Shown: positions 1-64,000 of the stretch, piece by piece
Position numbering within the stretch: position 1 is the first letter of the stretch
Layout of the letters: each line of letters starts with the position of its first letter
Assembly: GCA_965112635.1 (NCBI GenBank)
Contig: OZ218778.1
Location: 2,510,966-2,574,965, forward strand
Source of the DNA: an uncultured bacterium
Lineage (GTDB): Bacteria > Oederibacteriota > Oederibacteriia > Oederibacteriales > Oederibacteriaceae
Direction of reading: 5' to 3'
Length of the DNA: 64,000 nt
Made by a program: the position numbers and the translations under genes
The notes under the pieces: generated by a model
What the model saw: only the letters and a program-made list of their open reading frames with translations
Database searches by the model: none
What the model was told of the DNA's origin: nothing

Positions 1-1554
1 AAATCCACCCTGTGCCAGCTTTTGAACGGCATCATCCCGCACTTCCGCAAAGGCCAGCTCCAGGGCAGCCTGGCCGTCCTCGGCCAAGCTGGCGGCAAAA
101 AACCCAACGAGCTCTTTAACCGCGTCGGCATGATCTTCCAAGATTTTGAAACCCAGCTCTTTTCCACGACCGTGGAGCTGGAAATAGCGTTCGGCCTGGA
201 AAACCTGGGCCTGTCCGTGAGCGAAATTGACCGGCGCATCAAGGTCTATCTGGATCTGGTCGGCCTGTCCGGAATGGAAAAACGCGAACCCGCGACCCTT
301 TCCGGCGGCGAAAAGCAGCGCCTGGCCCTGGCCGCGGTCCTGGCCATGGAGCCTGAACTCCTCATCCTGGACGAACCCACCACGGACCTGGACCCCCTGG
401 GCAAAAAGGACATTTTGAACCTGGCCAAAAAGCTCCAAAGCGAACAAAAATCCGCCATCCTCATGGTGGAGCATGACTTCCAGGAAATGCAATCTGCCGG
501 CCAGTGGATCGTCCTGTCCCAGGGTGAGATCAAAAAGTCGGGCAAACCCGGCGAACTCCTGAAAGACATGGCTCTTTTTTCGGATAACGCCCTGCAGGCG
601 CCCCAGCTCCCCCACCTCTTTTCCAAGCTGGGCCTGTCTCCTTTGCCGGAAAATATAGAACAGGCCAAAACCGGCCTGGCCAAAGCCGGCTATACTTTTT
701 CCAAACAAAAGTTCGCCTCTATGGTCAGCCAAAAGAACAGGCGGCCAGCCGCTGACCCGGTCATCCAGGCGGATAAAGCTTCCTTCAGCTACGACAAGCA
801 AGGCACCGGCATCCAGGACATTTCCTTTTCCGTGCGAAAAGGCGAATTTGTGGCCATCCTCGGCCAGAACGGTTCGGGCAAGACAACCCTGGCCAAACAT
901 TTGAACGGCCTTATCCTTCCCCAATCCGGCTCCATCAAGGTCAATGGCAAAAAAACAAGTGAGACTCCCCTGACCCAGCTCGGCCGTGTCGTGGGCTATG
1001 TGTTCCAGAACCCGGACCACCAGATATTTTCCGATACGGTGGCGGAGGAACTGGCTTTTGGCCCCAACAACCGGGGCATCACCGGCGACCTGCAAAAACA
1101 ATACATCACCGAAGCGCTGAAGGCCGTGCATCTGGAAGGTTTTGAGCCCAAAGACCCTTTTACCCTGACCAAGGGAGAGCGTAAACGCGTGGCCATCGCC
1201 TCGGTCCTGGCCACCCGGCCCGAAGTGCTCATCTTTGACGAGCCGACCACCGGCCTGGATTTCAGCCAGCAAAAGACCATGATGCAGATGATCCAAAGCC
1301 TCAACCAGGCCGGACAGACCATCTTTATCATCACGCACTCCATGTGGGTGGCGGCCCAATACAGCGACAGGGTCATTTTGCTCAAGGACGGCCGACTGCT
1401 GGCCGACGGCCCGGCCCGGGACATCTTCAGCCAGGAGGACTTGCTGGCCAGGACCCATCTCCAAGCGCCGGACATCCTGAGCCTGAGCAACCTGTTCGGC
1501 TGTCCCTGCCTGACCCTGGAGGAAGCCTTGGAAAGCCTGGAGAAAAAACAATGA
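1..1554 (+). CDS. ECF-type ABC transporter ATPase with duplicated EcfA1-EcfA2-like nucleotide-binding domains. It is 5'-partial: the reading frame is open to position 1 and the first Walker A lies upstream of the window.
   Basis: Two ABC signature and Walker B segments are present (LSGGEKQRLALA..LILDEPT and TKGERKRVAIA..LIFDEPTTGLD). A second Walker A, GQNGSGKTT, is present. There is no stop in frame 1 between positions 1 and 22. The layout matches CbiO/EcfA-like ATPases. Confidence 0.85.
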   Translation, partial: KSTLCQLLNGIIPHFRKGQLQGSLAVLGQAGGKKPNELFNRVGMIFQDFETQLFSTTVELEIAFGLENLGLSVSEIDRRIKVYLDLVGLSGMEKREPATLSGGEKQRLALAAVLAMEPELLILDEPTTDLDPLGKKDILNLAKKLQSEQKSAILMVEHDFQEMQSAGQWIVLSQGEIKKSGKPGELLKDMALFSDNALQAPQLPHLFSKLGLSPLPENIEQAKTGLAKAGYTFSKQKFASMVSQKNRRPAADPVIQADKASFSYDKQGTGIQDISFSVRKGEFVAILGQNGSGKTTLAKHLNGLILPQSGSIKVNGKKTSETPLTQLGRVVGYVFQNPDHQIFSDTVAEELAFGPNNRGITGDLQKQYITEALKAVHLEGFEPKDPFTLTKGERKRVAIASVLATRPEVLIFDEPTTGLDFSQQKTMMQMIQSLNQAGQTIFIITHSMWVAAQYSDRVILLKDGRLLADGPARDIFSQEDLLARTHLQAPDILSLSNLFGCPCLTLEEALESLEKKQ

Positions 1555-2279
1555 GACTGTTCTTATACGCCAATGAAAGGACCTTTTTGCATCGCCTGGA
1601 CCCGCGGACCAAGTTCCTGGCTATGGTCATCGCCTTTATCATGATCCTGCTCTGGCGGGATATACCCTTTTTGGCCGTTTTGCTGGCCTTGGCCGTGACC
1701 GCCCTGTTGTGGGGCCGCTGCCAGGCCCAGCTCAAGCTCATGCTCCTGCCCTTGGCCGTGCTGTTCATCACCACGATCTTTATGTGGAGCGCTTTTAACC
1801 GCTTTACCTGGGCCGGCACCCTCTACGGCCTGGCCATGTCTTTAAGGCTCGGCTTTATCCTGCTCATCGGCATCCTGCTCCTGGCCACCACCCGCCTGGA
1901 GGACATTACCAGCGCCCTGCTTTTCATGGGCGTTCCTTATACCCTGAGCTTCAGCTTCTCTTTAGCGTTGCGCCTGCTCCCCACCTTCATCAACACCACC
2001 ACGACCATCATCGAAGCTCAAAAATCGCGCGGTCTGGATTTGAACTCGAAAAATCCCTGGGAAAGGGTTAAAAGGTATGTGCCTTTGCTGGTGCCCATCC
2101 TGTCCTGCGCCTTCAGGCAGGTGGATTTGCTGGCCATGGCCCTGGAATCCCGCGGCTTCGGCGTGCCCGTGGCCAAAAAAAGCATCTATACTAAACTGGG
2201 TTTTAAGTCCGCTGACTATCTGGTGACAGGTATAATAATAGTAGGGTTTATTGGGTTGGTTATATTGAGATGGAAGTAA
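1551..2279 (+). CDS. ecfT: ECF transporter transmembrane component EcfT (CbiQ family)
   Basis: The ATG at 1551 overlaps the upstream stop as ATGA, which suggests translational coupling. The 243-aa product is multi-pass hydrophobic and lies immediately downstream of the duplicated EcfA, as in typical EcfA-EcfA-EcfT operons. Confidence 0.75.
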   Translation: MRLFLYANERTFLHRLDPRTKFLAMVIAFIMILLWRDIPFLAVLLALAVTALLWGRCQAQLKLMLLPLAVLFITTIFMWSAFNRFTWAGTLYGLAMSLRLGFILLIGILLLATTRLEDITSALLFMGVPYTLSFSFSLALRLLPTFINTTTTIIEAQKSRGLDLNSKNPWERVKRYVPLLVPILSCAFRQVDLLAMALESRGFGVPVAKKSIYTKLGFKSADYLVTGIIIVGFIGLVILRWK

Positions 2280-2332
2280 TCTAGCCTGACAAATACTATC
2301 AGTCGTTCCACATAACTTTTATTATCTTCCAG

Positions 2333-4594
2333 CTAATCATGTAACACTAAAAACGCCGCCTTGGGGTCCCCGCAGTTGTCCACGACCTCCTGGAAGGGCA
2401 TCCGCTTGAACGGTTTCCCCGTGTTGCGGTCCACCACCAGCTTGACGATGGCGCAGTTCTTATACCCTTTGAGGGGCACCATGATGATGCTTCCGTTGAA
2501 CTGGAACTTTACCGGCCTGAGCGTATTGTCCCCCGGATACTGCACCAACACCTGTCCGATGTCGTGGCCCCTCTTGACCTGGAAGAAAGCGTATTTGTCC
2601 TTGGCAAAAGAGATATGGTCATAAGCGCTCAGCTCCTCGGTGATAATGCCGGCCACATAGCCGTCCGGCACCGTAAAAAGCTTGCCCTGCAGGTCGTTGG
2701 ACAACCTCATGGGGTCCTGCTCAAAGCAAAACACTCTCCTTTTGAAATGGCCGAATAAAGGCACATATTTCTTATAAAGCTTTAAATTCGCGTTTTTGGC
2801 TTTGGACGGCACTCCGTACATCTGCGGGGCGACCGGGAAAGAGCCGTGCAGGACGGACCGTTTCAGGTTCTCTTCGGTTGTCCTGGCGTCGCTTCCCCAC
2901 AAAAAGAAAAGGGGCATGGCCAGGGCCGCGTAAAAGAACTTTTCCTCCATATTATCCCCGTCCCCTTCCAGCATCACGCCGTCCACGTATTTCATACAGC
3001 GGATGGTCTGGGTCTTGTTGGCAAAGCAGCAGCGGTCCTGCCCTTCCAAAAGCTCCTTGTGCATCCGTTCCGTGATAGCGTCAAAACCGAAGTTGATACT
3101 GTAGGCCGGTTTGTTATGGGCCACGGTGATGCCGTCATCATGGGCAAAATCAAGGCCCACGTGCCTGAAGCAATCTAAAAAGAACCCCTCCAGCTTGGGA
3201 TAGGCCTGCATCATTTCACTGGCCGTTTTCAGCATATACTTGCCGAATGGCCCATTGAGGTCAGGGTTCATCAACCGGCACATCATCCAGCCGGTATTTT
3301 GCAATTTCCCGTTTTCCAGCGTGCAAATGGAGCTTTTGAAATACTTTTCCACCCAGGGTTCAAAACCGTCGGAAAAATTGATGTAAAACATGGGATGGAA
3401 ACCCGCGGCCTGGAACCGTCCGATGGCCTTCTTGATGTTTTCCTGGTCCATCCTATAAATACGGGGATCGATGAACCCTTTGGGAAGAAGGCCTTTTTTA
3501 ACCAGCTCCTTCTGGGAATAGCGCTCAAAAAGCCTCCAAACCTCTTTATAGGACAGCTTCTTCCCGGACCTTAGCCAGATCTGTTCCAAAGCTAAAATGC
3601 CGGGCCAGGATTTTTCCTTGGGCATGTAGTAGCCGTACCAGGGGAAATGGCAATGGAACTCGAAAAATTTGTCTCCTAGTATTTTATAAGCCTCGGCGTG
3701 CAGGGAAGTCTCTATCCAGCCTCCCACGAACACTCCGGCCTTGTCATGGATGCAGTCATTGGCCGGGTAAAAATACTCCCGGTATTTTTCCACAGTTTGG
3801 CCCAAGCCCGGACGCCAATCTCCCTCATGAAAGAACACCTTGACCTCAGTCTCTAGTTTACGGTCTTTAACCAGCCCAACGTAATAGTTCACTACCTCCA
3901 GAACCGGATAGTCTCTTGGGTCGCTCTCATGCCCGCCCCAGTTGAAATCCTTGTCCCCGTTCTGGAACTGGAATTTGGCCGCCGGCACTTTCTGGTCATA
4001 TGGCACGATAACCGAATACCCCACATCTTTGGTCCGGTCATAATGCGAAACAATGGGAACCACTATCTCGTGAGAAGTCCCTGAGAAAGGGATTTGGCCG
4101 TAGCTGTAATCAAAGGTCGTCATCCCGTCAAAAAGCAGGTCTGATTTGTTCGCCGGCGCCCACACCATCCACCCCGCTATCATCGGAAGCATGAAATACA
4201 CTCGAATGGAACGGTCTGCGACCTTTTTGCCTTTCTTTTCCATATCCACATGCCAGGTAAAACAATCCTGCTCCATGCTCAGGGTCACTTTGACCGTAAA
4301 CTTCGCGCCAGCAAACTGCTTGAGGTAGGTGATGGTATTGCCATTGGCTTGGAAATCCTTAACTGTGAATTTCTGGTCAAAGTCAGAGAACCATTTCCTT
4401 TCCAGCTCGTCGAATATCCGCAAGCCCCCGATATATCCCCGGATTTCCTGCTGTAACTGTTTGAACAGGTCGATTTGCTTGTCTTTCCAGACCATCGACC
4501 GAATCCATCCGGTCTTTTTCTCCACGCCAATGGATGACCTGGAATTCTCTATCCGGACTAATGACACTGAATAAAATAATTTCTGCTTCTTCAT
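2333..4594 (-). CDS. Hypothetical cytoplasmic protein (753 aa), paralogue A of a three-copy tandem family. It may be a carbohydrate-active enzyme but the family is not recognised.
   Basis: Long ORF with no signal peptide. The N-terminal 285 aa or so and the C-terminal 150 aa or so are nearly identical to the ORFs at 4641-6944 and 8498-10771. I recognise no catalytic motif. Confidence 0.7.
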   Translation of the reverse strand: MKKQKLFYSVSLVRIENSRSSIGVEKKTGWIRSMVWKDKQIDLFKQLQQEIRGYIGGLRIFDELERKWFSDFDQKFTVKDFQANGNTITYLKQFAGAKFTVKVTLSMEQDCFTWHVDMEKKGKKVADRSIRVYFMLPMIAGWMVWAPANKSDLLFDGMTTFDYSYGQIPFSGTSHEIVVPIVSHYDRTKDVGYSVIVPYDQKVPAAKFQFQNGDKDFNWGGHESDPRDYPVLEVVNYYVGLVKDRKLETEVKVFFHEGDWRPGLGQTVEKYREYFYPANDCIHDKAGVFVGGWIETSLHAEAYKILGDKFFEFHCHFPWYGYYMPKEKSWPGILALEQIWLRSGKKLSYKEVWRLFERYSQKELVKKGLLPKGFIDPRIYRMDQENIKKAIGRFQAAGFHPMFYINFSDGFEPWVEKYFKSSICTLENGKLQNTGWMMCRLMNPDLNGPFGKYMLKTASEMMQAYPKLEGFFLDCFRHVGLDFAHDDGITVAHNKPAYSINFGFDAITERMHKELLEGQDRCCFANKTQTIRCMKYVDGVMLEGDGDNMEEKFFYAALAMPLFFLWGSDARTTEENLKRSVLHGSFPVAPQMYGVPSKAKNANLKLYKKYVPLFGHFKRRVFCFEQDPMRLSNDLQGKLFTVPDGYVAGIITEELSAYDHISFAKDKYAFFQVKRGHDIGQVLVQYPGDNTLRPVKFQFNGSIIMVPLKGYKNCAIVKLVVDRNTGKPFKRMPFQEVVDNCGDPKAAFLVLHD

Positions 4595-4640
4595 ATCAGA
4601 ATCTCCTTCCTAATAAATTGTAATATTGACTTAATTGGTC

Positions 4641-6944
4641 CTAGTCATGTTTCACTAAAAACGCGGCTTTGGGGTCGCCGCAGTTGTCCACGACCTCCTG
4701 GAACGGCATCCTCTTGAACGGTTTTCCCGTGTTGCGGTCGACCACCAGCTTGACCACCGCGCAGTTCTGATAGCCCTGGAGAGGCACCATGATGATGCTT
4801 CCGTTGAACTGGAACTTGACCGGCCTTGGTTTTTTATCCCCCGGGTACTGCACCAGAACCTGTCCGATGTCGTGGCCTTGCTTGACCTGGACAAACACAT
4901 GCTTGGTCTTGGCATAGGAGACCCTGTCTCCCACCCCGACTTCCCTGCTCATAATGCCGGCCACATAGCCGTCAGGGATGGTATAGAGCTTGCCTTCCAT
5001 TCCACTGGACATCCTCATGGGGTCAGGCTCAAAGCAGAACACCCTGCGCCGGAAATGCTCATAGAGAGGCAGGAATTTTTGGTATAGCTTCAAATACCTT
5101 TTATACTGCTTGCCCCCGGTCTTATTTACCCTGCCTTCGTTCAGGGAAGGCGTGGTCGGGAAACAGCCGTGATAAACAGACCGCTTTAAACCTTCCTCGG
5201 CCGTGCTTTCCACACTGCCCCATGCCTCGCTGCCCCACAAAAAGAACAAAGGCATGGCCACGGACGGGTAAAAGAATTTTTCCTCCATCACCTCGCCGTT
5301 GCCTTCCAGGATGACCGCGTCCAAATGCTTCATGGCCCGGATGGTATGGGGCACATTGGCGAAATTGCACAGGTTCCGGCCTTCCAGAAGTTCCTTTTGG
5401 ATGCGCTCCGTGATGCTGTCAAACCCGAAATTGACGCTGTAAGCGGGCTGGTTATGGGCCACGGTCACCCCGTCATCGTGAGCAAAATCAATTTCCACAT
5501 GGTGGAAACAATCGTAAAAAAACCCGCCCAGCTCAGGATAGGCTCGGAGCATTTCCCTGAGGGTCTCCAGCAGCATGGCGCCAAAGGGGAACCGCACATC
5601 CGGGTTCATCAAACGGCACATATACCAGCCGCTGTTAATGGGCTTGCCGTTCTCCAGCCGGCAGATGGAACTCCGGAAGTTCTTTTCGGCCCAGGGTTCC
5701 AAGCCGTCCGAGTAATTGGTATAGAACAAGGAATGGATGCCAGCCTTGGACAGTTTCTGGATGGACTTCCTGATGTTGTTACGGCTAAGCTCAAAAAATA
5801 TTTTGTAATCCTCGGTTATCTTCGCAGGCATATCCATCAGCTTTTTCCTGCGGATATCCTGAAAAGACTCTTTCACGGACAGTTTCCAAACCTGTTCCAT
5901 GGTCAGCTTGTCTTTGTTTTTATGGTAGATGCCCTCCAATACCCTGATCCCCCGCCAGGTCTTTTCACTGGGCATGTAATGTCCGTACCAGGGAAAATGG
6001 CCGTGATATTCAAAAAATTTCAGGCCCAAAGCCCGGTATTTGGGGATATGAAAGGAGGTGTAGATGCCTCCGCAAGAATAGACCCCGGCCATGTCATGGA
6101 CGCAGTCATTGGCCGGGTAAAAATACTCCCGGTATTTTTCCACAGTTTGGCCCAAGCCCGGACGCCAATCTCCCTCATGAAAGAACACCTTGACCTCTGT
6201 CTTCAGCTTCCGGTCCTTCACCAGGCCGATGTAATAGTTCACGACCTCCAGCACAGGATAGTCCGCCGGGTCGCTTTCGTGCCCGCCCCAGTTGAAATCC
6301 TTGCCCCCGTTCTGGAACTGGAATTTTGCCGCCGGCACTTTCTGGTCATACGGCACGATGACCGAATACCCCACATCTTTGGTCCGGTCATAATGCGAAA
6401 CAATGGGAACCACTATCTCATGCGATGTCCCGGAAAACGGGATTTGCCCGTAGCTGTAATCAAAGGTCGTCATCCCGTCAAAAAGCAGGTCTGACTTGTT
6501 CGCCGGAGCCCATACCATCCACCCCGCGATCAAAGGCAGCATGAAATACACCCGGATGGACCGGTCTGCCACGTTTTTCCCTTTTTTCTCCATGTCTACG
6601 TGCCAGGTAAAACAATCCTGTTCCATGCTCAGGGTTACTTTGACCGTAAACTTCGCGCCAGCAAACTGTTTGAGGTAGGTGATGGTATTGCCATTGGCTT
6701 GGAAATCTTTGACTGTGAATTTCTGGTCAAAATCAGAGAACCATATCCTATCCAGCTCATCAAATATCCTGAGTCCACCGATATATCCCCGAATCTCCTG
6801 CTGTAACTGTTTAAACAGGTCGATTTGCTTGTCTTTCCAGACCATCGACCGAATCCATCCGGTCTTTTTCTCCACGCCAATGGATGACCTGGAATTCTCT
6901 ATCCGGACTAATGAGGTGGGATAAAATATCGAGCGCTTGGACAT
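4641..6944 (-). CDS. Hypothetical cytoplasmic protein (767 aa), paralogue B of the tandem family
   Basis: The same family as 2333-4594. An 850-nt tract at the 5' end of the gene (about 6100-6944) is nearly identical at nucleotide level to about 3750-4594 in paralogue A. Confidence 0.7.
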   Translation of the reverse strand: MSKRSIFYPTSLVRIENSRSSIGVEKKTGWIRSMVWKDKQIDLFKQLQQEIRGYIGGLRIFDELDRIWFSDFDQKFTVKDFQANGNTITYLKQFAGAKFTVKVTLSMEQDCFTWHVDMEKKGKNVADRSIRVYFMLPLIAGWMVWAPANKSDLLFDGMTTFDYSYGQIPFSGTSHEIVVPIVSHYDRTKDVGYSVIVPYDQKVPAAKFQFQNGGKDFNWGGHESDPADYPVLEVVNYYIGLVKDRKLKTEVKVFFHEGDWRPGLGQTVEKYREYFYPANDCVHDMAGVYSCGGIYTSFHIPKYRALGLKFFEYHGHFPWYGHYMPSEKTWRGIRVLEGIYHKNKDKLTMEQVWKLSVKESFQDIRRKKLMDMPAKITEDYKIFFELSRNNIRKSIQKLSKAGIHSLFYTNYSDGLEPWAEKNFRSSICRLENGKPINSGWYMCRLMNPDVRFPFGAMLLETLREMLRAYPELGGFFYDCFHHVEIDFAHDDGVTVAHNQPAYSVNFGFDSITERIQKELLEGRNLCNFANVPHTIRAMKHLDAVILEGNGEVMEEKFFYPSVAMPLFFLWGSEAWGSVESTAEEGLKRSVYHGCFPTTPSLNEGRVNKTGGKQYKRYLKLYQKFLPLYEHFRRRVFCFEPDPMRMSSGMEGKLYTIPDGYVAGIMSREVGVGDRVSYAKTKHVFVQVKQGHDIGQVLVQYPGDKKPRPVKFQFNGSIIMVPLQGYQNCAVVKLVVDRNTGKPFKRMPFQEVVDNCGDPKAAFLVKHD

Positions 6945-6966
6945 ACTGTTCTCCTTCCTAGAATCT

Positions 6967-7233
6967 TTACTCGTAATGGGTCCACATGCGGATGACTTTG
7001 ATGGTACGGGTGTCTTGTAAAACCTGATAAACCAAACGATGCTGGATATTGATGCGCCGTGAATACGCGCCTGCCAGGTCGCCTACAAGTTTTTCAAAAG
7101 GAGGATTAGCTTGATAAGGGTCATGGGATAGGATGTCTAGTAGTGCTTCAACTTTTTCATGAAGGCCTTCCGAGGATATCTTCTTGGCATCCTTGAGTGC
7201 CTGCCTGGAATAAACAACTTTCCAGGCTACCAC
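6967..7233 (-). CDS. yoeB: YoeB/Txe-family toxin (mRNA interferase) of a type II toxin-antitoxin module
   Basis: An 88-aa product with the YoeB-like C-terminal segment YSRRINIQHRLVYQV...IKVIRMWTHYE. It overlaps the upstream antitoxin gene by 7 nt. Confidence 0.85.
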   Translation of the reverse strand: MVAWKVVYSRQALKDAKKISSEGLHEKVEALLDILSHDPYQANPPFEKLVGDLAGAYSRRINIQHRLVYQVLQDTRTIKVIRMWTHYE

Positions 7234-7469
7234 TTGATTTCCTTGCTGTACTTTGAGACAGGAGTTTTCAGCCCCTTGCGAATGGACTCCCTCATCCCCG
7301 GTATAGAAAGGAGGTAAAGGGTCTCCTGGATGGACCTCCAGTCCTCGTCGGAAATAAGGACTGCATTGCCTTTTTTACCCGTGATCTGGATGGGGTCGTG
7401 TTCCCTGCCGGTCCTTTCCATTAGTTTGAAGAAATTGGCTCTTGCCTTGCTCGCCGTTAAAGTTGTCAT
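7227..7469 (-). CDS. yefM: YefM/Phd-family antitoxin
   Basis: An 80-aa product with a Phd/YefM-like N-terminus (ASKARANFFKLMERT...PIQITGKKGNAVLISDEDWRSIQETLYL). It lies immediately upstream of the toxin gene and overlaps it. Confidence 0.85.
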   Translation of the reverse strand: MTTLTASKARANFFKLMERTGREHDPIQITGKKGNAVLISDEDWRSIQETLYLLSIPGMRESIRKGLKTPVSKYSKEIKW

Positions 7470-7528
7470 TTTTTACCTCCTGAGGTAAGCGTACCATATA
7501 GTGTACCACTCGTCAAATAGGCAGGAGC

Positions 7529-8437
7529 TTAATACATCCCCTTCAGATTTTTCCATCTGCGATGGAGCCAGAGCCATTGGCAGGGGTCTGTGCGGATCTT
7601 TTGCTCCAAGTTTTTGGTTAAATCAAGTAGTGCGGTATGGACCTTTTCTTTCAGGTCCACCCCTTCCTTGAATACATATTCCGGCTCAATGGATACCGTG
7701 TGGATGTTATCAGGCCCGCGGGTGATAAAGGAGGGCAAAAGCGGGGCGCGGCTCCGTAAAGCCAGGATGATGGGCCCGTCCGTGAACAAGGTGGGCTGTC
7801 CCAAAAACTGTATCTCGATGCCGGTAGCGTAATACTGGTCGCCGGCCAGGACCACCACCTTTTTATCTTTTAAAAGCTTGATGGTATCTTTGATAATGGT
7901 TTCCCGGTTATCCCACAAATATTTACTGCCCCCGTGCATCATGACCTTGACATAGAACTGCTTGAACTGCTCATCATGGGGCGCCCGCAAAAGATACCAG
8001 ACATCATAACCCTGCTCATCGATGCGGTGCGGGAGCATGCTGAAACCGCCCCAGTGCGCCGTAAACAGGACCGCTCCCCTGCCCTTGGCCAGGGCCTGTT
8101 TAAGATTCTCTTCGCCAGTCACCAGAAAATGGCTTTCCAATTCCTTGCGGGTCAAATACGGCGTCCGCAGGGTATCGAACACGGAGCGCATCATATAGGA
8201 ATAGTTCTGGAGCGCGATAGCCTTGATCTCCTGCTGGCTTTTTTCCTTGCCGAAAACAAGGTTGAGGTTCTTGAGGGTGATGTTGCGGTGTTTGGGCCAG
8301 ACAGCATAAAAGGTCCGGGCCAGCATATCGGACAGGCGGTACATAGCGTTCCAGGATAAACGCGGGGTGACAAAATAAAGGCATTCCAAAAATATCCTGA
8401 GGAACAGCCCGACCAGGGATTTAAACAAGTTTTTCAT
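7529..8437 (-). CDS. Lipid A biosynthesis (Kdo2-lipid IVA) lauroyl/myristoyl acyltransferase, LpxL/HtrB family
   Basis: A 302-aa product with an N-terminal membrane anchor. The C-terminal motif PCQWLWLHRRWK is characteristic of the LpxL/HtrB/MsbB late acyltransferases. Confidence 0.7.
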   Translation of the reverse strand: MKNLFKSLVGLFLRIFLECLYFVTPRLSWNAMYRLSDMLARTFYAVWPKHRNITLKNLNLVFGKEKSQQEIKAIALQNYSYMMRSVFDTLRTPYLTRKELESHFLVTGEENLKQALAKGRGAVLFTAHWGGFSMLPHRIDEQGYDVWYLLRAPHDEQFKQFYVKVMMHGGSKYLWDNRETIIKDTIKLLKDKKVVVLAGDQYYATGIEIQFLGQPTLFTDGPIILALRSRAPLLPSFITRGPDNIHTVSIEPEYVFKEGVDLKEKVHTALLDLTKNLEQKIRTDPCQWLWLHRRWKNLKGMY

Positions 8438-8497
8438 ATCCAGATTTTAGCACAACCCTGCCCGTAATATTTCAAGTCGCGCGGGGAACGGACTTGA

Positions 8498-10771
8498 TCA
8501 GTCGTGAATGACCAAAAAGGCCGCCTTGGGGTCTCCGCAATTGTCCACGACCTCCTGGAAAGGCATCCTCTTGAACGGTTTCCCCGTGTTACGCGTCACC
8601 ACCAGCTTGACCACGCAGCAGTTCTTATACCCTTTCAATGGCACCATGATGATGCTGCCGTTGAACTGGAACTTCACCGGCCTGGGCTTCTTGTCCCCCG
8701 GATACTGCACCAGCACCTGGCCGATGTCATGGCCCCGCTTGACCTGGAAGTAAACGTATTTGTCCTTGGCGAACGATATCTTGTCGTTCACGCTCAACTC
8801 ATCGGTCATGATGCCGGCTACGTACCCGTCCGGCACCGTGAAAAGCTTGCCAATGAGGCCGTTGGACATCCGGATGGGGTCCTGTTCGAAACAGAAAACC
8901 CGGCGCTTGAAATGCTCATAAAGGGGGATGTACTTCCCGTAGGTCTTCATCGCTTCCTTGAACTGCTTGTCCCTTAATTTCGGCGACATATCGCTCAGGG
9001 CGGGAGTGGTCGGGAAAGAACCGTACATGAGGCACCGCTTCAGGTTTTCCTCGACGGTCCTGGCGTCGCTTCCCCAGAGGGTGAACAAAGGCATGGCCAA
9101 GGCTGAATAAAAGAACTTTTCTTCGATGACATCGCCATCCCCTTCCAAAAGGATGCCGTCCACATATTTCTGGCAGCGGATGTTCTGGGACTTGTTGGCA
9201 AAGCAGCAGCGGTTCCGGCCTTCCAGAAGTTCCTTGTGGATGCGCTCCGTGATGCCGTCAAAACCGAAATTGACGCTGTAAACCGGCTTGTTATTGGCCA
9301 CGGTCACGCCGTCGTCATGGGCGAAATCAATGCCCACGTGCCGGAAGCAGTCGTAAAAAAATCCGCCCAGCCGCGGATATACTCCCATCATCTCCCTGGC
9401 GGTTTCCAGGATATGCTTCCCAAAAGGCACGCTCAGGTCCGGGTTCATCAGCCGCTGCAAAGGCCATCCGGTATTTTGTTTTTTGCCGTTCTCCAAAGTG
9501 CAGATGGAACTGCTGAAATGCTCCTCGACCCACGGCTCGAACCCGTCCGAAAAATTGATATAGAACATGGGGTTTATCCCGTATTCCAGGAATCTATCGA
9601 TGGATTTGCGGATGCTTTCCCTGCTGAGGTCGTATAGTTCCGGGATGACATAATTTTTTGGCAGCAAACCTCTTTTGGCCAGTTCTTTCTGGGAACATTT
9701 TACGGAAAGCTGCATGGCTTGCTTGTAAGTGATCTTGCCCCTGCCTCTCCGGGCCACCTCTTCCACGATAGCGCACATACGCCATGTTTTTTCCTTGGGC
9801 ATGTAGTAGCCGTACCAGGGGAAATGACCGTGGTATTCAAAAAAGGTCATTCCCAGCGCCCGTTGCTGTTTCGCGTTAAAAGAAGTGGAAAGGGTCCCGC
9901 AATGGTACAGGCCGGCCTTGTCATGGATGCAGTCATTGGCCGGATAAAAGTATTCTCTGTATTTCTCCACGGTCTGCCCCAATCCCGGCCGCCAATCGCC
10001 CTCGTGGAAGAACACCTTGACCTCGGTCTGCAACTGGCGGTCCTTGATAAGGCCGATGTAATAGTTCACCACTTCCAGGACCGGATAATTGGCCGGGTCG
10101 ACCTCATGGCCGCCCCAGTTGAAATCCCTGTCCCCGTTCTGGAACTCGAACTTGGCCGCGGGAACCTTTTTGTCGTACGGCACGATGACCGAATATCCGA
10201 CATCCTTGGTCCGTTCATAATGGGAAATGATGGGCACTACAACCTCATGGGATGTACCCGAGAACGGGATCTGGCTGTAGCTGTAATCAAAGGTCGTCAT
10301 GCCGTCGAACAAAAGGTCGGATTTATAAGCCGGCGCCCACACCATCCATCCCGCGATCATGGGGATCATAAAATGGACCCGGATGGAACGGTCCGCGACC
10401 TTTTTACCCCTTTTTTCCATATCCACATGCCAGGTAAAACAGTCCTCGTCCATGCTCAGGGTCACTTTGACCGAGAACTTCGCCCCTGCAAACTGCTTGA
10501 GATAGGTGATGGTATTGCCTTCGCACTGGAAATCCTTGACTGTGAATTTCTGGTCAAAATCAGAGAACCACTTCTTATCGACCTCGTCATAGATGCGCAA
10601 GCCCCCGATATATCCCCGGATCTCCTGCTGTAATTGTTTGAACAGGTCGATTTGCTTGTCCTTCCAGACCATGGAACGTATCCATCCGGTCTTTTTTTCC
10701 ACACCGACGGACGACCTGGAATTCTCTATCCGGACTAAGGGAGTAGGATAAAATATAGAACGCTTGGACAT
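8498..10771 (-). CDS. Hypothetical cytoplasmic protein (757 aa), paralogue C of the tandem family
   Basis: The same architecture as paralogues A and B. It is more diverged from them, at roughly 85-90% nucleotide identity in the N-terminal tract. Confidence 0.7.
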   Translation of the reverse strand: MSKRSIFYPTPLVRIENSRSSVGVEKKTGWIRSMVWKDKQIDLFKQLQQEIRGYIGGLRIYDEVDKKWFSDFDQKFTVKDFQCEGNTITYLKQFAGAKFSVKVTLSMDEDCFTWHVDMEKRGKKVADRSIRVHFMIPMIAGWMVWAPAYKSDLLFDGMTTFDYSYSQIPFSGTSHEVVVPIISHYERTKDVGYSVIVPYDKKVPAAKFEFQNGDRDFNWGGHEVDPANYPVLEVVNYYIGLIKDRQLQTEVKVFFHEGDWRPGLGQTVEKYREYFYPANDCIHDKAGLYHCGTLSTSFNAKQQRALGMTFFEYHGHFPWYGYYMPKEKTWRMCAIVEEVARRGRGKITYKQAMQLSVKCSQKELAKRGLLPKNYVIPELYDLSRESIRKSIDRFLEYGINPMFYINFSDGFEPWVEEHFSSSICTLENGKKQNTGWPLQRLMNPDLSVPFGKHILETAREMMGVYPRLGGFFYDCFRHVGIDFAHDDGVTVANNKPVYSVNFGFDGITERIHKELLEGRNRCCFANKSQNIRCQKYVDGILLEGDGDVIEEKFFYSALAMPLFTLWGSDARTVEENLKRCLMYGSFPTTPALSDMSPKLRDKQFKEAMKTYGKYIPLYEHFKRRVFCFEQDPIRMSNGLIGKLFTVPDGYVAGIMTDELSVNDKISFAKDKYVYFQVKRGHDIGQVLVQYPGDKKPRPVKFQFNGSIIMVPLKGYKNCCVVKLVVTRNTGKPFKRMPFQEVVDNCGDPKAAFLVIHD

Positions 10772-10784
10772 ACTGTTCTCCTTC

Positions 10785-11297
10785 CTAGGATTTTTTGGAC
10801 AATGCTTCGTATTCCCTTAAAACGCCCTGGTCATAGCAGGCCAAAACCACCTTTTTAAAACCGGGATGGTTCCGGACAAAATTATTGATCTCTTTCCAGG
10901 CTATCTTGCACGCCAGGTCAATGGGATAGCCGTAGACCCCGCAGCTTATAGCCGGGAACGCGATGGTTTTGGCCCCGTTCTTGAGCGCCAGTTTCATGCT
11001 CTCATGGTAGCAGGAAGCCAGCAAGGCGGGCTCTCCCTGTCTGCCGTCCTGGTAGATAGGGCCCACGGTGTGCACGACCCATTTGGCTTTGAGGCGGTAT
11101 CCTTTGGTGAGCTTGGCATGGCCGGGCTCGCATCCGCCCAGGTTGGAGCATTCCGCCGCCAGTTCCGGACCGGCAGCCCGGTGGATGGCGCCGTCCACGC
11201 CTCCCCCTCCCATCAGGGAAGGATTGGCCGCGTTGACGATGGCGTCAACCTCCAGTTGGGTGATATCTCCCTGTACAACCTCTATCTTGGCGGGCAT
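10785..11297 (-). CDS. Macro-domain protein (O-acetyl-ADP-ribose deacetylase, YmdB-like)
   Basis: A 170-aa product with the macro-domain motifs VVQGDITQLEVDAIVNAAN and GGGVDGAIHRAAG. Confidence 0.85.
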   Translation of the reverse strand: MPAKIEVVQGDITQLEVDAIVNAANPSLMGGGGVDGAIHRAAGPELAAECSNLGGCEPGHAKLTKGYRLKAKWVVHTVGPIYQDGRQGEPALLASCYHESMKLALKNGAKTIAFPAISCGVYGYPIDLACKIAWKEINNFVRNHPGFKKVVLACYDQGVLREYEALSKKS

Positions 11298-11340
11298 TTC
11301 CGATTGTCTCCAGCAACTTTCTTTTGGCCCCTAGGAACGG

Positions 11341-12354
11341 TCAATCTTCCAGCATCTCTTCGTAAAACTCCCTGAACTTGTAGCGGGCCGGGTCATTTTT
11401 TTTCAGCGACATGATCTTCATGGCCTCTTCGGGATGCATGTTGGTAATGCCGCTGATCATGTAGGGGATATGGTATCCCCAGTCGATCTCTTCCTGCAGC
11501 GGCAGGATCTGGCCGGCGATGACGTCCAGGATGGGCCTCAGGTCGAACTTGGGGTTCTTGAGGAACCCGACCAAAAGTTCCAGGCAGCAGTTGCCCGCCC
11601 CCCGGCCCAGCCCGTAAAGTGTGCCGTCCAGGAAATTGGCCCCCCGGATGATCCCCTCGATGGTATTGGCGAAAGCCAGCTGCTGGTTGTTATGGGCATG
11701 CATGCCGATCTCGATGCCCGGCAGCAGTTTCTGGAATTTGGAGACGAAATAGTCGATATCCTCCGAATACATGGCCCCGAAGCTGTCCACGATATAGCAG
11801 GCGAGGATCTTGGTCTCGGCCTTGATCTGCTGGAGGGCCTCGTTGAGCTCCCTTTCAGGGGCCGTGGAAATGGACATGATATTGATGGTGGTCTCGTAGC
11901 CTTTGGCGTTCGCGTCATTGGAGATCTTGATGGCCTTGTCCACGTCCTTGACGTAGGTCGCTACCCGGACGACATCCACCAGGCTTTTTTGGCGGGGCAA
12001 AAGGTCCTCGCTGCTGCTTTTATGCGCGTCCATCATCACCGCGATCTTGGTCCCGGGATATTTCTTGTCACCCACGACCTGTTTGATCATCTCTTCGTCG
12101 CAGAAGCGCCAGGCCCCGTATTTCGCCGGGTCGAACATCTTTTTGCTGTTCCGGTAACCCAGCTCCACGATCTGGATGCCTGCCTCGCAAACGGCCTTGT
12201 AAACCGCCTTGACGCAATCCATGGAAAAATGGGAGTTGTTCATCAATCCCCCGTCCCTGATGGTGCAATCCACGACGGTGATCTGCGGCCTGTACATAAA
12301 TGGCTCCTCTCCTGAATGAGTCCAAACATTATAGTAATACTCTGTCGTTTTCAC
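11341..12354 (-). CDS. HMGL-like aldolase / pyruvate carboxyltransferase-domain protein (DRE-TIM metallolyase superfamily)
   Basis: The N-terminal VVDCTIRDGG motif and an overall length of about 340 aa resemble 4-hydroxy-2-oxovalerate aldolase and HMGL-like enzymes. Confidence 0.55.
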   Translation of the reverse strand: MKTTEYYYNVWTHSGEEPFMYRPQITVVDCTIRDGGLMNNSHFSMDCVKAVYKAVCEAGIQIVELGYRNSKKMFDPAKYGAWRFCDEEMIKQVVGDKKYPGTKIAVMMDAHKSSSEDLLPRQKSLVDVVRVATYVKDVDKAIKISNDANAKGYETTINIMSISTAPERELNEALQQIKAETKILACYIVDSFGAMYSEDIDYFVSKFQKLLPGIEIGMHAHNNQQLAFANTIEGIIRGANFLDGTLYGLGRGAGNCCLELLVGFLKNPKFDLRPILDVIAGQILPLQEEIDWGYHIPYMISGITNMHPEEAMKIMSLKKNDPARYKFREFYEEMLED

Positions 12355-12401
12355 AATCCCCCACCTGGCCTGTGTTAAACTGTCTAGCGGAGGTTTTCCC
12401 C

Positions 12402-13655
12402 ATGATGACGCTGAAAATAAAAGTTAGCCCCGAGGATTTCGTGGTTGAGGAGGTTTGCGACCTTCCCATCCGCGAGAAGGGCAAATATGGCGTGTACGTC
12501 CTGCAAAAAAGAGGCTGGAACACTCTGGACGCCCTGCGGGCCATCAGCAAAAGAACAAAGTTAGCCTCGCGCCTTTTCGCCTACGGCGGCAAAAAAGACC
12601 GCTACGGCCTGACCAGTCAGACCATCACCATCCATGACCAAAAGGACAGGAGTTTCACGGACAAAAATTTTTCCATCCGCCGGCTGGGCTTTTGCGACCG
12701 GCCCATGGACCCTTATTTCATCAAGGCCAACCGTTTCCGCATCGTGGTCCGCAAACTGACTAAACCGGCCGTTGACCAGGCCCTGGAAGAACTAGCCAGG
12801 GTGCAAGCCCAGGGTTTCCCCAATTATTTCGATGACCAGAGGTTTGGAAGCTATGACCCTTTGCAAGGATTCCTCGGTGAAAAGATCCTGAAAAGGCACT
12901 GGAACGGGGCCTTAAAATCCTACCTGCTTTCCATCCATCCTGAGGACAAGACCAAGGAAAAGCAGAGGAAAACAGCGCTAGGCCGCAGTTGGAAGGACTG
13001 GAAGGCCTGCGCCGGCCTGGCTGAGACCGGTTTTGAAAAAATGGCCTTTCCCGTCCTCCGCGGAACGCCCGATGACCTGCAGTCCCTGATCAGCCGCATC
13101 CCCCGGGAAGAACTGTTCATGGCGGCCAGCGCCTATCAATCCTATCTGTGGAACGAAATGGTCCGGCGTTTAATAATGGAACGCTGCCCTCCACCCTTCA
13201 AAATGTATCCGGGAAAAGCCGGCGACTATGTCTTCCCCGGCCAGCCGCCACGCCACGTGAAAAGTTCGCTGAGCGGGCTCATTCTGCCCCTGGCAGCCGC
13301 AAAAGCAAGCGTCGCCGACCCTGGCCTCCAAAATATCTACACGAGCGTCCTCAACGAACACAACCTCAGGCCGGCTTTGTTCAAGAGGGTAAAAATAAGG
13401 GAGGCGGAGTTCAAGCCCTCTCCCCGGCCCATTCTCGTCAAGCCCGAATCTTTGGAATGGAACACACGGCCGGACAGCGTTTATCCGGGGCATATCCAGC
13501 TGAACTTGAGCGTCCAGCTCCCCCGGGGATGTTATGCCACCATGCTGATCAAGGCTGTTTTCAGCCGGGACTTGGCCGCCCTAGAGCCCAGGCTAAAAAA
13601 TGGCGTTACCCGGCCAGACCCAGCCTCTTTAGTTCCTCTTCCAGATTTGGAGTGA
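12402..13655 (+). CDS. truD: tRNA pseudouridine(13) synthase TruD
   Basis: The motif FAYGGKKDRYGLTSQ matches the GxKDxxA motif at the TruD catalytic Asp. The N-terminal PEDFVVEE is also TruD-like. I chose the start at MMTLKIK (12402) because the upstream ATG at 12300 would overlap the divergent gene. Confidence 0.75.
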   Translation: MMTLKIKVSPEDFVVEEVCDLPIREKGKYGVYVLQKRGWNTLDALRAISKRTKLASRLFAYGGKKDRYGLTSQTITIHDQKDRSFTDKNFSIRRLGFCDRPMDPYFIKANRFRIVVRKLTKPAVDQALEELARVQAQGFPNYFDDQRFGSYDPLQGFLGEKILKRHWNGALKSYLLSIHPEDKTKEKQRKTALGRSWKDWKACAGLAETGFEKMAFPVLRGTPDDLQSLISRIPREELFMAASAYQSYLWNEMVRRLIMERCPPPFKMYPGKAGDYVFPGQPPRHVKSSLSGLILPLAAAKASVADPGLQNIYTSVLNEHNLRPALFKRVKIREAEFKPSPRPILVKPESLEWNTRPDSVYPGHIQLNLSVQLPRGCYATMLIKAVFSRDLAALEPRLKNGVTRPDPASLVPLPDLE

Positions 13656-14136
13656 ACCCGCCCGTCCCCAGCCCGGCCCTCAGTTCATCGGGGCTCCAGA
13701 AACGGGTTTCGCTGATCTCCACCGGTTCAAAGCGGATAGTCCCGTCATAGGATAGGATATAAGTGCGCACATGTTCTGTCTCCACGGGTGAACGCCACAC
13801 GTACTCATGGCAAAATATCAAGCTCCGGCTTTCAGTGAGGCATATCCCCAGTTCCTCCGCCAGCTCGCGCAAGGCTCCTTGCTCGTAACTCTCCCCGGCC
13901 GGGATATGCCCTCCCACCGAAGTGTCCCACTTGCCCGGCTGGATTCGCTTGGCCGGGGAACGCTTTTGGAGGCAGTATTGACCTGCGGAATTGACCACAA
14001 AGACATGCACGGCCCTGTGCTGCAAAGCGGGGTTTCCGTGGCAATCTTTCCGGACTACGGACCCGATGACCTGGTTACGGTCATCCACCAGGTCAATGAT
14101 CTCGTTTTCATGCTCGGCTTGGTTTTTTGTGGTCAA
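13606..14136 (-). CDS. NUDIX hydrolase
   Basis: The Nudix box GGHIPAGESYEQGALRELAEELGI is present in the 176-aa product. The gene overlaps the 3' end of truD convergently by 50 nt. Confidence 0.8.
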   Translation of the reverse strand: MTTKNQAEHENEIIDLVDDRNQVIGSVVRKDCHGNPALQHRAVHVFVVNSAGQYCLQKRSPAKRIQPGKWDTSVGGHIPAGESYEQGALRELAEELGICLTESRSLIFCHEYVWRSPVETEHVRTYILSYDGTIRFEPVEISETRFWSPDELRAGLGTGGFTPNLEEELKRLGLAG

Positions 14137-14294
14137 AATAAAGCCACCCCTTTATTTTGATGCGATTTTGAGGTACAAATACAGCAAGAAATACAGCCTA
14201 TCCAACCCGCCTTTAGATTTAACTAAAGGCAGTAGAAACAAGCAAGATTAAAAAGCCTTCTAATCAGGCAGAAGTTCAAGGAGTTGTCCTTAAG

Positions 14295-15752
14295 ATGCGT
14301 GGCTTTCAAAAGTTATCGCGCCTTCTAATACTGGTTTGCTCGGTCATCACGATCCTTTTAATATCCCCTGCCGCTTCTCACGCCACCAAAGCGGTGGAAG
14401 CGGACATTCTTTGTCAGTTCGACGACGCCGGGGACGCCTGGGTCAACGGCTACCCGGTCTGGTTGGACGTGACGATGACCGCTAACGACAAATACCGTGT
14501 TTATCCGCATTATCCGCCGATGTATCCGTTGACCTGCACGGCCAGGTCCATTCCGCCGGATATATTGAATGCCAGCGACGTGCTCTGCATGAAGAATTAC
14601 AACCGCGAGCCTCAATCCATGAGCATTTTTTACCTCCTTCACGTCAAGCTGGACAACGGGAAAGAATGGTATTTGGAATCCAGCCAGGAATCCGTTGAAG
14701 ACACGAAAATGCTGCACAACCCGGATGACATTCTTCTGATGATCTCCAAAGGCAATGACCAGTCCACCGGATACCTGACCAAAGCGGATGTGGCGGCCGG
14801 GAGGGAGTTTCCCTACCGGGACTACGCGGAACTGGGGCCCAAGGGTTGGTTGAACTATGGATTTAACGATTCCGAGTGGAACAGCACCATTTACGATGCT
14901 CCCAATTATATGACGGCGGTGATAAACCCCGAGTCGGGGATGGGGATAGGGGTGCTGTCAAGTTACGAGCACACGATCTCGCAGACCAGCGGCAACGACA
15001 TAGACTATTACCGCAGGCATTTCAACCTATGGCCTACGGACACGGCCACTTACACGCAGACGGAGACGCCGGTGCCGATACCGACCTCGACGGCAACGAA
15101 AGTGCCTCCATTGACCTTTACGTTCTCGGCGACGGCGGTGAATACCAGCACGCCGCTGCCTACGGCTACTCCGAGGCCCACGGTGCCCGGGTTCACTCCG
15201 GTGCCGACCAATACCGTGCCGCCCACCAATACCTTTACCCCGGCCTTTACGCTCGTGATCTTGCCGCCGACCCGCACCTTTACCCCTGCGCCGCCGCCGC
15301 CGACCAACACCCCCGGCAAGACCGAGATCACCGTGCATATTTCACCCACGGTGGCTGTGACTTCCGTGGTGACCCCCGTGGTGGTCATTACCAAAGCTCT
15401 GGTCCTGAACTATGAGGAGCAAGGCGGACAATACTTTACCTACAAGATCAACTGGACGGCGAACGCGTTCCTGAAATACGGCATGACGATCACGGACTAC
15501 CTGCCGAACTTCCTGGACATGAAGACCTTCACGAAGGGCGGCAAGGTCCACGCCGATACCGGCCAGATCGAATTCGTCATCAAAGGGCCTGTTGGCGAAG
15601 GCACCAAGGGAGAATTCCTGTACCTGATGGGCGTCAAGGATGGCCTGTCCGGCGAGCAGTCAGCCCAGAGCAGCGCCCAGGCGACCTATTACTTCAAGGG
15701 CGCGACTTCCACGGCCACTTCCAACGAGGTCGTCACGAAGATCGTTCCGTAA
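14295..15752 (+). CDS. Hypothetical secreted protein with a Thr/Pro-rich linker
   Basis: There is an N-terminal signal peptide (LLILVCSVITILLISPAASHA) and a central T/P-rich low-complexity segment (TPVPIPTSTATKVPP...PPPTNTPG). A 158-nt AT-rich upstream region is a likely promoter. Confidence 0.6.
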   Translation: MRGFQKLSRLLILVCSVITILLISPAASHATKAVEADILCQFDDAGDAWVNGYPVWLDVTMTANDKYRVYPHYPPMYPLTCTARSIPPDILNASDVLCMKNYNREPQSMSIFYLLHVKLDNGKEWYLESSQESVEDTKMLHNPDDILLMISKGNDQSTGYLTKADVAAGREFPYRDYAELGPKGWLNYGFNDSEWNSTIYDAPNYMTAVINPESGMGIGVLSSYEHTISQTSGNDIDYYRRHFNLWPTDTATYTQTETPVPIPTSTATKVPPLTFTFSATAVNTSTPLPTATPRPTVPGFTPVPTNTVPPTNTFTPAFTLVILPPTRTFTPAPPPPTNTPGKTEITVHISPTVAVTSVVTPVVVITKALVLNYEEQGGQYFTYKINWTANAFLKYGMTITDYLPNFLDMKTFTKGGKVHADTGQIEFVIKGPVGEGTKGEFLYLMGVKDGLSGEQSAQSSAQATYYFKGATSTATSNEVVTKIVP

Positions 15753-15792
15753 GCGGTCAGGGCCTTGGGGCCCGCGATCTTTCAGGGAACAA

Positions 15793-18700
15793 TCAGGCTT
15801 TCTGGACCAGCTCAACCCCTCCGAGCAGGCCGTAGTTAAAGAGCGAGAACTCGTCCTTGATGTTCCGCTCATCCTCAAAACCGTCCGGCCCGCACCACTG
15901 GTTGTCGTCCCCGGTCTTTTCATGCAGGGGTCCCCAGCTGTTCTGCAGGGAAGAGACCACTTCGATCTCCAGAAGATTCTCTCCGTCTTTGAGATACGGG
16001 GTAAGCTCCAGTTCATAGGGCTGCCACAGGATTTTCCCTGCCTCTTCACCATTGACCCTGACCTTAAAGAGGATGCCCGAGGGCTGGTTCAGCCGCAGCC
16101 AGGTTTTGGCCTTTTTCCGGACATGGAACGGTGTTGAGTAGACCATCCTGCCGCTGTAAAAAGGATAGGTCTGCCTGACCCACGACCCGAACTCCAGTCT
16201 TTTGGTTTCTTCCACGATCTTTCCTTCGTAGGGGCCCGCAAGCTCCACGCCAAAATCCCCGACCACATAGGCCGCCTCCACCTGGGTCAGGATATTGTAT
16301 TGGACCGAGAACTCCGCGACATTCCCCCCTTTTCTGACCAGGCGGCTGATGTCGACCTTGCCGAAACCGCGGTCCCAGTGCCAGGCCCCTGTCTTGGCCG
16401 GAACAGGGACGCCGTTCACTTTGAGGAATCCCTTGTTCAGGTCCTCAATGACTAAAAAAGCGCTCCTGGGGTTGGCCACGTCGCTGGTGAATTTATAGCG
16501 CAGGGTCAAGGGTCCCGTGCTGTCCTTAAAAAGACCCTTGCGGATGACGACCCACGGCTGCCACCACAGGGCATCCTCCGTGCCAAAATGTTTGGCGACC
16601 TTTTCACGGATGCGGAATTCCAGGTCGCGGGCCGTCCAGGTCTGGCCATGGTCAAAAGAGGCTTCCAGCCTGTCCATCACCAGCACGTTCGCGTCCAGCC
16701 GGCGATGCTCCCACAACTTGGGCAAAGCGACTTGTTTTGTTTGGGCAGGCAAGCCCAGCCCTTTGACCGGCCTGGCCTGGGGTATGTTCCCGGTCGATAC
16801 CAGTAGCGACCCGCAAGGAGGCAGGGTGAAAAGCACCTCGCTATCCTTGCCTTTCCGCTGGGATTCCATCTGTCTGGCCGTCCCGCTCAGGGGGTCCAGG
16901 GCCGTGACTTTCTTGGCCCCATTTTTTAAAACAAGGGAATAATGCATATCGTGGATCCTGTCCGAATTGACGATGAACAGGATCAGGTTGTTGCCGTCTT
17001 CCCTGGCGTGGACATAGGTCTGCGGAACGGATTTGCCGTCCAACCCGGCCAGCCTGAACTTCTGGGGCACGGTCTCATTCATAGCCGCCTGTAGGTTCTC
17101 GATACTGGAGGACATCGTCCGCACTCCGGGCTGGCTGGCCAAACCTCTCCATTTTTCCATTGCCGGCTCGCCCTCTATGTCCAGGGGCAGTTCTCCGCTG
17201 AAGATGAGCTGGCCGCCCTGGCTCACGAACTTTTGCAGCAGCCTGAAAGTGGAAGGCCGCCAGGTCACGGACGGCGGCACCACGACCACCTCATAGGCCA
17301 TTTTGCCGACCACAAATTTGCCTTTCTTGACGCTCCCCAGGTCCTGGATGTATCCCTCGTCGCCCAGATCGCAGTCAAATCCTGCGTTCAAAGTGGCCTC
17401 CACCAGCTTGCGGTACTGCTCGTCCAGTCTCTGGGCGTCGCTCAGGTCCTCCAGGGGCGGATTCACGGGAGTGGCCTTGGGCTGGAAATATTCGGTCCGG
17501 GTGGCGACCCCGAAACGGTGGTCGCTTGTGGCGCTCTCGATGGGATGCAGCAAAAGCACATGGGCTCCCGGCTTGCCGCAGGTCAGGGCGTAATGGACCC
17601 GCGTGAAATAATCATTGAGCGGGTTGAGCTCTTTCCAGTAGGTCTGCTGGTAGTTCCATACGGGCGGGTAGTCCCTCTTGGCCCTGCCTTTGGCCGTGTA
17701 CCAGGAAAGATGGGGGCAGAAAAAGGTCGCGCCCAGGACCAGGTCATAATCGCCCAGCCATTTAAAATCCTGGAAAGTGTTGGTGTGACGCGACACGCCG
17801 AATATCTCGGTCAGGACCCGTTTCCTGCCGAGCTGCCTGGCCGCCGAACTCACCTGCTTGACCGTCAGCAGCAGGCCGTCGACTTTGCGGCAGAGATGGT
17901 CTATGCCCGGAGCGTGCTGGAACCGGTAATGGGCCATGACGCCGCCGCAATGGCAGCGTATCTGCGAGGTGAAGGATTCCTCGGCGTTGTAGTGCCCGGT
18001 GTGCTCCAGCCCGTGCTTTTCGCACCACTCGAAGATGGGCTTGCTGTAGGCCTCGGTGAACTGCCTTAAAATGGCGCGGTGCATCAGGAGCCTGATATGT
18101 CTGGCTCCTTTGCCGTCAAAGAACATGTAGGGTAGGTCGTTCCAGAAGTTCCTGCGGTTCCATTTCCGGTAGACTTGGGGCAAACCCTCGTACCAGGGCA
18201 GGCTGTGGTCGGTCTGCCATATCTGGGGCTCGTCCGTGAAAATGCCCGGTATCCTTTTCCCGAACTCCTCCTGAAATTCCTTGGCGTAAACATCATGGGT
18301 CATCCGAATGAACTCCCTCATGGCCTCGGGGTTAAGGAGGTTGGCGTAGGATTCGCCGTTCCACCACGCTCCCTTGGAGTCATAGCGCCGGATGAGGACC
18401 AGCCGTTCTTCTTTCTGGATCTTTCCAGCCTGCTTGACCGCTACGGCCCGGTATTTAAAGAGGTCCTTGCCGCTGCGCTTTTCAATGGCATAGACCATCC
18501 TTAATTCCTGGTCCTTTTGGGAGCGAGGGAGAGGCACTCCCGGAGCCAGGAGGTATGCGTCCAGCAAAGCGGTGCGGTACTCGTCCTTGGTCCCGGCGAT
18601 GAGCCCCCCGGCATTGCCGCTGGGCCACCGGTCCTCGTCGTAAAGCCACAGGTAGCCGTCGTGTTCCTTGGCCGCCTTTAGAGCGGCCCGCATATTGTCG

Positions 18701-18888
18701 AACCATTCCTTGGAAAGATAGTCCGTAACCAGCCCGGCCCTGGAATGGAAAAACCCTCCGGAAAGGCCCACGGAGATCATGTCCGTCATTTGCCTGGCGG
18801 TCTCCCCTGTTTCCAGTTTGTCGTTGATGGACCAGAACGGCGCCGGCCTGAGGATCGTGTCGGGATTTTGGAACTTTTTGATATCCAT
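15793..18888 (-). CDS. Large cytoplasmic glycoside-hydrolase-like protein (1031 aa). It is possibly a GH106-like alpha-L-rhamnosidase, but the family assignment is tentative.
   Basis: There is no signal peptide. The N-terminus (PAPFWSINDKL...ARQMTDMISVGLSGGFFHSRAGLVTDYLS) resembles the N-terminal region of large rhamnosidase-type GHs formerly annotated as GH2 sugar-binding. The genomic context is rhamnose-related. Confidence 0.45.
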   Translation of the reverse strand: MDIKKFQNPDTILRPAPFWSINDKLETGETARQMTDMISVGLSGGFFHSRAGLVTDYLSKEWFDNMRAALKAAKEHDGYLWLYDEDRWPSGNAGGLIAGTKDEYRTALLDAYLLAPGVPLPRSQKDQELRMVYAIEKRSGKDLFKYRAVAVKQAGKIQKEERLVLIRRYDSKGAWWNGESYANLLNPEAMREFIRMTHDVYAKEFQEEFGKRIPGIFTDEPQIWQTDHSLPWYEGLPQVYRKWNRRNFWNDLPYMFFDGKGARHIRLLMHRAILRQFTEAYSKPIFEWCEKHGLEHTGHYNAEESFTSQIRCHCGGVMAHYRFQHAPGIDHLCRKVDGLLLTVKQVSSAARQLGRKRVLTEIFGVSRHTNTFQDFKWLGDYDLVLGATFFCPHLSWYTAKGRAKRDYPPVWNYQQTYWKELNPLNDYFTRVHYALTCGKPGAHVLLLHPIESATSDHRFGVATRTEYFQPKATPVNPPLEDLSDAQRLDEQYRKLVEATLNAGFDCDLGDEGYIQDLGSVKKGKFVVGKMAYEVVVVPPSVTWRPSTFRLLQKFVSQGGQLIFSGELPLDIEGEPAMEKWRGLASQPGVRTMSSSIENLQAAMNETVPQKFRLAGLDGKSVPQTYVHAREDGNNLILFIVNSDRIHDMHYSLVLKNGAKKVTALDPLSGTARQMESQRKGKDSEVLFTLPPCGSLLVSTGNIPQARPVKGLGLPAQTKQVALPKLWEHRRLDANVLVMDRLEASFDHGQTWTARDLEFRIREKVAKHFGTEDALWWQPWVVIRKGLFKDSTGPLTLRYKFTSDVANPRSAFLVIEDLNKGFLKVNGVPVPAKTGAWHWDRGFGKVDISRLVRKGGNVAEFSVQYNILTQVEAAYVVGDFGVELAGPYEGKIVEETKRLEFGSWVRQTYPFYSGRMVYSTPFHVRKKAKTWLRLNQPSGILFKVRVNGEEAGKILWQPYELELTPYLKDGENLLEIEVVSSLQNSWGPLHEKTGDDNQWCGPDGFEDERNIKDEFSLFNYGLLGGVELVQKA

Positions 18889-19034
18889 GATGAGTCCTTT
18901 CTACAATTCAGAATTAAACGCCATAACCCGGCAAAGATTGTTTGTTCTTGACCAGATGGATAATTAATAGCACAATTTTAAGCTACATAATAATGTAAAA
19001 TATCTTTGTTCTTCTTTGTAACTAGGGAGCAAAA

Positions 19035-19928
19035 ATGTCGGACAAAATTTCCGTTCTTCTGGACACGGATATCGGCAGTGACATTGACGACGCCGTAGCC
19101 TTATCCTACCTGCTCCGCCAGCCCCGCTGCGAACTGCTGGGCATCACCACGGTTTCGGGCGATACCCGCCAGCGCGCGGCCTGCGCCGAGATCCTCTGCG
19201 CTGAGGCGGGCCGGCTGGATATCCCCATCCACTGCGGCGCTGAACAGGTCTTGCTCCTCGGCCCCGGCCAGCCCGAAGTCCCCCAGTACCACGCCATCAA
19301 ACACCGGCCCCATCACCTGGACCGGCCTCTCCATACTGCCGTGGATTTCCTGAGAAAGACTATCCGCCAGCGACCAGGCGAGATCACCCTTTTGACCATC
19401 GGCCCTTTGACCAACATCGCCTTGCTTTTCGCCATGGACCCCGAGATCCCCTCCCTTTTGAAAAACCATGTGGCCATGGCCGGCGAATTTTTCGTCCAGT
19501 CAGAACGCCATTTCCGGGAGTGGAATATCCTGGTGGACCCCGTGGCCAGCGCCATGGTTTACTCCACGCCCCACAAGGATTTCACCAGCATCGGCCTGGA
19601 TGTCACCCTCCAATGCGCCCTGCCCGCTCCCGAGGTCAGGAAAAAGTTCCAGACCAAGCCCCTCAACATAGTTTTGGAAATGGCCCAGGTCTGGTTCCAA
19701 AAAGTTGACCGGGTCATCTTCCACGACCCCCTGGCCGCTGCGGTCATCTTTGAGCCCGGGCTGTGCCAGTATGAAACAGGCCGGGTCAAGGTCACCGTGG
19801 ACGCGGACCAGGAAAAGTCCGGGGCTACTTTATTTACTTCCCCTGCCTCGGGCCCTGTTTCCCACCGGGTGGCCAAAAGCGTGGACACCGCTAAATTCTT
19901 CAAGGAATATTTTGGAGTTTTCCAATGA
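19035..19928 (+). CDS. Inosine-uridine-preferring nucleoside hydrolase family protein
   Basis: The N-terminal motif VLLDTDIGSDIDDAVAL is the DxDxxxDD signature of nucleoside hydrolases. The product is 297 aa. Confidence 0.8.
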   Translation: MSDKISVLLDTDIGSDIDDAVALSYLLRQPRCELLGITTVSGDTRQRAACAEILCAEAGRLDIPIHCGAEQVLLLGPGQPEVPQYHAIKHRPHHLDRPLHTAVDFLRKTIRQRPGEITLLTIGPLTNIALLFAMDPEIPSLLKNHVAMAGEFFVQSERHFREWNILVDPVASAMVYSTPHKDFTSIGLDVTLQCALPAPEVRKKFQTKPLNIVLEMAQVWFQKVDRVIFHDPLAAAVIFEPGLCQYETGRVKVTVDADQEKSGATLFTSPASGPVSHRVAKSVDTAKFFKEYFGVFQ

Positions 19929-22030
19929 CCGAACAAGAACCCATCCCAGCCGAACAGCCCCATGAGCCCGAACAGCCTCAAGAGCCCGAGCAGCCCGCTC
20001 CACCCCCGCTGCCTCCTGTAAAAAAGAATAAACTCCGTTTTTACCTTATTGTTCTTGGGATCGCCCTGGTCCCCCTTATCTTTTGGGTCGTCCAGTTTTT
20101 CAGGCAGGATTCCGGCCCCATCACCAACCAGTCCGTGCTAAAACCTTTGGCTTACCAGCCCCTGCCTGTGGGCTCTATCAAGCCCAAGGGTTGGCTTCTC
20201 CATCAGCTCAAGGTCCAGGCCCAGGGCCTGTCCGGCCACTTGGACGAATTCTGGCCGGATATAGCTCAAAGCGGCTGGATAGGCGGCAAAGCCGAGGGCT
20301 GGGAGCGCGGCCCCTACTGGCTCGACGGCGTGGTCCCCCTGGCGGTCCTGACCGATGACAGCGGTCTCAAGAAAAAGGTTAAATACTGGTTCAATTACAT
20401 TCTGGAACACCAGGCCAGCGACGGCTGGCTCGGCCCGGACAACAGCCCCTGCGCCACGGGTTCCCTCGGCCGGCCTCCGGAATTCCGCGACCCCTGGCCC
20501 CAGTTCGTCATCCTCAAGGCTATGGCGCAGTATCAGGAGGCTTTTGGCGACAAACGCGTCATCCCGGCCATGATGGACGACCTGCACTGCCTGAACGACC
20601 AGCTCGACCACCGCCCGTTGTTTGGCTGGAACTTTTTCCGCTGGGGCGACCTGCTCCCCACCCTCTACTGGCTTTACCAAAAGACTTCCGACCCCTGGCT
20701 TTTGGACTTCGGCCGCAAGGCCGCCAGCCAGGGCTATGACTGGGACAAGCATTTCGCCGACCTGCCAGTAAAAGACAAGTCCGTCCAATGGACCTGGGAG
20801 GGCCATGTGGTCAACACAGCCATGGGACTGAAAACTCCCGGGTGGATGTATATCTTCACCGGCGAGAACCGGCACAGAAAAGCGGTCAGCCAGGCCTTTG
20901 AGGCCCTGGACCGTTATCACGGAGAGCCTTCGGGCCTGTTTAGCGGCGACGAATGCCTGGCCGGCCGCTCCCCCTCGCAGGGCACCGAGCTTTGCGCCGT
21001 GGCTGAGACCATGTTCTCCCTGGAGACCCTCCTGTCCGCCCTCGGCGACCTGTCCCTGGCGGACCGGCTGGAAAAGATCGCCTTTAACGCCCTGCCCTGC
21101 TATTTCACCCCGGACTACTGGGGCCACCAGTATGACGACCAGCCCAATCAGGTGGTCTGTCAGTGGACGCCCCGGCCAATCTACACCACCAACAACGGCG
21201 AAGCCAACCTCTACGGCCTGGAACCGCACTACGGCTGCTGCACGGCCAACATGCACCAGGCCTGGCCCAAGTTCACGACCCACCTGTGGATGGCCACCCC
21301 GGACAGCGGTCTGGTTTGCCTGGCCTATTCCCCCTGTTCCGTGGAAACCGAGGTCAACGGCGTCAAGGCGTCCATCCTGGAACAGACGGACTATCCTTTT
21401 GACGAACTGCTGAATTTCCAGATCACCGTGGCCGGAGACGCGGCCATCCCCATCTATTTCCGTGTGCCCTCCTGGACCGACAAGGCCACCCTGAAACTCC
21501 CGGACGGAAAAATCGAAAATCTAAGGCCAGGCTCCCTGCATCAGGTCATCTGGCAATGGCACGGCACCCAGACCCTCGTGATGGAACTTCCCATGTCCAT
21601 CCGGGTGGAAAAAGGTTACAACAACGCCGTGACGCTTGTCCGCGGTCCTCTCATCTATTCCCTACCCATCCGAGAGCAATGGAAAGCCGTCCAGGCCTAT
21701 CCTTACCAGCCCAAGGAGGGTAAAAAATATTACTGGCAGGTGTTCCCCCAAAGCCCCTGGAATTACGCCCTGGTCATGAACGAAGGGCACCCTGACAAGA
21801 CAGCGACATTTTTACGCGGGAAAATGAACGAGGACCCTTTTACGGCGGAGAACACTACGGGAAGGATCATGGTGCACGGCAGGAAGGTCGATTACTGGGT
21901 CATTGATTCCGGCGCGGCTGCCCCGCCGCCTGCAAGCCCGGCTAGGACCAGCCAGCCTTTGGAGGATTTGCAACTCGTGCCCTACGGCGCCAGCCGCCTC
22001 CGGGTTACGGAATTCCCGGTATTGGAATAA
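19925..22030 (+). CDS. Membrane-anchored six-hairpin glycosidase-like protein (DUF1680/GH127-like, tentative) with a Pro/Glu-rich N-terminal tail
   Basis: The ATG at 19925 overlaps the upstream stop. The N-terminus is an EQPHEPEQPQEPEQPAPPPLPP repeat followed by one transmembrane helix (FYLIVLGIALVPLIFWVVQFF). The luminal domain has GH127-like segments (QASDGWLGP, W..G..EGWERGPYWLDG). Confidence 0.45.
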   Translation: MTEQEPIPAEQPHEPEQPQEPEQPAPPPLPPVKKNKLRFYLIVLGIALVPLIFWVVQFFRQDSGPITNQSVLKPLAYQPLPVGSIKPKGWLLHQLKVQAQGLSGHLDEFWPDIAQSGWIGGKAEGWERGPYWLDGVVPLAVLTDDSGLKKKVKYWFNYILEHQASDGWLGPDNSPCATGSLGRPPEFRDPWPQFVILKAMAQYQEAFGDKRVIPAMMDDLHCLNDQLDHRPLFGWNFFRWGDLLPTLYWLYQKTSDPWLLDFGRKAASQGYDWDKHFADLPVKDKSVQWTWEGHVVNTAMGLKTPGWMYIFTGENRHRKAVSQAFEALDRYHGEPSGLFSGDECLAGRSPSQGTELCAVAETMFSLETLLSALGDLSLADRLEKIAFNALPCYFTPDYWGHQYDDQPNQVVCQWTPRPIYTTNNGEANLYGLEPHYGCCTANMHQAWPKFTTHLWMATPDSGLVCLAYSPCSVETEVNGVKASILEQTDYPFDELLNFQITVAGDAAIPIYFRVPSWTDKATLKLPDGKIENLRPGSLHQVIWQWHGTQTLVMELPMSIRVEKGYNNAVTLVRGPLIYSLPIREQWKAVQAYPYQPKEGKKYYWQVFPQSPWNYALVMNEGHPDKTATFLRGKMNEDPFTAENTTGRIMVHGRKVDYWVIDSGAAAPPPASPARTSQPLEDLQLVPYGASRLRVTEFPVLE

Positions 22031-22060
22031 GATGGCCTAGGGCTCACCGAAGGCGGCCCT

Positions 22061-22339
22061 TCAAAACTCAACCCCAAAATCCGTAAAACTACCCTGATAG
22101 GGTTCCCAGACAATATTAACATCCGTCACCCGGCTCATGGGCGGGCCTGTCTTCAGTTCGTTGACATACTCCTCTATATTACTTTTACCACCCTCTACCA
22201 CAGTTTCCACATTGCCGTCTGGAAGATTCATCACATACCCCCTCAACTCCTGCTTTCTCGCCTTTTCCTCCGCGAAATAACGGTAGCCCACCCCCTGCAC
22301 CCTGCCTTTGATAGTGATCCTTGCCCTTGCGTCAGCCAT
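22061..22339 (-). CDS. acyP: Acylphosphatase
   Basis: A 92-aa product with the acylphosphatase signature ITIKGRVQGVGYRYF. Confidence 0.85.
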   Translation of the reverse strand: MADARARITIKGRVQGVGYRYFAEEKARKQELRGYVMNLPDGNVETVVEGGKSNIEEYVNELKTGPPMSRVTDVNIVWEPYQGSFTDFGVEF

Positions 22340-22431
22340 CGCTTGCCCCTTCCATCATCTGGTCATCCCCCTTGCACTGGGCGACAGCTTTAGCTGGAGC
22401 CCAGCCCGTAGCCCCAAAGGGCGGAGGTGCA

Positions 22432-22470
22432 TTTCACATGCTCATCTTAAAACTTTATGGGCATGTGAAA
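22432..22470. repeat. Perfect 10-bp inverted repeat (TTTCACATGC ... GCATGTGAAA) with a 19-nt spacer, in the intergenic region
   Basis: I read it directly from the sequence. It lies right after the stop of the minus-strand gene at 22474-23277 and upstream of acyP. No U-tract follows it on either strand. Confidence 0.5.
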
Positions 22471-22473
22471 ATA

Positions 22474-23277
22474 CTACTTGTTCATTCCCCACATTACTAT
22501 AACCGGAACGCCTTTCTTATCCTTGGAAACGGACGCCTGGCCGTCTATCCCGGCATTCCCGCATTTGATCAGATAATTGCCGTCCTTGGCCTGCATGGCG
22601 GCGCAAGCCCAGCCTTTGGCCTTCATATTATCCATGAGCATGCTCTTGACCGCCTCCCGCGACCCCTTACCCTGATACACCACGGCAAACGCCTGTTTTG
22701 TCCCTATTGTTTGCTGTTCGGAAAATATCCGTTTGAAATATTTTTCCGCCAAAAGCGGGCTTAAGCTCGCCGTGGGTCTGGCTTTGGCCAAGCCATTCAC
22801 AGTGCCCGCGATTTCCATGGTAGCCAGATAGCTTGTGCCGGTGGTTTTGGAGAACGCTCCCACCAAAAAGACTTTCCCGCCTTTTTTAAATCCTCCCAGA
22901 CTGAGCGAACCCGGCTTGACCTTCCTTGTACTCTTGTTCAATCCCAGCAATGCTTTGAGGCTGTCCGGACGGCATTTGTCCTGCCAACCGTTCTGCCCTG
23001 CCCTGAGTTTGTAGTACTGCAGCACTTGGTTAGGAGACATTCTGGTCTTATAAATGGTCATGGGGCTGGCTGAGCCGTTTATGGCAATTATTTGTTGGCC
23101 CAAATACTCTGCCCCTGCTGGCGCGGGCAAGGCATTGCCAAGAGCCACATCCCTGGTCTCCAGAACTTTGGCCTGGAACCCAGTTGGGAACAAGAAACCC
23201 TTTAAAAAAGCCAGCACACCCAGGCCCAGCACGATTAAAATCTTTTTTTTCAGCGACATATGTCTTTTTCTCCCCAA
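22474..23277 (-). CDS. Hypothetical exported protein (267 aa)
   Basis: Signal-peptide-like N-terminus (KKKILIVLGLGVLAFL). I recognise no family. Confidence 0.5.
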   Translation of the reverse strand: MGRKRHMSLKKKILIVLGLGVLAFLKGFLFPTGFQAKVLETRDVALGNALPAPAGAEYLGQQIIAINGSASPMTIYKTRMSPNQVLQYYKLRAGQNGWQDKCRPDSLKALLGLNKSTRKVKPGSLSLGGFKKGGKVFLVGAFSKTTGTSYLATMEIAGTVNGLAKARPTASLSPLLAEKYFKRIFSEQQTIGTKQAFAVVYQGKGSREAVKSMLMDNMKAKGWACAAMQAKDGNYLIKCGNAGIDGQASVSKDKKGVPVIVMWGMNK

Positions 23278-23305
23278 AAGGCCCCTTTAAAATATTGGGG
23301 CTATC

Positions 23306-23752
23306 TCACTGCTTCATAATGACGCAGTCTTCCTTGAAAATGATCAAGTTGCCGGCCACGCTGTTCAGCAAAAAAGGCAGGCCTTCCCTGTAGGAGACCT
23401 CCACCCTGTATCCGGTAAGGTCCATCCCGAGGATGCCGAGGATATCCATGACTTCCGAAAGATCAGGGCCCAGGGTGCTGGTCACGGACACGCTGAGGTT
23501 ACCGGGGTTCATTCCCATAGCGCCTCCGCACACATTCTGCCTCAGCCAGTATTCGATCTGCGGCACGCTGGCTCCTCTGGCGTATTGCACGGCCGCTTCT
23601 CTCGCGGCCATGGTCAGCCGGGTCTTATGGACCAACAAAGAGCCCGTCCATACCACAATGACCAGGAACAAGGCGAGGAACGGGAAAATGATGACGGTTT
23701 CCATGAGCGCCTGGCCTTTCTGGCCCCTGATGCGGGATTTATTAGTGGGCAA
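23306..23752 (-). CDS. TadE-like pilus assembly protein (Flp/Tad pseudopilin)
   Basis: The N-terminal GQALMETVIIFPFLALFLVIV has the TadE-like prepilin-type hydrophobic segment with Glu at position +5. Confidence 0.65.
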   Translation of the reverse strand: MPTNKSRIRGQKGQALMETVIIFPFLALFLVIVVWTGSLLVHKTRLTMAAREAAVQYARGASVPQIEYWLRQNVCGGAMGMNPGNLSVSVTSTLGPDLSEVMDILGILGMDLTGYRVEVSYREGLPFLLNSVAGNLIIFKEDCVIMKQ

Positions 23753-24701
23753 TATTGGCCACCCCCGCTTTGTTCAGTACATTTATGATGGAGCTAAGCT
23801 CCGGGACGACTAGATCCTCCAGCATAAAAGGCTGGAAAAACGCCGAGTAAAACTTGTAGGGATTGGTTGGGTCCAGGTCCACCGGAGCAAGGGTCCCGCC
23901 GCCTATGCCGGCTTCGGACACCGCGTACATCTGGTCATACATCTTGCCCAAACCAAACAGCCCGAAGGACATGGGCCAGGACTGCTGCGGCTGGGTGCAA
24001 AATACCGCCACGCGGTGGTCCGTGACAGTCTCCACGATAAGGGCATCGCCGTTCTCTTTTTTCGGAGGGTTTTCCCTCACATAGATATAGGACATCCCGC
24101 CCTCTCCGACGCCTCTATAATGCCACCTGCCTCTCCTGTCCTGCGAACATTCGTCCTCGCTCACAGTCACGCGGGGTGAGCCGTCCTTGGGCTGGTAGGA
24201 AAACGTTCTTTTTCCAGTGTCCTGGCCAAAAATGGAATCGACCAAGGTCAAGCGGTCCACGGCCAAGGAAGGGTTCAAAACTTCGCCGTTGATGGCCACG
24301 ATGGGAGACGGCGGGACATTCACCAGGTGCTGGCAACCGTTTTCTTGGGCGATGTACAGGGCCTCCAGTTGGATCAGTCTGGGCCCCAGATTCATGATGA
24401 TATCTTGGGGAATACCAAACAATTTCCTGACATTCGGGTCAATCCCCGTGTCCAAAAAAACTCCCGTGTCAGATGCCCAGGCTACGCAATAGGCCGTGTT
24501 CAAAATTTTTAGTCCATTCAAACATTTGGCGTATACTTCCGCCCCGCTCAGGGCGGCCGCGTCGCAGCTGTTCTGCAGTTTTATCCTGTTCCTCACAGCC
24601 ACCCCGGCGTTGACCATAAAGGCAAGGAAAATAAAAAGGGTGGGTATGAGGAGCAGGAGGAGGACCAGGACCTGGCCTTTGTTTTTTTTCTTTTTCATCG
24701 G
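23742..24701 (-). CDS. TadE/TadG-like Tad pilus protein
   Basis: The start at MKKKKNKGQVLVLLLLLIPTLFIFLAFMVNAG is a TadG-like N-terminal hydrophobic segment. The gene overlaps its neighbours by a few nt, consistent with an operon. Confidence 0.5.
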   Translation of the reverse strand, partial: PMKKKKNKGQVLVLLLLLIPTLFIFLAFMVNAGVAVRNRIKLQNSCDAAALSGAEVYAKCLNGLKILNTAYCVAWASDTGVFLDTGIDPNVRKLFGIPQDIIMNLGPRLIQLEALYIAQENGCQHLVNVPPSPIVAINGEVLNPSLAVDRLTLVDSIFGQDTGKRTFSYQPKDGSPRVTVSEDECSQDRRGRWHYRGVGEGGMSYIYVRENPPKKENGDALIVETVTDHRVAVFCTQPQQSWPMSFGLFGLGKMYDQMYAVSEAGIGGGTLAPVDLDPTNPYKFYSAFFQPFMLEDLVVPELSSIINVLNKAGVANIAH

Positions 24702-25150
24702 AACATCTCCATCGGCATGCTCCAGGAGCTGTGGAAGGGCAAAGCGGGTTTGCCCCATATATTTATTTTTGCAGGATCGCTGTTGAGCAGTATCACCCGG
24801 TCAACCAGCGGGAAGACTAGGGGCTCATAATAGATGATATCCACATTGACCCCGTAAAAATTGGGTGTCGCCAGGGACGCGGTGGCAAAGGGAACCTTGA
24901 CCCAGTTTGCGGAAAGGAACGGATAGGACGACCGCATGACCCCTGCGGCAGCCTGGTGAGCGATCCACTGCGGGTCTTCGTAATGCACGCAAGCGGACCT
25001 GGCCCCCATATAGGCCGCGTAATCCACCAGGAATTTGGTCTTGAACAGCATCACAATTTGCATCAGGCAAAAGATAAAGAGCAGGACCAGCGGCAGTATG
25101 ATGGCCAGCTCCACGGTGGCCTGGCCCTTTGGGGCCCTGGGTAATCTCAT
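24695..25150 (-). CDS. TadE-like pilus assembly protein
   Basis: With the start at MRLPRAPKGQATVELAIILPLVLLFIF, the product has the typical TadE N-terminus. I trimmed the longer ORF because it overlaps lnt. Confidence 0.6.
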   Translation of the reverse strand: MRLPRAPKGQATVELAIILPLVLLFIFCLMQIVMLFKTKFLVDYAAYMGARSACVHYEDPQWIAHQAAAGVMRSSYPFLSANWVKVPFATASLATPNFYGVNVDIIYYEPLVFPLVDRVILLNSDPAKINIWGKPALPFHSSWSMPMEMFR

Positions 25151-26589
25151 GCGCCCGCCTCCCTTTTTTTGCGGATAAACCATTCCACGAGCATCCAGCC
25201 CAGGCACAAAACGCACAGCTTCAGGCAGCAGGGCGCGAACAACCAGCCCCAACGGCTGTAAAAAGTGCCGCCTGTCCGCATATAGGCCGTGCCCACCAGC
25301 ACCCCTTCCTGGTCCAAAGGCATGGCGTTTTGGATCTCTCCCAAGGGGTCAATGATCTGGGACACTCCGGATGAGGCGGCCCGGACCAGCCACAAGCCTG
25401 ATTCCACGGCCCGCATAGGGGACATGGCCGAATGCTGGAGGCGCTGGACATCGCCCCAGTCCGAAGGGTCCAGATTGGGGTCAACCAAAAGCTGGGCTCC
25501 GTCCCTGACCAGCTTGCGGGTGCCGTTCTCAAAATCCAGGTCATAACATATCTGGATGCCCAGCTTGCCCAGGCTGGTCTCTAGCGGCCTGGGATCACGG
25601 TTGGGAGGCAGGGGCCTTTCCACATAGGGGATGGGATGCTGCTTGTCGTAGCGCCCGATCAATTTCCCTGCAGGCGACAGGGCCCAGACAAAATTCTGCC
25701 ATCTCCCCTTTTTCAGGTCTTCGGACACGATATTGCACCCGACCAGGGTAATGGCCTTGGTCCCTCTAAGGCTCCGGCTCAATAATTTGAAATAGGCGTT
25801 TTCCTGTCCGGGCTGGATGGGAAAAGCGTCCTCGTGCCACACGCACAGGTCTGCGTTTCGTGCCGCCGGAATGAGGCTTAGCCTAGCCAGGGTTTCCAGG
25901 GTGCAAGACTCGCTTTGCACCAGGGCCACGGTCACAGGCTTGCCGTCTTTGGTCAGGAAATGGGACATTCGGTACCCCCCCCAGAACCAGGCCACGGCCA
26001 GCAAAAGCAGGGGCAGCAAAAGGCCCAGCAGAGACTTTTTGCGGCACAGGACCAAACTCACGCCGGCATTGACCCAGACCACTAGAGCGGACAGGCCGTA
26101 AATGCCCAGGATGCTTGCGGACTGCCGGATGTTGCTGTTCACGGACTGGCTGAATCCCAGGCTCATCCAGGAATTATTGAGCCACCAGACCTCTGACCTG
26201 AAAAATTCCAGCCCTGTCCAAAACAAGCCGGCCAGCAGCACCCAGACAAACCTGCGGTCCTTTCCCTGTATAAAACGCTGGTCCCAGGCCCAGGCTAGCA
26301 GCATCATGTGCAGGGCCATGAAAATGGCCAGGACGCACCAAAAGGCGACGGCCACGACCCCAAACAGCTTGAGGAACCAGTTGAGCGACAGGCCGTAAAA
26401 GACCAGGCCAGCCACGGCTCCCAGGTTGGCTGCCGGGCGGATGCCCTGGCTGTGCAGCACAGCGTAAATAAGGGGGACCAGGGCCACCCAGATGATGGGA
26501 CAGGTGGGATAGGGAGGGAAAGACAGGAAAAGCAGGACGCCGGACAGGACAGCCAGCAACCACGGAAATACTCTGGAAAATATTTTCAA
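25147..26589 (-). CDS. lnt: Apolipoprotein N-acyltransferase (Lnt)
   Basis: A 480-aa product with an N-terminal multi-transmembrane region and a C-terminal CN-hydrolase domain (catalytic Cys context GIQICYDLDFE). Confidence 0.85.
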   Translation of the reverse strand: MKIFSRVFPWLLAVLSGVLLFLSFPPYPTCPIIWVALVPLIYAVLHSQGIRPAANLGAVAGLVFYGLSLNWFLKLFGVVAVAFWCVLAIFMALHMMLLAWAWDQRFIQGKDRRFVWVLLAGLFWTGLEFFRSEVWWLNNSWMSLGFSQSVNSNIRQSASILGIYGLSALVVWVNAGVSLVLCRKKSLLGLLLPLLLLAVAWFWGGYRMSHFLTKDGKPVTVALVQSESCTLETLARLSLIPAARNADLCVWHEDAFPIQPGQENAYFKLLSRSLRGTKAITLVGCNIVSEDLKKGRWQNFVWALSPAGKLIGRYDKQHPIPYVERPLPPNRDPRPLETSLGKLGIQICYDLDFENGTRKLVRDGAQLLVDPNLDPSDWGDVQRLQHSAMSPMRAVESGLWLVRAASSGVSQIIDPLGEIQNAMPLDQEGVLVGTAYMRTGGTFYSRWGWLFAPCCLKLCVLCLGWMLVEWFIRKKREAGA

Positions 26590-26601
26590 AACTCTCCCCT
26601 T

Positions 26602-26862
26602 CTACTCCGCTCTAAATCTAAAATAGATGGTCAAACCCAAGAGGATCAATATAGACCTTATTATGATTACGACTGCAATATTTTCTGAGGGTATAGGCAT
26701 GGCCAGGCCAAGCAATACGAATATGACCAGCCCGATTATCCTGAACCGGCTGAGTACTCCCGTCGGCAAGAGCGCTCTTTTTTGCGGCGTCTTGCACTTC
26801 GGGCAGATGAGGGTCTGGCTGGATAGTTTCCCTCCGCATTTATAACAACGGGTCAATGCCAT
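26602..26862 (-). CDS. Small zinc-ribbon membrane protein (hypothetical)
   Basis: CxxC..CxxC (CYKCGG...CPKCKT) followed by two hydrophobic helices. Confidence 0.45.
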   Translation of the reverse strand: MALTRCYKCGGKLSSQTLICPKCKTPQKRALLPTGVLSRFRIIGLVIFVLLGLAMPIPSENIAVVIIIRSILILLGLTIYFRFRAE

Positions 26863-26896
26863 GGTCTTCCCTCCGATTCAATCCCCCTGCCCTGTC

Positions 26897-27463
26897 CTAC
26901 GGCGAGGAGGAGGATTCCAGCTCCTGAAGCTTATCCCCCACGAGTCCGCCTATCCTGTCCCCGGCCTGGTAAAGGACCACGCTAAAAACGACCAGCACCA
27001 CGGCCAGGATGACGAACGCCCACAGGTGCCTGGACTCATAGCGTTCGATGGTACGGGCAAAGGCGACCAGGCCTATCAAAGCCGCCACGACAATGACGCC
27101 GTCCACGCTGGCCCTCTGCCAGTAGCTTCCGCCCAAATGGAGCCACATCCCGAACTCGTCAAAGGTCAGGGCCAGGGCCACCCCGTAGAGCAGGGCCGTG
27201 ATCTCAGCGGCCCTTCCCGTGGGCCTGCGGAACACGCTGTAGCCGGCCACCAGGGAAAGCAGGAAAATGCCGTAATTGAGGTGGTGCACATGGGTTCCCT
27301 GCGTGAAAAAATACATATTGGGGACCGCTTTGGCCATGATGAGGAAAACCATGATCCTGGCGAGCAAAAAAGTGACGATGAACCCGAACAGGGTCCTGCG
27401 GGCCAAACGGTGGGCTGTTTCGCGGGGCATGGGTTTTTCTAAAAGAGTTTCTTTGGCCGGCAT
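26897..27463 (-). CDS. Hypothetical integral membrane protein
   Basis: A 188-aa product with four or five predicted transmembrane helices and no recognisable motif. Confidence 0.45.
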   Translation of the reverse strand: MPAKETLLEKPMPRETAHRLARRTLFGFIVTFLLARIMVFLIMAKAVPNMYFFTQGTHVHHLNYGIFLLSLVAGYSVFRRPTGRAAEITALLYGVALALTFDEFGMWLHLGGSYWQRASVDGVIVVAALIGLVAFARTIERYESRHLWAFVILAVVLVVFSVVLYQAGDRIGGLVGDKLQELESSSSP

Positions 27464-27544
27464 GTTCCCTCCAAGGTTATTGCAACTTTATGATTTTACC
27501 CTACAAAAACCTTGTTGGGGAGATATTCATGAATGTTTCGGACT

Positions 27545-28678
27545 TCAGCCCTTGAGCTTCAGCGCCGCCATGACCTGGTCCGTGATCTGGTTGATCAGGG
27601 CTTCGGTTTCCGGGGCAGCCGGGCCCGCGGCCTTGCTTTTGCCGCAATTCCCAGGGCAGGCCGAGGTACCGTGCACTTTACAGCAGCCCTTGGCTCCTGC
27701 CTGGCATTCCTTGGGGCAGACCGTGATGCCGCAATTCTCTATAGGAACATCGCACAGGGCGCACTCCTTGCCCGTGAACCGGGGGTCCACGATGCCCAGT
27801 TTTCTCTTTGTTTCAAGGAGGGCCGTGGTCTCGTTGTCCGATATCCGGGTGATGGGCTGTCCCAGCTGGGCGGCCAGCATCAGGGTCCGGCAATAGGTCT
27901 CCACGACCTCCACGCACCATTCCGCGTGGGTGACCGAATCAGCCCAGCAAACCAGGCCGTGGTTTCCCATCAGGATGGTGTTGTGGTCTTTGGCCAGGGG
28001 CACGACCTGGTCAGCCACGCTCTTGGTTCCCGGTGTGCCATAGGGAGAAAAAGCCACCATGCCCACGAATATTTCCGCCTCAGGGATGATGCAGTTAGGC
28101 GGGGTAACCCCGGTAATGGCGTAGGCCGTGGCGTGCGGCGGATGGGCGTGGACACAGGCTTTGGCCTTGGGCTGGGCTTTCATGATCTCCAGATGCAGGA
28201 TGATCTCGCTGGTGCTTTTGTTGTGGCCGGCCACCTGTTTGCCGTCCTCCAGCCTGACCATGCAGATGTCTTCCACGGTCAGGTCATTCTTGCTGACCAG
28301 GGTGGGAGTGCACAGCACGTACTGGTCCGAGATGCGGTAGGAAATATTGCCGCCGTTGCCGTCCACAAAATCCCGCTGCCATAATTTCCTGCCGGTCTGC
28401 ACCATTTCTTTTTTGATGGCCATGGCTTCACTGGAATTGAACAGCGACTCAATGGAGCCGAAATAGGCCTTGGGGCCTGCCGGGGTGGCCAGGACCGGCC
28501 TCATGATAACGACCGCGGTCCTTTTGACCGTGATCCCATGGCCCACCACGATATCCTTGGCCGTGGAGGTCACCACCGCGTCGCTGGACAAGACGATCTC
28601 CCCTGCTCCGGCGTTGACCGCCGCTTCCAGGTCCCTGCCCGTGATCACCGCTTTTCCCTGCAGGTCCATGCTGTTCAT
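27545..28678 (-). CDS. Class II aldolase (fuculose/rhamnulose-1-phosphate aldolase family) with an N-terminal extension, a Cys-rich C-terminal segment and a C-terminal amphipathic helix resembling a BMC encapsulation peptide
   Basis: The aldolase_II core carries the metal-binding His pattern (HAHPPHATAY...MGNHGLV). The C-terminal CALCDVPIENCGITVCPKECQAGAKGCCKVHGTSACPGNCGKS is followed by the amphipathic ETEALINQITDQVMAALKLKG. It is the first gene of the BMC operon. Confidence 0.85.
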   Translation of the reverse strand: MNSMDLQGKAVITGRDLEAAVNAGAGEIVLSSDAVVTSTAKDIVVGHGITVKRTAVVIMRPVLATPAGPKAYFGSIESLFNSSEAMAIKKEMVQTGRKLWQRDFVDGNGGNISYRISDQYVLCTPTLVSKNDLTVEDICMVRLEDGKQVAGHNKSTSEIILHLEIMKAQPKAKACVHAHPPHATAYAITGVTPPNCIIPEAEIFVGMVAFSPYGTPGTKSVADQVVPLAKDHNTILMGNHGLVCWADSVTHAEWCVEVVETYCRTLMLAAQLGQPITRISDNETTALLETKRKLGIVDPRFTGKECALCDVPIENCGITVCPKECQAGAKGCCKVHGTSACPGNCGKSKAAGPAAPETEALINQITDQVMAALKLKG

Positions 28679-28696
28679 TTTCTCCTCACCCCTTTT

Positions 28697-29005
28697 TTAA
28701 TTAGTTTTTGGGCCGTCGATCGGCCTGTAATCGATCTGTTCCACGATCAAACCGCAATAAATATCCACCGCTACATTCCTCGGATAATAGGCGTTGGTGC
28801 CTTCCCGGCCTTCCACATAACCAACCGTCTGTCCCACGGCCGGGTTGAGATGGGTGGCCACCACGACCTGGCGGCCCGTGGCCGCGCCCTTTTTGCTCCG
28901 TAGATCTTCCCGGGTCAGCGTGTCCACGATCAGGAAATGCGTATCCGTAAGCTCCGGGATGAGCTTGTGGTTCACGACTTTGCCTCTCACGATGCCTAAG
29001 TTCAT
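28697..29005 (-). CDS. BMC vertex protein (BMC-P, EutN/CcmL/PduN family)
   Basis: A 102-aa EutN/CcmL-like protein (MNLGIVRGKVV...). It overlaps the upstream BMC-P gene by 4 nt. Confidence 0.85.
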   Translation of the reverse strand: MNLGIVRGKVVNHKLIPELTDTHFLIVDTLTREDLRSKKGAATGRQVVVATHLNPAVGQTVGYVEGREGTNAYYPRNVAVDIYCGLIVEQIDYRPIDGPKTN

Positions 29006-29268
29006 CGGCTCACCTCGTCCACGATGCCTATGACCACCAGGCGGCTCGGCGTGCTCTTGTCGTTGGTCACACGGCGGGCATGGTCCCCGTCCGTGGAAAC
29101 CATCACCAGGGAGCCGTATCCGGCCCCGATATTGTCCATGATGATCTGCGGGTCGCCCTCGGGCTGGTAGTCCGCGTTGACCCTCTGGCCTATTAAAAGC
29201 CTCTGGTTTTGGAAGCTTTTGTGCTTGGCCGTGGAGGTCAAAGTGCCTTCAATTCTGGCTAAGAACAT
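29002..29268 (-). CDS. BMC vertex protein (BMC-P, EutN/CcmL family)
   Basis: An 88-aa product (MFLARIEGTLTST...GSLVMVSTDGDHARRV..VVIGIVDEV) with a typical EutN-fold sequence. Confidence 0.85.
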   Translation of the reverse strand: MFLARIEGTLTSTAKHKSFQNQRLLIGQRVNADYQPEGDPQIIMDNIGAGYGSLVMVSTDGDHARRVTNDKSTPSRLVVIGIVDEVSR

Positions 29269-29279
29269 TGGTTGCTCTC

Positions 29280-30749
29280 CTAGGTAAAATTCAAATTGCC
29301 GCCGATGACCAGCTGGCGCTGTCTCGTAAAGGTCAGCGGGGTGGTCACTCCCTCGCCGGTCGGAGTGGCAATGCTGTAGCTCAGGTATCCCGGCCCGTCC
29401 AGCCCCAGGCTGGCCGCGCAGTTGGCGTTCTGCACAAAGAGCGTGGTGTTCATGGCCCTGGCCATCCTGCTCACATTGTTGATGTTATTGGAATGGATGA
29501 GCGCGGTATGCTTATAGCCATGCTCGGCCTTGACCGCCGCCCGTATGGCCTCGTCGATATTGGGCACCCTGACAATGGGAACAAAGGGCATCATCTGCTC
29601 TTCCTGGACGAACGGATGGTCCTCGTCGGTCTCGCCGAATAAAAGGTCCACCTGGCCGCTCAATTTGAGGCCGGCCGCCTCCGCCAGGAAACTGGTGTCC
29701 CGGCCAATGAATTCGCGCTGGACATGGGCCTGGGCGCAGCCGGCGCCCTTGTCTTTTTCCATGGTAAAAGCCTTCTGGGTGAGCTTGGCGATCTGCTCCT
29801 GGTTGAGCTCCACGGCTCCTGCCCTTTTCATGGCCGCGATAAAGGCGTCCGCCACGCTCTGCAGGACGAACACCTCTTTTTCCCCGATGCAGAGCAGGTT
29901 GTTGTCAAAAGAAGCGCCCTTGATGATGTCCTGGGCCGCTTTGTCCAGGTTGGCGGTCTCGTCCACTACGACCGGCGGATTGCCCGGCCCGGCGGCGATG
30001 ACCCTCTTGCCCGCTTTCATGGCCGACCTCACCACAGCCGGCCCGCCCGTTACGCAGAGGAGGGCGATGTCCTTGTGGTGAAAAAGCTCCACAGCCGACT
30101 CGATGGACGGTTTTTCCACGGTGCAGATCACGTTCTCCACGCCGGTCTTCCGGACGATCTCCCGGTTTATGGACCGCAGGGCGTGCACAAAGCATTTGCT
30201 GGCCAAAGGATGGGGGCTAAAAACGGCTGTGTTGCCCGCGGCAAGGATATTGATGGCGTTGCCGGCCATGGTCGGAACCGAATGCGTGGCCGGGGTGACC
30301 ATGCCGATGACCCCAAAAGGCGCGTAAGCGGTCAGGCTCACGCCGGTGTGGTCGCTGCGGGCCCCTGTCCTCAGGGCCTCCACGCCGACCACCTTTTTGA
30401 CAAGTTTTAGCTTCTCTATTTTATGGTCCATCCTGCCGATCTTGGACTCTTCGAACTCCATCCTGCCCCAGTTTTCCGCCTGCTGTTCGCACATCTCGCG
30501 GATGACCTTGATCATGACATCCCGCTCGTCCAGGGTCATTTGCTTGACCTTTTGCTGGGCGGCCAAGGCCGCGGCCACCGCTTCGTCCATGGTGGAAAAC
30601 ACTCCGTCCGAGCCGCCTGTGCCGCCCCGAGGAGCCGCGGTCCTTACGGGGGCTGTATCTTCTTTTAAATGGGGCTGCAAACGCCGGACCACTTCCTGCA
30701 CAATGGCGGAAACGTCCACATCCTTGCCCTGTATCGTGACTGTAGCCAT
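29280..30749 (-). CDS. CoA-acylating aldehyde dehydrogenase (PduP/EutE-like) with an N-terminal encapsulation-peptide-like helix
   Basis: A 489-aa ALDH-superfamily protein with catalytic Cys in DNNLLCIGEKE. The N-terminal VDVSAIVQEVVRRL is an amphipathic helix separated from the core by a Gly/Pro-rich linker. Confidence 0.9.
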   Translation of the reverse strand: MATVTIQGKDVDVSAIVQEVVRRLQPHLKEDTAPVRTAAPRGGTGGSDGVFSTMDEAVAAALAAQQKVKQMTLDERDVMIKVIREMCEQQAENWGRMEFEESKIGRMDHKIEKLKLVKKVVGVEALRTGARSDHTGVSLTAYAPFGVIGMVTPATHSVPTMAGNAINILAAGNTAVFSPHPLASKCFVHALRSINREIVRKTGVENVICTVEKPSIESAVELFHHKDIALLCVTGGPAVVRSAMKAGKRVIAAGPGNPPVVVDETANLDKAAQDIIKGASFDNNLLCIGEKEVFVLQSVADAFIAAMKRAGAVELNQEQIAKLTQKAFTMEKDKGAGCAQAHVQREFIGRDTSFLAEAAGLKLSGQVDLLFGETDEDHPFVQEEQMMPFVPIVRVPNIDEAIRAAVKAEHGYKHTALIHSNNINNVSRMARAMNTTLFVQNANCAASLGLDGPGYLSYSIATPTGEGVTTPLTFTRQRQLVIGGNLNFT

Positions 30750-30765
30750 AAGAAGTTCTCCTTTT

Positions 30766-31062
30766 TTACGGCTTGTTGACTAACTTGCCTTCGACCTCGA
30801 TGGAATCCACGATGCCGATGATGACCGTGTCCACCGGCGCGTCCTTGGTGGCGTCCGTGAACCGGGCCGAACTGCCCTGGGTGAACATCACGAACTCTCC
30901 CTTGCCCGCTCCCACGCTGTCCACGGCCACGAAGGTGTTGCCCGTCGGAGCCCACTTGCCTTCCTTGGTGATGAAAGGCTGCACGTAGAGCAGTTTCATG
31001 CCCTGGCATTTTTGGTTCTTTTGGGACGACACCACTTGTCCGATAACTTTGCCTAATAACAT
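30766..31062 (-). CDS. BMC vertex protein (BMC-P, EutN/CcmL family)
   Basis: A 98-aa product (MLLGKVIGQVVSSQK...VIIGIVDSIEV). This is the third pentamer paralogue. Confidence 0.85.
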   Translation of the reverse strand: MLLGKVIGQVVSSQKNQKCQGMKLLYVQPFITKEGKWAPTGNTFVAVDSVGAGKGEFVMFTQGSSARFTDATKDAPVDTVIIGIVDSIEVEGKLVNKP

Positions 31063-31125
31063 GGTTGGCTCTCTTTCCCGCGCCGGTCGCTCAACACGGA
31101 CCGGCCTCGATTTTTGAAAAAAGGG

Positions 31126-31395
31126 TTACGGCAGTACTATTCCCAGGCTGTCATGCGGCCGGGGAATGACCTGGACGCTGACGACCTGTCCGGCTTCCTT
31201 GGCGGCCACCGCTCCGGCGTCCACCGCGGCCTTGACCGCGGCCACCTCTCCCACCACGAAGCAGGTGCAGAACCCGCTGCCTACTTTTTTCCACCCTTTG
31301 AACTGGACGTTGGCCGACTTGAGCATGGCGTCCGTTGCCAAAACCAGAGGCGTCAGGCCCTTGGTCTCGATCATTCCTATCGCTTGCTGTGCCAT
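31126..31395 (-). CDS. BMC-H hexameric shell protein (PduA/EutM-like)
   Basis: An 89-aa product with IGMIETKGLTPLVLATDAMLKSANV, a canonical BMC domain. Confidence 0.9.
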   Translation of the reverse strand: MAQQAIGMIETKGLTPLVLATDAMLKSANVQFKGWKKVGSGFCTCFVVGEVAAVKAAVDAGAVAAKEAGQVVSVQVIPRPHDSLGIVLP

Positions 31396-31426
31396 TTGCC
31401 TATCTCCTTTCCCCTTTTAGGGATAT

Positions 31427-32575
31427 TTAATTTTTATTCCCGATGACCTGGGCTGCGGCCCTGGCCACGACGATCTCTTCGTTCGTTTTAATGACCCACA
31501 CGGCGACCTGGGAATCCTCGCTGGAAATCCTGGTCTCCTGGTCGCCCAGGGCCTGTTCATTCCTGCTTGGGTCCAGCTTGACCCCGGCCCACTCCAGGTT
31601 GCTCAGCACGTTCTTGCGGACAAGGGGGTCCTTTTCTCCGATCCCCCCCGAAAAGGTGATGATATCCACCCCGTTGAGGCACACAAAAAAAGACCCCAGA
31701 TACCGGCGCACCCCGTAGGTAAAGGCATCAATAGCCAGTTGGGCCTGGGAGTCCCCGGCCCCTGCCGCTTTTTTGATGTCCCGCATGTCCCCGCCCTTCC
31801 CGCTCAAGCCGGCCAGGCCGGATTCTTTGGACAGGATGAGGGTGGTCTGTTCGATGGTCAAACCGAGCTCTTTCATCAAATAAAGGATGGCAAAAACATC
31901 CACGTCGCCGACCCGGTTGTTCTGCGGCAGGCCGCTCTGCGGGGTCATGCCAAAACTGGTGTCCACGGCCACCCCGTCCTTGACGGCGGCCATGCTGGAA
32001 CTGCCTCCCAGATGGCAGGAAATATGCCGCAGGTCCTTTTTATCGCAAAGAGCCTTGGCCCGCAAAGAAGCGTAGTGGTGGCTGGCCCCGTGGAATCCGA
32101 GCTTTTTAATATGCTGTTCTGTCCTCCATTTATAAGGCAGGGCGTAGGCCGACACGCAATCCGCCATGGAATCGAAAAAGGCGGTCTCGAAAAGGGCCAC
32201 CAGAGGAACTTTGGGGGCCACCTGCTGGAAAGCCCTCATGGCCGCGATGTAGGGAGGGTTATGGGCCGGGAAAAGGAAATTGTAGCTTTCCATGGCGTTT
32301 AAAAGCCTCTCGTCTACCCGGTGGCAGCCGCTCATGTCCTTGGCCCCGATGGTCTTGAAACCCACTCCGCTGAGTTCGGACAGGGACTGCAGGGGTTTGC
32401 CCGGTCCCACCATTTCCTTGAGGGAAGCGTCGATGGCGTCCTCGTAATGCAGGAATTGTCCGCCCTGCTGGCCTATCCGCTCGACTCTGCCTTCGCTCAG
32501 CACGGTCTCGGTTTCCATCTCATAGAGCCTGTATTTGAATGAGGTGCTGCCAATGTTGGCCACCAATATTTTCAC
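31427..32575 (-). CDS. ackA: Acetate/propionate kinase (AckA family)
   Basis: A 382-aa product with the N-terminal MKILVANIGSTSFKYRLYE, the acetate-kinase phosphate-binding start. It is embedded between shell genes. Confidence 0.85.
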   Translation of the reverse strand: MKILVANIGSTSFKYRLYEMETETVLSEGRVERIGQQGGQFLHYEDAIDASLKEMVGPGKPLQSLSELSGVGFKTIGAKDMSGCHRVDERLLNAMESYNFLFPAHNPPYIAAMRAFQQVAPKVPLVALFETAFFDSMADCVSAYALPYKWRTEQHIKKLGFHGASHHYASLRAKALCDKKDLRHISCHLGGSSSMAAVKDGVAVDTSFGMTPQSGLPQNNRVGDVDVFAILYLMKELGLTIEQTTLILSKESGLAGLSGKGGDMRDIKKAAGAGDSQAQLAIDAFTYGVRRYLGSFFVCLNGVDIITFSGGIGEKDPLVRKNVLSNLEWAGVKLDPSRNEQALGDQETRISSEDSQVAVWVIKTNEEIVVARAAAQVIGNKN

Positions 32576-32596
32576 TGCGTATTGCTCCTTGAACGG

Positions 32597-32872
32597 TTAT
32601 TTTAAAAACCCTTCCTCAATGCACTCGTGGGGCTGGGAAATCACGTGGTAGGCCGCCAACTCGCCGTTGACCGCCTTGACCGCCGCGATACCGGCATCCA
32701 CGGCCGCTCTGACGCTGCCCACATCGCCTTTGACGATGGTGGTCACCAGTCCGCCGCCGATCTGGATATTGTGCAAAAGCTCCACCTTGGCCGCCTTGCA
32801 CATGGCGTCGCTGGCGTTGACCAGGCCTGCCAGGCCTCTGGTCTCTATCATTCCGATCGCTTCGTTCATCAA
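32597..32872 (-). CDS. BMC-H hexameric shell protein
   Basis: A 91-aa product with IGMIETRGLAGLVNASDAMCKAAKV. Confidence 0.9.
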   Translation of the reverse strand: MMNEAIGMIETRGLAGLVNASDAMCKAAKVELLHNIQIGGGLVTTIVKGDVGSVRAAVDAGIAAVKAVNGELAAYHVISQPHECIEEGFLK

Positions 32873-32894
32873 AGTGTCTCCTTTTTAAAAGTTA

Positions 32895-33182
32895 TTATTT
32901 GCCTTTCTTGTTCCCCGGCTCCGCATAGTTGGACAACTCTTCGTGCGGGTGAGGGATCACCTGGGCGCTGACCACCTTGCCCAGCTTGGCCGCGGCTTCC
33001 GCGCCGGCGTCCACCGCCGCTTTGACCGCTGCCACATCGCCTTCAACAAAAGCGGTCACCAGGCCTGAACCGGCCGGCTCCCACTTAAGGAAGTTCACGT
33101 TGGCCGCCTTGCACATGGCGTCCACGGCTTCGATCAGCGGAACCATGCCCACGGTCTCGATCATTCCTAGAGCGTTCTTCAT
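32895..33182 (-). CDS. BMC-H hexameric shell protein
   Basis: A 95-aa product with LGMIETVGMVPLIEAVDAMCKAANV. Confidence 0.9.
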   Translation of the reverse strand: MKNALGMIETVGMVPLIEAVDAMCKAANVNFLKWEPAGSGLVTAFVEGDVAAVKAAVDAGAEAAAKLGKVVSAQVIPHPHEELSNYAEPGNKKGK

Positions 33183-33241
33183 TGGGTCATCTCCTTTCTT
33201 TTAGAATCGTGTCCGATCATGGAACAAAAACCCTCTCAACA

Positions 33242-33919
33242 TTATTTAAATAGTTCGACGTTCTTGGCGCGGTGCAAGCCGCAGGCATTCGCTTCATCCG
33301 TGTCCAGATGGACTTCCAATTTTGATTTGGGCTCCACCCTCACGTGGACCTTGTCGAAAACGACCTCAGTGTCGCCGGTGGAGACCCGCAGTTTCATGAT
33401 GTCCTTGTGCTTGACCCCGTAGTATTCCGCATCAGACGGGCTCATGTGCCCGTGAATAGCCGCGCGGACCACGCCTTCTTTAAGTTCCAGCAGACCTGCC
33501 GGCCCCATCACATACGCGCCCGGTGTTCCTTTTATATCCCCCGAGATGCGCACTGGCACATTCTCGATACCCAGGGTGATGGCGTCGGTGTAGGCCAGTT
33601 CGATCTGGGTGTAATTCCGCAGGGGTCCGAGGATACGCATATTGGAGATGAGGCGGCTCTTGGGCCCGATAAGGGTCACGGTCTCTTTGGCCGCGTAAAA
33701 ACCATCCTGGTAAAGGTCTTTAAAAGGGGTGAGTTTGGCGCCTGGCCCGAATAGGATTTCCAAGTCGGATTGCTTGAGGTGCATGTGCCGGGCTGAGGCG
33801 TTGACCACCAGGGGCGACGGCTTGCCTTTCCCTGGGGCTGGGGTACTTTTAGAAGCTGTTTGTTCCAATAGAACTTGCCGGACTACATCGGCAACCATGG
33901 ACCTGGTCAAGTTGGCCAT
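33242..33919 (-). CDS. pduL: Phosphotransacylase PduL (PTAC) with an N-terminal encapsulation-peptide-like helix
   Basis: A 225-aa product with PduL-like duplicated segments (ARHMHLKQSDLEILFGPG...; AAIHGHMSPSDAEYYGV). The N-terminal MVADVVRQVLLEQ is an amphipathic helix. Confidence 0.85.
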   Translation of the reverse strand: MANLTRSMVADVVRQVLLEQTASKSTPAPGKGKPSPLVVNASARHMHLKQSDLEILFGPGAKLTPFKDLYQDGFYAAKETVTLIGPKSRLISNMRILGPLRNYTQIELAYTDAITLGIENVPVRISGDIKGTPGAYVMGPAGLLELKEGVVRAAIHGHMSPSDAEYYGVKHKDIMKLRVSTGDTEVVFDKVHVRVEPKSKLEVHLDTDEANACGLHRAKNVELFK

Positions 33920-34030
33920 AAAACAACCTCCTTATTAAACTGGCCAAAGTATACTTCCACAATCGGTCAAAGTCAATCAAAATAATTCAATATCTTCCAT
34001 AATTGTTCAAAATGTGCTATACTCCTTGAT
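33920..34030. promoter_or_regulatory. Divergent intergenic region between pduL (minus) and deoR (plus). It is AT-rich and contains a TGnTATACT extended -10-like element at 34015-34023.
   Basis: 111 nt at about 30% GC in a 58%-GC genome. The TG-c-TATACT is read directly. I could not identify a convincing -35 element or operator. Confidence 0.3.
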
Positions 34031-34786
34031 ATGAAGGCAGCATTGCGTCAATTGAAAATAGAGGAATCTTTCAAGCAGACGGAGTTTATCGATTCTGAGA
34101 CCCTGTGCAAGAAGTTCCAAGCCTCAGAATCGACCATCCGCAGGGACCTTTCTGAACTGGAAAAAAAGGGGCTTATCCGGAGGGTCCATGGCGGTGCTTT
34201 GTCGCTTCACCTGCAGGATGACCATATGGATTTCGCCTATAGGAGCGCCCAGTCCTCCCAGGAAAAGCGCCGCATCGGCCAGGCAGCCGCGACTTTGGTC
34301 AAGGAAGGCACGACCATCATCTTGGACGGCGGTTCCACGGTGGCCGAGGTGGCCCGTCACCTGAATGGCAGGACGCTGCAGGTCATCACCAACTCCATTC
34401 CCATTGCCGAGATCTTCCACGACTCGCAAACCGTGGATGTTTCCCTGACCGGCGGATATCTCTATCCCCGTTCGGGCGTCCTGATGGGCCATTTTTGCGA
34501 GCAGATCCTGTCCATGATCAAAGCCAACACGGTCATTATGGGAATCGGAGGGATCAGCGAGAACGGGTTGAGCAACTCCAACTCGCTTATCGTGGGACAG
34601 GAAAAGAAAATGATCGAAGTCTCCAACCGGGTCATCATCGTGGCCGACCATACCAAGTTCGGCCACGACTCCACGATCTTTTTGGCTCCCCTGGAAAGGG
34701 CCAACGTCGTGGTCACGGATACCCTGGTGGACCCAAAATACGTCACCCTGCTGAAATCCCGCGGGGTCAATGTCTTAGTGGTGTAA
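34031..34786 (+). CDS. DeoR-family transcriptional regulator
   Basis: N-terminal HTH (ETLCKKFQASESTIRRDLSELEKKGLIRRVHGGA) and a C-terminal DeoR sugar-phosphate-binding domain. It is divergent from the BMC operon. Confidence 0.85.
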   Translation: MKAALRQLKIEESFKQTEFIDSETLCKKFQASESTIRRDLSELEKKGLIRRVHGGALSLHLQDDHMDFAYRSAQSSQEKRRIGQAAATLVKEGTTIILDGGSTVAEVARHLNGRTLQVITNSIPIAEIFHDSQTVDVSLTGGYLYPRSGVLMGHFCEQILSMIKANTVIMGIGGISENGLSNSNSLIVGQEKKMIEVSNRVIIVADHTKFGHDSTIFLAPLERANVVVTDTLVDPKYVTLLKSRGVNVLVV

Positions 34787-34795
34787 AGGAAGGTC

Positions 34796-36091
34796 ATGGC
34801 TGATTTCATCCAGGATAACGGGGTTGTCGGAGCCGGAGGAGCCGGGTTTCCCACAGCGGTCAAACTGCAGGCCAAGGTCTCCACTTTTATCGTCAACGCG
34901 GCTGAGTGCGAACCCCTGTTGCACAAGGACAAGGAACTTCTGGCCAACTATCCCGATGAATTTTTCAAGGGATTGGAAACCGCCATGTCCCGCACCGGCG
35001 CCGACCAGGCTGTCATCGGGATCAAGAACAAATACCACGCACTCATTGACTCCCTGCAGGGTAGTTTGCCCAGGTCGGTAAAAATCCACCCGCTGGACGA
35101 CATTTACCCTGCCGGAGATGAGTTTATTCTTGTTTATGACATCACGGGCAAGATCATCCCCCCAGGCGGCCTGCCTTTGCAGGTGGGCTGCGTGGTCAAC
35201 AATGTCGAGACTCTGGTCAACATTGGCCTGGCTAGGCCTGTGATTTCCAAGTTCGTGACGATAGCCGGCGCTGTTAAAGATCCTTGCACCCTCAATGTCC
35301 CCCTGGGCACACCCATTAGCCAGCTGATCTCAGCTGCCGGAGGTGTCACCAGCTCCGAATACGGCGTTCTGGTAGGCGGGGTCATGATGGGCCGCCTGCT
35401 GACCGACCCCCATGAACCGGTGACCAAAACAACGGGCGGAGTGCTGGTTTTCCCTGCTGACCATATTTTGCTGAAACGTTATGGCCGGACGCAAAAAATG
35501 ATTGACCGCATCGGTCGTTCTGCTTGTGACCAATGCAGCATGTGCACTGAAAAATGCCCCCGTTACCTGCTGGGCCACCCCATAGAACCGCATAAAGCCA
35601 TGCGGGCCTTGGGTTTTGCTCCTGAAAAGGACAGGATGATCATGGGCACACTGTATTGCTGTGAATGCAACCTTTGTTCCTTTGTATCCTGCCCTGAGGA
35701 CCTGGATCCCCGTTCGGTCTGCGCTCAGGCCAAGACCAAAGCCAGGGAAAAGAACCTTAAATGGGCCGGTTCCCCACAAGACATACAAAGTCATACCATG
35801 CTTCCCTATCGCCGCACTCCTACCAGGATTTTGTTCCAAAAACTGGATTTGAACGGTTTCACGAACAAGGCACCTCTGCAAAAGCAAAAATTGAGCGTTT
35901 CCAAAGTCGTCTTGCCTTTACGCCAGCATGTCGGGGTGGCTTGCGAACCAGTCGTGAAAATTGGTCAAGCGGTCAGGGAGGGTGAGCTCATTGCCAAGGT
36001 TCCTGAGGGAAAATTGGGCGCTCCACTGCATGCCAGTATTAGCGGAACAATCAAGGAAATAACGGGCACGATCACTATCGAGGCGAATTAA
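34796..36091 (+). CDS. PduS-like RnfC/NuoF-family Fe-S flavoprotein
   Basis: It has the GGAGFPT nucleotide-binding motif of the Complex1_51K/RnfC fold and two 4Fe-4S ferredoxin motifs (CDQCSMCTEKCP; CCECNLCSFVSCP). The C-terminal barrel-like domain is about 90 aa. The 431-aa length compares with about 450 aa for PduS. Confidence 0.75.
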   Translation: MADFIQDNGVVGAGGAGFPTAVKLQAKVSTFIVNAAECEPLLHKDKELLANYPDEFFKGLETAMSRTGADQAVIGIKNKYHALIDSLQGSLPRSVKIHPLDDIYPAGDEFILVYDITGKIIPPGGLPLQVGCVVNNVETLVNIGLARPVISKFVTIAGAVKDPCTLNVPLGTPISQLISAAGGVTSSEYGVLVGGVMMGRLLTDPHEPVTKTTGGVLVFPADHILLKRYGRTQKMIDRIGRSACDQCSMCTEKCPRYLLGHPIEPHKAMRALGFAPEKDRMIMGTLYCCECNLCSFVSCPEDLDPRSVCAQAKTKAREKNLKWAGSPQDIQSHTMLPYRRTPTRILFQKLDLNGFTNKAPLQKQKLSVSKVVLPLRQHVGVACEPVVKIGQAVREGELIAKVPEGKLGAPLHASISGTIKEITGTITIEAN

Positions 36092-36105
36092 AAGGAGGTT
36101 TAGCT

Positions 36106-36666
36106 ATGCCGGAGATCAACACCATCGGGATCGTCGAACTGACCAGTATCAGCCTGGGTTACCAGGTCCAGGACGCCATGCTCAAAACCGCCGCGGTCAG
36201 CCTGATCCTGGCCCGCTCTGTTTGCCCGGGCAAATACCTGATCGCCATCACCGGTGATGTTTCCTCGGTCAAGGCCAGCGTGGCCACTGGCGTGGCTATG
36301 GGCGCTGGAGCCGTGGTGGAGCAGGGCGTCATCGCCAACATTCACCCTTCGATCTTTCCGGCCCTGGCCCAGTCCGTGGAGGTCCCTCCTGAAGGAACTG
36401 GAGCTATGGGTGTCGTGGAAACATTTTCAGCTGCCAGCCTCATCGTGGCAGCGGATGCCGCGGCTAAAACAGCCGAGGTGACCATGTTACGGGTTTATTT
36501 GGCCATGGCTATCGGCGGGAAAGCATACTGTTTGATGACCGGGAAGCTGGGCGATGTCGAAGCGGCCGTGGAAGCCGCGGCCCAATCAGCGGGCGAAAGC
36601 GGCATGCTGGTCAGCAAGGTAGTCATCCCCGCTCCTCACCGGGACCTTTTCAAAGAATACATTTAA
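36106..36666 (+). CDS. BMC-T tandem-BMC-domain shell protein (PduT-like)
   Basis: A 186-aa product with two BMC-domain repeats (IGIVELTSISLGYQVQDAMLKTAAV.. and MGVVETFSAASLIVAADAAAKTAEV..). The Cys in SVCPGK is at the PduT-like pore position. A strong SD (AAAGGAGG) precedes it. Confidence 0.8.
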   Translation: MPEINTIGIVELTSISLGYQVQDAMLKTAAVSLILARSVCPGKYLIAITGDVSSVKASVATGVAMGAGAVVEQGVIANIHPSIFPALAQSVEVPPEGTGAMGVVETFSAASLIVAADAAAKTAEVTMLRVYLAMAIGGKAYCLMTGKLGDVEAAVEAAAQSAGESGMLVSKVVIPAPHRDLFKEYI

Positions 36667-36789
36667 TTCACTGCCGCCAATTTTAATCCTTGCACGATAA
36701 TATTCCCGTCATTTGAAACCCCATAGCCTTGCTGCTACAATTATTTTGTTTTCCAATACAAGCTTGGTTGCGGCCTAAAGGAGATTGTT

Positions 36790-38478
36790 GTGATAGCACT
36801 CTGGCCAGTGGATAGTCTTACCAAAGTTTTCCAGGATGACCCAGTCCCGCGCTATAGGGAGAGAGCCATCGATCTTTTTGTGGCCAGGGGTGCCGTGGAA
36901 TCAGCCCAGTGCGCATTCCAATCCGACAAGGACTTGACCGGATTTGAGGTCATGATCGACCCACCCCGGCTCCGCTCCAACCGCAAGCTCTGTCTTGGGG
37001 ATATTAAATGGCGCCGGGTGGAATATGTGCCGGTGCGCCGGCCTTCCTGGTATCTGGACCCAACACAGCGGCTCCGGAACACCGCGGGTTTTTTCCCTGA
37101 CCCACTAATAAACCCGGAAAATTTTCCCAAATTTTACAGCCCTCCAGCCGCTCATCCGGGCCTTTTGCCTCTAGTCACAGGGCACTCCACTATCCCCCTC
37201 TGGCTCACCCTGTCCATTCCGGAAAAAGCTGTGCCTGGCCTTTACACGGGTTCCCTGACCATCAAAACGCCCCAAAGTTCCCGGAGCATTAAATTGAACG
37301 TGGAAGTCTCTCCGGCCATTTGCCCCCAGGAGCGGACCCTAAAACTGACCCATTGGTTCAGCCCCCAGAACATCGCTAAAGCCGGAAAAGTAAAACTCTG
37401 GAGCCCTCAGCACTGGAAATTGTTATCGCACTGGGGCCGCGACCTGGCCCTGCACCGCGCCAATGTTATCTTTACTCCCTTGTCCGACCTTCTTCACCTC
37501 ACCAAAAAAGGAAACAGGCTCCGTATCGACTTCTCGCGGTTTGATAAGTGGGTCAGAACTTTCCAGCAGGCAGGCGCCATAGGGTATATTGAAGGCACTC
37601 ATCTGGCCAGCCGCATCAACAATTGGCAAAGCCAATACGGCTTGAATCCCTTTATCATTCATAAGGAGGGTGGAAAGACCGAGAACCTCAATAAATGTCC
37701 GGCCCAAAATCCCCGCTGCCGCGCCTTTCTGAAAGATTTCTTGGCCCAGCTCAGCGCTCATCTTAGGGAAAAAAACTGGGATTCTTTTTATTATCAGCAT
37801 GTGGCCGATGAGCCCATCCCGGAAAACACCGCTTCCTACCGCGCACTCACGGATATGGTCAGGGAATTCGCGCCTGGCCTGCCCATTCTGGACGCCCTGC
37901 TGGGCTCCGAGGCACTGGCCGGGACCGTCAATATCTGGTGCCCCCAGTCCCAGGAAGCGGAAAAGCATCTGGAATTTTTCCACTCACGCCAGGCTCTGGG
38001 CGAGGAAATATGGCATTACACCTGCTGCTCCCCCAGTCAGAAATTCCCTAACCGTTTCCTCAACCAGCCGCTCCTCGGCACCCGTCTCCTGCACTGGTTC
38101 AATCACAAAGCGGGGCTGACCGGTTATTTGCACTGGGGCTTTAACTTTTGGGTATCCGGAGGTTTTCCCGATGCCAACCCCTTTACCGACACCGAGACCA
38201 CGGAAACTTACGGGACCACCCGGCTCCCGGCAGGCGACAGCCACCTGGTCTATCCCGACCCGGACGGCAAACCGTTGGACTCCATTCGGCATGAGATGGT
38301 GCTGGAGGGAGTGCAGGATTACGAACTATTGCAGGTGCTCAGCCGCAACGACCCGGACAAAGCCATGCGTTTGGCTAAGGCAGTTCTGCCTACCTTGGTA
38401 GAATACGAAAAAAAGCCTGCGGTTTTCAGGAAAATCAGGGCCGAACTTCTGGCAGGGGTTGCCCGGGCCCAGGGATGA
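36790..38478 (+). CDS. Hypothetical glycoside-hydrolase-like protein (DUF4091/GH123-like, tentative), GTG start
   Basis: A 562-aa product with no signal peptide. An SD (AAGGAG) lies 6 nt upstream of the GTG. The WHYTCCSP segment and the overall size are reminiscent of DUF4091-containing GH-like proteins. The call is weak. Confidence 0.4.
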   Translation: MIALWPVDSLTKVFQDDPVPRYRERAIDLFVARGAVESAQCAFQSDKDLTGFEVMIDPPRLRSNRKLCLGDIKWRRVEYVPVRRPSWYLDPTQRLRNTAGFFPDPLINPENFPKFYSPPAAHPGLLPLVTGHSTIPLWLTLSIPEKAVPGLYTGSLTIKTPQSSRSIKLNVEVSPAICPQERTLKLTHWFSPQNIAKAGKVKLWSPQHWKLLSHWGRDLALHRANVIFTPLSDLLHLTKKGNRLRIDFSRFDKWVRTFQQAGAIGYIEGTHLASRINNWQSQYGLNPFIIHKEGGKTENLNKCPAQNPRCRAFLKDFLAQLSAHLREKNWDSFYYQHVADEPIPENTASYRALTDMVREFAPGLPILDALLGSEALAGTVNIWCPQSQEAEKHLEFFHSRQALGEEIWHYTCCSPSQKFPNRFLNQPLLGTRLLHWFNHKAGLTGYLHWGFNFWVSGGFPDANPFTDTETTETYGTTRLPAGDSHLVYPDPDGKPLDSIRHEMVLEGVQDYELLQVLSRNDPDKAMRLAKAVLPTLVEYEKKPAVFRKIRAELLAGVARAQG

Positions 38479-38484
38479 AAAACT

Positions 38485-39708
38485 CTACCTCACCAATTCC
38501 GACAATTTACACCCGTCGCGGGGGATAAATTTCCTCCAATAATCCACTGAAACTTTCATCCTGTCCAAAATATCCGCGTTGATGTCGGCCGTGGCTGAAA
38601 AGATCTCCAGGGTCATATAGATCTTTTCGCAGGTCCGAGGCATACCCTCAACTTGCGGCCCGCGATAGGACTCAGCCAGGGCACTGATAACCCTTTGCGG
38701 CTGGACCACGCCGGCCTTGTTGTTCTGCGGGGTAAAAGCCAGATGATGCGAGGACCTGCCGTCTGTCTGCTGTAGATGGATGATGGGCGAATAGCAGCCC
38801 AGCTCGGCCAGCCAGGCATAAAGGTCGCCGTCCTGTACCTGGGAAAAAAGATAGGGATACTGGTCCATGACTTCTTTAATGCTCCGGATAGCCTTGTCGT
38901 CGTTTTTTGCTGACTGCCTGAGAGCCTGCTGGAAAATATTTCTGGCCTTCATCGGGCCCAGCCACAACCCCTGGAGGCTTTTTCCTTTCCTCCCTGCTTT
39001 CATGGCGGCAAGGATTTGGCTGGAAGTGGGATAACAGTATTTCCTTTGGCCGGTCTGATGTCCCGTGTCTATGGCGATGTAAAACTGATGGCCGCCCCGC
39101 CTATAAACCTCTCTTAATAATTTTTTGGTGCCTGGAATGGTCCAGGGTATTTGGTGGGGAGCATACATCTGCTCCACTCCGACCGAGTCCACCCCGTGGT
39201 TAGCGCAAAACCCGGCCAAGCTGGCCAGGTTATTATAAAGCTCTTCCTCCGCATCTTGGTATCGGACCGGGTCCTGCAGCACAGCTTCGGAAAAGGCATG
39301 GCAAAAAAATCCGAGGTCCGCTTTGCACTGGCTGGCCAGCAGGGCCAATGGCTTGAGCCACTTTTCCAGCATCTTTTTTCTGACCCGCCCGTCGGTATGG
39401 GACAAACCCAGGGTGGTATAGGAGCCGTGACCTGAATAAAAATTGGCTATTTTAAATCCATGCTTCCGGCAGCTCCTGTTGACTTCCCTGACCCAATCCT
39501 TGAGATATCCCTGTTCCATATAAAAAGGGTCGCATTCGTTGTCCGCGCTGGCTTCCGCGTAATGGATGCCAAAGCTCTTGATGACTTTGACCCATTCCTC
39601 GGGTTTGGTCCAACGCTTGACGGCAAAACAGTTGTCCACCGCCAGATAGATTTTGGGGTCCACAGGGACAGTATCTTTCTTGGAATAAGTATTGGTTTTG
39701 GGTCGCAT
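38485..39708 (-). CDS. Hypothetical protein (possible TIM-barrel sugar isomerase/epimerase-like) in the rhamnose gene cluster
   Basis: A 407-aa ORF co-directional with the rhamnulokinase gene and abutting its end (39708). No definitive motif. Confidence 0.4.
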   Translation of the reverse strand: MRPKTNTYSKKDTVPVDPKIYLAVDNCFAVKRWTKPEEWVKVIKSFGIHYAEASADNECDPFYMEQGYLKDWVREVNRSCRKHGFKIANFYSGHGSYTTLGLSHTDGRVRKKMLEKWLKPLALLASQCKADLGFFCHAFSEAVLQDPVRYQDAEEELYNNLASLAGFCANHGVDSVGVEQMYAPHQIPWTIPGTKKLLREVYRRGGHQFYIAIDTGHQTGQRKYCYPTSSQILAAMKAGRKGKSLQGLWLGPMKARNIFQQALRQSAKNDDKAIRSIKEVMDQYPYLFSQVQDGDLYAWLAELGCYSPIIHLQQTDGRSSHHLAFTPQNNKAGVVQPQRVISALAESYRGPQVEGMPRTCEKIYMTLEIFSATADINADILDRMKVSVDYWRKFIPRDGCKLSELVR

Positions 39709-41201
39709 CAGCAGCCTTTGAAGGTATAGGAAGCCATTTTTGAGGAGACATCCTTGAACTTGGCAAAGGACTTGTCCCAGGCCGCCCTGTTTTTGGGAAG
39801 ATATTCCTTGATAGGGAACGATTTCCTGATGAGCTGTCGCATTTCGGCCACAGAACCGATCTCTCCCAGGGCAATAAACTGCATCCCGATGTTGCCCAGA
39901 GCCGTGGCTTCTTGCGGCCCGGCCAGGACACGGCAGCCGCTGGCCTCTGCGGTCATCCGGCAGAGCAGGGTGTTCTGGGAACCGCCCCCAAAAACATGGA
40001 TGGTGCGGACGTTTCCGTGCATCAGTTCGTTGAGCTGTTCATACACCAGTCGGTATTTGAGGGCCAGGCTTTCGAAGACGCACCGGGCCGTCGGCCCCAC
40101 GCCGCTCGGCACCTTTTGTCCGGACCTCCTGCAATACTCAGCGACGGCCACGGTCATGTCCTGCGGCGCCAGAAACAGGGGATGGTCAGGTTCTATCAAA
40201 GATTCGGACATGGGTTGTTTTTCAGCCTCCTGGCAGATCTCCGGAAAGGTCAATTTCATCCCCTTTTTGGCCCAGAGACGCTGGCACTCCTGGATGAGCC
40301 AGAGGCCCATGATGTTCTTAAGATACCGGTAGGTGGCATTGACGCCCAGCTCGTGGCTGAAGTTGTTCTCCCGGCTAAAATCGGTCAGGATGGGTTTGGA
40401 GAGCTCCAGCCCCATCAAGGACCAGGTACCCGAACTGATGTAGCACCAATCATCCTTGGTCTCGGCCGGGGTCGCGGCCACAGCCGCGGCCGTGTCATGG
40501 CAGGCCGGAAAGATGACCGGGCACTGCACGCCCGTATCTCGACTGACCCTCTGGGAAAACTTACCCACCTTGGTCCCTGGTTCCACGATTGCGGGGAGCA
40601 ATGACTTTTTTAGGCCAAGGGTTTTCAGGATAACCGCTGACCATTCCCTGGTCTTGGCGTCCAGGAGCTGGCTGGTGCTGGCATTGGTGCGGTCGGCTGC
40701 TTTGGCGCCCGTAAGAAAATAGGTCAGTAGTTCGGGGATCATCAACAGCTTGTCTGCCTTGTCGATGACCCTGGGCTTGCGCGCCATCTCGGCGGTAAGC
40801 TGGAAAATGGTGTTAAAGGGCAAAAATTGGATGCCCGTGAGGCTATAGAGGGTCTTCCAAGACATTTTTTTGAAATACTGTTTGCCGGCATTCTGGTTGC
40901 GTTTGTCCCGGTAACCGAATGGCAGGTTGAGCAGGTCGCCGTCCTTGGTCAGCAGGCCGTAATCCACGCCCCAGGTATCCATGCCGAAGGAGCCGATGGC
41001 TTTGCTGTGCTTTTTGGAGGCCAGAATTCCGTTCTTGATCTCGGCCAGGATGGCTGGTATATCCCAATGCAAGTGTCCGGCCAGGTCGTGCATGCCGTTG
41101 GGAAAGCGGTGTATCTCTTTGAGTCCCAAGCGATCCTTTTTCAAAGACCCCAGGATAATCCGGCCTCCGGAAGCGCCGATATCAGCCGCCAGAACGTCCA
41201 A
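39708..41201 (-). CDS. rhaB: Rhamnulokinase (FGGY carbohydrate kinase family)
   Basis: A 497-aa product. The N-terminal DVLAADIGASGGRIILG and the overall FGGY architecture are rhamnulokinase-like. It lies immediately downstream of the rhamnose isomerase. Confidence 0.8.
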   Translation of the reverse strand: MDVLAADIGASGGRIILGSLKKDRLGLKEIHRFPNGMHDLAGHLHWDIPAILAEIKNGILASKKHSKAIGSFGMDTWGVDYGLLTKDGDLLNLPFGYRDKRNQNAGKQYFKKMSWKTLYSLTGIQFLPFNTIFQLTAEMARKPRVIDKADKLLMIPELLTYFLTGAKAADRTNASTSQLLDAKTREWSAVILKTLGLKKSLLPAIVEPGTKVGKFSQRVSRDTGVQCPVIFPACHDTAAAVAATPAETKDDWCYISSGTWSLMGLELSKPILTDFSRENNFSHELGVNATYRYLKNIMGLWLIQECQRLWAKKGMKLTFPEICQEAEKQPMSESLIEPDHPLFLAPQDMTVAVAEYCRRSGQKVPSGVGPTARCVFESLALKYRLVYEQLNELMHGNVRTIHVFGGGSQNTLLCRMTAEASGCRVLAGPQEATALGNIGMQFIALGEIGSVAEMRQLIRKSFPIKEYLPKNRAAWDKSFAKFKDVSSKMASYTFKGC

Positions 41202-41203
41202 GG

Positions 41204-42388
41204 CTAGTGTCCTTTTTTGTAGGCCATCAGCGGCTCAGCGGGCAGACCGGCTGACCGGCGGATCTCCTGCAACAGCGGCCTGACATCCGCCAGGAACGCC
41301 GACCGCACCAAACGGTCCGCCAAACCGACCTGGCAGTTATGCTGGTATTTCCTCAGCTGGCTGAAATCTACCAGAAGGGCCTTGAGATAGGCGGTCTCGA
41401 TGTTCTCCATGGATTCTAATATCTCTTCAGTGGCATCCTTGATGCAATGGCTCTGGTCGATCATGAACGCCAGGTCGCGGATCCTGCCCAGTCCCCTGTC
41501 CTCCGCCTCGACCAGGGCGCAAAAAATACGGAACAACTGCATGGGATCAATGCTGCCCGTGGCCAGGTCGTCGTCCGCGAACTTCTTGTCGTTGAAATGG
41601 AACCCGCCCAGTTTGCCTTCCCACATCAGGTTGGCCACGATCTGTTCGATGTTGGTCCCCAGGGGGTGGTGGCCCAGGTCGACGAGCACCTTGGCGTTTT
41701 TGCCCAGCATTTCGGTCAATTTGAGCGAGCGGCCCCAGTCCGGGATGGCCGTGGCGTAAAAACCGGGCTCAAAAAATTTGTATTCCACCAGCATGACCTC
41801 GCTGGGACGCATGGCTTTATAGATGGTCTTCAAAGAATATTCCAGCCGTTCCATTTGTTCATAAAGGCTCATCTGGCCCGGCGAATTGGTGCCGTCCGGC
41901 ACCCACACGGATAGGTTCTTGCTTCCCAAGGTCCGCATGATGCCCAGGCAGTCCATATTGTGTTCAATGGAGGCTTTTTGCACGTCCGCACAAGGCGAGG
42001 TAAAACTGCCAAACCGGAGACGGTGGTCCAGAGCGGTCCCCGGCCTCATGTTGAACATGTTGGAATTGACAGCTCCAGCCTTTAATCCTGCCTCTTTGAG
42101 CCACCCTTTAATATTTTCAACGTCCCGCATGGAATTGCCGTCCCAGGGAAAATGCAGGGCCATGGTCTTGCCCTGCCCGGTCAAACGGTGCACTAGGCCG
42201 CCGGCTTTGATCCTGTCCTCCGTGGTCACCAGGTCATCCGGCCCTTTATAAACCTCAAAGCGCGTGCCGCCCCTGCCAAAACCCCAGGAAGGAATTTCTA
42301 TAAGAAGATTATGATAGCGACTCTTCACCCTTTGGATCTTTTGCTTGGTGAACTCCCCTACCAGGTTTTGCATACTGCTGGATGGCAT
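41204..42388 (-). CDS. L-rhamnose isomerase (Pseudomonas stutzeri-type L-RhI, xylose-isomerase-like TIM barrel)
   Basis: The segments IPSWGFGRGGTRFEVY, HFPWDG and VDLGHHPLGTNIEQIVANL...GKLGGFHFNDKKFADDDL closely match the conserved segments of P. stutzeri L-RhI. Confidence 0.85.
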   Translation of the reverse strand: MPSSSMQNLVGEFTKQKIQRVKSRYHNLLIEIPSWGFGRGGTRFEVYKGPDDLVTTEDRIKAGGLVHRLTGQGKTMALHFPWDGNSMRDVENIKGWLKEAGLKAGAVNSNMFNMRPGTALDHRLRFGSFTSPCADVQKASIEHNMDCLGIMRTLGSKNLSVWVPDGTNSPGQMSLYEQMERLEYSLKTIYKAMRPSEVMLVEYKFFEPGFYATAIPDWGRSLKLTEMLGKNAKVLVDLGHHPLGTNIEQIVANLMWEGKLGGFHFNDKKFADDDLATGSIDPMQLFRIFCALVEAEDRGLGRIRDLAFMIDQSHCIKDATEEILESMENIETAYLKALLVDFSQLRKYQHNCQVGLADRLVRSAFLADVRPLLQEIRRSAGLPAEPLMAYKKGH

Positions 42389-42484
42389 AGCGGCTTACCT
42401 CCTATGATTATTAATGTTTAGTTGCTTAACAAAGGCATCATATCAATTCCCTTTTAAAATCACAAGACAACGCAACCGGGCAGG

Positions 42485-43816
42485 TCACCATTTGAACTTA
42501 AAATTGAACCACTGGGGCTTTTGTGCCATTTTACCCACCCAAACCAGCACGACCAGGATGGCGGCCATGCAGGATGCCGTATACACCACGGGCGCAGAGG
42601 GATGGATGCCATACAAGTACCCTCCCAGGATAGGCGTGGGGAAACTGATCAGAGACGCCAGGATCTGCGTCAAGGCCAGCATCCGCGGCCTTTCCTGGTT
42701 GGTCATCAGGCTGGCCCAGTAACCGTTGGCCGCGGAGTTGTAGATCCCGCCTCCGAATGATCCGATCACAAAAGACACGATGACCACTCCCAACGCGCCA
42801 ATTGGCGTGATCAAGAGCAGCGCGTCGCTCAGGCCCATCAGCACGACGCTGAGGAACAGGTATCCCAGCAGAGACCTGCCGGTGATGAATGGCACGACCA
42901 AAAAGAAGGACAAGATGGTCGTGGCGCTGCTGACGGCCATCAGCAGAGAAAGGTATTCCGGCCTGATGACCAGGCCTTGACTGTCGGTGATGAAGAGGTT
43001 CAGATAGGTGCCTCCGACGGCAAAAGCGGTTCCGGCGAAGATGTGGACCAGCATGAACACTTTGAGATCCATCCTCGACCAAAGGGTCTTGACGGCCTTC
43101 AAGTTGGTGAGCCCGACCTCCTTGAGCGACTCGATCAAGGGCCTGGGTTTCCTGGGGACGCTCGTGTCTTTGACCATACTCAGCCTCATGAACCAGCCGA
43201 TCAGCATCAGGACAAATCCGATGCCCATGATCCACCGGGTCGTCCAGGAAACCCCCCAGATTTTGATAAAAATCCCCGACAAAGAGACAAAAAGGCTCGT
43301 GCCGATCCAGGTCACCTGCATCAGACCGAAATAAATGGGAGAGTGGCGTTTCGGCGAGCCTTTCAGGACCAGGGAAAAATAGGCCGGCCAGCAGATGGCC
43401 TGGAACCCCGACAGGAAGGACCCTATGAAGAACAGGAAATACCCGTGGGCAAAACCGTAACACGCGTAGATAGCCGGCCAGATGAGGATATCCGTGAGCA
43501 TGATCGCCCTTTTTAACCCCAAACGCTCCGGGAGCCATCCCCCCAGGAGCGAACCAAGGACCTGGGCAATGATATTGACCGATGTCAGGGTCCCTATTTC
43601 GACCTTACTTAAACCCTGCTCAGCCATAAAAAGTGGAAGAAAGGTGATCAGGAAGGTGCTGCTGACATTCCATAGCATTCCCGTATAGATAAGGACGCTG
43701 GCATTGCCGCTGATGGCGGAGAACATCCTTTTCACTCTGAGGCTGTGCCTCCCAAGAAGCTCCAGGGGATACCGCCAAAATAGTTCTGGAATTATGTTAA
43801 AAAGGGTTTCGAACAC
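42485..43816 (-). CDS. MFS transporter (putative sugar permease)
   Basis: A 443-aa product with 12 predicted transmembrane helices and the MFS pattern. It heads the rhamnose catabolic gene string. Confidence 0.7.
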   Translation of the reverse strand: MFETLFNIIPELFWRYPLELLGRHSLRVKRMFSAISGNASVLIYTGMLWNVSSTFLITFLPLFMAEQGLSKVEIGTLTSVNIIAQVLGSLLGGWLPERLGLKRAIMLTDILIWPAIYACYGFAHGYFLFFIGSFLSGFQAICWPAYFSLVLKGSPKRHSPIYFGLMQVTWIGTSLFVSLSGIFIKIWGVSWTTRWIMGIGFVLMLIGWFMRLSMVKDTSVPRKPRPLIESLKEVGLTNLKAVKTLWSRMDLKVFMLVHIFAGTAFAVGGTYLNLFITDSQGLVIRPEYLSLLMAVSSATTILSFFLVVPFITGRSLLGYLFLSVVLMGLSDALLLITPIGALGVVIVSFVIGSFGGGIYNSAANGYWASLMTNQERPRMLALTQILASLISFPTPILGGYLYGIHPSAPVVYTASCMAAILVVLVWVGKMAQKPQWFNFKFKW

Positions 43817-44030
43817 AGGGCCTTTCCGGGTCTATCGGGATAGCGCTTATTCACCCACGGGCTCTGCCCGTTGGGGACCCACCCGACCGCATTTGCAAAA
43901 CGTTGAACTATCGAAAACACCTCCTGGGCAAATCATAACAAAAACTTTAATTAATGCCCATTGGATAAAGGACTTTTTAGAGTGTAATATATAGTTGTTG
44001 TATGCGATTTTTCTTTTTGCGGAGTTGAGC

Positions 44031-44753
44031 ATGAATTACAACAGGAGAAAATTTACCCGTTTGCCGCTGGTGGTGAACACGGATATTTTCAACGAGAACA
44101 GCAAGCAGTTCGTGGCCACCGGTTATCTGGGCGACATCAGCATCGGCGGGTTGGGCATCTACACCGCGACAGACCTAAAACTTCAGAACACCTACCTTTT
44201 CAATTTTGGCCTGCCCAACGGGATCATCTGCAGAGCGGTCAGGGGCAGGATCATGCTGCGGCGGCAGGAAAGCGGCGCCATCTACTTCGGGATCCAGTTC
44301 ATGGCCACGGACATCCTCACCAAATGGAAACTTCTGCAGGCTATCTGGTGGCTCAAGTTCCACCCCAAGTTCTATAAGAAACAGGACATGGGGCGTTCCG
44401 GGACGCCCCGCCATGACCAGCGCCGCTATCCCAGGGTCAGGACCAACCTGGCCATGGAGATCACCTACCATAAAAAAGACAAACCCGTCATGATAGGCAA
44501 GATCGTGGACGTCAGCGAAGGCGGGCTTTGCATCGAATGCAGCAAGCCGCTCAAGACTTCCCATCCTGTTTTCCTGACCTCGTTCAGCCTTTCCAACACC
44601 GCGGACGACTGGGAAAAAATATACGTCCAATGCAAACCCGTCTGGAAGATGATACGCCAACAGTCCTATATCTACGGAGTGAAGTTTATTAGCATCGGTT
44701 ACCTGCGCAGGAGAAAGATAAGACACTATATCATCAATAAGATGGCGGCTTAA
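44031..44753 (+). CDS. Tandem PilZ-domain protein (c-di-GMP-binding candidate)
   Basis: Two PilZ motif pairs: RRKFTRLPL...GDISIGGLGI and QRRYPRVRT...VDVSEGGLCI (RxxxR and D/NxSxGG). The start is taken at MNYNRRKF. Confidence 0.7.
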   Translation: MNYNRRKFTRLPLVVNTDIFNENSKQFVATGYLGDISIGGLGIYTATDLKLQNTYLFNFGLPNGIICRAVRGRIMLRRQESGAIYFGIQFMATDILTKWKLLQAIWWLKFHPKFYKKQDMGRSGTPRHDQRRYPRVRTNLAMEITYHKKDKPVMIGKIVDVSEGGLCIECSKPLKTSHPVFLTSFSLSNTADDWEKIYVQCKPVWKMIRQQSYIYGVKFISIGYLRRRKIRHYIINKMAA

Positions 44754-44795
44754 ATCCTGGCTCCGCCCTCAGACTCCAAACAACTCCCAAGGTAG

Positions 44796-45560
44796 CTATA
44801 CCTTCATACGGTTAAAAGACCACGCCCCCACGAGGATAAAAACCACGTCAAAGCAGATCACTATCAAAAGATTGGGAAGGAACGCCAGTGAAGATGAAGA
44901 TGCGCCCAGGATGGCGCACCGCAAGCCGTCCACCGCGTAAGTAGCCGGGTCCAGGTGAGTGATGACCCGCATCCAAGCCGGCAGGCCCTTCAGCGGATAC
45001 AGGGCTCCGGACAGGAGAAATAACGGATAGACCGCAAAACTGGCTACCAGCCCGAACCCCTCGGGACTTTCCATCAAAGAGCCCAGGATAAGCCCCAGGC
45101 TGACCAAACCCAGGGTCAGGGCAAAGAGCATCACCAGGGTCAGCCCTAAACTGGCCAGGGTGAAAGGAATACCCAGGAATACCCCGATGACCAGCAAAAT
45201 GCAGGCCTGCAATAAAGAATCGGTCATGCCTCCCAGAACTTTCCCGAAGAAAATGGTGGTACGGGAAAGCGGTGTGATCAGGACCTCTTTGAGAAAATCA
45301 ATTTTTTTGTCCCACACCACATAGGCGCCGTTGAACATGGAGTTGAAGATGATGGTCATGGCCAGGAATCCGGGGAAAATAAAGAACCGGTATTCCTGCC
45401 CGTCCATTTTGGTAATGGTCCCGATCCCCGACCCAAATATGAAATACCAGAACAAGGGCAGGAAAATGGCTGAGATGATGCGGCTGTACTCTCTCTGAAA
45501 AACTTTAAATTCCCTGTACCATAAAGCATAGATGCCTTTAAAAACTTTGCTAAAGTTCAT
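44796..45560 (-). CDS. ABC-2 family transporter permease
   Basis: A 254-aa six-transmembrane protein. The gene overlaps the upstream ATPase gene by 4 nt. Confidence 0.75.
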   Translation of the reverse strand: MNFSKVFKGIYALWYREFKVFQREYSRIISAIFLPLFWYFIFGSGIGTITKMDGQEYRFFIFPGFLAMTIIFNSMFNGAYVVWDKKIDFLKEVLITPLSRTTIFFGKVLGGMTDSLLQACILLVIGVFLGIPFTLASLGLTLVMLFALTLGLVSLGLILGSLMESPEGFGLVASFAVYPLFLLSGALYPLKGLPAWMRVITHLDPATYAVDGLRCAILGASSSSLAFLPNLLIVICFDVVFILVGAWSFNRMKV

Positions 45561-46534
45561 GTGTTGGAGCCCGCATTCGAGATCGTCCGGATATATTCCG
45601 AAGGATCCCCTTCCTGGTCACGCATAGCGTGGCCCGTATAGTGGAGAAAAACATCGTTGAGGTCCGGGGAATGCACTTCCACGAATTCCACTGACCCGGC
45701 CACACGCAGTAATTCCTGCAGGTTTTTGCCTGAATTTTCCACGGTCAGCCGCAGCTGCCCCTCCATCTGCTCTATTTTTTTGACGAACTTCAGCTGTTCC
45801 AGCTGGCCGGTCGAGATACTTTTTCCTCGCAGGACCACCTGGTCGCCCCCCAAATGACGCTTGAGGCTGTCCGGCGTGTCCAGCGCTACGATCTTGCCGT
45901 GGTCGATGATAGCGATCCGGCCGCACAGCTTTTCCGCTTCTTCCATATAGTGGGTGGTAATGATGACGGTCATGTTCATTTTTTTGGCCAGGGATTGGAT
46001 ATAGTCCCAGATATGTTCCCTGGTTTGCGGGTCCAACCCCAGGGTGGGCTCGTCCAGAAACAATATCTCCGGCTCATGCAGCAACCCCCTGGCCAGCTCC
46101 ATCCGGCGCCGCATACCTCCCGAATATTTTTTGACTATGTCATTCTGGCGGTCCAGGAGGTTTACCAAAGTCAGCACCTCTTTTATCTTCGGGTCGATTT
46201 TTTTCATAGGTACGTTATACATCAAGGCGTGCAATTTCAGATTTTCATAGCCGGTCAACAGCGTGTCGGAGCTGGGGTCCTGGAACACCATACCTATGGT
46301 GCTCCTGACCTTGTCCGGCCGGGACTGGACGTCAAATCCATTGACCAGGGCGGTGCCAGAGGTGGGTTTTAAGAGAGTGGACAGGATCATCAGGGTCGTG
46401 GTTTTGCCCGCGCCGTTGGGCCCCAGTAAACCGAATATCTCCCCTTGCTTGATAGTCAGGTTAATCCCATCCACAGCAGTCAGCGAATCATACTTTTTGA
46501 CCAAATTTGTCATTTTAATGGCATCCATTGACAA
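45557..46534 (-). CDS. ABC transporter ATP-binding protein (ABC-2 / DrrA-like)
   Basis: Walker A GPNGAGKTT, signature YSGGMRRRMELA and Walker B ILFLDEPT. Confidence 0.85.
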   Translation of the reverse strand: MSMDAIKMTNLVKKYDSLTAVDGINLTIKQGEIFGLLGPNGAGKTTTLMILSTLLKPTSGTALVNGFDVQSRPDKVRSTIGMVFQDPSSDTLLTGYENLKLHALMYNVPMKKIDPKIKEVLTLVNLLDRQNDIVKKYSGGMRRRMELARGLLHEPEILFLDEPTLGLDPQTREHIWDYIQSLAKKMNMTVIITTHYMEEAEKLCGRIAIIDHGKIVALDTPDSLKRHLGGDQVVLRGKSISTGQLEQLKFVKKIEQMEGQLRLTVENSGKNLQELLRVAGSVEFVEVHSPDLNDVFLHYTGHAMRDQEGDPSEYIRTISNAGSNT

Positions 46535-46765
46535 TATTTTCCTTTATTTAAAGCACAAAAAGTCTTAGTCCCCGCCTATCTATTCATAGACCAGGCCCTA
46601 CAACCATATTCTAGCCTTGCTATACTACCATTTATACCCAAAAAATGGGTTAGGAAACCAGGTACGAAAACCACTAAACTTTAATAAAACTGGAACTTTC
46701 CTTATTAAAAAATGTCTAAATATTATTAGTTGTATCAGAGACAAAAAACAAATTAGAAGGTAATA

Positions 46766-49684
46766 TTGTTGTATTCTCGGGTTTATGGAGAGTTATCAAT
46801 GCCAGCCAAAAAATTAAATGGATTAAATACCCTGCTATTTTCTTTTTTATTGTTGGCGGTTTTCTCCCTGTCGGCTTTTGCTGAAAACTGGCCGGGTTAT
46901 AAAGGATATTTAAAGGACAGCTTCTCCAGCGTCACCATCACTCCCACTTCCCTGGGTCTGAAATGGGCCAAGCGCTTCAATATTATTGTTCCCACCTCTG
47001 GCTGGAGTAATGGCACTGAGCATTCCCGTAATCTTGCGCTGTATAACAGCAATCTGGCTTTAGTCGCCACAATTGACCCCAATGTTGGTACTAATACAGC
47101 CTGCGTAACGGTTCTTAACGCCAACACCGGGAGTGTCCTGAATTGTCTGCAAACCAACCAAAGGTATGGCCCTTATAAGAGCCAGATGGACACCTGCGAT
47201 GAAGAGTTTAGCGAACATGTCCTGGCTTGGGATCCTGATACAGGCTATTTATTTTTAGCCATAGGCGGAGACCAGGCCGACAAGACCGCCATTGATCCGA
47301 TGCAAAACAGCGGCTCGTTTGACGGGACGCATATCCAGGCGGCCGTGGGAGCCTATCAAAATCTTGTCAACAACTGGCCCGGGATCCGCAGTGTGCGGAC
47401 ATATTTAGGCGCCTTTACTGATAACAGTGGGATGACCCGGGCAGAATGCTTTGATCCCAGGACCGGGGGCCAGGGCATGGGGCCTGACCAATGGGATTAT
47501 GGTGTCACAGCTGATGGGTCTAACTCAGCCGGATTCTATGATGTGGAACCGGGAAGCAATTATCTCATCGTCAACAAAAATGAAGGCCACGATCTTGCCG
47601 GGGGCACGATGCTCATCAACAAATACACAGGCTTGGCTGCCAGCCACGATTGGGACCAGTCGTATAACACCTACCTGGCCTGGCCGGCTTTTAAAATGTG
47701 GGGAGGCTACCTGGTGAACAAGGATAAGGCTTACTACATGGGTCCCTACAGCCCCACCCAGGCCGGCAATCTGCCGGGCGCCAATGACGTCAATAGCGGA
47801 TTGCGCCTTGGATGCATCCAATACCACGATGTCAATCAATATCCCCTGGATGGTGGATATACCGGCCAGGGAATGAGCGAGACCGCGACCATGACCTCCA
47901 AAGTGTTCGACTACCAGCTTTCCAGCCCTGCCCCATGCTGGGTTGAATGGGATAGCACCTATAGGAACAAAGCTTTCCTTGTGGATAGCAGTACAGGCGG
48001 GGTGTGGGCAGCCTGGAAGCCAACCGTGGCCGGCCCTGTCCAGTTGGTCAGTGCCACCCCGCTAAGCGAACAGACCTACAATCTATCCGTCGGCGCCAAC
48101 ATGCATCAGGAAGATATCTGGCACAATATGGCCCTGGCCGATCTGGGCGCAGCCGGAAAATATATTGTATATGCCTTGTTTAACGCCCAAAGTCCCACCA
48201 CCAGGGGGGTGTCCAATAGCAACTATCCCTCGGGCCCGGCCCTGGCTCCGACAGGCCCAAGCACACTCACTGTTTTTGACGCCAACGCCGGGACTGAAAA
48301 ATGGACCTACCAGTTAAATACCGCGGCCGGGAACGGTAACTACCCTACACTTCCTCCCAATCCGTGTGTTTTATATGCGGAAAAGAACAGGATGATCGTT
48401 ACGGGGAACTATGCTTATGTGTCCTGGATAGATACGCAGACCGGGCCTAACTTAAAATTAAATGTAGTGGGTTTTGATATTACCGCGGCATCCGCTCCGG
48501 CCTCGCCGCCCACACCTTTTACCTATGACCTGGGGGTAGCCCTCAACTCCAGCCTGACCCAGGGTTCTGGAGGTAATATGGCCAGCCGGGCCACGGACAT
48601 GATCGCGGCTGACGGCACCCTCTATGTGCTGGTAGAGGAAGAAACCTATGTGTCTGGTGACGGCGGTCTTACCACGCGTCCCGGCTATGTCAACGCCCAG
48701 CAGGTCATTGCCCTGAGCCAGGTCGCCCAAACCCCGACCTTTACTTCAACCCCGACTGCAACCAGCACGGCCACGGCGACACGCACCGCCACGCAGACCC
48801 CGACTCCCATCGCCTCGTCAACTTCCACGGTGACTTCCAGTCAGACCCTGACCAGCTCCCAAACGGTGACCCCATCCCTTACCCTCACCCCTAGCCATAC
48901 CAATACAATCACTACCACTTCTACCCAGACGCTCACGAGTTCCCAGACCGTAACGCCTTCATTGACCCTGACTTCCAGCCAGACCTTTACCATCACCCAG
49001 ACCTCGACCCAGTCCTACACCTCGACCCAAACCCTGACCTCTACTCAAACATCCACTCCTAGCCAGACCTTTACCATCACCCAGACCTCCACCCAGACCA
49101 ATTCACCGACCCAAACATTGACACCGTCCGAAACCCTGACCTCCAGCCAGACCTTTACCGTGACGGTCACCGCGACTCAGACAGCCACCTTTACCCAGAC
49201 CCTAACTGTTACTCAGACCCTGACCTCTAGCAACACCTTTACCGTGACCAACACCGTAACGCCTTCCCAAACTGTGACGCCAAGCCTGACCGTGACATCA
49301 AGCGCCACCCTGACCAGCTCCCTGACCTTTACCCCGACTCCCAGCGGCAAACTACAAATTCTGCAGCATGTGCCCTACCCCAACCCGGTCCAGCATAATA
49401 ATATGAGCATTTACGTGGAGCTGGCTGATGTCCCTAATAAGATGAATTTCAAGCTTTACACCTGCGGGATGAGGCTGGTGCGGGCTTTCCATATTGAACA
49501 ACCTGGGAATAATATGCAGATCGTGTATGACAACAATGTGGCCAGGTACGCCTACACGTTCAACTACGACCTTACGGACGGGAACGGCAACTTGCTCGCC
49601 AACGGCCTTTATTACTACGTGATCGAATCATCCAAAAACCAGGTCAACTACAGGGTCATCGGCAAATTCTTCGTCCTGCGTTAA
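46766..49684 (+). CDS. Large secreted protein (972 aa). It has a signal peptide, an N-terminal domain of about 640 aa (possibly a beta-propeller), a Thr/Ser-rich linker and a C-terminal T9SS/FlgD-Ig-like sorting domain.
   Basis: Signal peptide (LLFSFLLLAVFSLSAFA). It is a paralogue of 50835-53825. The C-terminus reads VPYPNPVQHNNMSIYVELADVP..FKLYTCGMRLVRAF..NGLYYYVIES..VIGKFFVLR. Confidence 0.65.
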   Translation: MLYSRVYGELSMPAKKLNGLNTLLFSFLLLAVFSLSAFAENWPGYKGYLKDSFSSVTITPTSLGLKWAKRFNIIVPTSGWSNGTEHSRNLALYNSNLALVATIDPNVGTNTACVTVLNANTGSVLNCLQTNQRYGPYKSQMDTCDEEFSEHVLAWDPDTGYLFLAIGGDQADKTAIDPMQNSGSFDGTHIQAAVGAYQNLVNNWPGIRSVRTYLGAFTDNSGMTRAECFDPRTGGQGMGPDQWDYGVTADGSNSAGFYDVEPGSNYLIVNKNEGHDLAGGTMLINKYTGLAASHDWDQSYNTYLAWPAFKMWGGYLVNKDKAYYMGPYSPTQAGNLPGANDVNSGLRLGCIQYHDVNQYPLDGGYTGQGMSETATMTSKVFDYQLSSPAPCWVEWDSTYRNKAFLVDSSTGGVWAAWKPTVAGPVQLVSATPLSEQTYNLSVGANMHQEDIWHNMALADLGAAGKYIVYALFNAQSPTTRGVSNSNYPSGPALAPTGPSTLTVFDANAGTEKWTYQLNTAAGNGNYPTLPPNPCVLYAEKNRMIVTGNYAYVSWIDTQTGPNLKLNVVGFDITAASAPASPPTPFTYDLGVALNSSLTQGSGGNMASRATDMIAADGTLYVLVEEETYVSGDGGLTTRPGYVNAQQVIALSQVAQTPTFTSTPTATSTATATRTATQTPTPIASSTSTVTSSQTLTSSQTVTPSLTLTPSHTNTITTTSTQTLTSSQTVTPSLTLTSSQTFTITQTSTQSYTSTQTLTSTQTSTPSQTFTITQTSTQTNSPTQTLTPSETLTSSQTFTVTVTATQTATFTQTLTVTQTLTSSNTFTVTNTVTPSQTVTPSLTVTSSATLTSSLTFTPTPSGKLQILQHVPYPNPVQHNNMSIYVELADVPNKMNFKLYTCGMRLVRAFHIEQPGNNMQIVYDNNVARYAYTFNYDLTDGNGNLLANGLYYYVIESSKNQVNYRVIGKFFVLR
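48728..49350 (+). repeat. Low-complexity tandem repeat encoding a Thr/Ser/Pro-rich linker (TQTLTSSQTFT-type)
   Basis: The repetitive cagaccctgacc... units are seen directly in the sequence. Confidence 0.8.
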
Positions 49685-49769
49685 CAGCCCGCGGTTCTTC
49701 TCCAACCTTAACAGCATAACCATAGTAATTTGTGAATGATTTAGTTGTGAGCAGTGGACGAGGGGGGAA

Positions 49770-50669
49770 TTAACTTTTCTTCCGGGATACTAAGCGGAAA
49801 GCCCGCGGCGTCAGGCCGGTGACCCTCTTGAAGGCTATGGTGAAGCTATGGCTGGAGGAAAAGCCCAGGTCCAGCCCTATCTTCTTGACCTGATCATTGG
49901 ACTTGGCCAGCTTCTCACGGGCGCAATTAACACGCTGGCGGAGATAGTAGTACGCTGGAGAAAGCCCTGTCTGTTTTTTGAACTGGTTCTTGAAATAGGA
50001 AAGAGCCCAGCCCAGTTTTTTGCTGATCTCGGATAAGGCCAGGGGCCTGGCCAGGTTTTGGTTCATGAGTTGTATGGCCTCTTTGACCAGCACCGATTGT
50101 CTCGGGGGACGCGCCACGTTCTGCCCTGCTCTTAAAACCGCCAAAAGAAGTTCCAACAAAGCAGCCCTGGTGTCCAATACCCTAAATGGGTTTTCGGGGA
50201 GACTGAGGTTGGCCAAAATCCGGTCAAAAGAAGTTTCCACCACAGCTGGAACCGGAAAACAGCACTGGGGCAGTTGCCGCAGCCTCGCGCATAACGCCCA
50301 GGCTTCTTCTTTAGGTAAACCTAAAAAGTTACCTTTCTTTTGCGCCTCGAAGGACACGCAGACCCAGTACATCTCACAGGGGGTGAAAAGATTCTCCGCT
50401 GCCCCGTGCTTTTCTTTGTGCTGGGTGATGGCTACCTGACCGCTGCGCAGCTCATAAAAATGCGGCTCCTCTGACCCGAACCGCTTGCTCACCCCGCGTT
50501 TCATGTAAAGGATCTCCAGCGCGTCGTGGACGTGCAACTCATCCTCTTCGTTAATATGAGTTCTTTTTATGATAGTTTTCCCTGCGATCACCAATTCCGG
50601 GATACCAACCAACGGATCATAGTGATCAATGGCTGCGTAAAGGTGGTCGTTATGTTTTATTTTGCTCAA
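49770..50669 (-). CDS. AraC-family transcriptional regulator (N-terminal cupin-like domain, C-terminal HTH)
   Basis: The C-terminal double HTH (ISKKLGWALSYFKNQFKKQTGLSPAYY...IGLDLGFSSSHSFTIAFKRVTGLTPRAF) is typical AraC. It lies between the two secreted paralogues. Confidence 0.8.
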   Translation of the reverse strand: MSKIKHNDHLYAAIDHYDPLVGIPELVIAGKTIIKRTHINEEDELHVHDALEILYMKRGVSKRFGSEEPHFYELRSGQVAITQHKEKHGAAENLFTPCEMYWVCVSFEAQKKGNFLGLPKEEAWALCARLRQLPQCCFPVPAVVETSFDRILANLSLPENPFRVLDTRAALLELLLAVLRAGQNVARPPRQSVLVKEAIQLMNQNLARPLALSEISKKLGWALSYFKNQFKKQTGLSPAYYYLRQRVNCAREKLAKSNDQVKKIGLDLGFSSSHSFTIAFKRVTGLTPRAFRLVSRKKS

Positions 50670-50834
50670 TGTCCAGCTGCCCCTCCCCTAAAAACCATGA
50701 AAAACATAAGCAATATGCTTCCGAATAGTCACAAAGATACAGTGTACTTTTTGAACTATCATTTCAGAAACTCTACTCGGTCTTAGGTGTCTAATTATAC
50801 ATAAATAAACTACCGATACACAAATCGGAGAAAC
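50670..50834. promoter_or_regulatory. AT-rich divergent intergenic region between the AraC regulator (minus) and the secreted paralogue (plus). It is a likely promoter and operator region.
   Basis: 165 nt of low GC. It is divergently arranged with an AraC-family gene. Confidence 0.25.
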
Positions 50835-53825
50835 ATGATGGCTAAATTCAAAAATTTAATGGTTATCCTTACCCTGATCATTATTTTACCCCCGCTGGTT
50901 TTTGCGGAGAATTGGCCGGGCTATAAGGGATTTCTAAAAGACAGCTTTTCCAGCGTCACCATTACTCCCTCTGCCCTAGGTTTAAAATGGGCCAAGCGTT
51001 TTACCTACCTAGCTCCCGATAACCATGATACAGGCGGTCACCTCGCCTGCGAACATTCCCGCAATATCGTCCTCCTAAACGGCAAACTGGCGCTCTGCGG
51101 TTCTGTGGACCCCAACGCCGCTACCAACACCAATGTCTGCTATATCACCATCCTCGATGCCAATACCGGCAACGCTTTAAATTGTCTCACGACCAGCCAA
51201 AGATGGGGCCCTTACAAAAACATGATAGACGTCTGCGACGCCGAGGAAGCGGAACAAATTTTAATGTGGGACCCTGACACAGGCTATTTATTCATTGACG
51301 CTGGCGGCGACATGGCCGACAAAACCGCTATCGATCCCCTGGCCAATTCCGGCTCCTTTGACGGCACCGATGCGCAGATAGCCTTCGGGGCCTATGGGAA
51401 CCTCGCCACCAACTGGCCCAGCATTCGCAGCGTCCGCACCTACAGCGAAGTGGGCAATACTGATAATAACGGTTTGACCCGTGCGGAATGTTACAGCCAA
51501 AAAACCGACGCCGAAGGTATGGCCCCTGATGCATGGGATTACGGCACTACGGGAAACGGCTCTAACCAGGATGGTTTCAATGATTGTGAGCCTGGAAGTG
51601 AATATCTCGTAGCCAGTAAAAACGAGGGTCATGATGTGGCAGGCGGTGTGATGCTCATCAACAAATACACAGGCCTGGCTGCCAGCCATGATTGGGACCA
51701 GGCCTACAACACCTATCTGGGCTGGCCCGTATTTAAAATGTGGGGAGGCTTCCTGGTCAACCAGGACAAAGCTTACTATATGGGCCCTTATGACCCCACT
51801 GTTCCCGGCAACAGTTCTAGCCCCAATGCCAATGATGTCCAAAAGGGCCTGCAGTTGGGCTGTCTGCAATACCAGGACCAAAACCAGTATCCCTTGGACG
51901 GAGGTTATACCGGAAATGGCATGAATGAAACCGCGGTCAAAATTGCCAGCGTATTCAACTATACCTTCACCAGTGCCGGCCAGGCCTGGCAGGAAACCGA
52001 TGGTACCTATAGGAACAAAGCCTTTCTCCTGGATAGCGCGACCGGCGGTGTCTGGGCAGCTTGGAAACCGACCGTGGCCGGCACGGTCCAGCTGGTCAAC
52101 GCCACTCCGTCAACCAGCCAGACCTATAACTTGTCCGTGGGAACCAATATGCAACAGGCGGATATCTGGCCCAACATGGCCTTGGCCAACCTGGGCGCTG
52201 CCGGAAAATATATCGTCTACGCCATATTCAACGCGCAAACTCCCACTAACAGAGGCGGTCCGGCAGGACATCCGGGCAACCAGCCCACGGGTCCAGCCTT
52301 AGCGCCGACAGGCCCAAGCACACTCACGGTTTTTGACTGCAATGCTGGGACTGAAAAATGGACCTACCAGTTGAACAACACTGCAGGGAACGGCAACTAC
52401 CCGACACTTTCCCCCAACATGTTCGTACTATACTCCGAAAGGGAAAGGATGATCGTCACGGGAAATTATGCCTATGTATCCTGGATAGATATGCAGACCG
52501 GACCTAATTTGAAATTAAATGTGGTGGGCTTTGACATTACCGCGAACAGCGCCCCAGCCGTGCCCCCCACTCCCTTTACTTATGACCTGGGCGTGGCCCT
52601 TAACGGCAGCACGACCGCGGGACAGGGCGGGAATATGGCCAGCCGCGCCACGGACATGATCGCGGCCGACGGCACCCTCTACGTGCTGGTGGACGAGGAA
52701 ACCCTGGTCAATGGTGACGGCGGTCTTACCACCCGACCCGGTTACCTCAATGCCCAGCAAATCATTGCCTTGAGCCAGGCCGCCCAAACCCCGACCTTTA
52801 CCTCCACCCCGACCTCCACGAGCACGGCTACAGCGACGCGCACCGTCACCCAGTCCCCTACGATAAGCCCCACCTTGACGGCCACGGTCACCTCCAGCCA
52901 GACCACCACTAGATCTCAGACCGTAACCCCATCCCTGACCCTCACTCCCAGTCTGACCGCTACCATAACCACCACCTCAACGCAGACCGTGACCAGCTCC
53001 CAAACCGTAACTCCTTCTCTGACCCCTACTCCCAGCCTGACCTTTACTATCACCACCACCTCCACCCAGACCTATACCGCGACGCAGACCCTGACCTCTT
53101 CTAAAACACCTACTTCCAGTCAGACCTTTACAATCACCACTACCTTCACTCAGACCTGCACCTCTACGCAAACTCTGACCTTTACCCAGACATCCACGGC
53201 CACCCAGACCGCCACGGCTACCAACACAGCCACCCAGACCTATTCACCCACTCAGACCCTGACCCCTTCGCAAACCCTGACTTCCAGCCAGACCTTTACC
53301 GTGACAGTCACCGCGACCCAGACTGTCACCTTTACCCAAACCGCGACCTTTACTCAGACCCTGACCTCTAGCAACACCTTTACCGTGACCAACACCGTGA
53401 CGCCTTCCCAGACTGTGACCCCCAGCCTGACTGTGACTTCAAGCGCCACCCTGACCAGCTCCCTGACTTTTACCCCGACTCCCAGCGGCAAACTGCAGAT
53501 CCTGCAGCATGTGCCCTACCCCAACCCTGTCCAGCATAATAATATGAGCATTTATGTGGAGCTGGCTGACGTGCCCGGCAGGATGAATTTCAAGTTTTAC
53601 ACCTGCGGGATGAGGCTGGTGCGGGCTTTCCATATTGAACAACCTGGGAATAATATGCAGATCGTGTATGACAACAATGTGGCCAGGTACGCCTACACGC
53701 TTAACTACGACCTTACGGACGGGAACGGCAACTTGCTTGCCAACGGTCTGTATTATTACGCCATTGAGACCAGTAATAGCGCTATGAAGTACAGGGTCAT
53801 CGGCAAATTCGTCGTCCTGCGCTGA
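50835..53825 (+). CDS. Large secreted protein (996 aa), paralogue of 46766-49684 with the same three-part architecture
   Basis: Signal peptide (MVILTLIIILPPLVFA). It shares the ENWPGYKG...SVTITP N-terminus and a nearly identical CTD with the paralogue. Confidence 0.65.
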   Translation: MMAKFKNLMVILTLIIILPPLVFAENWPGYKGFLKDSFSSVTITPSALGLKWAKRFTYLAPDNHDTGGHLACEHSRNIVLLNGKLALCGSVDPNAATNTNVCYITILDANTGNALNCLTTSQRWGPYKNMIDVCDAEEAEQILMWDPDTGYLFIDAGGDMADKTAIDPLANSGSFDGTDAQIAFGAYGNLATNWPSIRSVRTYSEVGNTDNNGLTRAECYSQKTDAEGMAPDAWDYGTTGNGSNQDGFNDCEPGSEYLVASKNEGHDVAGGVMLINKYTGLAASHDWDQAYNTYLGWPVFKMWGGFLVNQDKAYYMGPYDPTVPGNSSSPNANDVQKGLQLGCLQYQDQNQYPLDGGYTGNGMNETAVKIASVFNYTFTSAGQAWQETDGTYRNKAFLLDSATGGVWAAWKPTVAGTVQLVNATPSTSQTYNLSVGTNMQQADIWPNMALANLGAAGKYIVYAIFNAQTPTNRGGPAGHPGNQPTGPALAPTGPSTLTVFDCNAGTEKWTYQLNNTAGNGNYPTLSPNMFVLYSERERMIVTGNYAYVSWIDMQTGPNLKLNVVGFDITANSAPAVPPTPFTYDLGVALNGSTTAGQGGNMASRATDMIAADGTLYVLVDEETLVNGDGGLTTRPGYLNAQQIIALSQAAQTPTFTSTPTSTSTATATRTVTQSPTISPTLTATVTSSQTTTRSQTVTPSLTLTPSLTATITTTSTQTVTSSQTVTPSLTPTPSLTFTITTTSTQTYTATQTLTSSKTPTSSQTFTITTTFTQTCTSTQTLTFTQTSTATQTATATNTATQTYSPTQTLTPSQTLTSSQTFTVTVTATQTVTFTQTATFTQTLTSSNTFTVTNTVTPSQTVTPSLTVTSSATLTSSLTFTPTPSGKLQILQHVPYPNPVQHNNMSIYVELADVPGRMNFKFYTCGMRLVRAFHIEQPGNNMQIVYDNNVARYAYTLNYDLTDGNGNLLANGLYYYAIETSNSAMKYRVIGKFVVLR
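52790..53490 (+). repeat. Low-complexity tandem repeat encoding a Thr/Ser/Pro-rich linker
   Basis: Seen directly. The 3' part is nearly identical to 49140-49350. Confidence 0.8.
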
Positions 53826-53913
53826 TAGGCCTACACCCTACCCTACTTTATCCCTTGCTAGCTAATAATCCGAACAGTTAACCAGAGAGAATATAGGATA
53901 GCTACCAGGCCCT

Positions 53914-56900
53914 TCATTTCAATACAATGAATTTTTTAGGTCCAATCTTGGTAGAACCCTGGTAGGTGTATGTTGAGCTGTATTTCATGCTGACCATGTA
54001 CAGGTAAACACCGGATACGAAATTCCTGACATCCAAAATGCTCGCCTGCGGCCCTCCCTGCTTTTGCTCCTCTATGGTCGCCACCAGTTCCGCGGCTTCA
54101 TTATATACCCGTATCTTCACAGTCCCCGGCCCTGCCATCAGGTAAACAATGGTCGCTGAATCCCCTGTTGCCGGCGATGGGTAAATAAACGAAGTACCAA
54201 GGGTTGGAGGGGTTGTGATAAAAGTCGGCGTGTTAGTAAAAGTCAACGAAGGCGTAAAGGTCATAGACGGGGTCTGGGTCTGCGAAGGCGTAGAGGTCTG
54301 GGTCGAGGTATAGGTCTGCGTCCCCGTCATGGTCACCGTGAAGGTCATGGTGACTGTGAAAGTCTGCGTGATCGTGGCAGTCTGGGTTGCCGTATTGGTC
54401 TGTGTGGCCGTGGCGGTCACCGTGGGAGTATTGGTCGCGGTGCCTGTCTGGGTTACGGTGGCGGTCTGGCTGGAGGTCAGGGTTTGGGTCAAGGTCATGG
54501 TGCTGGTCCCTGTCATGGTGCTGGTAGCGGTCACGGTAATGGTTGCAGTCTGCGTGCTGGTGGCTGTCTGGGTAGCGGTAGGGGTACTGGTCCAGGTCTG
54601 GGTAATAGTAAAGGTTAGGCTGGAGGTCAGAGTTTGCGAAGGGGTCAGGGTCTGGCTCGGCGTCAGGGTCTGCGTCGCGGTATAGGTCTGGGTGCCTGTG
54701 CTGGAAGGTGTCAGTGTCAGGCTGGGGGTCAAGGTCATGCTGGGGGTCAGGGTTATGGTCGCCGTGGCGGTCTGGGTCCCTGTGGTCGTAGGAGTACGGG
54801 TAGCACTTGGCGTCATAGTCTGGGTGGCCGTATAGGTGAGCGTCGTCGTCGCCGAACTGGTGGAGGTCGGGGTCGAGGTAGAGGTGTTCTGATTTTGCTT
54901 CCAGGCGCCTCCGCCGTAAGACCCAAGATATATCATGTTATTGGCAGTGTCAAAAGTCATCCGATGCGGCGATTCATAAGGCAGACCCGTCAGCCTTGTC
55001 CAAGTGCCGCCGCTGTCCAAGCTTTTCCACAAACCCTGCCCGCTGGTGGTCAGGTACATGGTAGAGCTGGTGACCGGGTCAAAGATGGGCTGGAACCCGA
55101 TGATTCGAGGAAAGATTAGTCCCGGGTCTACGTTGCACTGGGTCCAAAGCCCGCCCCCGTTGATGGTCTTGTAAAGCCCCGCGTCGCCCGAAGGCTGCCA
55201 GCCGTTGGTAAAGGTCATATACACGATACTACTGTTGGACGGGTCCACGTTATATTCCTGGGGCGTATAGGCCGGACTGCCCCCGTCTACGTTGGCGGAA
55301 ATATTGGTCCAAGTCACGCCGTGGTTCACGGACTTAAAAAGCCCTCCCGGGTTGGTATAACCAGGTCCGTCCCCAACAATGAGGCAGAACATGGTCCCAT
55401 CGCTGTGCATCCTCAAGGTATAAAGATGCGTATTGGTCCCCACAGCCAGAGAACTGTCGGACCATTTGCTCCAGTTGGTGCCTCCGTTGGTGGACCTATA
55501 AACAGCACCAGGGGTTGTGCTGGAAGACCCGTAAGCCGTGGCATAGATAGTGGCGGGATTGGTGGACTGGTCCGCGGTCAGGGAAGTGATGGGCAGAGGC
55601 AGGCCGTTGTAGGTCGGTAAACCGGTGTGGTAGGAATCGCTCCAAGTGACGCCTTTATCTATGCTTTTGATGACTCCCCCGCACACCCAGGAACCGGGAA
55701 AAGTGGGTCCGCTTACTTTTGACGGAATATCATGCTGCCAGGACTGCGCCGCGTAAACCCAGGAAGTTTTACCCGCATGGGAATCAAAAGCCAGGGCATA
55801 GATGGTATTGATCACATAGGGTTTGGGACCCGAATACCAGTTCACCCCGCTGTCCGTGCTGTAGGCATAACCGATATCGGTATAGCAGATATAGTGATAG
55901 CTGGGATCGGCCGGGTTGATGTAATAATTATGGACCCCGGTCACCTCCAGTCCCCGAGAGGTCCAGGGCTGGCTGGGCTGCAGTGTACCCACGGACGTGG
56001 AGTAGACCTGCTGCCAGTTATTTCCCCCATCCACACTGGAATAAATGTCCCCGCTGTTACTGGCCATCACCTGGTTGGTGTTAGTAGGATTAACGCTCAA
56101 CCCGTTGAGAAAAGGACCTACCCAGTCGGACTGGACCAGGTCAAAAGTTTCCCAGCCAACCGTGACGTTCGGGGGCTGGGGGCCGTACCCGTTCCAATTG
56201 ACGTTAAAAACCTGGGTCCAGGCACCGCCATCATTGGTGGTTTTATAAACCTCAGCGCCCAGAGGCGCGACTGTGTCGGTCACATAGGCCGTATCCGGCG
56301 CATTGTCGGCCACGGCCAGGAGATAATTGGTGGTGTTGCCGTCACTGGTGGTAGGGGTCCAGTTCCCCCCGTTGATGGACACATAGACCGGCTGGCCGGG
56401 CATGACCACATAGGCGGCCTCGCGGTTGGACGGGCTGGTCACACTGCCTCCGGCAAAGCTGGTCGGGTAAGAGGATCCGGTAAACGCGGGAAGCCCGGTA
56501 TTAAAAGGGGCCCAGGTGGCTCCCTGGTTCAAGGACCGGTAAACTCCCTGGCTGGTGCCGCAATAGCAGGTGCGGTTGCCCTGCTGTGTTGTCTGGTCCA
56601 CCAGGAAATTAACCACAAAACCGCTGATAGTAGGGCACAGGGTCCAATTTACTCCGCCGTTGATGCTCCGGTAGGCCTTGGTGGGCGTGCCCACGAACAT
56701 CAGGGAAGCGTCCCCCCGGTCAATGTAAATGCAGGTCAAATACTCCGACCAGGGCCCATTCACCACGCTCCAGGTATTGCCCTGGTCTGTGGTCTTTAAA
56801 AGATAGGAGGCATAATTGCTTTTTTGGTCGCCAAAACCCCAGACCGTATTGACATCCGTGGGGCTGAAAGCAAAAGGGCACTGGCGGTCCCTGATCAGGT

Positions 56901-57198
56901 TCCCGTCCCCGGGAACATTCACCAGGGAATTGATCTGCATGAAATCCAACATGACCCAGGTGTTGCCGCCATCCACCGAACGGTAAAATCCTCCCATATC
57001 GCAGGAACAAAAGATCAGGTTGGAATTCAGTGGGGAAATGGACGGGGCATAGATGGTACCTCCTCCGCCCAATCCCACGGGAGTCCAGGTAATGGTCTGC
57101 CCGGACAATATTCCTGCTAGGTTAAGACACAGCGCAACCGCCAGGAAAATGCAGTAAAACTCGTATTTACAGGCCATTATAGAGGTTCTCATCCACAA
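53914..57198 (-). CDS. Large secreted BNR/Asp-box repeat protein (1094 aa; sortilin/GH74-like beta-propellers) with a Thr/Ser-rich linker and a T9SS/FlgD-Ig-like C-terminal domain
   Basis: Signal peptide. At least 12 Asp-box motifs (SVDGGNTW, TTDQGNTW, SINGGVNW, SLNQGATW, TTNDGGAW, SVDGGNNW, STDSGVNW, SIDKGVTW, STNGGTNW, SVNHGVTW, TINGGGLW, SLDSGGTW). The C-terminus reads IYPSPATGDSATIVYL...VKIRVYNEAAELV...SGVYLYMV...KKFIVLK. Confidence 0.7.
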   Translation of the reverse strand: MWMRTSIMACKYEFYCIFLAVALCLNLAGILSGQTITWTPVGLGGGGTIYAPSISPLNSNLIFCSCDMGGFYRSVDGGNTWVMLDFMQINSLVNVPGDGNLIRDRQCPFAFSPTDVNTVWGFGDQKSNYASYLLKTTDQGNTWSVVNGPWSEYLTCIYIDRGDASLMFVGTPTKAYRSINGGVNWTLCPTISGFVVNFLVDQTTQQGNRTCYCGTSQGVYRSLNQGATWAPFNTGLPAFTGSSYPTSFAGGSVTSPSNREAAYVVMPGQPVYVSINGGNWTPTTSDGNTTNYLLAVADNAPDTAYVTDTVAPLGAEVYKTTNDGGAWTQVFNVNWNGYGPQPPNVTVGWETFDLVQSDWVGPFLNGLSVNPTNTNQVMASNSGDIYSSVDGGNNWQQVYSTSVGTLQPSQPWTSRGLEVTGVHNYYINPADPSYHYICYTDIGYAYSTDSGVNWYSGPKPYVINTIYALAFDSHAGKTSWVYAAQSWQHDIPSKVSGPTFPGSWVCGGVIKSIDKGVTWSDSYHTGLPTYNGLPLPITSLTADQSTNPATIYATAYGSSSTTPGAVYRSTNGGTNWSKWSDSSLAVGTNTHLYTLRMHSDGTMFCLIVGDGPGYTNPGGLFKSVNHGVTWTNISANVDGGSPAYTPQEYNVDPSNSSIVYMTFTNGWQPSGDAGLYKTINGGGLWTQCNVDPGLIFPRIIGFQPIFDPVTSSTMYLTTSGQGLWKSLDSGGTWTRLTGLPYESPHRMTFDTANNMIYLGSYGGGAWKQNQNTSTSTPTSTSSATTTLTYTATQTMTPSATRTPTTTGTQTATATITLTPSMTLTPSLTLTPSSTGTQTYTATQTLTPSQTLTPSQTLTSSLTFTITQTWTSTPTATQTATSTQTATITVTATSTMTGTSTMTLTQTLTSSQTATVTQTGTATNTPTVTATATQTNTATQTATITQTFTVTMTFTVTMTGTQTYTSTQTSTPSQTQTPSMTFTPSLTFTNTPTFITTPPTLGTSFIYPSPATGDSATIVYLMAGPGTVKIRVYNEAAELVATIEEQKQGGPQASILDVRNFVSGVYLYMVSMKYSSTYTYQGSTKIGPKKFIVLK
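54223..54889 (-). repeat. Low-complexity tandem repeat encoding a 222-aa Thr/Ser/Pro-rich linker
   Basis: Seen directly. The antisense frame gives the spurious VTVKV-repeat ORF at 54329-54685. Confidence 0.8.
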
Positions 57199-57322
57199 CC
57201 TCCTTAAAATTTAAGTATATCACTTCTAGGCTTGTCTGATTGGACAACAAAAAAACGTCTAAGTTCCACATTTTTAAAGGAATTTAATTGGAATTTGGGA
57301 GGAAAGGTTACAGGAGATAAAG

Positions 57323-58132
57323 CTATATGGCCACAACGCTGATTTTCAGTTTGTCCGCGGCTTTGATGAATTTTTCTCTTTCAATAAAAAGGGTCTTTCC
57401 GGCATTCACGGCCAGGGCGGTCACTCCGGCTTTTTTCAGCATGGTCAAAGTCTTTAAACCGACCACAGGAACGTCGAAACGCATATCTTGATGTGGCTTG
57501 CTGACCTTCACCACCACTAGGTTGCCGTGGGCTTCCCTGCCGGCCCTTTCAATGGTCTTATCCGTGCCTTCAATGGCTTCCACACCTATGACGGCCTGAT
57601 TTTTGACCACCAGGGTCTGGCCTACGTCAATCCCGGCGATCACCTTGGCCATCCTGAGACCGAACCGGATGTCTTTCCACTCTTTGGGAGAAGGCGCCCT
57701 TTTGGAAAGCACTCCTTTTTCAGGAACAAGCTGGGAAAGGTATAAAAGGGAGTTCTTCAGCCTGATCCCCTCCTTGGCCAGTTCGCTGGCTACCGCGCCC
57801 AATAGCGAATTGGCCTTTTTGTCCTTGAGGCTTGCCAGGAGTTTCACCGCGCGCCAGTCAAAGGTCAGGGGTGAAAAAAGCAGGTGGTGCCTGACCTTGC
57901 CGGCCATCACCACTTCTTTGATGCCGTATTTTTTCAGGATCCTGATGAGCCGTCCCAGCTGTCCCACGTGGACCCATTCACAGACAAATGCTTCTTTTTC
58001 CAGTTGGCGGTTGGCGTCCTCTTTGATACCGACGGCGATCACATTGACCCCGTGCCGACGCGCGGCCCTCACGAATAGGATGGGGAACTGCCCGCTGCCC
58101 GCGATAAGCCCAATCCTCTTCTGTGGTTTCAT
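57323..58132 (-). CDS. lpxI: LpxI-family UDP-2,3-diacylglucosamine hydrolase (DUF1009)
   Basis: A 269-aa product with the N-terminal RIGLIAGSGQFPILFVRAARRHGVNVIAVG, typical of LpxI. Confidence 0.65.
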   Translation of the reverse strand: MKPQKRIGLIAGSGQFPILFVRAARRHGVNVIAVGIKEDANRQLEKEAFVCEWVHVGQLGRLIRILKKYGIKEVVMAGKVRHHLLFSPLTFDWRAVKLLASLKDKKANSLLGAVASELAKEGIRLKNSLLYLSQLVPEKGVLSKRAPSPKEWKDIRFGLRMAKVIAGIDVGQTLVVKNQAVIGVEAIEGTDKTIERAGREAHGNLVVVKVSKPHQDMRFDVPVVGLKTLTMLKKAGVTALAVNAGKTLFIEREKFIKAADKLKISVVAI

Positions 58133-58135
58133 CCT

Positions 58136-59722
58136 CTATTCCCTGTAAACCCTGTAATCGATCTCCGGGAAAATATTGTCCTTGTATTCAATATCGGCGA
58201 GCCAGGGTTCGTCGATCTGGTTGTTCTTGATCTGCTCGTAGAGCTTGGTGAACCTGCCCACGTGGTCCACGGTCCTCTTGTGGGCGTATTCCACCATGGT
58301 GCCGGTCTTCATGATAAAGGCCCAGTCGCTGGATTGTGCCAGCAGCAGCTCCCGGGCCGCCTGGTTGAGCGCCCTGCGGGCCAGACCTTCCGCCTGCGGG
58401 AACCATCCGGCCATTTCCACCATCCGGTCGGCTGCCTTGTGCAGGTGACGGTAGATCCAATCGTTGCTCCCTTCCAACCAGACCTCGTGGTATCCCTTGT
58501 AGCCCCAGCTGGACATGTTGGGGACAAGCACCTGGTTGCGGGGGTATTTTTGGAGGTATTCCCAGGGAGTGGTCAGTTTGACGATGTCCTGGTCGTGATG
58601 GATCTTGCGGAAAAGGAAATTCAGGAACTGCGGGCCCTCATACCACCAGTGGCCGAAAAGCTCCGCGTCATACGGAGCCACGATGATAGGCTGCCGGCCC
58701 AGGACTCCGTAAAGATGCTCGACCTGTTTTTCCCGGTTGAACATGAAATTACCCGCGTGTTCCGCGGCTTTTTCGGTTCCCCGCCAGGGCACGTAGGGCT
58801 CCTTGTGATTGCCCGTTCCGGTGATACGGTAATATTTGATGCCCGTGTTGATCCTCATCCCGCTTTCATGGATATAGGGCTTGATGTAATCAATAGGGAG
58901 GTCAAAACCCACGTCACGATAAAACTCCCTGTACTCAAAATCCCCCGGGTATCCCTCGACGGCGCTCCAAACTTGCTTGGAAGACTCGATATCCCTTCCA
59001 AAAGCCGCTACCCCTGAAGGGCAATAAACCGGGGCGAACACTCCAAAACGGGGCCTTTTGGAGCCAAAAAGGATCGCGTGGGAATCCACGAAAAAAAACC
59101 TGATTCCGTATTTCTTCAGCAGGACATCGTCTCCCGGGTTGTAAGCGCATTCCGGAAGCCATATCCCCCTGGGTTTCCGGCCCAAATGCTTCTCGTGGCA
59201 CTGCACCGCCACGGCGATCTGGGCTTCCACGGCTTTTCGGTTGAGCATCAAGGGCAGATAGCCGTGCGTGGCCCCGCAGGTGATGATCTCCAGCTTTCCG
59301 GCGTCCTGGAATTTTTTGAAACCGCTCACCAGATTGCGGTGGTAGTAGTTCTCAAAAAGATCCAGGTCCCTTCTGAACTTCGCGGCGTACATTTTGGCGC
59401 ATTCGTGGAAATTCGGGTCGAAATGGGTGCGGGCATATTCCTTTTCGGACAACTCGATAAGCTTGTGCAGGTGCTTCAAGAACCTGTCCTGCAGCAGGGG
59501 ATCGGTCATCATGGAGATAAGCGGCGGGGTCAGGCTCATGGTCAGCCTGAAATCCACCCCGTCCCGCAAAAGTCCCTCGAACATGTCCAGCAGGGGCAGG
59601 TATGTCTCTAGGACGGCTTCGTAGAACCAGTCCTCTTCCAGGAAATCTTCATATTCGGGGTGGCGGACAAAAGGAAGGTGCGCGTGGAGGACTAACGAAA
59701 GATAACCTTTTTCATTACCCAT
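58136..59722 (-). CDS. Glycoside hydrolase family 57 1,4-alpha-glucan branching enzyme
   Basis: The N-terminal GYLSLVLHAHLPFVRHPEYE is the GH57 signature start. The product is 528 aa. Confidence 0.8.
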   Translation of the reverse strand: MGNEKGYLSLVLHAHLPFVRHPEYEDFLEEDWFYEAVLETYLPLLDMFEGLLRDGVDFRLTMSLTPPLISMMTDPLLQDRFLKHLHKLIELSEKEYARTHFDPNFHECAKMYAAKFRRDLDLFENYYHRNLVSGFKKFQDAGKLEIITCGATHGYLPLMLNRKAVEAQIAVAVQCHEKHLGRKPRGIWLPECAYNPGDDVLLKKYGIRFFFVDSHAILFGSKRPRFGVFAPVYCPSGVAAFGRDIESSKQVWSAVEGYPGDFEYREFYRDVGFDLPIDYIKPYIHESGMRINTGIKYYRITGTGNHKEPYVPWRGTEKAAEHAGNFMFNREKQVEHLYGVLGRQPIIVAPYDAELFGHWWYEGPQFLNFLFRKIHHDQDIVKLTTPWEYLQKYPRNQVLVPNMSSWGYKGYHEVWLEGSNDWIYRHLHKAADRMVEMAGWFPQAEGLARRALNQAARELLLAQSSDWAFIMKTGTMVEYAHKRTVDHVGRFTKLYEQIKNNQIDEPWLADIEYKDNIFPEIDYRVYRE

Positions 59723-59725
59723 TTT

Positions 59726-60616
59726 TCATCCAGCCAGTCTTTTCAATGCTTCCTGATATTTTTCGGATGTTTTTTGGACCACTTCATCGGGCAGCACCGG
59801 CGCCGGCGGCTTCTTGTTCCAGCCTATTTTCAGCAGGTAGTCGCGCACATACTGCTTGTCAAAGCTGACCGGGCTGGAACCGGGCTGATAAGCATCAGCC
59901 GGCCAAAACCTGGAGGAATCCGGGGTCAGGACTTCGTCGATGAGGATGACCCTGCCCTGATAAAGACCGAACTCGAACTTGGTGTCCGCGATGATAATCC
60001 CTTTGGTCAAAGCGTATTTGGCGCCCTCTTCATACAGCCTCAGGCTGGCGTCCCGGACCTGTTCGGCGATGGAGCGGCCCACGATGGCGGCCGCGCCTTC
60101 GAAATCGATATTCTCGTCGTGCTCGCCCTGGGGAGCCTTGGTGGCCGGCGTAAAGACCGTCTGCGGCAGCCTGTCCGCCTCTTTTAGTCCGCTGGGATGT
60201 TTTACCCCGCAGACCGTCCCCTTTTCCTTGTATTCCTGCCAGGCCGACCCGGCCAGGTAACCCCTCACCACTGCTTCAATAGCCAGGGGCTGGGCCTTTT
60301 TGACCACCACGCTGCGTTTCTGGTAAGGAACCAGCTCGGGTTTGAGCTGCGCGCTGGGCCAGGGATTTGTCGAAACAATATGGTTATCGATGACAGACCT
60401 GGTCTTGTTGAACCAGAAATTGGAAAGGCTGGTCAGTATTTCGCCTTTACGCGGGATAGGATTGGGAAGGATCACGTCAAAAGCAGAAAGTCTGTCCGTG
60501 GCCACGATGAGGAGGTTGTCTCCCATCTCGTAAACATCCCGGACTTTGCCTTGCTTGATCAGCTTGTAACCTGGAAGCTGGGACTGCAGGATATTCATGC
60601 CATCAGGGGAAGCCAT
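59726..60616 (-). CDS. purC: Phosphoribosylaminoimidazole-succinocarboxamide synthase (SAICAR synthetase, PurC)
   Basis: The start is taken at MASPDG. YKLIKQGKVRDVYE...LLIVATDRLSAFD is the PurC N-terminal signature. The ATG overlaps the upstream stop as ATGA at 60614-60618. Confidence 0.85.
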   Translation of the reverse strand: MASPDGMNILQSQLPGYKLIKQGKVRDVYEMGDNLLIVATDRLSAFDVILPNPIPRKGEILTSLSNFWFNKTRSVIDNHIVSTNPWPSAQLKPELVPYQKRSVVVKKAQPLAIEAVVRGYLAGSAWQEYKEKGTVCGVKHPSGLKEADRLPQTVFTPATKAPQGEHDENIDFEGAAAIVGRSIAEQVRDASLRLYEEGAKYALTKGIIIADTKFEFGLYQGRVILIDEVLTPDSSRFWPADAYQPGSSPVSFDKQYVRDYLLKIGWNKKPPAPVLPDEVVQKTSEKYQEALKRLAG

Positions 60617-61359
60617 CAAAACCCTCCGCTGCCGCTTCCAAAACGCCGCCACTCCTCGGAACCGTGGGCCCTGCGCCTGCCGCCGGAAAGGTCGAAGATC
60701 CTCTCCCATTCCTCCCCCAAGACCATCCACTCTTCGTCCGTGTAGGGGGAAACTCTTGCCCGCGGCATAAAGACCGTATTAGACCGGGCAAAGGTGATGA
60801 ACCGGCCATCGTCCATCCTGAGGCCGATCTCCGCGCAATAATGCCTCTCCTGGAGGGATATGCGGTAATACCAGTTATTAATCAATCCGTCCACTTCCAC
60901 GTCATTGTAACCGTGGGCGTTGGAGCCGTTAAAATCAATGTCGGTAACGTCATAGACCCTGAGCACCAGCTTGTAACCCTGGCCCTGGTTCTGGCGCAGG
61001 GTGGTTTCCCACCGGCCCTGGGTGATCTCCCAGTAGCTGTAGATCCAATCCGGGTCGCGGGGAAGCAGTACCAGCCTTTCCTCGCCATAACCCTGCGGCA
61101 GAGCATATTTCTCTTCCTGCCTTTGCGGCCTGTGGTGCTTTGGAGGTTCCGTGGATGAGGGAAAGGCCGGGGCTTTTGTTTCGGGTTCAGTAGATTTGGG
61201 GGCAACAACCTTACGACGCTTGGCCGTTGCCTTTAGCCGGGCTACTTTCTGGCTCACTTGCTCTTTGACTTTCTTTAGGACCGTGGCTCCGGCTTTCTTG
61301 ACAGTCTTTTTGAGTTTTTCCACTTTTTCTGAAGCCTTCGATGTCTTCTTAACGGGCAT
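60616..61359 (-). CDS. DUF4912-like hypothetical protein with a Lys-rich N-terminus
   Basis: The segment LVLLPRDPDWIYSYWEI resembles the conserved core of DUF4912. The N-terminal 60 aa are highly basic (KKTVKKAGATVLKKVKEQ). Confidence 0.5.
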   Translation of the reverse strand: MPVKKTSKASEKVEKLKKTVKKAGATVLKKVKEQVSQKVARLKATAKRRKVVAPKSTEPETKAPAFPSSTEPPKHHRPQRQEEKYALPQGYGEERLVLLPRDPDWIYSYWEITQGRWETTLRQNQGQGYKLVLRVYDVTDIDFNGSNAHGYNDVEVDGLINNWYYRISLQERHYCAEIGLRMDDGRFITFARSNTVFMPRARVSPYTDEEWMVLGEEWERIFDLSGGRRRAHGSEEWRRFGSGSGGF

Positions 61360-61378
61360 GGCAACCTCCGATCAGCAA

Positions 61379-61648
61379 CTATTTTTCTTCTTCTTTTTCT
61401 TCAGCCGGTTCTGTTCTAGCCTTGGAGACTCTGGTCTCCTTCTCGTTGACTTCTACCTTGAATTCTCCCAGGGCAAACTCTTCCAGGGCGATGGAAGTCG
61501 GCTTGAGGGCCTTGGTCTGAATCAGAACTAGCGCGCCGTCATTGATCTGCCTCGCCCTTCTAGAGGCCATCATAGCCAGGCGGTATTTACTCTCGGCGTT
61601 TCCAATGGTCTCTTCGATCTCCTTATGTCTTGTGGGCACCTTTTCCAT
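61379..61648 (-). CDS. rpoZ: DNA-directed RNA polymerase subunit omega
   Basis: An 89-aa product. SKYRLAMMASRRARQI is the RpoZ signature. Confidence 0.8.
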   Translation of the reverse strand: MEKVPTRHKEIEETIGNAESKYRLAMMASRRARQINDGALVLIQTKALKPTSIALEEFALGEFKVEVNEKETRVSKARTEPAEEKEEEK

Positions 61649-61760
61649 CCTCCTTATATTTAATAAATCAGCTCAAACTGCCTTAAAACAATATAACACT
61701 TTGGTTAGAATTTCGAACATTTTTTCAGGGTGTAACGGCCTGCCGGCGTGTATAAAAACC

Positions 61761-62210
61761 CTATTTCTTAAGCCCCTGGACTTCATTCATAAATTCATTG
61801 ATGTCCTTAAACTGCTTGTAAACCGAAGCGAAGCGCACATAAGCCACTTCATCTAACTCCCTCAATTTACTAATGACCCATTCACCGATCACCTGGGCGG
61901 CCACCTCTTTGTCCGGATTGGCCTGGAGCTGCCGTTCGATCTCGTCCACCACGGCTTCCAGTTTCTCGGTGGAAACAGGTCTTTTTTCACAGGCCCGCCT
62001 TAGCCCGCTCAGGATCTTGTTGCGGTCAAAAGGCTCCCGGCGTCCGTCCTTTTTTACGACAACGGGAAGTTTTTCCTCGATCTGCTCGTAGGTGGTAAAC
62101 CGTTTGCCGCACTTCAGGCACTCCCGTCTCCGCCGGATGGAATCCCCTTCCTTGCTGGACCGGGAATCAATGACCTTATCTTCACTGTAATGGCAAAAAG
62201 GACAACGCAC
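61761..62210 (-). CDS. nrdR: Transcriptional repressor NrdR
   Basis: [17 protein letters not shown]...[12 protein letters not shown] is the NrdR zinc ribbon and is followed by an ATP-cone. The product is 149 aa. Confidence 0.9.
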
Positions 62211-62222
62211 GGGAACCCCCGC

Positions 62223-64000
62223 TTAACCCTTGCTCAGGGTCTTTAAATAGTATTTGGCTGTCGAGTTGTTCGGATTGATCTTCAATACGGCCTCCATCTC
62301 GTGGAGGGCCGACGCGGTATCGTGAAGCTTGAGGTACACCAGACCCAGATTTAAATGGCCTTCTTCGTACCCGTCATCGATCGCCAGCGCCGCCTGGAAC
62401 TCATCCCGGCACTTGGGGTACTGTCCCTTGCTCATGAAAGCAACGCCCAAATTGCTGTGGGCATGCGCCTGCTCGTAGACGTTCCCGTACCAGTCCTTAT
62501 CACCGTAGAGCGACTCGGAAAGCAGGTTGATGGCCTGGTCTGTCTGTTTCCTGACCACGGCGACATAACCCTCGTAAGCGTAAGGCACGGCGAACTGGGG
62601 ATACTTGTCGCAGCAATCTTTGCTATAAGCGTAGGCCTCGTCCATCCTGTTCATGCTCATGTAACCGCTGGCCAGGTCCAGGATGAAATAGGCGTTATTG
62701 GGATCCAGGCTGATGGCTTTTTTATAATTGACCTCGGCGTCTGAGAATTTGGATCTGTCAAAGATCTCGGAATAGAATTTCTCCGCCCGGGCCAGGTTGC
62801 TGTAGTTGTAGCCATTGTAGGGATTGAGCCGGATGGTTTCAGCATAAATGTCCATGGCCTTTTGGAGAAATTCCCGGCGGTCGTTGGGTATATAGAGGGC
62901 GGACCGTTCATAGGTCAGCCCCTGCTTGACACGGTAGATCTCCATATACGGGTTCAGTTCCACGGCCCTCTGATGCAGCTGCATGGATTCCCGCAGGTAC
63001 TCTTCCCCGCCATGGCTGAAAAATTCATTGCCCAATTTGTGATAAGCGTCGGCCGTCCAAAAATTCCAGGTGTACTTAAAGCCGAAAAACACCAGGGCCA
63101 AGAAAACCAGGTACACGCCGGTCGTCATGAACCCCTTGGTGAACTTGAGGATATAATGGGTTTTGGGAAGCGGCGCCTCAGGCACATTGGCCACAATGCG
63201 GCTCAAAACTGCGATAATCCCCAAAGCGGTCCAAAACTGCATCCCCAGCGAAACCACCGTAAAACTAAAACAGTTCTGCCATAGGAAAGCCAGCACCAGT
63301 ACCATAAAGGCGAAACACAAATGCTTTTTTTCCATTTCGCGGGTCTTTTTCATGGTCCTCCAGCCCAAGGTGAAAAGGACGGCCAGGATCCACAGGACCA
63401 TCCCCAGTCCCAGCAACCCGCTGGTCGTGGCGGTCTGAAAGAACTCATTGTGGGCCTTTTCCGGGGTGCCGTTCCATTCCACCTTCCAGTAACCCAAAGG
63501 CCTGTATTCCGGGAAGATGATTTGGAAAGTGTCCAGTCCGGTCCCCAGGATGGGATAATCCCGGATGATCTCGCAGGCAGCCGTCCAAATGTACCGCCGG
63601 GGGATCTTGGTCAGGCCGTCGTAGGTCATGGTTTGTTTGAACCGCTGGTTTAGCGCCACCATGCTCGAGGAAAATATGGGCCAGACCGCGAAGAACACGA
63701 AGAGGACCACGGCCATGATGAGCCATTTCCTGTTCTCCTTGAGCAGGGTACCCCGATGGACCGTGTCCCAGACAAAGAAGACGACCCCTCCGACCAGATA
63801 CAGGAAGAAAAAGAATCCCGATGACCTGGTCTCCGTGGTCAGAATGGAAAGCCCCATGATGCCGATGCTCAAACCCAGCAAAAACTTCAAGACGGTCCGG
63901 TGCGTCTGGATGAGCATGACGGCGACAACAGGGACGATCATGATAAGGTAGGCCGCCAGGAACACAGGATTGCCCAGGGTGGAGAAATTGCGGGTCCTGA
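62223..64000 (-). CDS. O-antigen ligase-like (Wzy_C-type) polytopic membrane protein with C-terminal TPR repeats. It is 5'-partial: the reading frame is open to the window end.
   Basis: There are about 10 transmembrane helices followed by TPR-like repeats (ELNPYMEIYRVKQGL...; AISLDPNNAYFILDLASGY...; ALAIDDGYEEGHLNLGLVYLKLHD). There is no in-frame stop between 63965 and 64000, so the listed M corresponds to a GTG inside the longer frame. Confidence 0.6.
   Translation of the reverse strand, partial: RTRNFSTLGNPVFLAAYLIMIVPVVAVMLIQTHRTVLKFLLGLSIGIMGLSILTTETRSSGFFFFLYLVGGVVFFVWDTVHRGTLLKENRKWLIMAVVLFVFFAVWPIFSSSMVALNQRFKQTMTYDGLTKIPRRYIWTAACEIIRDYPILGTGLDTFQIIFPEYRPLGYWKVEWNGTPEKAHNEFFQTATTSGLLGLGMVLWILAVLFTLGWRTMKKTREMEKKHLCFAFMVLVLAFLWQNCFSFTVVSLGMQFWTALGIIAVLSRIVANVPEAPLPKTHYILKFTKGFMTTGVYLVFLALVFFGFKYTWNFWTADAYHKLGNEFFSHGGEEYLRESMQLHQRAVELNPYMEIYRVKQGLTYERSALYIPNDRREFLQKAMDIYAETIRLNPYNGYNYSNLARAEKFYSEIFDRSKFSDAEVNYKKAISLDPNNAYFILDLASGYMSMNRMDEAYAYSKDCCDKYPQFAVPYAYEGYVAVVRKQTDQAINLLSESLYGDKDWYGNVYEQAHAHSNLGVAFMSKGQYPKCRDEFQAALAIDDGYEEGHLNLGLVYLKLHDTASALHEMEAVLKINPNNSTAKYYLKTLSKG

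Follow-up and report, generated by a model that had tools for sequence, protein, structure and literature searches.

The active site of TIM-barrel enzymes is formed at the C-terminal strand ends of the barrel, and in clan GH-D the catalytic nucleophile is carried by strand 4 and the acid/base by strand 6. GH36 is recognised by the signature motifs DDGW, KxD and CxxGxxR, while GH129 uses an Asp/Glu catalytic pair, and the spacing between Asp and Glu is about 30-45 residues in GH129 and GH101. Planctomycetota, Lentisphaerota and Kiritimatiellia play a major part in breaking down complex and sulfated glycans, and many of their enzymes are still annotated as 'hypothetical'. The described families with which the proteins reported here can be compared are GH66 (dextranases and cycloisomaltooligosaccharide glucanotransferases; PDB 3wnk, 8iu8, 5axg and 3vmn), GH36 of clan GH-D (α-galactosidases and FpGalNase; PDB 9awt, 9ayu and 4fnr), GH129 (the α-N-acetylgalactosaminidase NagBb, PDB 5wzn, and the 3,6-anhydro-D-galactosidase ZgGH129, PDB 5opq and 8rzk) together with GH101, GH31 (the α-xylosidase YicI and the sulfoquinovosidase YihQ of E. 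coli) and Naumoff's GHL families (Pfam GHL6 and GHL15), uncharacterised bacterial TIM-barrels related to GH-D and GH-H. [quoted passage not shown]

Within the window (the whole 64,000-nt stretch of DNA analysed), three intact open reading frames on the minus strand, as are all features given coordinates below, encode paralogue A (2333-4594, 753 aa), paralogue B (4641-6944, 767 aa) and paralogue C (8498-10771, 757 aa). Their coordinates and lengths were exactly as the first-pass annotation had given them, and every motif it quoted was found. Its description of three tandem paralogues holds for A and B, which are separated by a 46-nt spacer, but not for B and C, which lie 1.55 kb apart with three genes between them: an LpxL/HtrB-type acyltransferase outside the A/B/C family (7529-8437), and a toxin-antitoxin pair (6967-7469) composed of a YefM/Phd antitoxin (7227-7469) and a YoeB toxin (6967-7233), 22 nt upstream of B. 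An ECF transporter does adjoin A, as had been noted (EcfA-EcfA fusion, EcfT/CbiQ and QueT S-components); since it is transcribed convergently and its S-components are of the QueT type, a functional tie to A, B and C was rejected. Many genes for glycan and sugar catabolism (GH127-like, GH123, GH42, GFO_IDH_MocA, AraC and a sugar ABC transporter) occur in the window and in the contexts of the paralogues. Promoter and terminator scans gave matches no better than those in shuffled sequence, and Rfam and tRNA scans of the 64-kb window were empty.

A, B and C form one clade, with about 74-76% amino acid identity to each other and at most 53% to any other sequence. A profile search of 1.84 billion cluster representatives retrieved 488 at E ≤ 1e-3, and the family was found only in metagenome-assembled genomes of Planctomycetota, Lentisphaerota, Kiritimatiellia and Firestonebacteria. 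It is compact and well conserved, and genomes often carry several copies; no further copy was seen within 6 kb at any of 60 related loci. Sequence searches of Pfam (2025), NCBIfam (2026) and the PDB (2026), run with A, B and C singly and with two family profiles, returned nothing significant, the closer relatives listed carried no precomputed Pfam domain, and wherever a source gave a name it was 'hypothetical', all of which agrees with the earlier impression of an unrecognised family. None of the glycosidase Pfam models passed in 62 close relatives, the nearest being a single sub-threshold GHL6 match (E 0.004), and searches of the literature turned up no relevant work on a characterised homologue or a recently founded family. 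A 760-aa ORF without a Pfam match near paralogue P0093 was also checked and lies outside the family. Among 99 immediate neighbours at about 55 loci, no gene family recurred more than three times (GFO_IDH_MocA), and conservation of the neighbourhood was absent over 60 loci, so the genomic context points to no substrate.

The AlphaFold2 model of C, the copy used for structure prediction (pLDDT 92.3, pTM 0.91), contains exactly eight β/α units between two β-sandwich domains. An N-terminal β-sandwich (residues 1-256) is followed by a (β/α)8 barrel (about 286-621) and a C-terminal β-sandwich (about 630-730), which is the three-domain architecture of GH66 with its central barrel. Foldseek against the PDB matched GH129 (5opq, top match, E 1.5e-21), GH36 (9ayu and 4fnr), GH101, GH66 and GH31. 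The model is ordered from residue 11 onward (pLDDT 97), in accordance with the earlier statement that no signal peptide is present and in support of a cytoplasmic location. This fold and the lectin-type domains (PF06439 and Laminin_G_3) fused to the C-termini of distant relatives bear out the first-pass guess that the proteins are carbohydrate-active enzymes.

Acidic, histidine and aromatic residues that never vary in the family cluster around the C-terminal strand ends of the modelled barrel and have been kept through six paralogues' worth of divergence; A, B and C each retain 50 of 50 family-invariant residues. Even in an alignment at 20% identity, no sequence departs from D474, D487 or Y404, and conservation of E543 is 90% or higher. 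D474 ends strand 470-474, the fourth strand of the modelled barrel, and is the predicted nucleophile (codon 9350-9352 in C, equivalent to 3173-3175 in A and 5511-5513 in B). E543, at the C-terminal end of strand 6 and 69 residues from D474, is the predicted general acid/base (codon 9143-9145 in C, equivalent to 2966-2968 in A and 5304-5306 in B).

Comparison with the known families revealed likenesses of architecture at very low sequence identity. GH66 enzymes share the N-terminal β domain, the (β/α)8 barrel and the C-terminal β-sandwich, and the spacing of the predicted Asp...Glu pair (69 residues in the A/B/C family) is similar to that in FjGH66 (62; PMC10316084). However, identity to GH66 is only 9-11%, the N-terminal domain is a mutarotase-like sandwich of 256 residues instead of an Ig fold of about 85, and GH66 enzymes are secreted whereas A, B and C are cytoplasmic. 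The GH66 model PF13199 gave no match at E ≤ 1 in A, B or C and none at E ≤ 0.1 in the 62 close relatives, while its matches in 7 of 64 distant relatives were partial and weak. GH36 enzymes likewise possess a large mutarotase-like N-terminal domain and are often cytoplasmic; their identity to A, B and C is 8-11%, the acid/base candidate is Glu in A, B and C but Asp in GH36, and the three GH36 signature motifs are absent. The Pfam models of GH36, GH27 and GH31 matched neither A, B and C nor any of the 62 close relatives. GH129 and GH101, which include the top Foldseek match, show 12-13% identity and TM-scores of only 0.46-0.54 to the C model, and the spacing of 69 residues is longer than theirs. 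Searched against the PDB, the family profile reached ZgGH129 (8rzk/5opq) at a sub-threshold E of 0.11 over the N-terminal domain only, and A, B and C had no Pfam match to this group. As for the GHL families, GHL6 matched four of the 64 distant relatives and, weakly, one close relative, and GHL15 matched one distant relative, all marginally (best E 2e-4); neither model matched A, B or C.

GH31 is the sole family for which a residue-level profile alignment to the A/B/C family was obtained. In hhalign, residues 380-490 of C aligned with 321-432 of YicI, pairing D474 with YicI D416 (equivalent to YihQ D405) and MNPD with TNPD, so that D474 corresponds, on a weak alignment, to the strand-4 nucleophile of clan GH-D. 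Its score was 31.8, and the best of 20 shuffled controls reached 27.3. The alignment is weak (P 0.008, probability 4.8%), and the power of the comparison is limited by a shallow GH31 profile (Neff 1.9) in which the YicI homologues are all at least 82% identical. When the alignment was extended, the YicI acid/base D482 paired with D545 of C, which lies two residues past E543 and is not conserved in the family; the GH31 acid/base is thus out of register with E543. The nucleophile signature also differs, being (K/W)xD(F/M)(G/N)E in GH31 and FF(L/Y)DCFRH in the A/B/C family, and PF01055 (GH31) has no match in A, B or C.

The modelled fold and this weak alignment place A, B and C in the superfamily of retaining α-glycosidases (GH66, GH36/GH27/GH31 of clan GH-D, GH129/GH101 and GH13). 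With moderate confidence we regard them as predicted cytoplasmic retaining glycosidases of an unannotated three-domain TIM-barrel family. Such enzymes would follow a double-displacement mechanism, in which Asp474 at the end of strand 4 (motif GFF(L/Y)DCFRH) would attack the anomeric carbon and Glu543 at the end of strand 6 (motif LLEG) would act as general acid/base, with His314/His316, Tyr404/Asn406/Asp409, Asn443 and Asp486/Asp487 as the presumptive lining of the sugar pocket. What is predicted here is plausibly a new family of sugar-cleaving enzymes and not a new kind of system. The family now has a fold assigned at high confidence and testable predicted catalytic residues in D474 and E543, which makes it a candidate new GH family that could be expressed and screened for substrates at low cost.

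A bolder proposal, which we put forward tentatively and regard as rather doubtful, is that A, B and C found an undescribed GH family at the CAZy level, specific to the PVC group and Firestonebacteria, with a substrate outside those of GH66, GH36, GH129 and GH31 and with three clustered isoenzymes, whose N- and C-terminal domains would be kept near-identical partly by gene conversion. Co-assembly of the isoforms A, B and C through these domains is a possible reason for their near-identity. A CAZy number may already exist for the A/B/C family.

It is unlikely that the same scaffold serves another chemistry, as a transglycosylase, a glycoside phosphorylase or an enzyme of the α-glucan-lyase type. 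GH66 does include cyclising glucanotransferases and GH31 does include lyases, but plain hydrolases make up the majority of the structural neighbours and nothing specific for transfer, phosphorolysis or elimination was seen in A, B and C. The idea that the proteins are non-catalytic and merely bind carbohydrate or serve a structural role on a retained glycosidase fold fits with the want of any matching Pfam glycosidase model and of any known activity in the family; it is very hard to reconcile with invariant residues at the strand ends that have all been retained, and we give it little credence.

If A, B and C are indeed glycosidases, the way they differ from one another may bear on their specificity. 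Overall amino acid identity is 76.5% for A-C, 74.4% for A-B and 73.7% for B-C, distributed unevenly: the N- and C-terminal domains are 89-97% identical and the barrels 57-66%. Divergence is strongest around residue 601 and in a hypervariable helical insertion that separates strand 2 of the barrel from helix 2 (residues 331-399 of C, 9575-9781; equivalents 3398-3604 in A and 5736-5954 in B), where the three copies share 29-37% of their residues. Since the insertion is located on the catalytic face of the modelled barrel, it may shape the substrate subsites. Its divergence and that near residue 601, with all invariant residues kept, suggest that A, B and C probably act on different glycosides. 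The cluster thus provides three naturally occurring versions that have their non-catalytic domains in common and differ in the barrel, convenient for mapping specificity determinants.

The mosaic of identity along the genes that the first-pass annotation had described is real, as judged by a Sawyer-type permutation on polymorphic sites (longest run of concordant sites, A-B, p < 1e-4), yet most of its dimensions had to be revised. Identity of A and B over the 5' 850 nt is 90.4% (3750-4594 versus 6100-6944) and not 95-98%, and the 94-nt stretch said to be identical matches at 93 of 94 positions, the true perfect runs being 96 nt (3752-3847) and 101 nt (4464-4564). The diverged centre spans about 400 codons (284-690) rather than about 250, and the similar 3' end about 250 nt rather than about 450. 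Nor is C uniformly more diverged: it is not an outlier, and in the centre A is nearer to C (66% amino acid identity) than to B (57%). B has the most divergent centre of the three.

Codons 11-283 of A (3746-4564) and B (6096-6914), covering the N-terminal domain and the linker, form a homogenised tract that is 91.8% identical between the two genes, is bounded at its ends by stretches of identical synonymous codons (30 and 32), and gives way directly 3' of codon 283 to an identity of 61%. The distance at 4-fold sites in codons 11-283 is 0.28±0.04 for A-B, 0.46 for A-C and 0.48 for B-C; in codons 284-690 it is 0.52±0.05, 0.41 and 0.52, respectively, values near saturation (0.41-0.52 against 0.67) that weaken any dating of the centre. 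Synonymous divergence is therefore lowered in the tract for one pair alone, A-B, and the topology switches along the gene: A groups with B, as ((A,B),C), in the N-terminal region and with C, as ((A,C),B), in the centre. Synonymous distances, topology switch and permutation test all speak for conversion of codons 11-283 between A and B, a result that is a worked example and no surprise. The first-pass annotation had called this conversion recent; the signature is present, but the tract still has a 4-fold-site distance of 0.28 (K about 0.35), too large for a recent event. The 5' edge of the tract is marked by the stretch holding the ribosome-binding site (CTAGGAAGGAGAACAGT) and codons 1-10 of B (6915-6961), which has its counterpart in C (10742-10788) and is not shared by A. 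We envisage an old triplication of A, B and C, with synonymous sites now at about 60-75% of saturation, then at least one conversion event in which codons 11-283 of A or B would have been overwritten by the other copy, followed by faster evolution of the barrel at the protein level.

A rival reading dispenses with conversion and has the N- and C-terminal domains under strong purifying selection and the barrel under relaxed selection. Selection differences do explain most of the amino acid mosaic: dN/dS rises from about 0.05 in the N-terminal domain to 0.13-0.2 in the centre, and the A-C and B-C synonymous distances are flat across the two regions. Given this flatness, the idea of a different age of the centre fails for A-C and B-C, and the low identity of the centre reflects quicker protein evolution and not greater age. 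As a full account, however, selection alone is improbable, as protein-level selection can neither reduce the 4-fold-site distance in A-B only, nor flip the tree topology, nor yield perfect runs of 96-101 nt with a sharp fall to 61% identity and a permutation p below 1e-4.

Gene conversion remains the preferred explanation of the A-B tract, and the earlier caveat that the near-identical tracts might be chimeric or collapsed repeats of the assembly is barely credible. The Logan assembly of ERR11523656 contains the dispersed paralogues but lacks A, B and C as full-length proteins, which suggests a locus that is hard to assemble; contig sizes, for their part, point to a long-read assembly. Against an artefact, the most similar tract still differs at 8% of sites and its longest perfect run is 101 nt, the three ORFs are intact with every invariant residue kept, and a 631-kb ENA contig, from a second assembly, agrees with the 2.88-Mb NCBI contig at every one of the 20,771 positions that span the locus.

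The minus-strand genes A (2333-4594), B (4641-6944) and C (8498-10771) form a lineage-specific cluster of paralogues of an unannotated, glycosidase-like family. All three are intact ORFs, of 753, 767 and 757 aa, at exactly the coordinates given by the first-pass annotation, whose reading of gene-converted tandem copies of a possible carbohydrate-active enzyme described something real but needed correction. In a repeat search the three copies align in register, their starts lying 2308-2350 nt (A-B) and 3827-3857 nt (B-C) apart. The tandem arrangement applies to A, which follows B after a 46-nt gap, but C is separated from B by genes for an LpxL/HtrB-type acyltransferase (7529-8437; Pfam PF03279, E 1e-38), an 80-aa YefM/Phd antitoxin (7227-7469) and an 88-aa YoeB toxin (6967-7233). 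These intervening genes, and the macro-domain and HMGL-like genes upstream of C, lie on the minus strand like A, B and C. The antitoxin and toxin ORFs overlap by 7 nt, and GC in the 2-kb block of toxin-antitoxin and LpxL-like genes, at 0.49, is the lowest of the region. The ECF transporter adjoining A, in convergent orientation, comprises EcfT (CbiQ), an ATPase made of two fused EcfA units, and a tandem pair of QueT-family S-components (window 1-2279 and 18493-22274 of L001, a locus extending past the window, where the S-components lie). This composition points to queuosine-precursor uptake, not sugar uptake; given the orientation and the QueT-type S-components, no functional tie to the paralogues was seen.

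Overall amino acid identities are 76.5% (A-C), 74.4% (A-B) and 73.7% (B-C), so C is not the outlier it was taken for. Nucleotide identity between 3750-4594 in A and 6100-6944 in B, estimated earlier at 95-98%, was measured as 90.4%, and a supposedly identical 94-nt stretch matches at 93 of 94 positions; perfect A-B runs span 96 nt (3752-3847) and 101 nt (4464-4564). The ribosome-binding site and first 10 codons are common to B and C, not A. From codon 11 to 283 (A 3746-4564, B 6096-6914), identity is 91.8% for A-B, 84% for A-C and 83% for B-C. A-B identity drops to 61% directly past codon 283, amino acid identity over codons 284-690 is 57% for A-B and 66% for A-C, and over the final 77 codons every pair is 91-94% identical. 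The least conserved segments are residues 286-300, 331-405 and 601-615 (numbering of C). That the near-identical tracts arose by misassembly is unlikely, because a 631-kb ENA contig equals the window at 20,771/20,771 positions, the copies differ at at least 8% of sites throughout, and all three ORFs are intact.

The p-distances were taken at 4-fold degenerate third positions, where saturation lies at ~0.67. The distances for A-B, A-C and B-C were 0.28, 0.46 and 0.48 over codons 11-283, 0.52, 0.41 and 0.52 over codons 284-690, and 0.34, 0.33 and 0.50 over codons 691-767; between A and B, then, the N-terminal third is far younger than the remainder. Neighbour joining groups A with B, ((A,B),C), in the N-terminal region, but A with C, ((A,C),B), in the centre. 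Permuting the polymorphic sites in a Sawyer-type test gave p<1e-4 for the A-B pair and p=0.01 for the A-C pair, and at either edge of the tract lies a run of identical synonymous codons, 30 and 32 long (p=0.012). Taken together, the distances, topology switch, permutation result and bounding runs show that A and B bear a real signature of conversion or recombination. This signature is upheld for A-B only and is old, not recent as proposed, since the 4-fold sites of the tract have a K of ~0.35. Patchiness within the tract suggests that there was more than one short event.

The A-C and B-C pairs show flat synonymous distances from end to end, and their drop from 89% identity in the N-terminal domain to 57-66% centrally is therefore a matter of protein-level rate. 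The dN/dS ratio is ~0.05 in the N-terminal domain, 0.13-0.2 over codons 401-600 and higher again over codons 331-400. Identity to the nearest outgroup, P0004, is 58-62% in the N-terminal domain and 49-52% in the centre; relative to the N-terminal domain, the barrel would appear to have diverged ~2.6x faster among the paralogues than between orthologues. The divergence of the centre is put down to the barrel having evolved faster at the protein level. The cluster is not a new system type; it offers a convenient natural experiment in specificity divergence.

No match to A, B or C was found in Pfam, NCBIfam or PDB sequence searches, and a 62-sequence family profile retrieved nothing significant from the PDB. 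A word-indexed search returned 166 homologues; among the 120 listed, none carries a precomputed Pfam domain and every source-named one is 'hypothetical'. The family is small: of 1.84 billion cluster representatives, an exhaustive profile search picked out 488 at E<=1e-3. Its 60 loci among GTDB species representatives, all in MAGs, span Planctomycetota/Phycisphaerae, Victivallales/Lentisphaera, Kiritimatiellia, Candidatus Firestonebacteria and one bin labelled Anaerolineales. Many genomes carry 2-3 dispersed copies, and a second copy within 6 kb is absent at every other locus of the 60. The genome that the window comes from (2.88-Mb contig) has three more paralogues, dispersed and 42-47% identical (P0007, P0025 and P0093). 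The Logan assembly of run ERR11523656 contains these three as well, but the complete A, B and C proteins are confined to the NCBI and ENA assemblies, consistent with clustered copies breaking the Logan assembly.

A confident AlphaFold2 model of C from the 62-sequence alignment (pLDDT 92.3, pTM 0.91) comprises an N-terminal beta-sandwich (residues 1-256), a barrel of exactly eight beta/alpha units (strands 288-292, 308-313, 400-405, 470-474, 522-526, 539-543, 562-565 and 586-588) and a C-terminal beta-sandwich (~630-730). It is ordered from residue 11, which bears out the reported lack of a signal peptide. Foldseek against the PDB ranked GH129 5opq/8rzk first (E 1.5e-21), followed by GH36 9ayu/9awt and 4fnr, GH129 NagBb 5wzn, GH101 5a59/3ecq, GH66 8iua and GH31 5aeg. 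Additional domains, PF06439 (3-keto-disaccharide hydrolase/DUF1080) and lectin-type Laminin_G_3, occur in distant relatives 1000-1350 aa long, and Pfam matches among 64 distant relatives include GH66 (7), GHL6 (4) and GHL15 (1). The sole glycosidase-type match among the 62 close relatives is one sub-threshold GHL6 (E 0.004), and a broad family profile matched the ZgGH129 N-terminal domain below threshold (E 0.11).

Only Y404, D474 and D487 are invariant in a 20%-identity alignment of distant relatives, in which conservation is 90% or more at E543, D482, D538, N526, R261 and W330. In the model, barrel strand 4 ends at D474 and strand 6 at E543, positions occupied by the nucleophile and acid/base in clan GH-D and GH66; D474 is accordingly the predicted nucleophile and E543 the predicted acid/base. 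An hhalign comparison of the family profile with E. coli GH31 YicI/YihQ (core C 380-490 / YicI 321-432) pairs Y404 with W345 and N406 with N347, and places N443-P-D445 opposite the GH31 'TNPD' motif and D474 opposite YicI D416, which aligns with YihQ D405. In YihQ, D405 is the catalytic nucleophile and D472 the acid/base (bioRxiv 10.64898/2026.02.11.705467). The score of 31.8 (P 0.008) exceeds all 20 reversed or block-shuffled controls (maximum 27.3), which is real but weak support. The acid/base is out of register, YicI D482 lying opposite D545, two residues past E543; of the two, only E543 is conserved in the family. The 69-residue D474-E543 spacing resembles that of Asp293-Glu355 in FjGH66 (PMC10316084). 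The family is probably catalytic, likely by double displacement, with a fold and mechanism of a well-known kind; judged by Pfam, NCBIfam and PDB sequence searches, it is a good candidate for a new GH family. All 50 family-invariant residues are kept in A, B and C, so none looks like a pseudo-enzyme. Residues 331-399, a helical insertion separating strand 2 from helix 2, come directly after the invariant HxHFxxYxxY loop and so lie on the catalytic face of the modelled barrel, where they presumably shape substrate subsites.

Family members have no conserved neighbours, the commonest among 99 immediate ones being GFO_IDH_MocA (3 times); sugar metabolism dominates individual contexts. Beside P0025 lie AraC, ThuA, two GFO_IDH_MocA genes and a xylose-isomerase-like TIM barrel; around P0016, an orthologue, GH42, GntR/PBP, GFO_IDH_MocA and LarA; and beside P0070, another family member, an RGL11-like protein and a sugar ABC transporter. 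Nickel-pincer cofactor (Lar) genes adjoin family members twice: LarB-like AIRC and LarC lie downstream of P0093 (L006:4824-5579 and 10615-11799), and a LarA gene overlaps the stop codon of the orthologue P0016 (L007:10265-11563), an adjacency that could be coincidence or a tie to sugar epimerisation. The window is itself rich in genes for carbohydrate-active enzymes and sugar catabolism, with GH127-like, GH123, GH57 and rhamnosidase-like proteins and a pair of sugar-catabolism clusters. The genes at 19925-22030, 36790-38478, 38485-43816 and 58136-59722 include those for the GH127-like and GH123 proteins, a GH57 branching enzyme, and two xylose-isomerase-like TIM barrels clustered with an FGGY kinase and an MFS transporter. 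A 1031-aa protein (15793-18888, minus) lacks a Pfam match and has only a far-sub-threshold NCBIfam match to BT4145-type alpha-L-rhamnosidase, along with a glycosylhydrolase-like jelly-roll domain, and is possibly a further glycosidase-like protein without annotation. Two plus-strand ORFs of 972 and 996 aa (46766-49684 and 50835-53825) have no Pfam match at E<=1e-3, and the 1094-aa ORF beside them (53914-57198) carries a weak Por/T9SS C-terminal sorting domain.

Follow-up and report, generated by a model that had tools for sequence, protein, structure and literature searches.

A probable L-rhamnose metabolosome locus with an MNdh/BMC-T^SE module and no alcohol dehydrogenase gene within 64 kb

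Described microcompartment types and the gene content of the locus

Canonical PVM bacterial microcompartment (BMC) loci are confined to Planctomycetes and Verrucomicrobia, carry two BMC-H genes, and include an Ldh/Mdh-family gene whose product is the predicted NAD+ recycler (Erbilgin 2014; Axen 2014; Sutter 2021); the label ‘PVMlike’ in the current catalogue denotes a Firmicutes type related to GRM5, to which its AldDH, PTAC and BMC-P are nearest (Sutter 2021). The main locus of the MIC4 type (Sutter 2021, Supplementary Data 2) holds an AldDH that bears an encapsulation peptide (EP) at its N-terminus, a PduL/PTAC, a pfam00596 aldolase, a pfam00871 kinase, a BMC-P triplet, and an in-operon PduS homologue beside a PduT-type BMC-T with a pore Cys, and it has no AlcDH; the type is also defined by shell-HMM ‘colour’ typing and by the grouping of its AldDH with those of MUF2/MUF3. 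Because it lacks the AlcDH, such a set of genes counts as an ‘incomplete core’ type in the catalogue (Sutter 2021). The PduS/Fe-S-PduT pair has been renamed MNdh/BMC-T^SE, in which NADH electrons pass to the BMC-T cluster (PMC11626177, PNAS 2024): EPR on a C. botulinum homologue recorded NADH-dependent reduction of this cluster, 97% of MNdh genes adjoin a BMC-T gene with a CP(G/S)K motif, and 361 loci hold PduS/T without an AlcDH (PMC11626177). Among 285 PVM loci the module is rare, occurring 20 times, and 18 of these cases are in satellite loci (PMC11626177).

The locus that we describe here occupies positions 27545-36666 of the window, i.e., the whole 64-kb stretch of DNA that was analysed. 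Its 13 genes are all intact ORFs, and every named gene exceeds its Pfam gathering score in an ORF-by-ORF scan. Ten lie on the minus strand (a class II aldolase, three BMC-P, an acylating AldDH, three BMC-H, AckA and PduL) and three on the plus strand (a DeoR regulator, a PduS-like flavoprotein and a PduT-like BMC-T); gaps inside either block are no longer than 63 bp, one gene pair overlaps by 4 bp, and the blocks run divergently from either side of 111 bp of intergenic DNA.

BMC-P proteins form the pentameric vertices of the shell and BMC-H proteins are its hexamers. The BMC-P genes, all on the minus strand, are at 28697..29005 (102 aa, the divergent member of the triplet; Pfam EutN_CcmL 39 bits, cut-off 25), 29002..29268 (88 aa; 84 bits) and 30766..31062 (98 aa; 97.9 bits). 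The BMC-H genes, on the same strand, are at 31126..31395 (89 aa, edge motif PRPH; Pfam BMC 87.8 bits), 32597..32872 (91 aa; 86.5 bits) and 32895..33182 (95 aa; 94 bits). With the tandem-domain BMC-T, the clustered shell set thus comprises three single-domain BMC, one tandem BMC and three EutN_CcmL proteins, each of which exceeds its gathering score. The locus call made in the initial annotation is confirmed by these coordinates and domain scores: the gene cluster is a real, intact bacterial microcompartment locus.

The class II aldolase signature (PF00596), AldDH, PduL, acetate kinase, DeoR and three distinct BMC-P are shared with PVM loci, and the pathway proposed here, from fucose/rhamnose to lactaldehyde, is also theirs. 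Unlike them, the locus combines three BMC-H with a BMC-T, its MNdh/BMC-T^SE module sits in the main locus, and the Ldh/Mdh gene that would be the PVM NAD+ recycler is absent from the 64 kb. The resemblance to PVM enzymes that had been proposed at the outset is borne out, but the name ‘PVM-like’ needs correction, since in the catalogue it denotes the Firmicutes type (Sutter 2021); the loci closest to ours are from Acidobacteriota, and the description that fits is that of MIC4. By description, the gene set agrees with the MIC4 catalogue entry point by point; the 15 MIC4 loci come from Actinobacteria, Bacteroidetes, Calditrichaeota, KSB1, Firmicutes and Ignavibacteria, whereas this locus is nearest to Acidobacteriota loci. 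MUF3 loci, which like GRM5 are rhamnose/fucose-related, are similar in their AldDH, PTAC, acetate kinase, aldolase with the same EP placement and PduS/PduT, but have a single BMC-P and occur in Clostridia only. The GRM5 type of Clostridia has an AldDH whose structure (4C3S) is among the top PDB matches to the AldDH here; unlike our locus, it further encodes a glycyl-radical propanediol dehydratase together with an ADH. The ACI type, whose main locus holds a 2-hydroxyacid dehydrogenase and whose satellite AldDH bears its EP near the C-terminus (Sutter 2021), was rejected: there is no PF00389/PF02826 match here, and the AldDH, with its N-terminal EP, belongs to the main locus.

The comparison set consists of 80 loci, those with the closest aldolases among species-representative genomes, and most of them belong to Acidobacteriota. 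The full enzyme set is present in 44 of these, and the flavoprotein, with MNdh/T in the main locus, in 50. AldDH identity to the closest (Acidobacteriota) loci is 55-69%, the best PurC relative shows 68% identity, and the core order PduL-H-H-AckA-H-P-AldDH-P-P-aldolase is identical in six relatives (L003, L004, L005, L009, L083 and L084).

Cargo enzymes, rhamnose genes and the control region

The metabolosome core, an acylating AldDH and a phosphotransacylase, is present, and its cargo carries EP-type helices that predict targeting to the shell. The CoA-acylating AldDH (PduP/EutE type; 29280..30749, minus strand, 489 aa; Pfam Aldedh) reaches 586 bits with NCBIfam NF011927, for which the cut-off is 403, and its top PDB matches are the BMC-associated acylating AldDHs 5JFL, 6GVS and 4C3S; the putative catalytic Cys is C287, within NNLLCIGEKE. 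Its EP lies at about residues 11-25 and is followed by a variable linker; this helix, kept in relatives, has a hydrophobic moment of 2.25 (>99th percentile of local background). The PduL-type phosphotransacylase (33242..33919, minus strand, 225 aa; Pfam PTAC 224.7 bits), a CoA-recycling enzyme, has an EP at about residues 5-20 plus a linker, with the motif RxxVExIVRxV kept in relatives; the core of PDB 5CUO aligns from residue 34 onwards. A class II (FucA-type) aldolase serves as the signature enzyme (27545..28678, minus strand, 377 aa; Pfam Aldolase_II E=9e-43). In its AF2 model, a 54-aa N-terminal alpha/beta domain and a linker precede a core at ~76-297 and a disordered Cys-rich tail, and a C-terminal EP-type helix lies at about residues 356-372, with the motif ExEALIxxITDEVMKAL kept in 18 relatives. 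The amphipathic helices that had been noticed at the ends of these three proteins are thus real and conserved: they occupy the N-terminus of AldDH, the N-terminus of PduL and the aldolase’s C-terminus, beside poorly conserved linkers, and their hydrophobic moments reach at least the 95th-99th percentile of local background. AckA and MNdh are without such extensions. AckA (31427..32575, minus strand, 382 aa; Pfam Acetate_kinase 295.6 bits), an acetate/propionate-family kinase, scores 297.5 bits against TIGR00016 (cut-off 293.4); its N-terminus aligns flush with those of relatives and neither end is extended, and the enzyme probably resides in the cytosol, where it would turn acyl-phosphate and ADP into acid and ATP.

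PDB FucA structures match the aldolase only across residues 87-296, and the FucA-type residues E158, H177, H179 and H240 are invariant in an alignment with relatives. The protein falls far under every NCBIfam equivalog cut-off, so its substrate specificity is not fixed by sequence; FucA-type models are favoured, the RhaD model is weak, and the top match, below cut-off, is the 3-oxo-tetronate-4-phosphate decarboxylase model.

A four-gene operon that would feed rhamnose into the pathway adjoins the locus on its downstream side (38485..43816, minus strand). It encodes an MFS transporter (42485-43816; Pfam MFS_1), an L-rhamnose isomerase (41204-42388; P. stutzeri 2HCV, E=1.5e-85), a rhamnulokinase (39708-41201; TIGR02627 rhamnulo_kin 497 bits, just under the cut-off of 528) and an uncharacterised TIM-barrel protein with weak matches only (38485-39708); the isomerase score, like that of the kinase, is slightly short of its equivalog cut-off. 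Since isomerase, kinase and transporter adjoin, rhamnose is indicated as the substrate, and the aldehyde of this aldolase-signature metabolosome is likely to be lactaldehyde from a 6-deoxyhexose, which is how the initial annotation had read the locus. Directly 3' of the BMC-T gene, a GH123-family glycoside hydrolase-like protein (36790..38478, plus strand; Pfam GH123_cat 224.8 bits) may free the substrate sugar. A weak alpha-L-rhamnosidase-like gene at 15793-18888 also speaks for the rhamnose reading.

The DeoR-family regulator (34031..34786, plus strand, 251 aa; Pfam HTH_DeoR and DeoRC) recurs in 61 of 82 loci examined. The divergent control region (33920..34030) contains a promoter-like match and a direct repeat. 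The sigma-70-like match faces pduL (33976-33948) and agrees at 10 of 12 positions, in a scan that overall was not above chance. The 18-nt repeat, CTTCCAYAATYGKTCAAA, is present in two copies (33954-33971 and 33994-34011) and is a candidate DeoR operator; it is not conserved as such in the loci of relatives.

The flavoprotein, the shell pore and the alcohol dehydrogenase search

The PduS-like flavoprotein (34796..36091, plus strand, 431 aa) is assigned as a metabolosome NADH dehydrogenase, MNdh. Its Pfam domains run in the order Complex1_51K, SLBB, Fer4_17 and RnfC_N, the last being shifted to the C-terminus; a GAGGAGFP NADH/FMN site is at residue 12, two 4Fe-4S motifs of the CxxCxxCxxxCP type span C244-P255 and C288-P300, and residues 125-415 of RnfC (7ZC6) align with residues 3-300. 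Only 14 bp separate its stop codon from the start of the PduT-type tandem-domain shell trimer, BMC-T^SE (36106..36666, plus strand, 186 aa; two Pfam BMC domains). The latter’s pore cysteine, C40, is in a CPGK motif (residues 40-43) that aligns with the cluster-binding motif of the PduT structures 3PAC and 3N79 (E about 1e-45). This Cys, as C[SP]GK, is invariant in every homologue that adjoins an MNdh gene (n=50).

We find no structural difference from the published module (PMC11626177): the domain order with its C-terminal RnfC_N, the FMN/NADH site and two 4Fe-4S motifs, the adjoining BMC-T with CP(G/S)K, the presence of AldDH and the absence of AlcDH are common to both. What sets the pair apart from its close relatives is its placement, running with DeoR and divergent from the cargo operon, whereas theirs are co-directional or on the far side of the locus; its pore motif is CPGK, as against CSGK in relatives.

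The absence of an alcohol dehydrogenase in or next to the locus, as originally claimed, holds for the entire window: a Pfam scan of the outside-locus ORFs of at least 150 aa returned no ADH (Fe-ADH or Zn-ADH), Ldh/Mdh or 2-Hacid_dh in the 64 kb, and the stretches outside scanned ORFs are all shorter than 900 bp. This search covered ~27 kb either side of the locus, on a contig whose length is 2.88 Mb or more. Three related, syntenic loci are also free of ADH, Ldh and 2-Hacid_dh genes within 10 kb, and no ferredoxin, flavodoxin or cytochrome gene adjoins the BMC locus.

A proposed pathway and its alternatives

We hypothesize, with good though not full confidence, that the locus encodes a DeoR-controlled metabolosome that breaks down L-rhamnose, and perhaps 6-deoxyhexoses other than it, in which NAD+ is regenerated through MNdh/BMC-T^SE without an ADH. 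Rhamnose would be imported by the MFS transporter and processed in the cytosol by L-rhamnose isomerase and then rhamnulokinase. Inside the shell, the EP-tagged AldDH would convert lactaldehyde, CoA and NAD+ to lactyl-CoA and NADH, and the EP-tagged PduL would regenerate CoA as it makes lactyl-phosphate, from which the untagged acetate-kinase homologue, probably outside the shell, could yield lactate and ATP. NADH would be reoxidised by MNdh, with its FMN and two 4Fe-4S clusters, rather than by an alcohol dehydrogenase; by analogy with the published electron transfer from NADH to MNdh to the BMC-T cluster, electrons would pass to the BMC-T^SE pore, where Cys40 would hold a 4Fe-4S cluster, and from there to a cytosolic acceptor.

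Could the compartment instead be an ordinary ADH-dependent one, with a packaged lactaldehyde reductase (Fe-ADH or Ldh/Mdh-type) encoded elsewhere and MNdh/BMC-T^SE as a conditional supplement? Both systems occur together in 1,725 loci, and the module itself often lies in satellite loci, which means that the parts of a BMC can be scattered (PMC11626177); an EP-bearing ADH could sit elsewhere on this contig. Yet there is no such gene within ~27 kb either side of this locus or within 10 kb in three syntenic relatives, the catalogue’s ‘incomplete core’ filing recognises this gene set with AlcDH absent, and in 50 of 80 relatives the main locus itself carries MNdh/T; we regard a dispersed reductase as unlikely. 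More improbable still is that the aldolase processes a different ketose phosphate to an aldehyde other than lactaldehyde, with the rhamnose genes adjacent by coincidence. This would accord with an aldolase whose best model is the 3-oxo-tetronate-4-phosphate decarboxylase and which reaches no equivalog cut-off, with the promiscuity of class II aldolases noted in the PVM literature, and with the fact that rhamnose genes do not adjoin in most relatives (a kinase does so only in L009, L028 and L084). Here, however, isomerase, rhamnulokinase and transporter all directly adjoin, an FGGY kinase follows the aldolase in L084, and the PVM literature reports that the homologous PVM compartment is required for growth on fucose and rhamnose.

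The PduS-like protein might also be a cobalamin reductase that serves a B12-dependent enzyme rather than an NAD+ recycler: Salmonella PduS was characterised as a corrin reductase, the original PduS assignment, as cited in PMC11626177, and an ECF-type CbiQ transporter component is encoded at 1344-2279. We give this reading very little weight; the CbiQ gene lies at a distance of 32 kb and is part of a generic ECF transporter, the signature enzyme is a metal-dependent aldolase, and Pfam scans of the locus and the 64-kb window detected no B12-dependent enzyme, adenosyltransferase or reactivase.

Rhamnose breakdown is thus probably the function of this microcompartment, with MNdh and the BMC-T^SE pore as the preferred route for NAD+ recycling. 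The initial annotation had proposed such a route, through the flavoprotein and the Fe-S-type BMC-T, as a ‘variant wiring’: its substance stands, but not its novelty, as it is the rule among the closest relatives. This electron-export design is already published (PMC11626177) and common in related genomes, and the locus is therefore an ordinary new member.

Gene content and type of the locus

Every gene that the initial annotation had named for the locus is present at the coordinates given there, as judged from the list of open reading frames between 24 and 40 kb and from Pfam scans, in which each family match in the locus, shell proteins included, lies above its curated cut-off. In order of transcription, the minus strand carries PduL (33242-33919), two BMC-H shell proteins (32895-33182 and 32597-32872), acetate kinase (AckA, 31427-32575), a further BMC-H (31126-31395), a BMC-P shell protein (30766-31062), the aldehyde dehydrogenase AldDH (29280-30749), two more BMC-P (29002-29268 and 28697-29005) and, last, the class II aldolase (27545-28678); no intergenic gap within this block exceeds 63 bp, and two neighbouring genes overlap by 4 bp. 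The plus-strand block opens with a DeoR regulator (34031-34786), followed after a 9-bp gap by a PduS-like protein (34796-36091) and, 14 bp further on, by a tandem-BMC protein (BMC-T, 36106-36666). AldDH scores 586 bits on an NCBIfam model of the PduP/EutE type (cut-off, 403), and its closest solved structures are acylating dehydrogenases associated with microcompartments.

The locus had been described as PVM-like. Its set of aldolase, AldDH, PduL, AckA and DeoR is indeed as described, but the PVM type itself is not upheld when gene content is compared with published locus types (Axen 2014; Sutter 2021). Canonical PVM loci contain an Ldh/Mdh-family gene as the predicted alcohol dehydrogenase (Axen 2014), a gene that this locus lacks, and the name ‘PVMlike’ denotes a Firmicutes type related to GRM5 (Sutter 2021). 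The ACI type, in which a 2-hydroxyacid dehydrogenase is present and AldDH, encoded in a satellite locus, bears its encapsulation peptide at the C-terminus (Sutter 2021), was dropped on gene content: its features are absent here. MIC4, by contrast, is described as having an AldDH with an N-terminal encapsulation peptide, PTAC, aldolase, acetate kinase and a BMC-P triplet, in an operon with PduS and a pore-cysteine PduT; ‘MIC’ stands for ‘incomplete core’, i.e., no alcohol dehydrogenase (Sutter 2021). The window locus agrees with this catalogue description on every listed point, and we would assign it, compositionally, to MIC4.

The divergent intergenic region between deoR and pduL contains an 18-nt direct repeat, CTTCCAYAATYGKTCAAA, whose two copies (33954-33971 and 33994-34011) lie 40 nt apart; it is a candidate DeoR operator. 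The repeat as such is not kept in related loci, whose intergenic regions likewise abound in TCAAA/TTTGA, and promoter and terminator scans of the region were, as a whole, not above chance. The verdict on the locus does not depend on this repeat.

Proposed NAD+ recycling and its distribution among relatives

The absence of an alcohol dehydrogenase in or next to the locus holds for the whole 64-kb window, which is part of a contig of at least 2.88 Mb. Neither an Fe-ADH, a Zn-ADH, an Ldh/Mdh nor a 2-hydroxyacid dehydrogenase turned up in Pfam scans of all other open reading frames of at least 150 aa, which extend 27 kb to each side of the locus and leave only stretches shorter than 900 bp without a scanned frame. 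In Pfam, the domains of the PduS-like protein follow the order Complex1_51K, SLBB, Fer4_17, RnfC_N. Its residues 3-300 align with residues 125-415 of RnfC, and this bears out the circular permutation reported for MNdh, the metabolosome NADH dehydrogenase; the protein also carries a GAGGAGFP motif and two 4Fe-4S motifs. The top matches of BMC-T are PduT structures (E ~1e-45), and its CPGK is aligned with the cluster-binding CPGK of PduT. This pore cysteine is kept in all BMC-T homologues that adjoin an MNdh gene, as CSGK in the relatives and as CPGK here. A B12-related role for the PduS-like protein was considered and dropped because the window encodes no B12 enzyme.

Exactly such a pair, MNdh with the electron-conducting shell trimer BMC-T^SE, has been proposed and tested in a study that lists 361 loci with the pair but without an alcohol dehydrogenase; in PVM the pair occurs 20 times, 18 of them in satellite loci (PMC11626177). 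The electron conduit that the initial annotation suggested as a ‘variant wiring’ is sound in substance, although its novelty falls away, both mechanism and composition having been published. The most likely mechanism would be a rhamnose-fed metabolosome with an aldolase signature, in which lactyl-CoA, then lactyl-phosphate and then ATP would be made, with NAD+ regenerated as MNdh and BMC-T^SE export electrons.

Identical proteins in the same neighbourhood occur in public assemblies (ENA ERZ25039471 and a 2.88-Mb NCBI contig); beyond these copies, the next-closest aldolase is only 58% identical, and a search with PurC gave 68% identity for its best relative. We compared the 80 closest aldolase loci of species-representative genomes, nearly all of them Acidobacteriota MAGs (Aminicenantes, Terriglobia, Bryobacteraceae); the genome of the window is not one of this set. 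MNdh is encoded in 50 of the 80, and in 45 of the 63 whose sequence reaches 9 kb or more upstream of the aldolase; the full enzyme set is found in 44, 40 of which have DeoR too. Among the related loci, L003, L004, L005, L009, L083 and L084 share the identical core order PduL-H-H-AckA-H-P-AldDH-P-P-aldolase (H, BMC-H; P, BMC-P), and the Pfam-labelled neighbourhoods of three relatives contain no ADH- or Ldh-type dehydrogenase within 10 kb. Per-gene identities between relatives and window are similar across all genes (~45-69%), and for this reason the NAD+ recycling module appears to have the same history as the rest of the locus. Peculiar to this locus is the arrangement of deoR, MNdh and BMC-T as one divergent unit.

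A shorter form of the locus was also seen (L013, L018, L023, L027, L039, L046, L060, L079 and L085), comprising PduL, a ~190-aa BMC protein, BMC-H, AldDH, aldolase and DeoR; MNdh is absent, AckA is absent in most and BMC-P in some. No alcohol dehydrogenase lies near L085, the one shorter-form locus whose neighbourhood was inspected.

Putative encapsulation peptides and unusual parts of the aldolase

The terminal helices proposed as encapsulation peptides on aldolase, AldDH and PduL are conserved among relatives. Alignments show that the N-terminal helices (V/I)xxIVxEVxxRL of AldDH and RxxVExIVRxV of PduL are kept in related loci, each separated from the enzyme core by a linker of low conservation; in PduL of the window, the core known from structure 5CUO begins at residue 34. 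Among 18 aligned relatives of the aldolase, the C-terminal helix ExEALIxxITDEVMKAL is kept and is preceded by a variable tail. Hydrophobic moments are 2.25 for AldDH, 1.84 for the aldolase and 1.49 for PduL, against local 95th and 99th percentiles of 1.50 and 1.77. In alignments with relatives, neither AckA nor the PduS-like protein shows a terminal extension.

The aldolase has two further parts, neither of which bears on the verdict for the locus. Residues 1-54 form a beta-alpha-beta-alpha-beta domain (AF2 pLDDT ~87) common to all relatives; a PDB profile search with it matched nothing but repeats of designed TIM barrels, which are spurious hits, and Foldseek against the PDB with the confident model gave nothing at E<=0.001. 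The disordered tail before the encapsulation peptide (residues 298-354) contains nine cysteines here versus a median of two in 77 relatives; only C306 is invariant, and a conserved metal site of the family was ruled out on these grounds. Pfam is blank for both parts even at E=10.

Substrate, surroundings and wider reading

Immediately downstream of the locus are genes for a GH123-like hydrolase (36790-38478), a 407-aa, xylose-isomerase-like TIM-barrel protein (38485-39708, minus strand; weak PDB matches, NCBIfam blank), rhamnulokinase (39708-41201; TIGR02627, 497 bits, slightly below cut-off), L-rhamnose isomerase (41204-42388; P. stutzeri 2HCV, E=1.5e-85) and, adjoining these sugar genes, an MFS transporter (42485-43816); the TIM-barrel gene is apparently co-transcribed with that for rhamnulokinase. 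A protein at 15793-18888 weakly matches alpha-L-rhamnosidases. Given the adjoining rhamnose genes, and since neither a fucose isomerase nor a fuculokinase was seen in the window, rhamnose is the most likely substrate; we word this as an inference because the aldolase scores below every equivalog cut-off in NCBIfam.

Some 5 kb from the locus, a small minus-strand acylphosphatase gene (~22060-22340; publicly annotated on this contig as PF00708) could encode an enzyme that hydrolyses PduL-made acyl-phosphates. Right beyond the aldolase end lie Tad/Flp pilus assembly genes (TadE/TadG-like, 23742-25252 and neighbours) and an apolipoprotein N-acyltransferase. Three paralogous minus-strand genes of ~750 aa (2333-4594, 4641-6944 and 8498-10771; 73-76% identical) have nearly identical N-termini (…LVRIENSRSS.GVEKKTGWIRSMVWKDKQIDLF) and are blank in both Pfam and NCBIfam. 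Two plus-strand paralogues (46766-49684, 972 aa; 50835-53825, 996 aa; 74% identical), with hydrophobic, signal-peptide-like N-termini and no family match, flank an AraC-family regulator (49770-50669, minus strand); a glycosylhydrolase-like 1094-aa protein (53914-57198) has short segments similar to them and a weak T9SS sorting-domain-like tail. An Rfam scan of the whole 64 kb was blank, for tRNA and rRNA as for every other family.

It is improbable, in our estimate, that the locus belongs to a widespread clade of aldolase metabolosomes missing from the catalogues, in which MNdh/BMC-T^SE is the sole and obligatory NAD+ recycler and all lactaldehyde carbon would therefore go to lactyl-CoA and ATP, with reducing equivalents exported to respiration. 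Such a clade may have members in Acidobacteriota, Aminicenantes and the present host lineage, and within it the N-terminal domain and Cys-rich tail of the aldolase could serve extra organelle-specific functions, e.g., in binding metal or Fe-S clusters or in docking to the shell. As a MIC4-type locus, the assignment we prefer, it leaves current understanding unchanged, since neither mechanism nor composition is new. It does offer a clean natural case of an aldolase-type metabolosome without alcohol dehydrogenase, with MNdh/BMC-T^SE in the main locus beside the regulator, and hence, with its 13 genes, a compact candidate system in which electron export from a sugar-degrading organelle could be tested. 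Our locus comparison shows such an arrangement to be common among soil Acidobacteriota MAGs, which matters for predictions of where deoxy-sugar carbon and reducing power go in soils and peat.

Follow-up and report, generated by a model that had tools for sequence, protein, structure and literature searches.

A cysteine-rich linker ahead of the encapsulation peptide of a PVM-type microcompartment aldolase: a possible metal-thiolate tether

The window (the whole 64,000-nucleotide stretch of DNA that was analysed) carries on its minus strand an open reading frame that translates without interruption into a class II aldolase (Table 1), and the adjoining shell genes were identified with Pfam as encoding three BMC-H, three BMC-P and one BMC-T proteins. 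When the gene set was compared with a published description of PVM-type loci (PMC4207490), Pfam assignments showed that the PVM-type set is present (class II aldolase, AldDH, PduL-type PTAC, acetate kinase, a DeoR regulator and three BMC-P), and genes for a rhamnose isomerase and a rhamnulokinase were found near the aldolase, with RhaI-like and rhamnulokinase-like scores just under the NCBIfam cut-offs. The aldolase locus is a PVM-type rhamnose microcompartment locus, and the neighbouring rhamnulokinase and rhamnose isomerase point to rhamnulose-/fuculose-1-phosphate as the putative substrate of the enzyme. A lactate/malate-dehydrogenase-like enzyme for NAD+ recycling was not found among the window ORFs scanned; in its place there are genes for a PduS-like protein and for a PduT-like BMC-T, a set that recurs in most Acidobacteriota loci. 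Searches for rRNA, tRNA and other Rfam families gave no match within the window. The identical aldolase protein is on record from three contigs (NCBI, ENA and Logan), one of which is a 17.5-kb Logan contig that was assembled separately and gives an identical translation. When the aldolase and ten further window proteins were looked up, each turned out to be a singleton cluster, and the nearest species-level genome match, at 56% identity, was in Aminicenantes.

Table 1. Features of the aldolase gene and its surroundings, in window coordinates
Feature	Coordinates	Strand	Evidence
BMC signature class II aldolase, full gene (377 aa + stop)	27545..28678	-	ORF list, translation, Pfam Aldolase_II, Foldseek
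N-terminal module, ~55 aa, beta-alpha-beta-alpha-beta, related to EutQ and EutT N-termini	28514..28678	-	AF2, family profile
FucA-like catalytic domain, aa 86-300	27779..28423	-	phmmer vs PDB; hhalign to E. coli FucA residues 19-211; invariant columns
Family-conserved linker start, K304-E-C306-A-L-C309-D-V-P-I-E-N-C316-G-I-T-V-C321-P322	27713..27769	-	120 homologues; also Opitutaceae aldolases
Cys-rich segment, aa 306-345, 9 Cys in 40 residues	27644..27763	-	Direct count, chance estimate
Lineage-specific Cys-rich extension and Pro/Ala spacer, aa 323-356 (C325, C332, C333, C341, C345, then KSKAAGPAAP)	27611..27712	-	Sub-lineage Cys columns; AF2
C-terminal encapsulation peptide (predicted), aa 357-377, ETEALINQITDQVMAALKLKG	27548..27610	-	AF2 helix; conserved pattern
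Other BMC operon genes: BMC-P, BMC-P, CoA-acylating AldDH, BMC-P, BMC-H, acetate kinase, BMC-H, BMC-H, PduL	28697..33919	-	Pfam; AldDH by NCBIfam PRK15398
Divergent DeoR regulator, PduS-like Fe-S flavoprotein, PduT-like tandem BMC-T	34031..36666	+	Pfam; NCBIfam best matches rnfC subfamily, eut_PduT

Between the FucA-like catalytic domain of the aldolase and its encapsulation peptide lies a linker (aa 301-356), of which the Cys-rich segment is a part. That the protein is a BMC class II aldolase, as the initial annotation had it, was borne out by Pfam (PF00596, Aldolase_II: 146.7 bits over aa 91-265, cut-off 22.2), by a FucA-like fold and by the shell genes at the locus. Foldseek found the FucA-like fold with E values of 1e-17 to 1e-19 and gave, for PDB entries such as 1FUA and 1E4C, E values of about 1e-16 to 1e-17, a target TM of ~0.89 and an rmsd of 2.2, and hhalign placed E158, H177, H179 and H240 on the FucA metal ligands E73, H92, H94 and H155, all four being invariant in 120 homologues. 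The aldolase and E. coli FucA (PDB 1FUA and mutants) have the same fold, one Glu and three His as metal ligands and, as far as the neighbouring genes suggest, the same type of reaction. However, FucA is 215 aa long and has no N-terminal module, Cys linker or encapsulation peptide, its chain stopping where the Cys-bearing tether of the aldolase starts.

The N-terminal module was predicted by AF2 with a pLDDT of 91-97 and had no match in Pfam. The family profile aligned here with residues 2-47 of E. coli EutQ (probability 82%, E 1e-5), a region that spans H1/H2, and with residues 17-47 of EutT (probability 89%, E 2.4e-6). In Salmonella Eut compartments, H1/H2 of EutQ bind the shell and the EutQ N-terminus bridges shell and cargo (PMC12487888). 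The match to EutQ is weak, with an identity of 27% in the profile alignment and 29% pairwise, and AF2 predicts the aldolase N-terminus to be alpha/beta, not helices only. The EutQ-like part is the N-terminal end of the aldolase, opposite to the Cys segment. In view of the resemblance to EutQ, shell tethering is more likely to occur via this module and the encapsulation peptide, which together explain it better than the Cys module that had initially been named as a possible tether.

AF2 predicted the encapsulation peptide as a helix at residues 356-376 with a pLDDT of 84-91, in agreement with the earlier placement of the Cys-rich stretch upstream of such a tail; the hydrophobic positions of the helix are L361, I362, I365, V369, M370 and L373, and the pattern (D/E)xEALVxxITDEVMxAL is kept across homologues. 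The aldolase C-terminus fits the definition that has been published for encapsulation peptides (PMC4594438). That survey (Aussignargues et al. 2015), which covers aldolases (PVM, PVM-like, GRM5), describes an amphipathic C-terminal helix of ~17-20 aa after a linker of 23-81 aa, and there too helix and linker belong to the signature aldolase of a fucose/rhamnose compartment. Judging from the terminal amphipathic helix, the linker, the shell-gene locus and the absence of this tail from FucA, the aldolase C-terminus is an encapsulation peptide, with a predicted role in cargo targeting.

Eleven Cys had been announced for the Cys-rich segment, but direct counting found nine: C306, C309, C316, C321, C325, C332, C333, C341 and C345. 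The 43-aa string that had been quoted (CALCDVPIENCGITVCPKECQAGAKGCCKVHGTSACPGNCGKS) is exact nevertheless, as is what had been given for the Pro/Ala stretch (KAAGPAAP) and for the amphipathic tail (ETEALINQITDQVMAALKLKG). Cys makes up 22.5% of aa 306-345 and 15% of the 60-aa linker, while aa 306-356 are rich in G, P, K and A and contain one His and no F, W or Y. There is a single CxxC (C306-C309), the remaining spacings being x6, x4, x3, x6, x0, x7 and x3. With a background Cys content of 1.39% (18,709 residues from 44 long ORFs of the window), the probability of finding at least nine Cys in 40 aa is 3.6e-9 per stretch, so that 7e-5 such stretches would be expected across the whole window. The second densest Cys stretch in the window has 6 in 40 and belongs to the Fe-S domain of the PduS-like protein, and two further cargo proteins of the operon, AldDH and PduL, have encapsulation-peptide linkers with zero Cys. 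A search for internal DNA duplication found just one 11-nt two-copy repeat, which codes N-C-G twice and may be due to chance.

Comparison with homologues divides the tether into two layers. The first, of ~19 residues (KECALCDVPIENCGITVCP), starts five residues past the E. coli FucA end point; in homologues from Acidobacteriota, Aminicenantes and Opitutaceae, K-E-C-x-L-C-D-x-P...G-I-T-V-C-P comes after the catalytic domain (KECxLCD being present in the PVM aldolases of Opitutaceae), and a small Cys motif is present in the linker of most relatives examined. E305, C306, L308, D310, I318 and P322 are conserved in at least 90% of 120 homologues, and C309 is replaced by Ser or Ala in many. The second layer, made of the next ~25 residues, is lineage-specific and adds C325, C332/333, C341 and C345, and the Cys columns of this extension are conserved only inside the sub-lineage of the window aldolase (15 sequences). 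Within this sub-lineage, five Cys columns are 87-100% conserved, with a mean of 0.97 as compared to 0.57 for the remaining linker columns, and four of the nine Cys (C309, C316, C333 and C345) are unconserved. A six-Cys group, represented by 38 distinct linkers, keeps ECQLCD...VCPxxCPxNCPGGC with variable residues in between, and in homologue P0023 the enzyme's other disordered linker holds an insert that is metallothionein-like (CHCAGGKCTCSEGLCTCPPGTCSCKTCS).

Across ~320 homologues the linker contains 0 to 9 Cys, the window aldolase being at the maximum, and its length varies from 29 to 64 aa. Some homologues have only 0-2 linker Cys, two of them none at all, showing that the family can do without the Cys cluster. 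The initial annotation had let its case depend on whether homologous aldolases lack such a cluster, and the existence of these homologues goes half against it. Its description of the stretch as a non-standard module holds with respect to E. coli FucA, from which the stretch is absent, but not within the family, where Cys in the linker is a common trait (KECxLCD, with E305/C306/D310 at 90% or more). Nor is the stretch foreign to an encapsulation-peptide linker: it is itself linker, and the published survey already tabulates aldolase linkers as the most Cys-rich (5.5 +/- 3.6% Cys, with at most 1% in AldDH, PduE and PTAC linkers; PMC4594438). The survey also describes aldolase linkers as having no conserved composition or sequence (PMC4594438), whereas a KECxLCD..GITVCP motif and positionally conserved Cys are found here. 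The Cys-richest variants come from fen MAGs, for example of Aminicenantes and Terriglobia, and Acidobacteriaceae have 2. PduS and a PduT-like BMC-T are both present at 29 of 41 loci with three linker Cys or fewer and at all 8 loci with four or more; the idea that Cys-rich tails track this pair was rejected, the pair being found with low-Cys and high-Cys aldolases alike.

Structure prediction gave a pLDDT below 50 at residues 319-338 and 347-353 of the window aldolase and at 324-352 of the six-Cys consensus homologue P0036, which has a consistent alignment, and AF2 confidently predicted no compact fold of the Cys region in either protein. Residues 301-310 had an intermediate pLDDT of 66, and no docked strand or helix was seen for residues 303-322 in the monomer model. 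At E up to 10, the tail had no match in Pfam (metallothionein families included) or among PDB sequences; NCBIfam searches with the whole protein at E up to 1e-5 returned nothing for the tail, and no candidate emerged when the tail by itself was used in a word-index search of proteins. A phmmer search with the 92-aa tail against 1.84 billion representatives returned six matches, two of which were aldolase tail fragments and two further ones, upon inspection, low-complexity repeat proteins; since none of the four inspected was another enzyme, the tail was not detected on any other enzyme family. Canonical Zn-ribbon, rubredoxin and ferredoxin patterns (paired CxxC/CPxCG knuckles, CxxCxxCxxxCP) did not fit the spacings of the linker Cys. 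A SCIFF or RiPP-like reading was rejected on the grounds that the Cys lie within a 377-aa enzyme and that the neighbouring ORFs scanned include no maturase family, and heme-regulatory CP motifs were set aside, with just two CP dipeptides present and their usual hydrophobic context missing.

Where cytoplasmic proteins of bacteria carry dense Cys clusters, these usually act as metal ligands. Metallothioneins and the Cys/His-rich tails of metalloenzyme accessory proteins are Cys-dense, with CxxC, CxxxC and CC spacings and no aromatics, and do not fold without metal. The aldolase segment shows this metallothionein-like composition (22.5% Cys, where at least ~15-30% is expected, CxxC/CxxxC/CC, no aromatics, no stable fold predicted without metal), differing in that it sits in the linker of an enzyme, not in a free small protein, and in having no Pfam match at E up to 10. 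Building on what was observed directly (the position, composition and conservation pattern of the segment, the lack of a predicted autonomous fold and the locus context), we tentatively favour, at somewhat less than an even chance, a reading of the linker as a metallothionein-like or knuckle-like metal-thiolate tether. This tether would join the catalytic domain of the PVM-type aldolase to its C-terminal encapsulation peptide, and the Cys module would be accessory rather than essential, and not catalytic. Its thiols would bind metal, most likely Zn2+, which is the cofactor of class II aldolases, or possibly an Fe-S cluster in anaerobes. Metal binding would then compact or cross-link an otherwise disordered tether, within one tetramer or between tetramers, and this compaction could set how the aldolase is held in the cargo core; the thiols could, in addition, act as a buffer for the catalytic metal within the closed shell.

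The conserved E305/C306/D310, the sub-lineage Cys columns (0.97 as compared to 0.57) and the pattern of the six-Cys group suggest, at the level of sequence, that the cysteines are under selection. Apo-metallothioneins are disordered, which fits the low pLDDT of the Cys region. True zinc knuckles are often modelled confidently by AF2, and the pLDDT below 50, the lack of a match to metal-binding families, a Cys count that varies between 0 and 9 and the lack of a ligand set common to the family speak against a metal tether. The suggestion of a metal, Fe-S or Zn-knuckle site made in the initial annotation is plausible, with neither a database match nor a confident fold behind it. We consider it doubtful that the Cys tether is a true Zn or Fe-S site, specific to BMC aldolases, that couples metal or redox state to enzyme packing or activation, in which case the aldolase, with its EutQ-like N-terminus and its encapsulation peptide, would be a shell-to-cargo bridge of PVM-type compartments and the Cys module its adjustable joint.

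The linker may instead have no dedicated function and be a disordered spacer of drifting composition, in which nothing but the short KECxLCD motif is of consequence and the additional Cys are tolerated passengers. The spread of linker lengths (29-64 aa) and Cys counts (0-9), the homologues with 0-1 Cys, the low pLDDT of the linker, the four of nine Cys that are unconserved in the sub-lineage and the report of unconserved aldolase linkers in the survey (PMC4594438) all agree with such a spacer. It accounts poorly, however, for a segment in which Cys reaches 22% of the residues, for core Cys columns at 0.97 next to neighbours at 0.57 and for the other encapsulation-peptide linkers of the operon being devoid of Cys. 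Cysteine is costly, reactive and rare in disordered linkers, and we regard passenger cysteines as a rather doubtful explanation. It is quite unlikely that E-C-x-L-C-D caps the active site as a cysteine switch, which would ligate the adjacent subunit's catalytic metal and hold the aldolase inactive until docking of the encapsulation peptide in the compartment draws the tail off. This motif does lie just past the position of the mobile C-terminal lid of FucA (which ends at ~aa 300), FucA tail residues Y209 and R212 are targets of published active-site mutants among the PDB matches, E305, C306 and D310 are potential metal ligands conserved at 90% or more, and the pLDDT of 66 at 301-310 is in line with capping; yet the AF2 monomer model does not dock residues 303-322, many homologues have Ser or Ala in place of C309, and capping would account for the first motif only, not for the nine-Cys expansion.

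Redox-switched cross-linking, by which reversible disulfides within or between aldolase tetramers would form after shell closure and stiffen or condense the cargo core, also appears unlikely. The Cys are located in a disordered, exposed tether according to AF2, and genes for a PduS-like Fe-S flavoprotein and for a PduT-like BMC-T are part of the locus, which indicates that the lumen handles electrons. In the carboxysome scaffolds CcmM and CsoS2, cysteines are proposed to act in redox-dependent core condensation, and the aldolase tether resembles these scaffolds in having cysteines in flexible regions that could tune core packing. However, CcmM and CsoS2 have no homology to the tether and function in the oxidising lumen of the carboxysome, whereas a metabolosome lumen with NADH and CoA-SH should be reducing. 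Linker Cys counts are moreover often odd (3, 5, 9), PduS and BMC-T accompany low-Cys and high-Cys aldolases equally, and the richest variants occur in fen MAGs while Acidobacteriaceae, which are typically aerobic, have only 2, the opposite of what an oxygen-driven switch would predict, though this is suggestive only. As for a sequencing or frame artefact or a spurious extension of the ORF, nothing was found in its favour and its probability is practically negligible: the same protein is found in separately assembled contigs, and the homologues conserve the linker motif and keep linker and encapsulation peptide in frame, which agrees with the initial judgement that a frame error is unlikely.

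In soil and marine degraders of polysaccharides, PVM-type compartments are among the commonest microcompartments with a catabolic role, and to our knowledge the packaging of their signature enzyme is known in outline only. If the Cys of the tether are inert composition, the homologues still set the range of variation (0-9 Cys) and show that the family can dispense with the cluster. A conserved tether Cys motif with lineage-specific expansions up to nine Cys would contradict the view of encapsulation-peptide linkers as featureless spacers, and, if the motif binds metal, it would be a cofactor-dependent element in cargo assembly and a handle for engineering encapsulation.

Translation of the minus-strand reading frame of the bacterial microcompartment (BMC) class II aldolase gave exactly the C-terminal peptide quoted in the initial annotation, but a direct count yields nine cysteines in this tail (C306, C309, C316, C321, C325, C332, C333, C341 and C345) rather than the eleven reported there. 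Cysteine accounts for 1.39% of the 18,709 residues encoded by the 44 long ORFs of the window; at this background frequency, the probability of finding at least 9 Cys in a 40-residue stretch is 3.6e-9, with ~7e-5 such stretches expected in the entire window, and the runner-up in density, the Fe-S dicluster region of a PduS-like protein, has 6. A frame artefact was ruled out, since an identical protein is encoded by three contigs (NCBI, ENA and a separately assembled 17.5-kb Logan contig) and since the linker and terminal helix stay in frame among homologues. An exact 11-nt direct repeat (TGCCGCAATTC, window 27640..27650 and 27727..27737) encodes N-C-G twice on the coding strand (in ENCGI and GNCGK); it may be the trace of a small duplication adding one Cys, or else due to chance.

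Features of the window and of the aldolase (window positions in nucleotides; aa, aldolase residues; pLDDT, AlphaFold2)
Feature	Position	Strand	Remark
BMC class II aldolase ORF	27545..28678	minus	377 codons; Cys segment at its 3' end
N-terminal module, beta-alpha-beta-alpha-beta	28514..28678 (aa 1-55)	minus	confidently folded, pLDDT 91-97; no Pfam match
Disordered linker	~aa 59-72		AlphaFold2
Catalytic core			confident, AlphaFold2
Start of C-terminal linker	aa 301-310		pLDDT ~66
Cys-rich segment	27644..27763	minus	9 Cys
Low-confidence linker parts	aa 319-338, 347-353		pLDDT <50
C-terminal helix	aa 356-376		confident, pLDDT 84-91
86-aa protein downstream of aldolase	26602..26862	minus	CxxC...CxxC N-terminus, then hydrophobic stretch
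188-aa protein downstream of aldolase	26897..27463	minus	largely hydrophobic; no family
PduS-like Fe-S flavoprotein (RnfC subfamily) and PduT-like tandem BMC-T	34796..36666	plus	
Rhamnose-use neighbourhood	36790..43816		GH123, TIM barrel, kinase, isomerase, MFS transporter
Xylose-isomerase-like TIM barrel	38485..39708		no NCBIfam match
Large ORFs (750-1,100 aa)	2333..4594, 4641..6944, 8498..10771, 15793..18888, 46766..49684, 50835..53825, 53914..57198		

The catalytic part of the protein is conventional: Aldolase_II (Pfam) covers aa 91-265 (146.7 bits), PDB sequence and fold searches matched FucA-type class II aldolases, and a profile alignment spanning residues 19-211 of E. coli FucA places its metal ligands E73, H92, H94 and H155 on E158, H177, H179 and H240, which are invariant across 120 homologues. 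The FucA chain ends at a position corresponding to ~aa 300, whereas the aldolase continues. An AlphaFold2 run using a 120-sequence alignment (mean pLDDT 84.5) predicts a C-terminal helix, ETEALINQITDQVMAALKLKG, with the hydrophobic spacing of an encapsulation peptide, the amphipathic helix that packages an enzyme into the shell; the Cys-rich segment is therefore the linker between enzyme and encapsulation peptide.

We then compared this linker, measured from D298 to E359, across the top 120 homologues, of 47-60% identity, where it is 29-64 aa long. Homologues lacking any Cys cluster had been held to speak against a Cys module: 2 of the 120 have no linker Cys, and the others have one to nine (one in 6, two in 16, three in 27, four in 1, five in 31, six in 34, seven in 2 and nine in 1). 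The aldolase of the window has the maximum of nine, the highest among about 320 homologues, and in species-representative genomes the linker most often has two or three. Directly after the catalytic domain, nearly all homologues share the motif K-E-C-x-L-[C/S]-D-x-P-[E/D]-x-P-G-x-I-x-x-x-P, with E305, C306, L308, D310, I318 and P322 each conserved in at least 90% of the 120; it also occurs, as LKECELCDSADFRPGVVC, in 120 PVM aldolases (the fucose/rhamnose compartment type) of Opitutaceae (Verrucomicrobia), which have 2-5 linker Cys and end in a helix of this kind too. The motif is extended to ECQLCDQPExPGGITVCPxxCPxNCPGGC in a Terriglobia-type group and to ITVCP-xxC-x5-8-C-x-[LV]-[HQN]-G-x3-CP in the group to which the window's aldolase belongs (15 sequences, two Aminicenantes MAGs among them), where five Cys columns are 87-100% conserved (mean 0.97), compared with a mean of 0.57 for the other linker columns. 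Four of the nine cysteines lie outside this conserved core: C309, the CxxC partner, is widespread, whereas C316 was seen in this aldolase alone; C333 is shared with one homologue of the same group (P0031), a CC pair also being present in P0069 from a different group, and C345 is shared with two others. The cluster is lineage-specific in part: the extensions differ by sub-lineage, and the short motif is common to nearly all homologues.

The homologue P0023 (390 aa) has a metallothionein-like insert, CHCAGGKCTCSEGLCTCPPGTCSCKTCS, with 9 Cys among the 28 aa at residues ~62-90. It lies in the enzyme's other disordered linker, the one between the N-terminal module and the catalytic domain, and shows that any available disordered linker of the aldolase can acquire a Cys-rich stretch. 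Another homologue, P0050 (a partial entry of 437 aa from Opitutaceae), repeats the catalytic domain, its tail running into the N-terminal part; this resembles an assembly or wrap-around artefact, and we do not read a real domain architecture into the length of P0050.

The segment is a Cys-enriched version of a known element, the BMC aldolase encapsulation-peptide linker: a Cys content of 5.5 +/- 3.6% is given for aldolase linkers in Table 2 of PMC4594438, and 0.2-1% for AldDH, PduE and PTAC linkers among the entries of that table available to us. The survey describes aldolase linkers as having no conserved sequence or composition. Locus catalogues from 2014 and 2021 and a 2025 study of encapsulation-peptide condensation contain nothing on Cys in the aldolase, and our literature search, which did not cover the original PVM paper, found no published description of the motif or of Cys clusters. 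Within the literature searched, the conserved motif is apparently undescribed.

Known metal-binding domains were searched for in several ways. Pfam and PDB sequence searches with the tail (E up to 10) gave no match, and the full-length sequence, scanned against NCBIfam (E up to 1e-5), matched aldolase-type families only. Among 1.84 billion representatives, the 92-residue tail matched only two aldolase fragments, plus weak matches of which the two examined were repeat proteins, so no other enzyme was found to carry the tail. The Cys spacings do not correspond to those of a zinc ribbon, a rubredoxin or a ferredoxin. The AlphaFold2 model, a check suggested in the initial annotation, was confident for the helix but below pLDDT 50 at aa 319-338 and 347-353, and a second AlphaFold2 run on a six-Cys homologue, with an alignment consistent through the linker, also gave pLDDT <50 for residues 324-352. 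Because of these missing matches, unfitting spacings and low pLDDT, we assign the segment to no known metal-binding domain family.

The aldolase is the last gene of a minus-strand operon (gene order: PduL, BMC-H, BMC-H, acetate kinase, BMC-H, BMC-P, CoA-acylating aldehyde dehydrogenase, BMC-P, BMC-P, aldolase). The divergently oriented genes next to it encode a DeoR regulator, the PduS-like flavoprotein and the PduT-like BMC-T; farther out are GH123, a rhamnulokinase-like kinase, a RhaI-like isomerase (both scoring just under NCBIfam equivalog cut-offs) and an MFS transporter. The locus is of the PVM type, described for fucose and rhamnose (PMC4207490), but has PduS and BMC-T in place of a lactate/malate-dehydrogenase-like enzyme, none being found among the ORFs scanned. 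Nor do the scanned ORFs of this locus include an alcohol-dehydrogenase-type enzyme that would recycle NAD+, or one of the lactate-dehydrogenase type. The PduT-like BMC-T contains SVCPGKY, whose Cys is presumably the PduT cluster ligand. This gene set recurs in most of 80 related loci of species-representative genomes (nearly all Acidobacteriota, with 2 Aminicenantes, 1 Verrucomicrobiia and 2 MAGs labelled Arcobacter), as does the PduS/PduT pair in most of the Acidobacteriota loci. A link between the Cys segment and the PduS/PduT electron path is not supported, since the two genes occur with Cys-poor as well as Cys-rich aldolases. Of the two small genes directly downstream of the aldolase, the one for the 86-aa protein has a weak Prok-RING_1 match under the cut-off. 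Elsewhere in the window, the seven large ORFs have no Pfam match at E up to 1e-5. Each of the 11 window proteins looked up forms a 90% cluster of its own, and the nearest homologue of the aldolase shares 58% identity with it, which suggests a poorly sampled lineage.

The N-terminal family profile matched the N-termini of E. coli EutQ (residues 2-47, probability 82%, E 1e-5) and EutT (residues 17-47, probability 89%, E 2.4e-6). In EutQ, shell binding has been shown for helices H1/H2 (within residues 9-41), and binding of cargo encapsulation peptides for H3/H4 (2025, PMC12487888). Since the matched region covers H1/H2, PVM-type aldolases may combine an N-terminal shell-binding module of their own with the encapsulation peptide at the C-terminus. 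This pair is a better candidate for the shell-lumen tethering that had been suggested for the Cys segment.

What, then, could the cysteines do? The linker's 0-9 Cys range among homologues and its low pLDDT are what passive compositional drift would produce, yet we consider drift unlikely given the extreme enrichment and the contrast in conservation between Cys columns and other linker columns. Cys positions are conserved within lineages, the potential ligands E305, C306 and D310 are near-invariant, and aromatic residues are absent from the segment. In addition, AldDH and PduL, encoded in this operon, have encapsulation-peptide linkers free of Cys, and P0023 has its metallothionein-like insert. 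These observations suggest that the thiols of this flexible tether are under selection. By analogy with carboxysome scaffolds, such thiols might form reversible disulfide cross-links, which we find quite improbable: a lumen full of NADH and CoA fits this poorly, and the most Cys-rich variants come from fen MAGs, whereas Acidobacteriaceae, which are typically aerobic, have two. Capping of the active site by ECxLCD would agree with the motif beginning five residues beyond the position of FucA's mobile C-terminal lid, but leaves the Cys expansion unexplained and seems very unlikely.

Cys clusters of this kind in cytoplasmic bacterial proteins normally hold metals. We tentatively favor, while far from certain, a metallothionein-like or knuckle-like metal-thiolate tether. 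The initial interpretation is partly supported: the Cys-rich stretch upstream of the encapsulation peptide stands, with 9 Cys in place of 11, it includes a motif shared by nearly all homologues, and tethering has a better candidate elsewhere in the protein. As homologues with 0-2 Cys exist, the Cys module is accessory. Zn2+, the aldolase's own cofactor, would be the likeliest metal, with Fe-S as an alternative possible in anaerobes; metal binding would compact or cross-link the tether, and the bound metal may buffer the catalytic metal within the closed shell.
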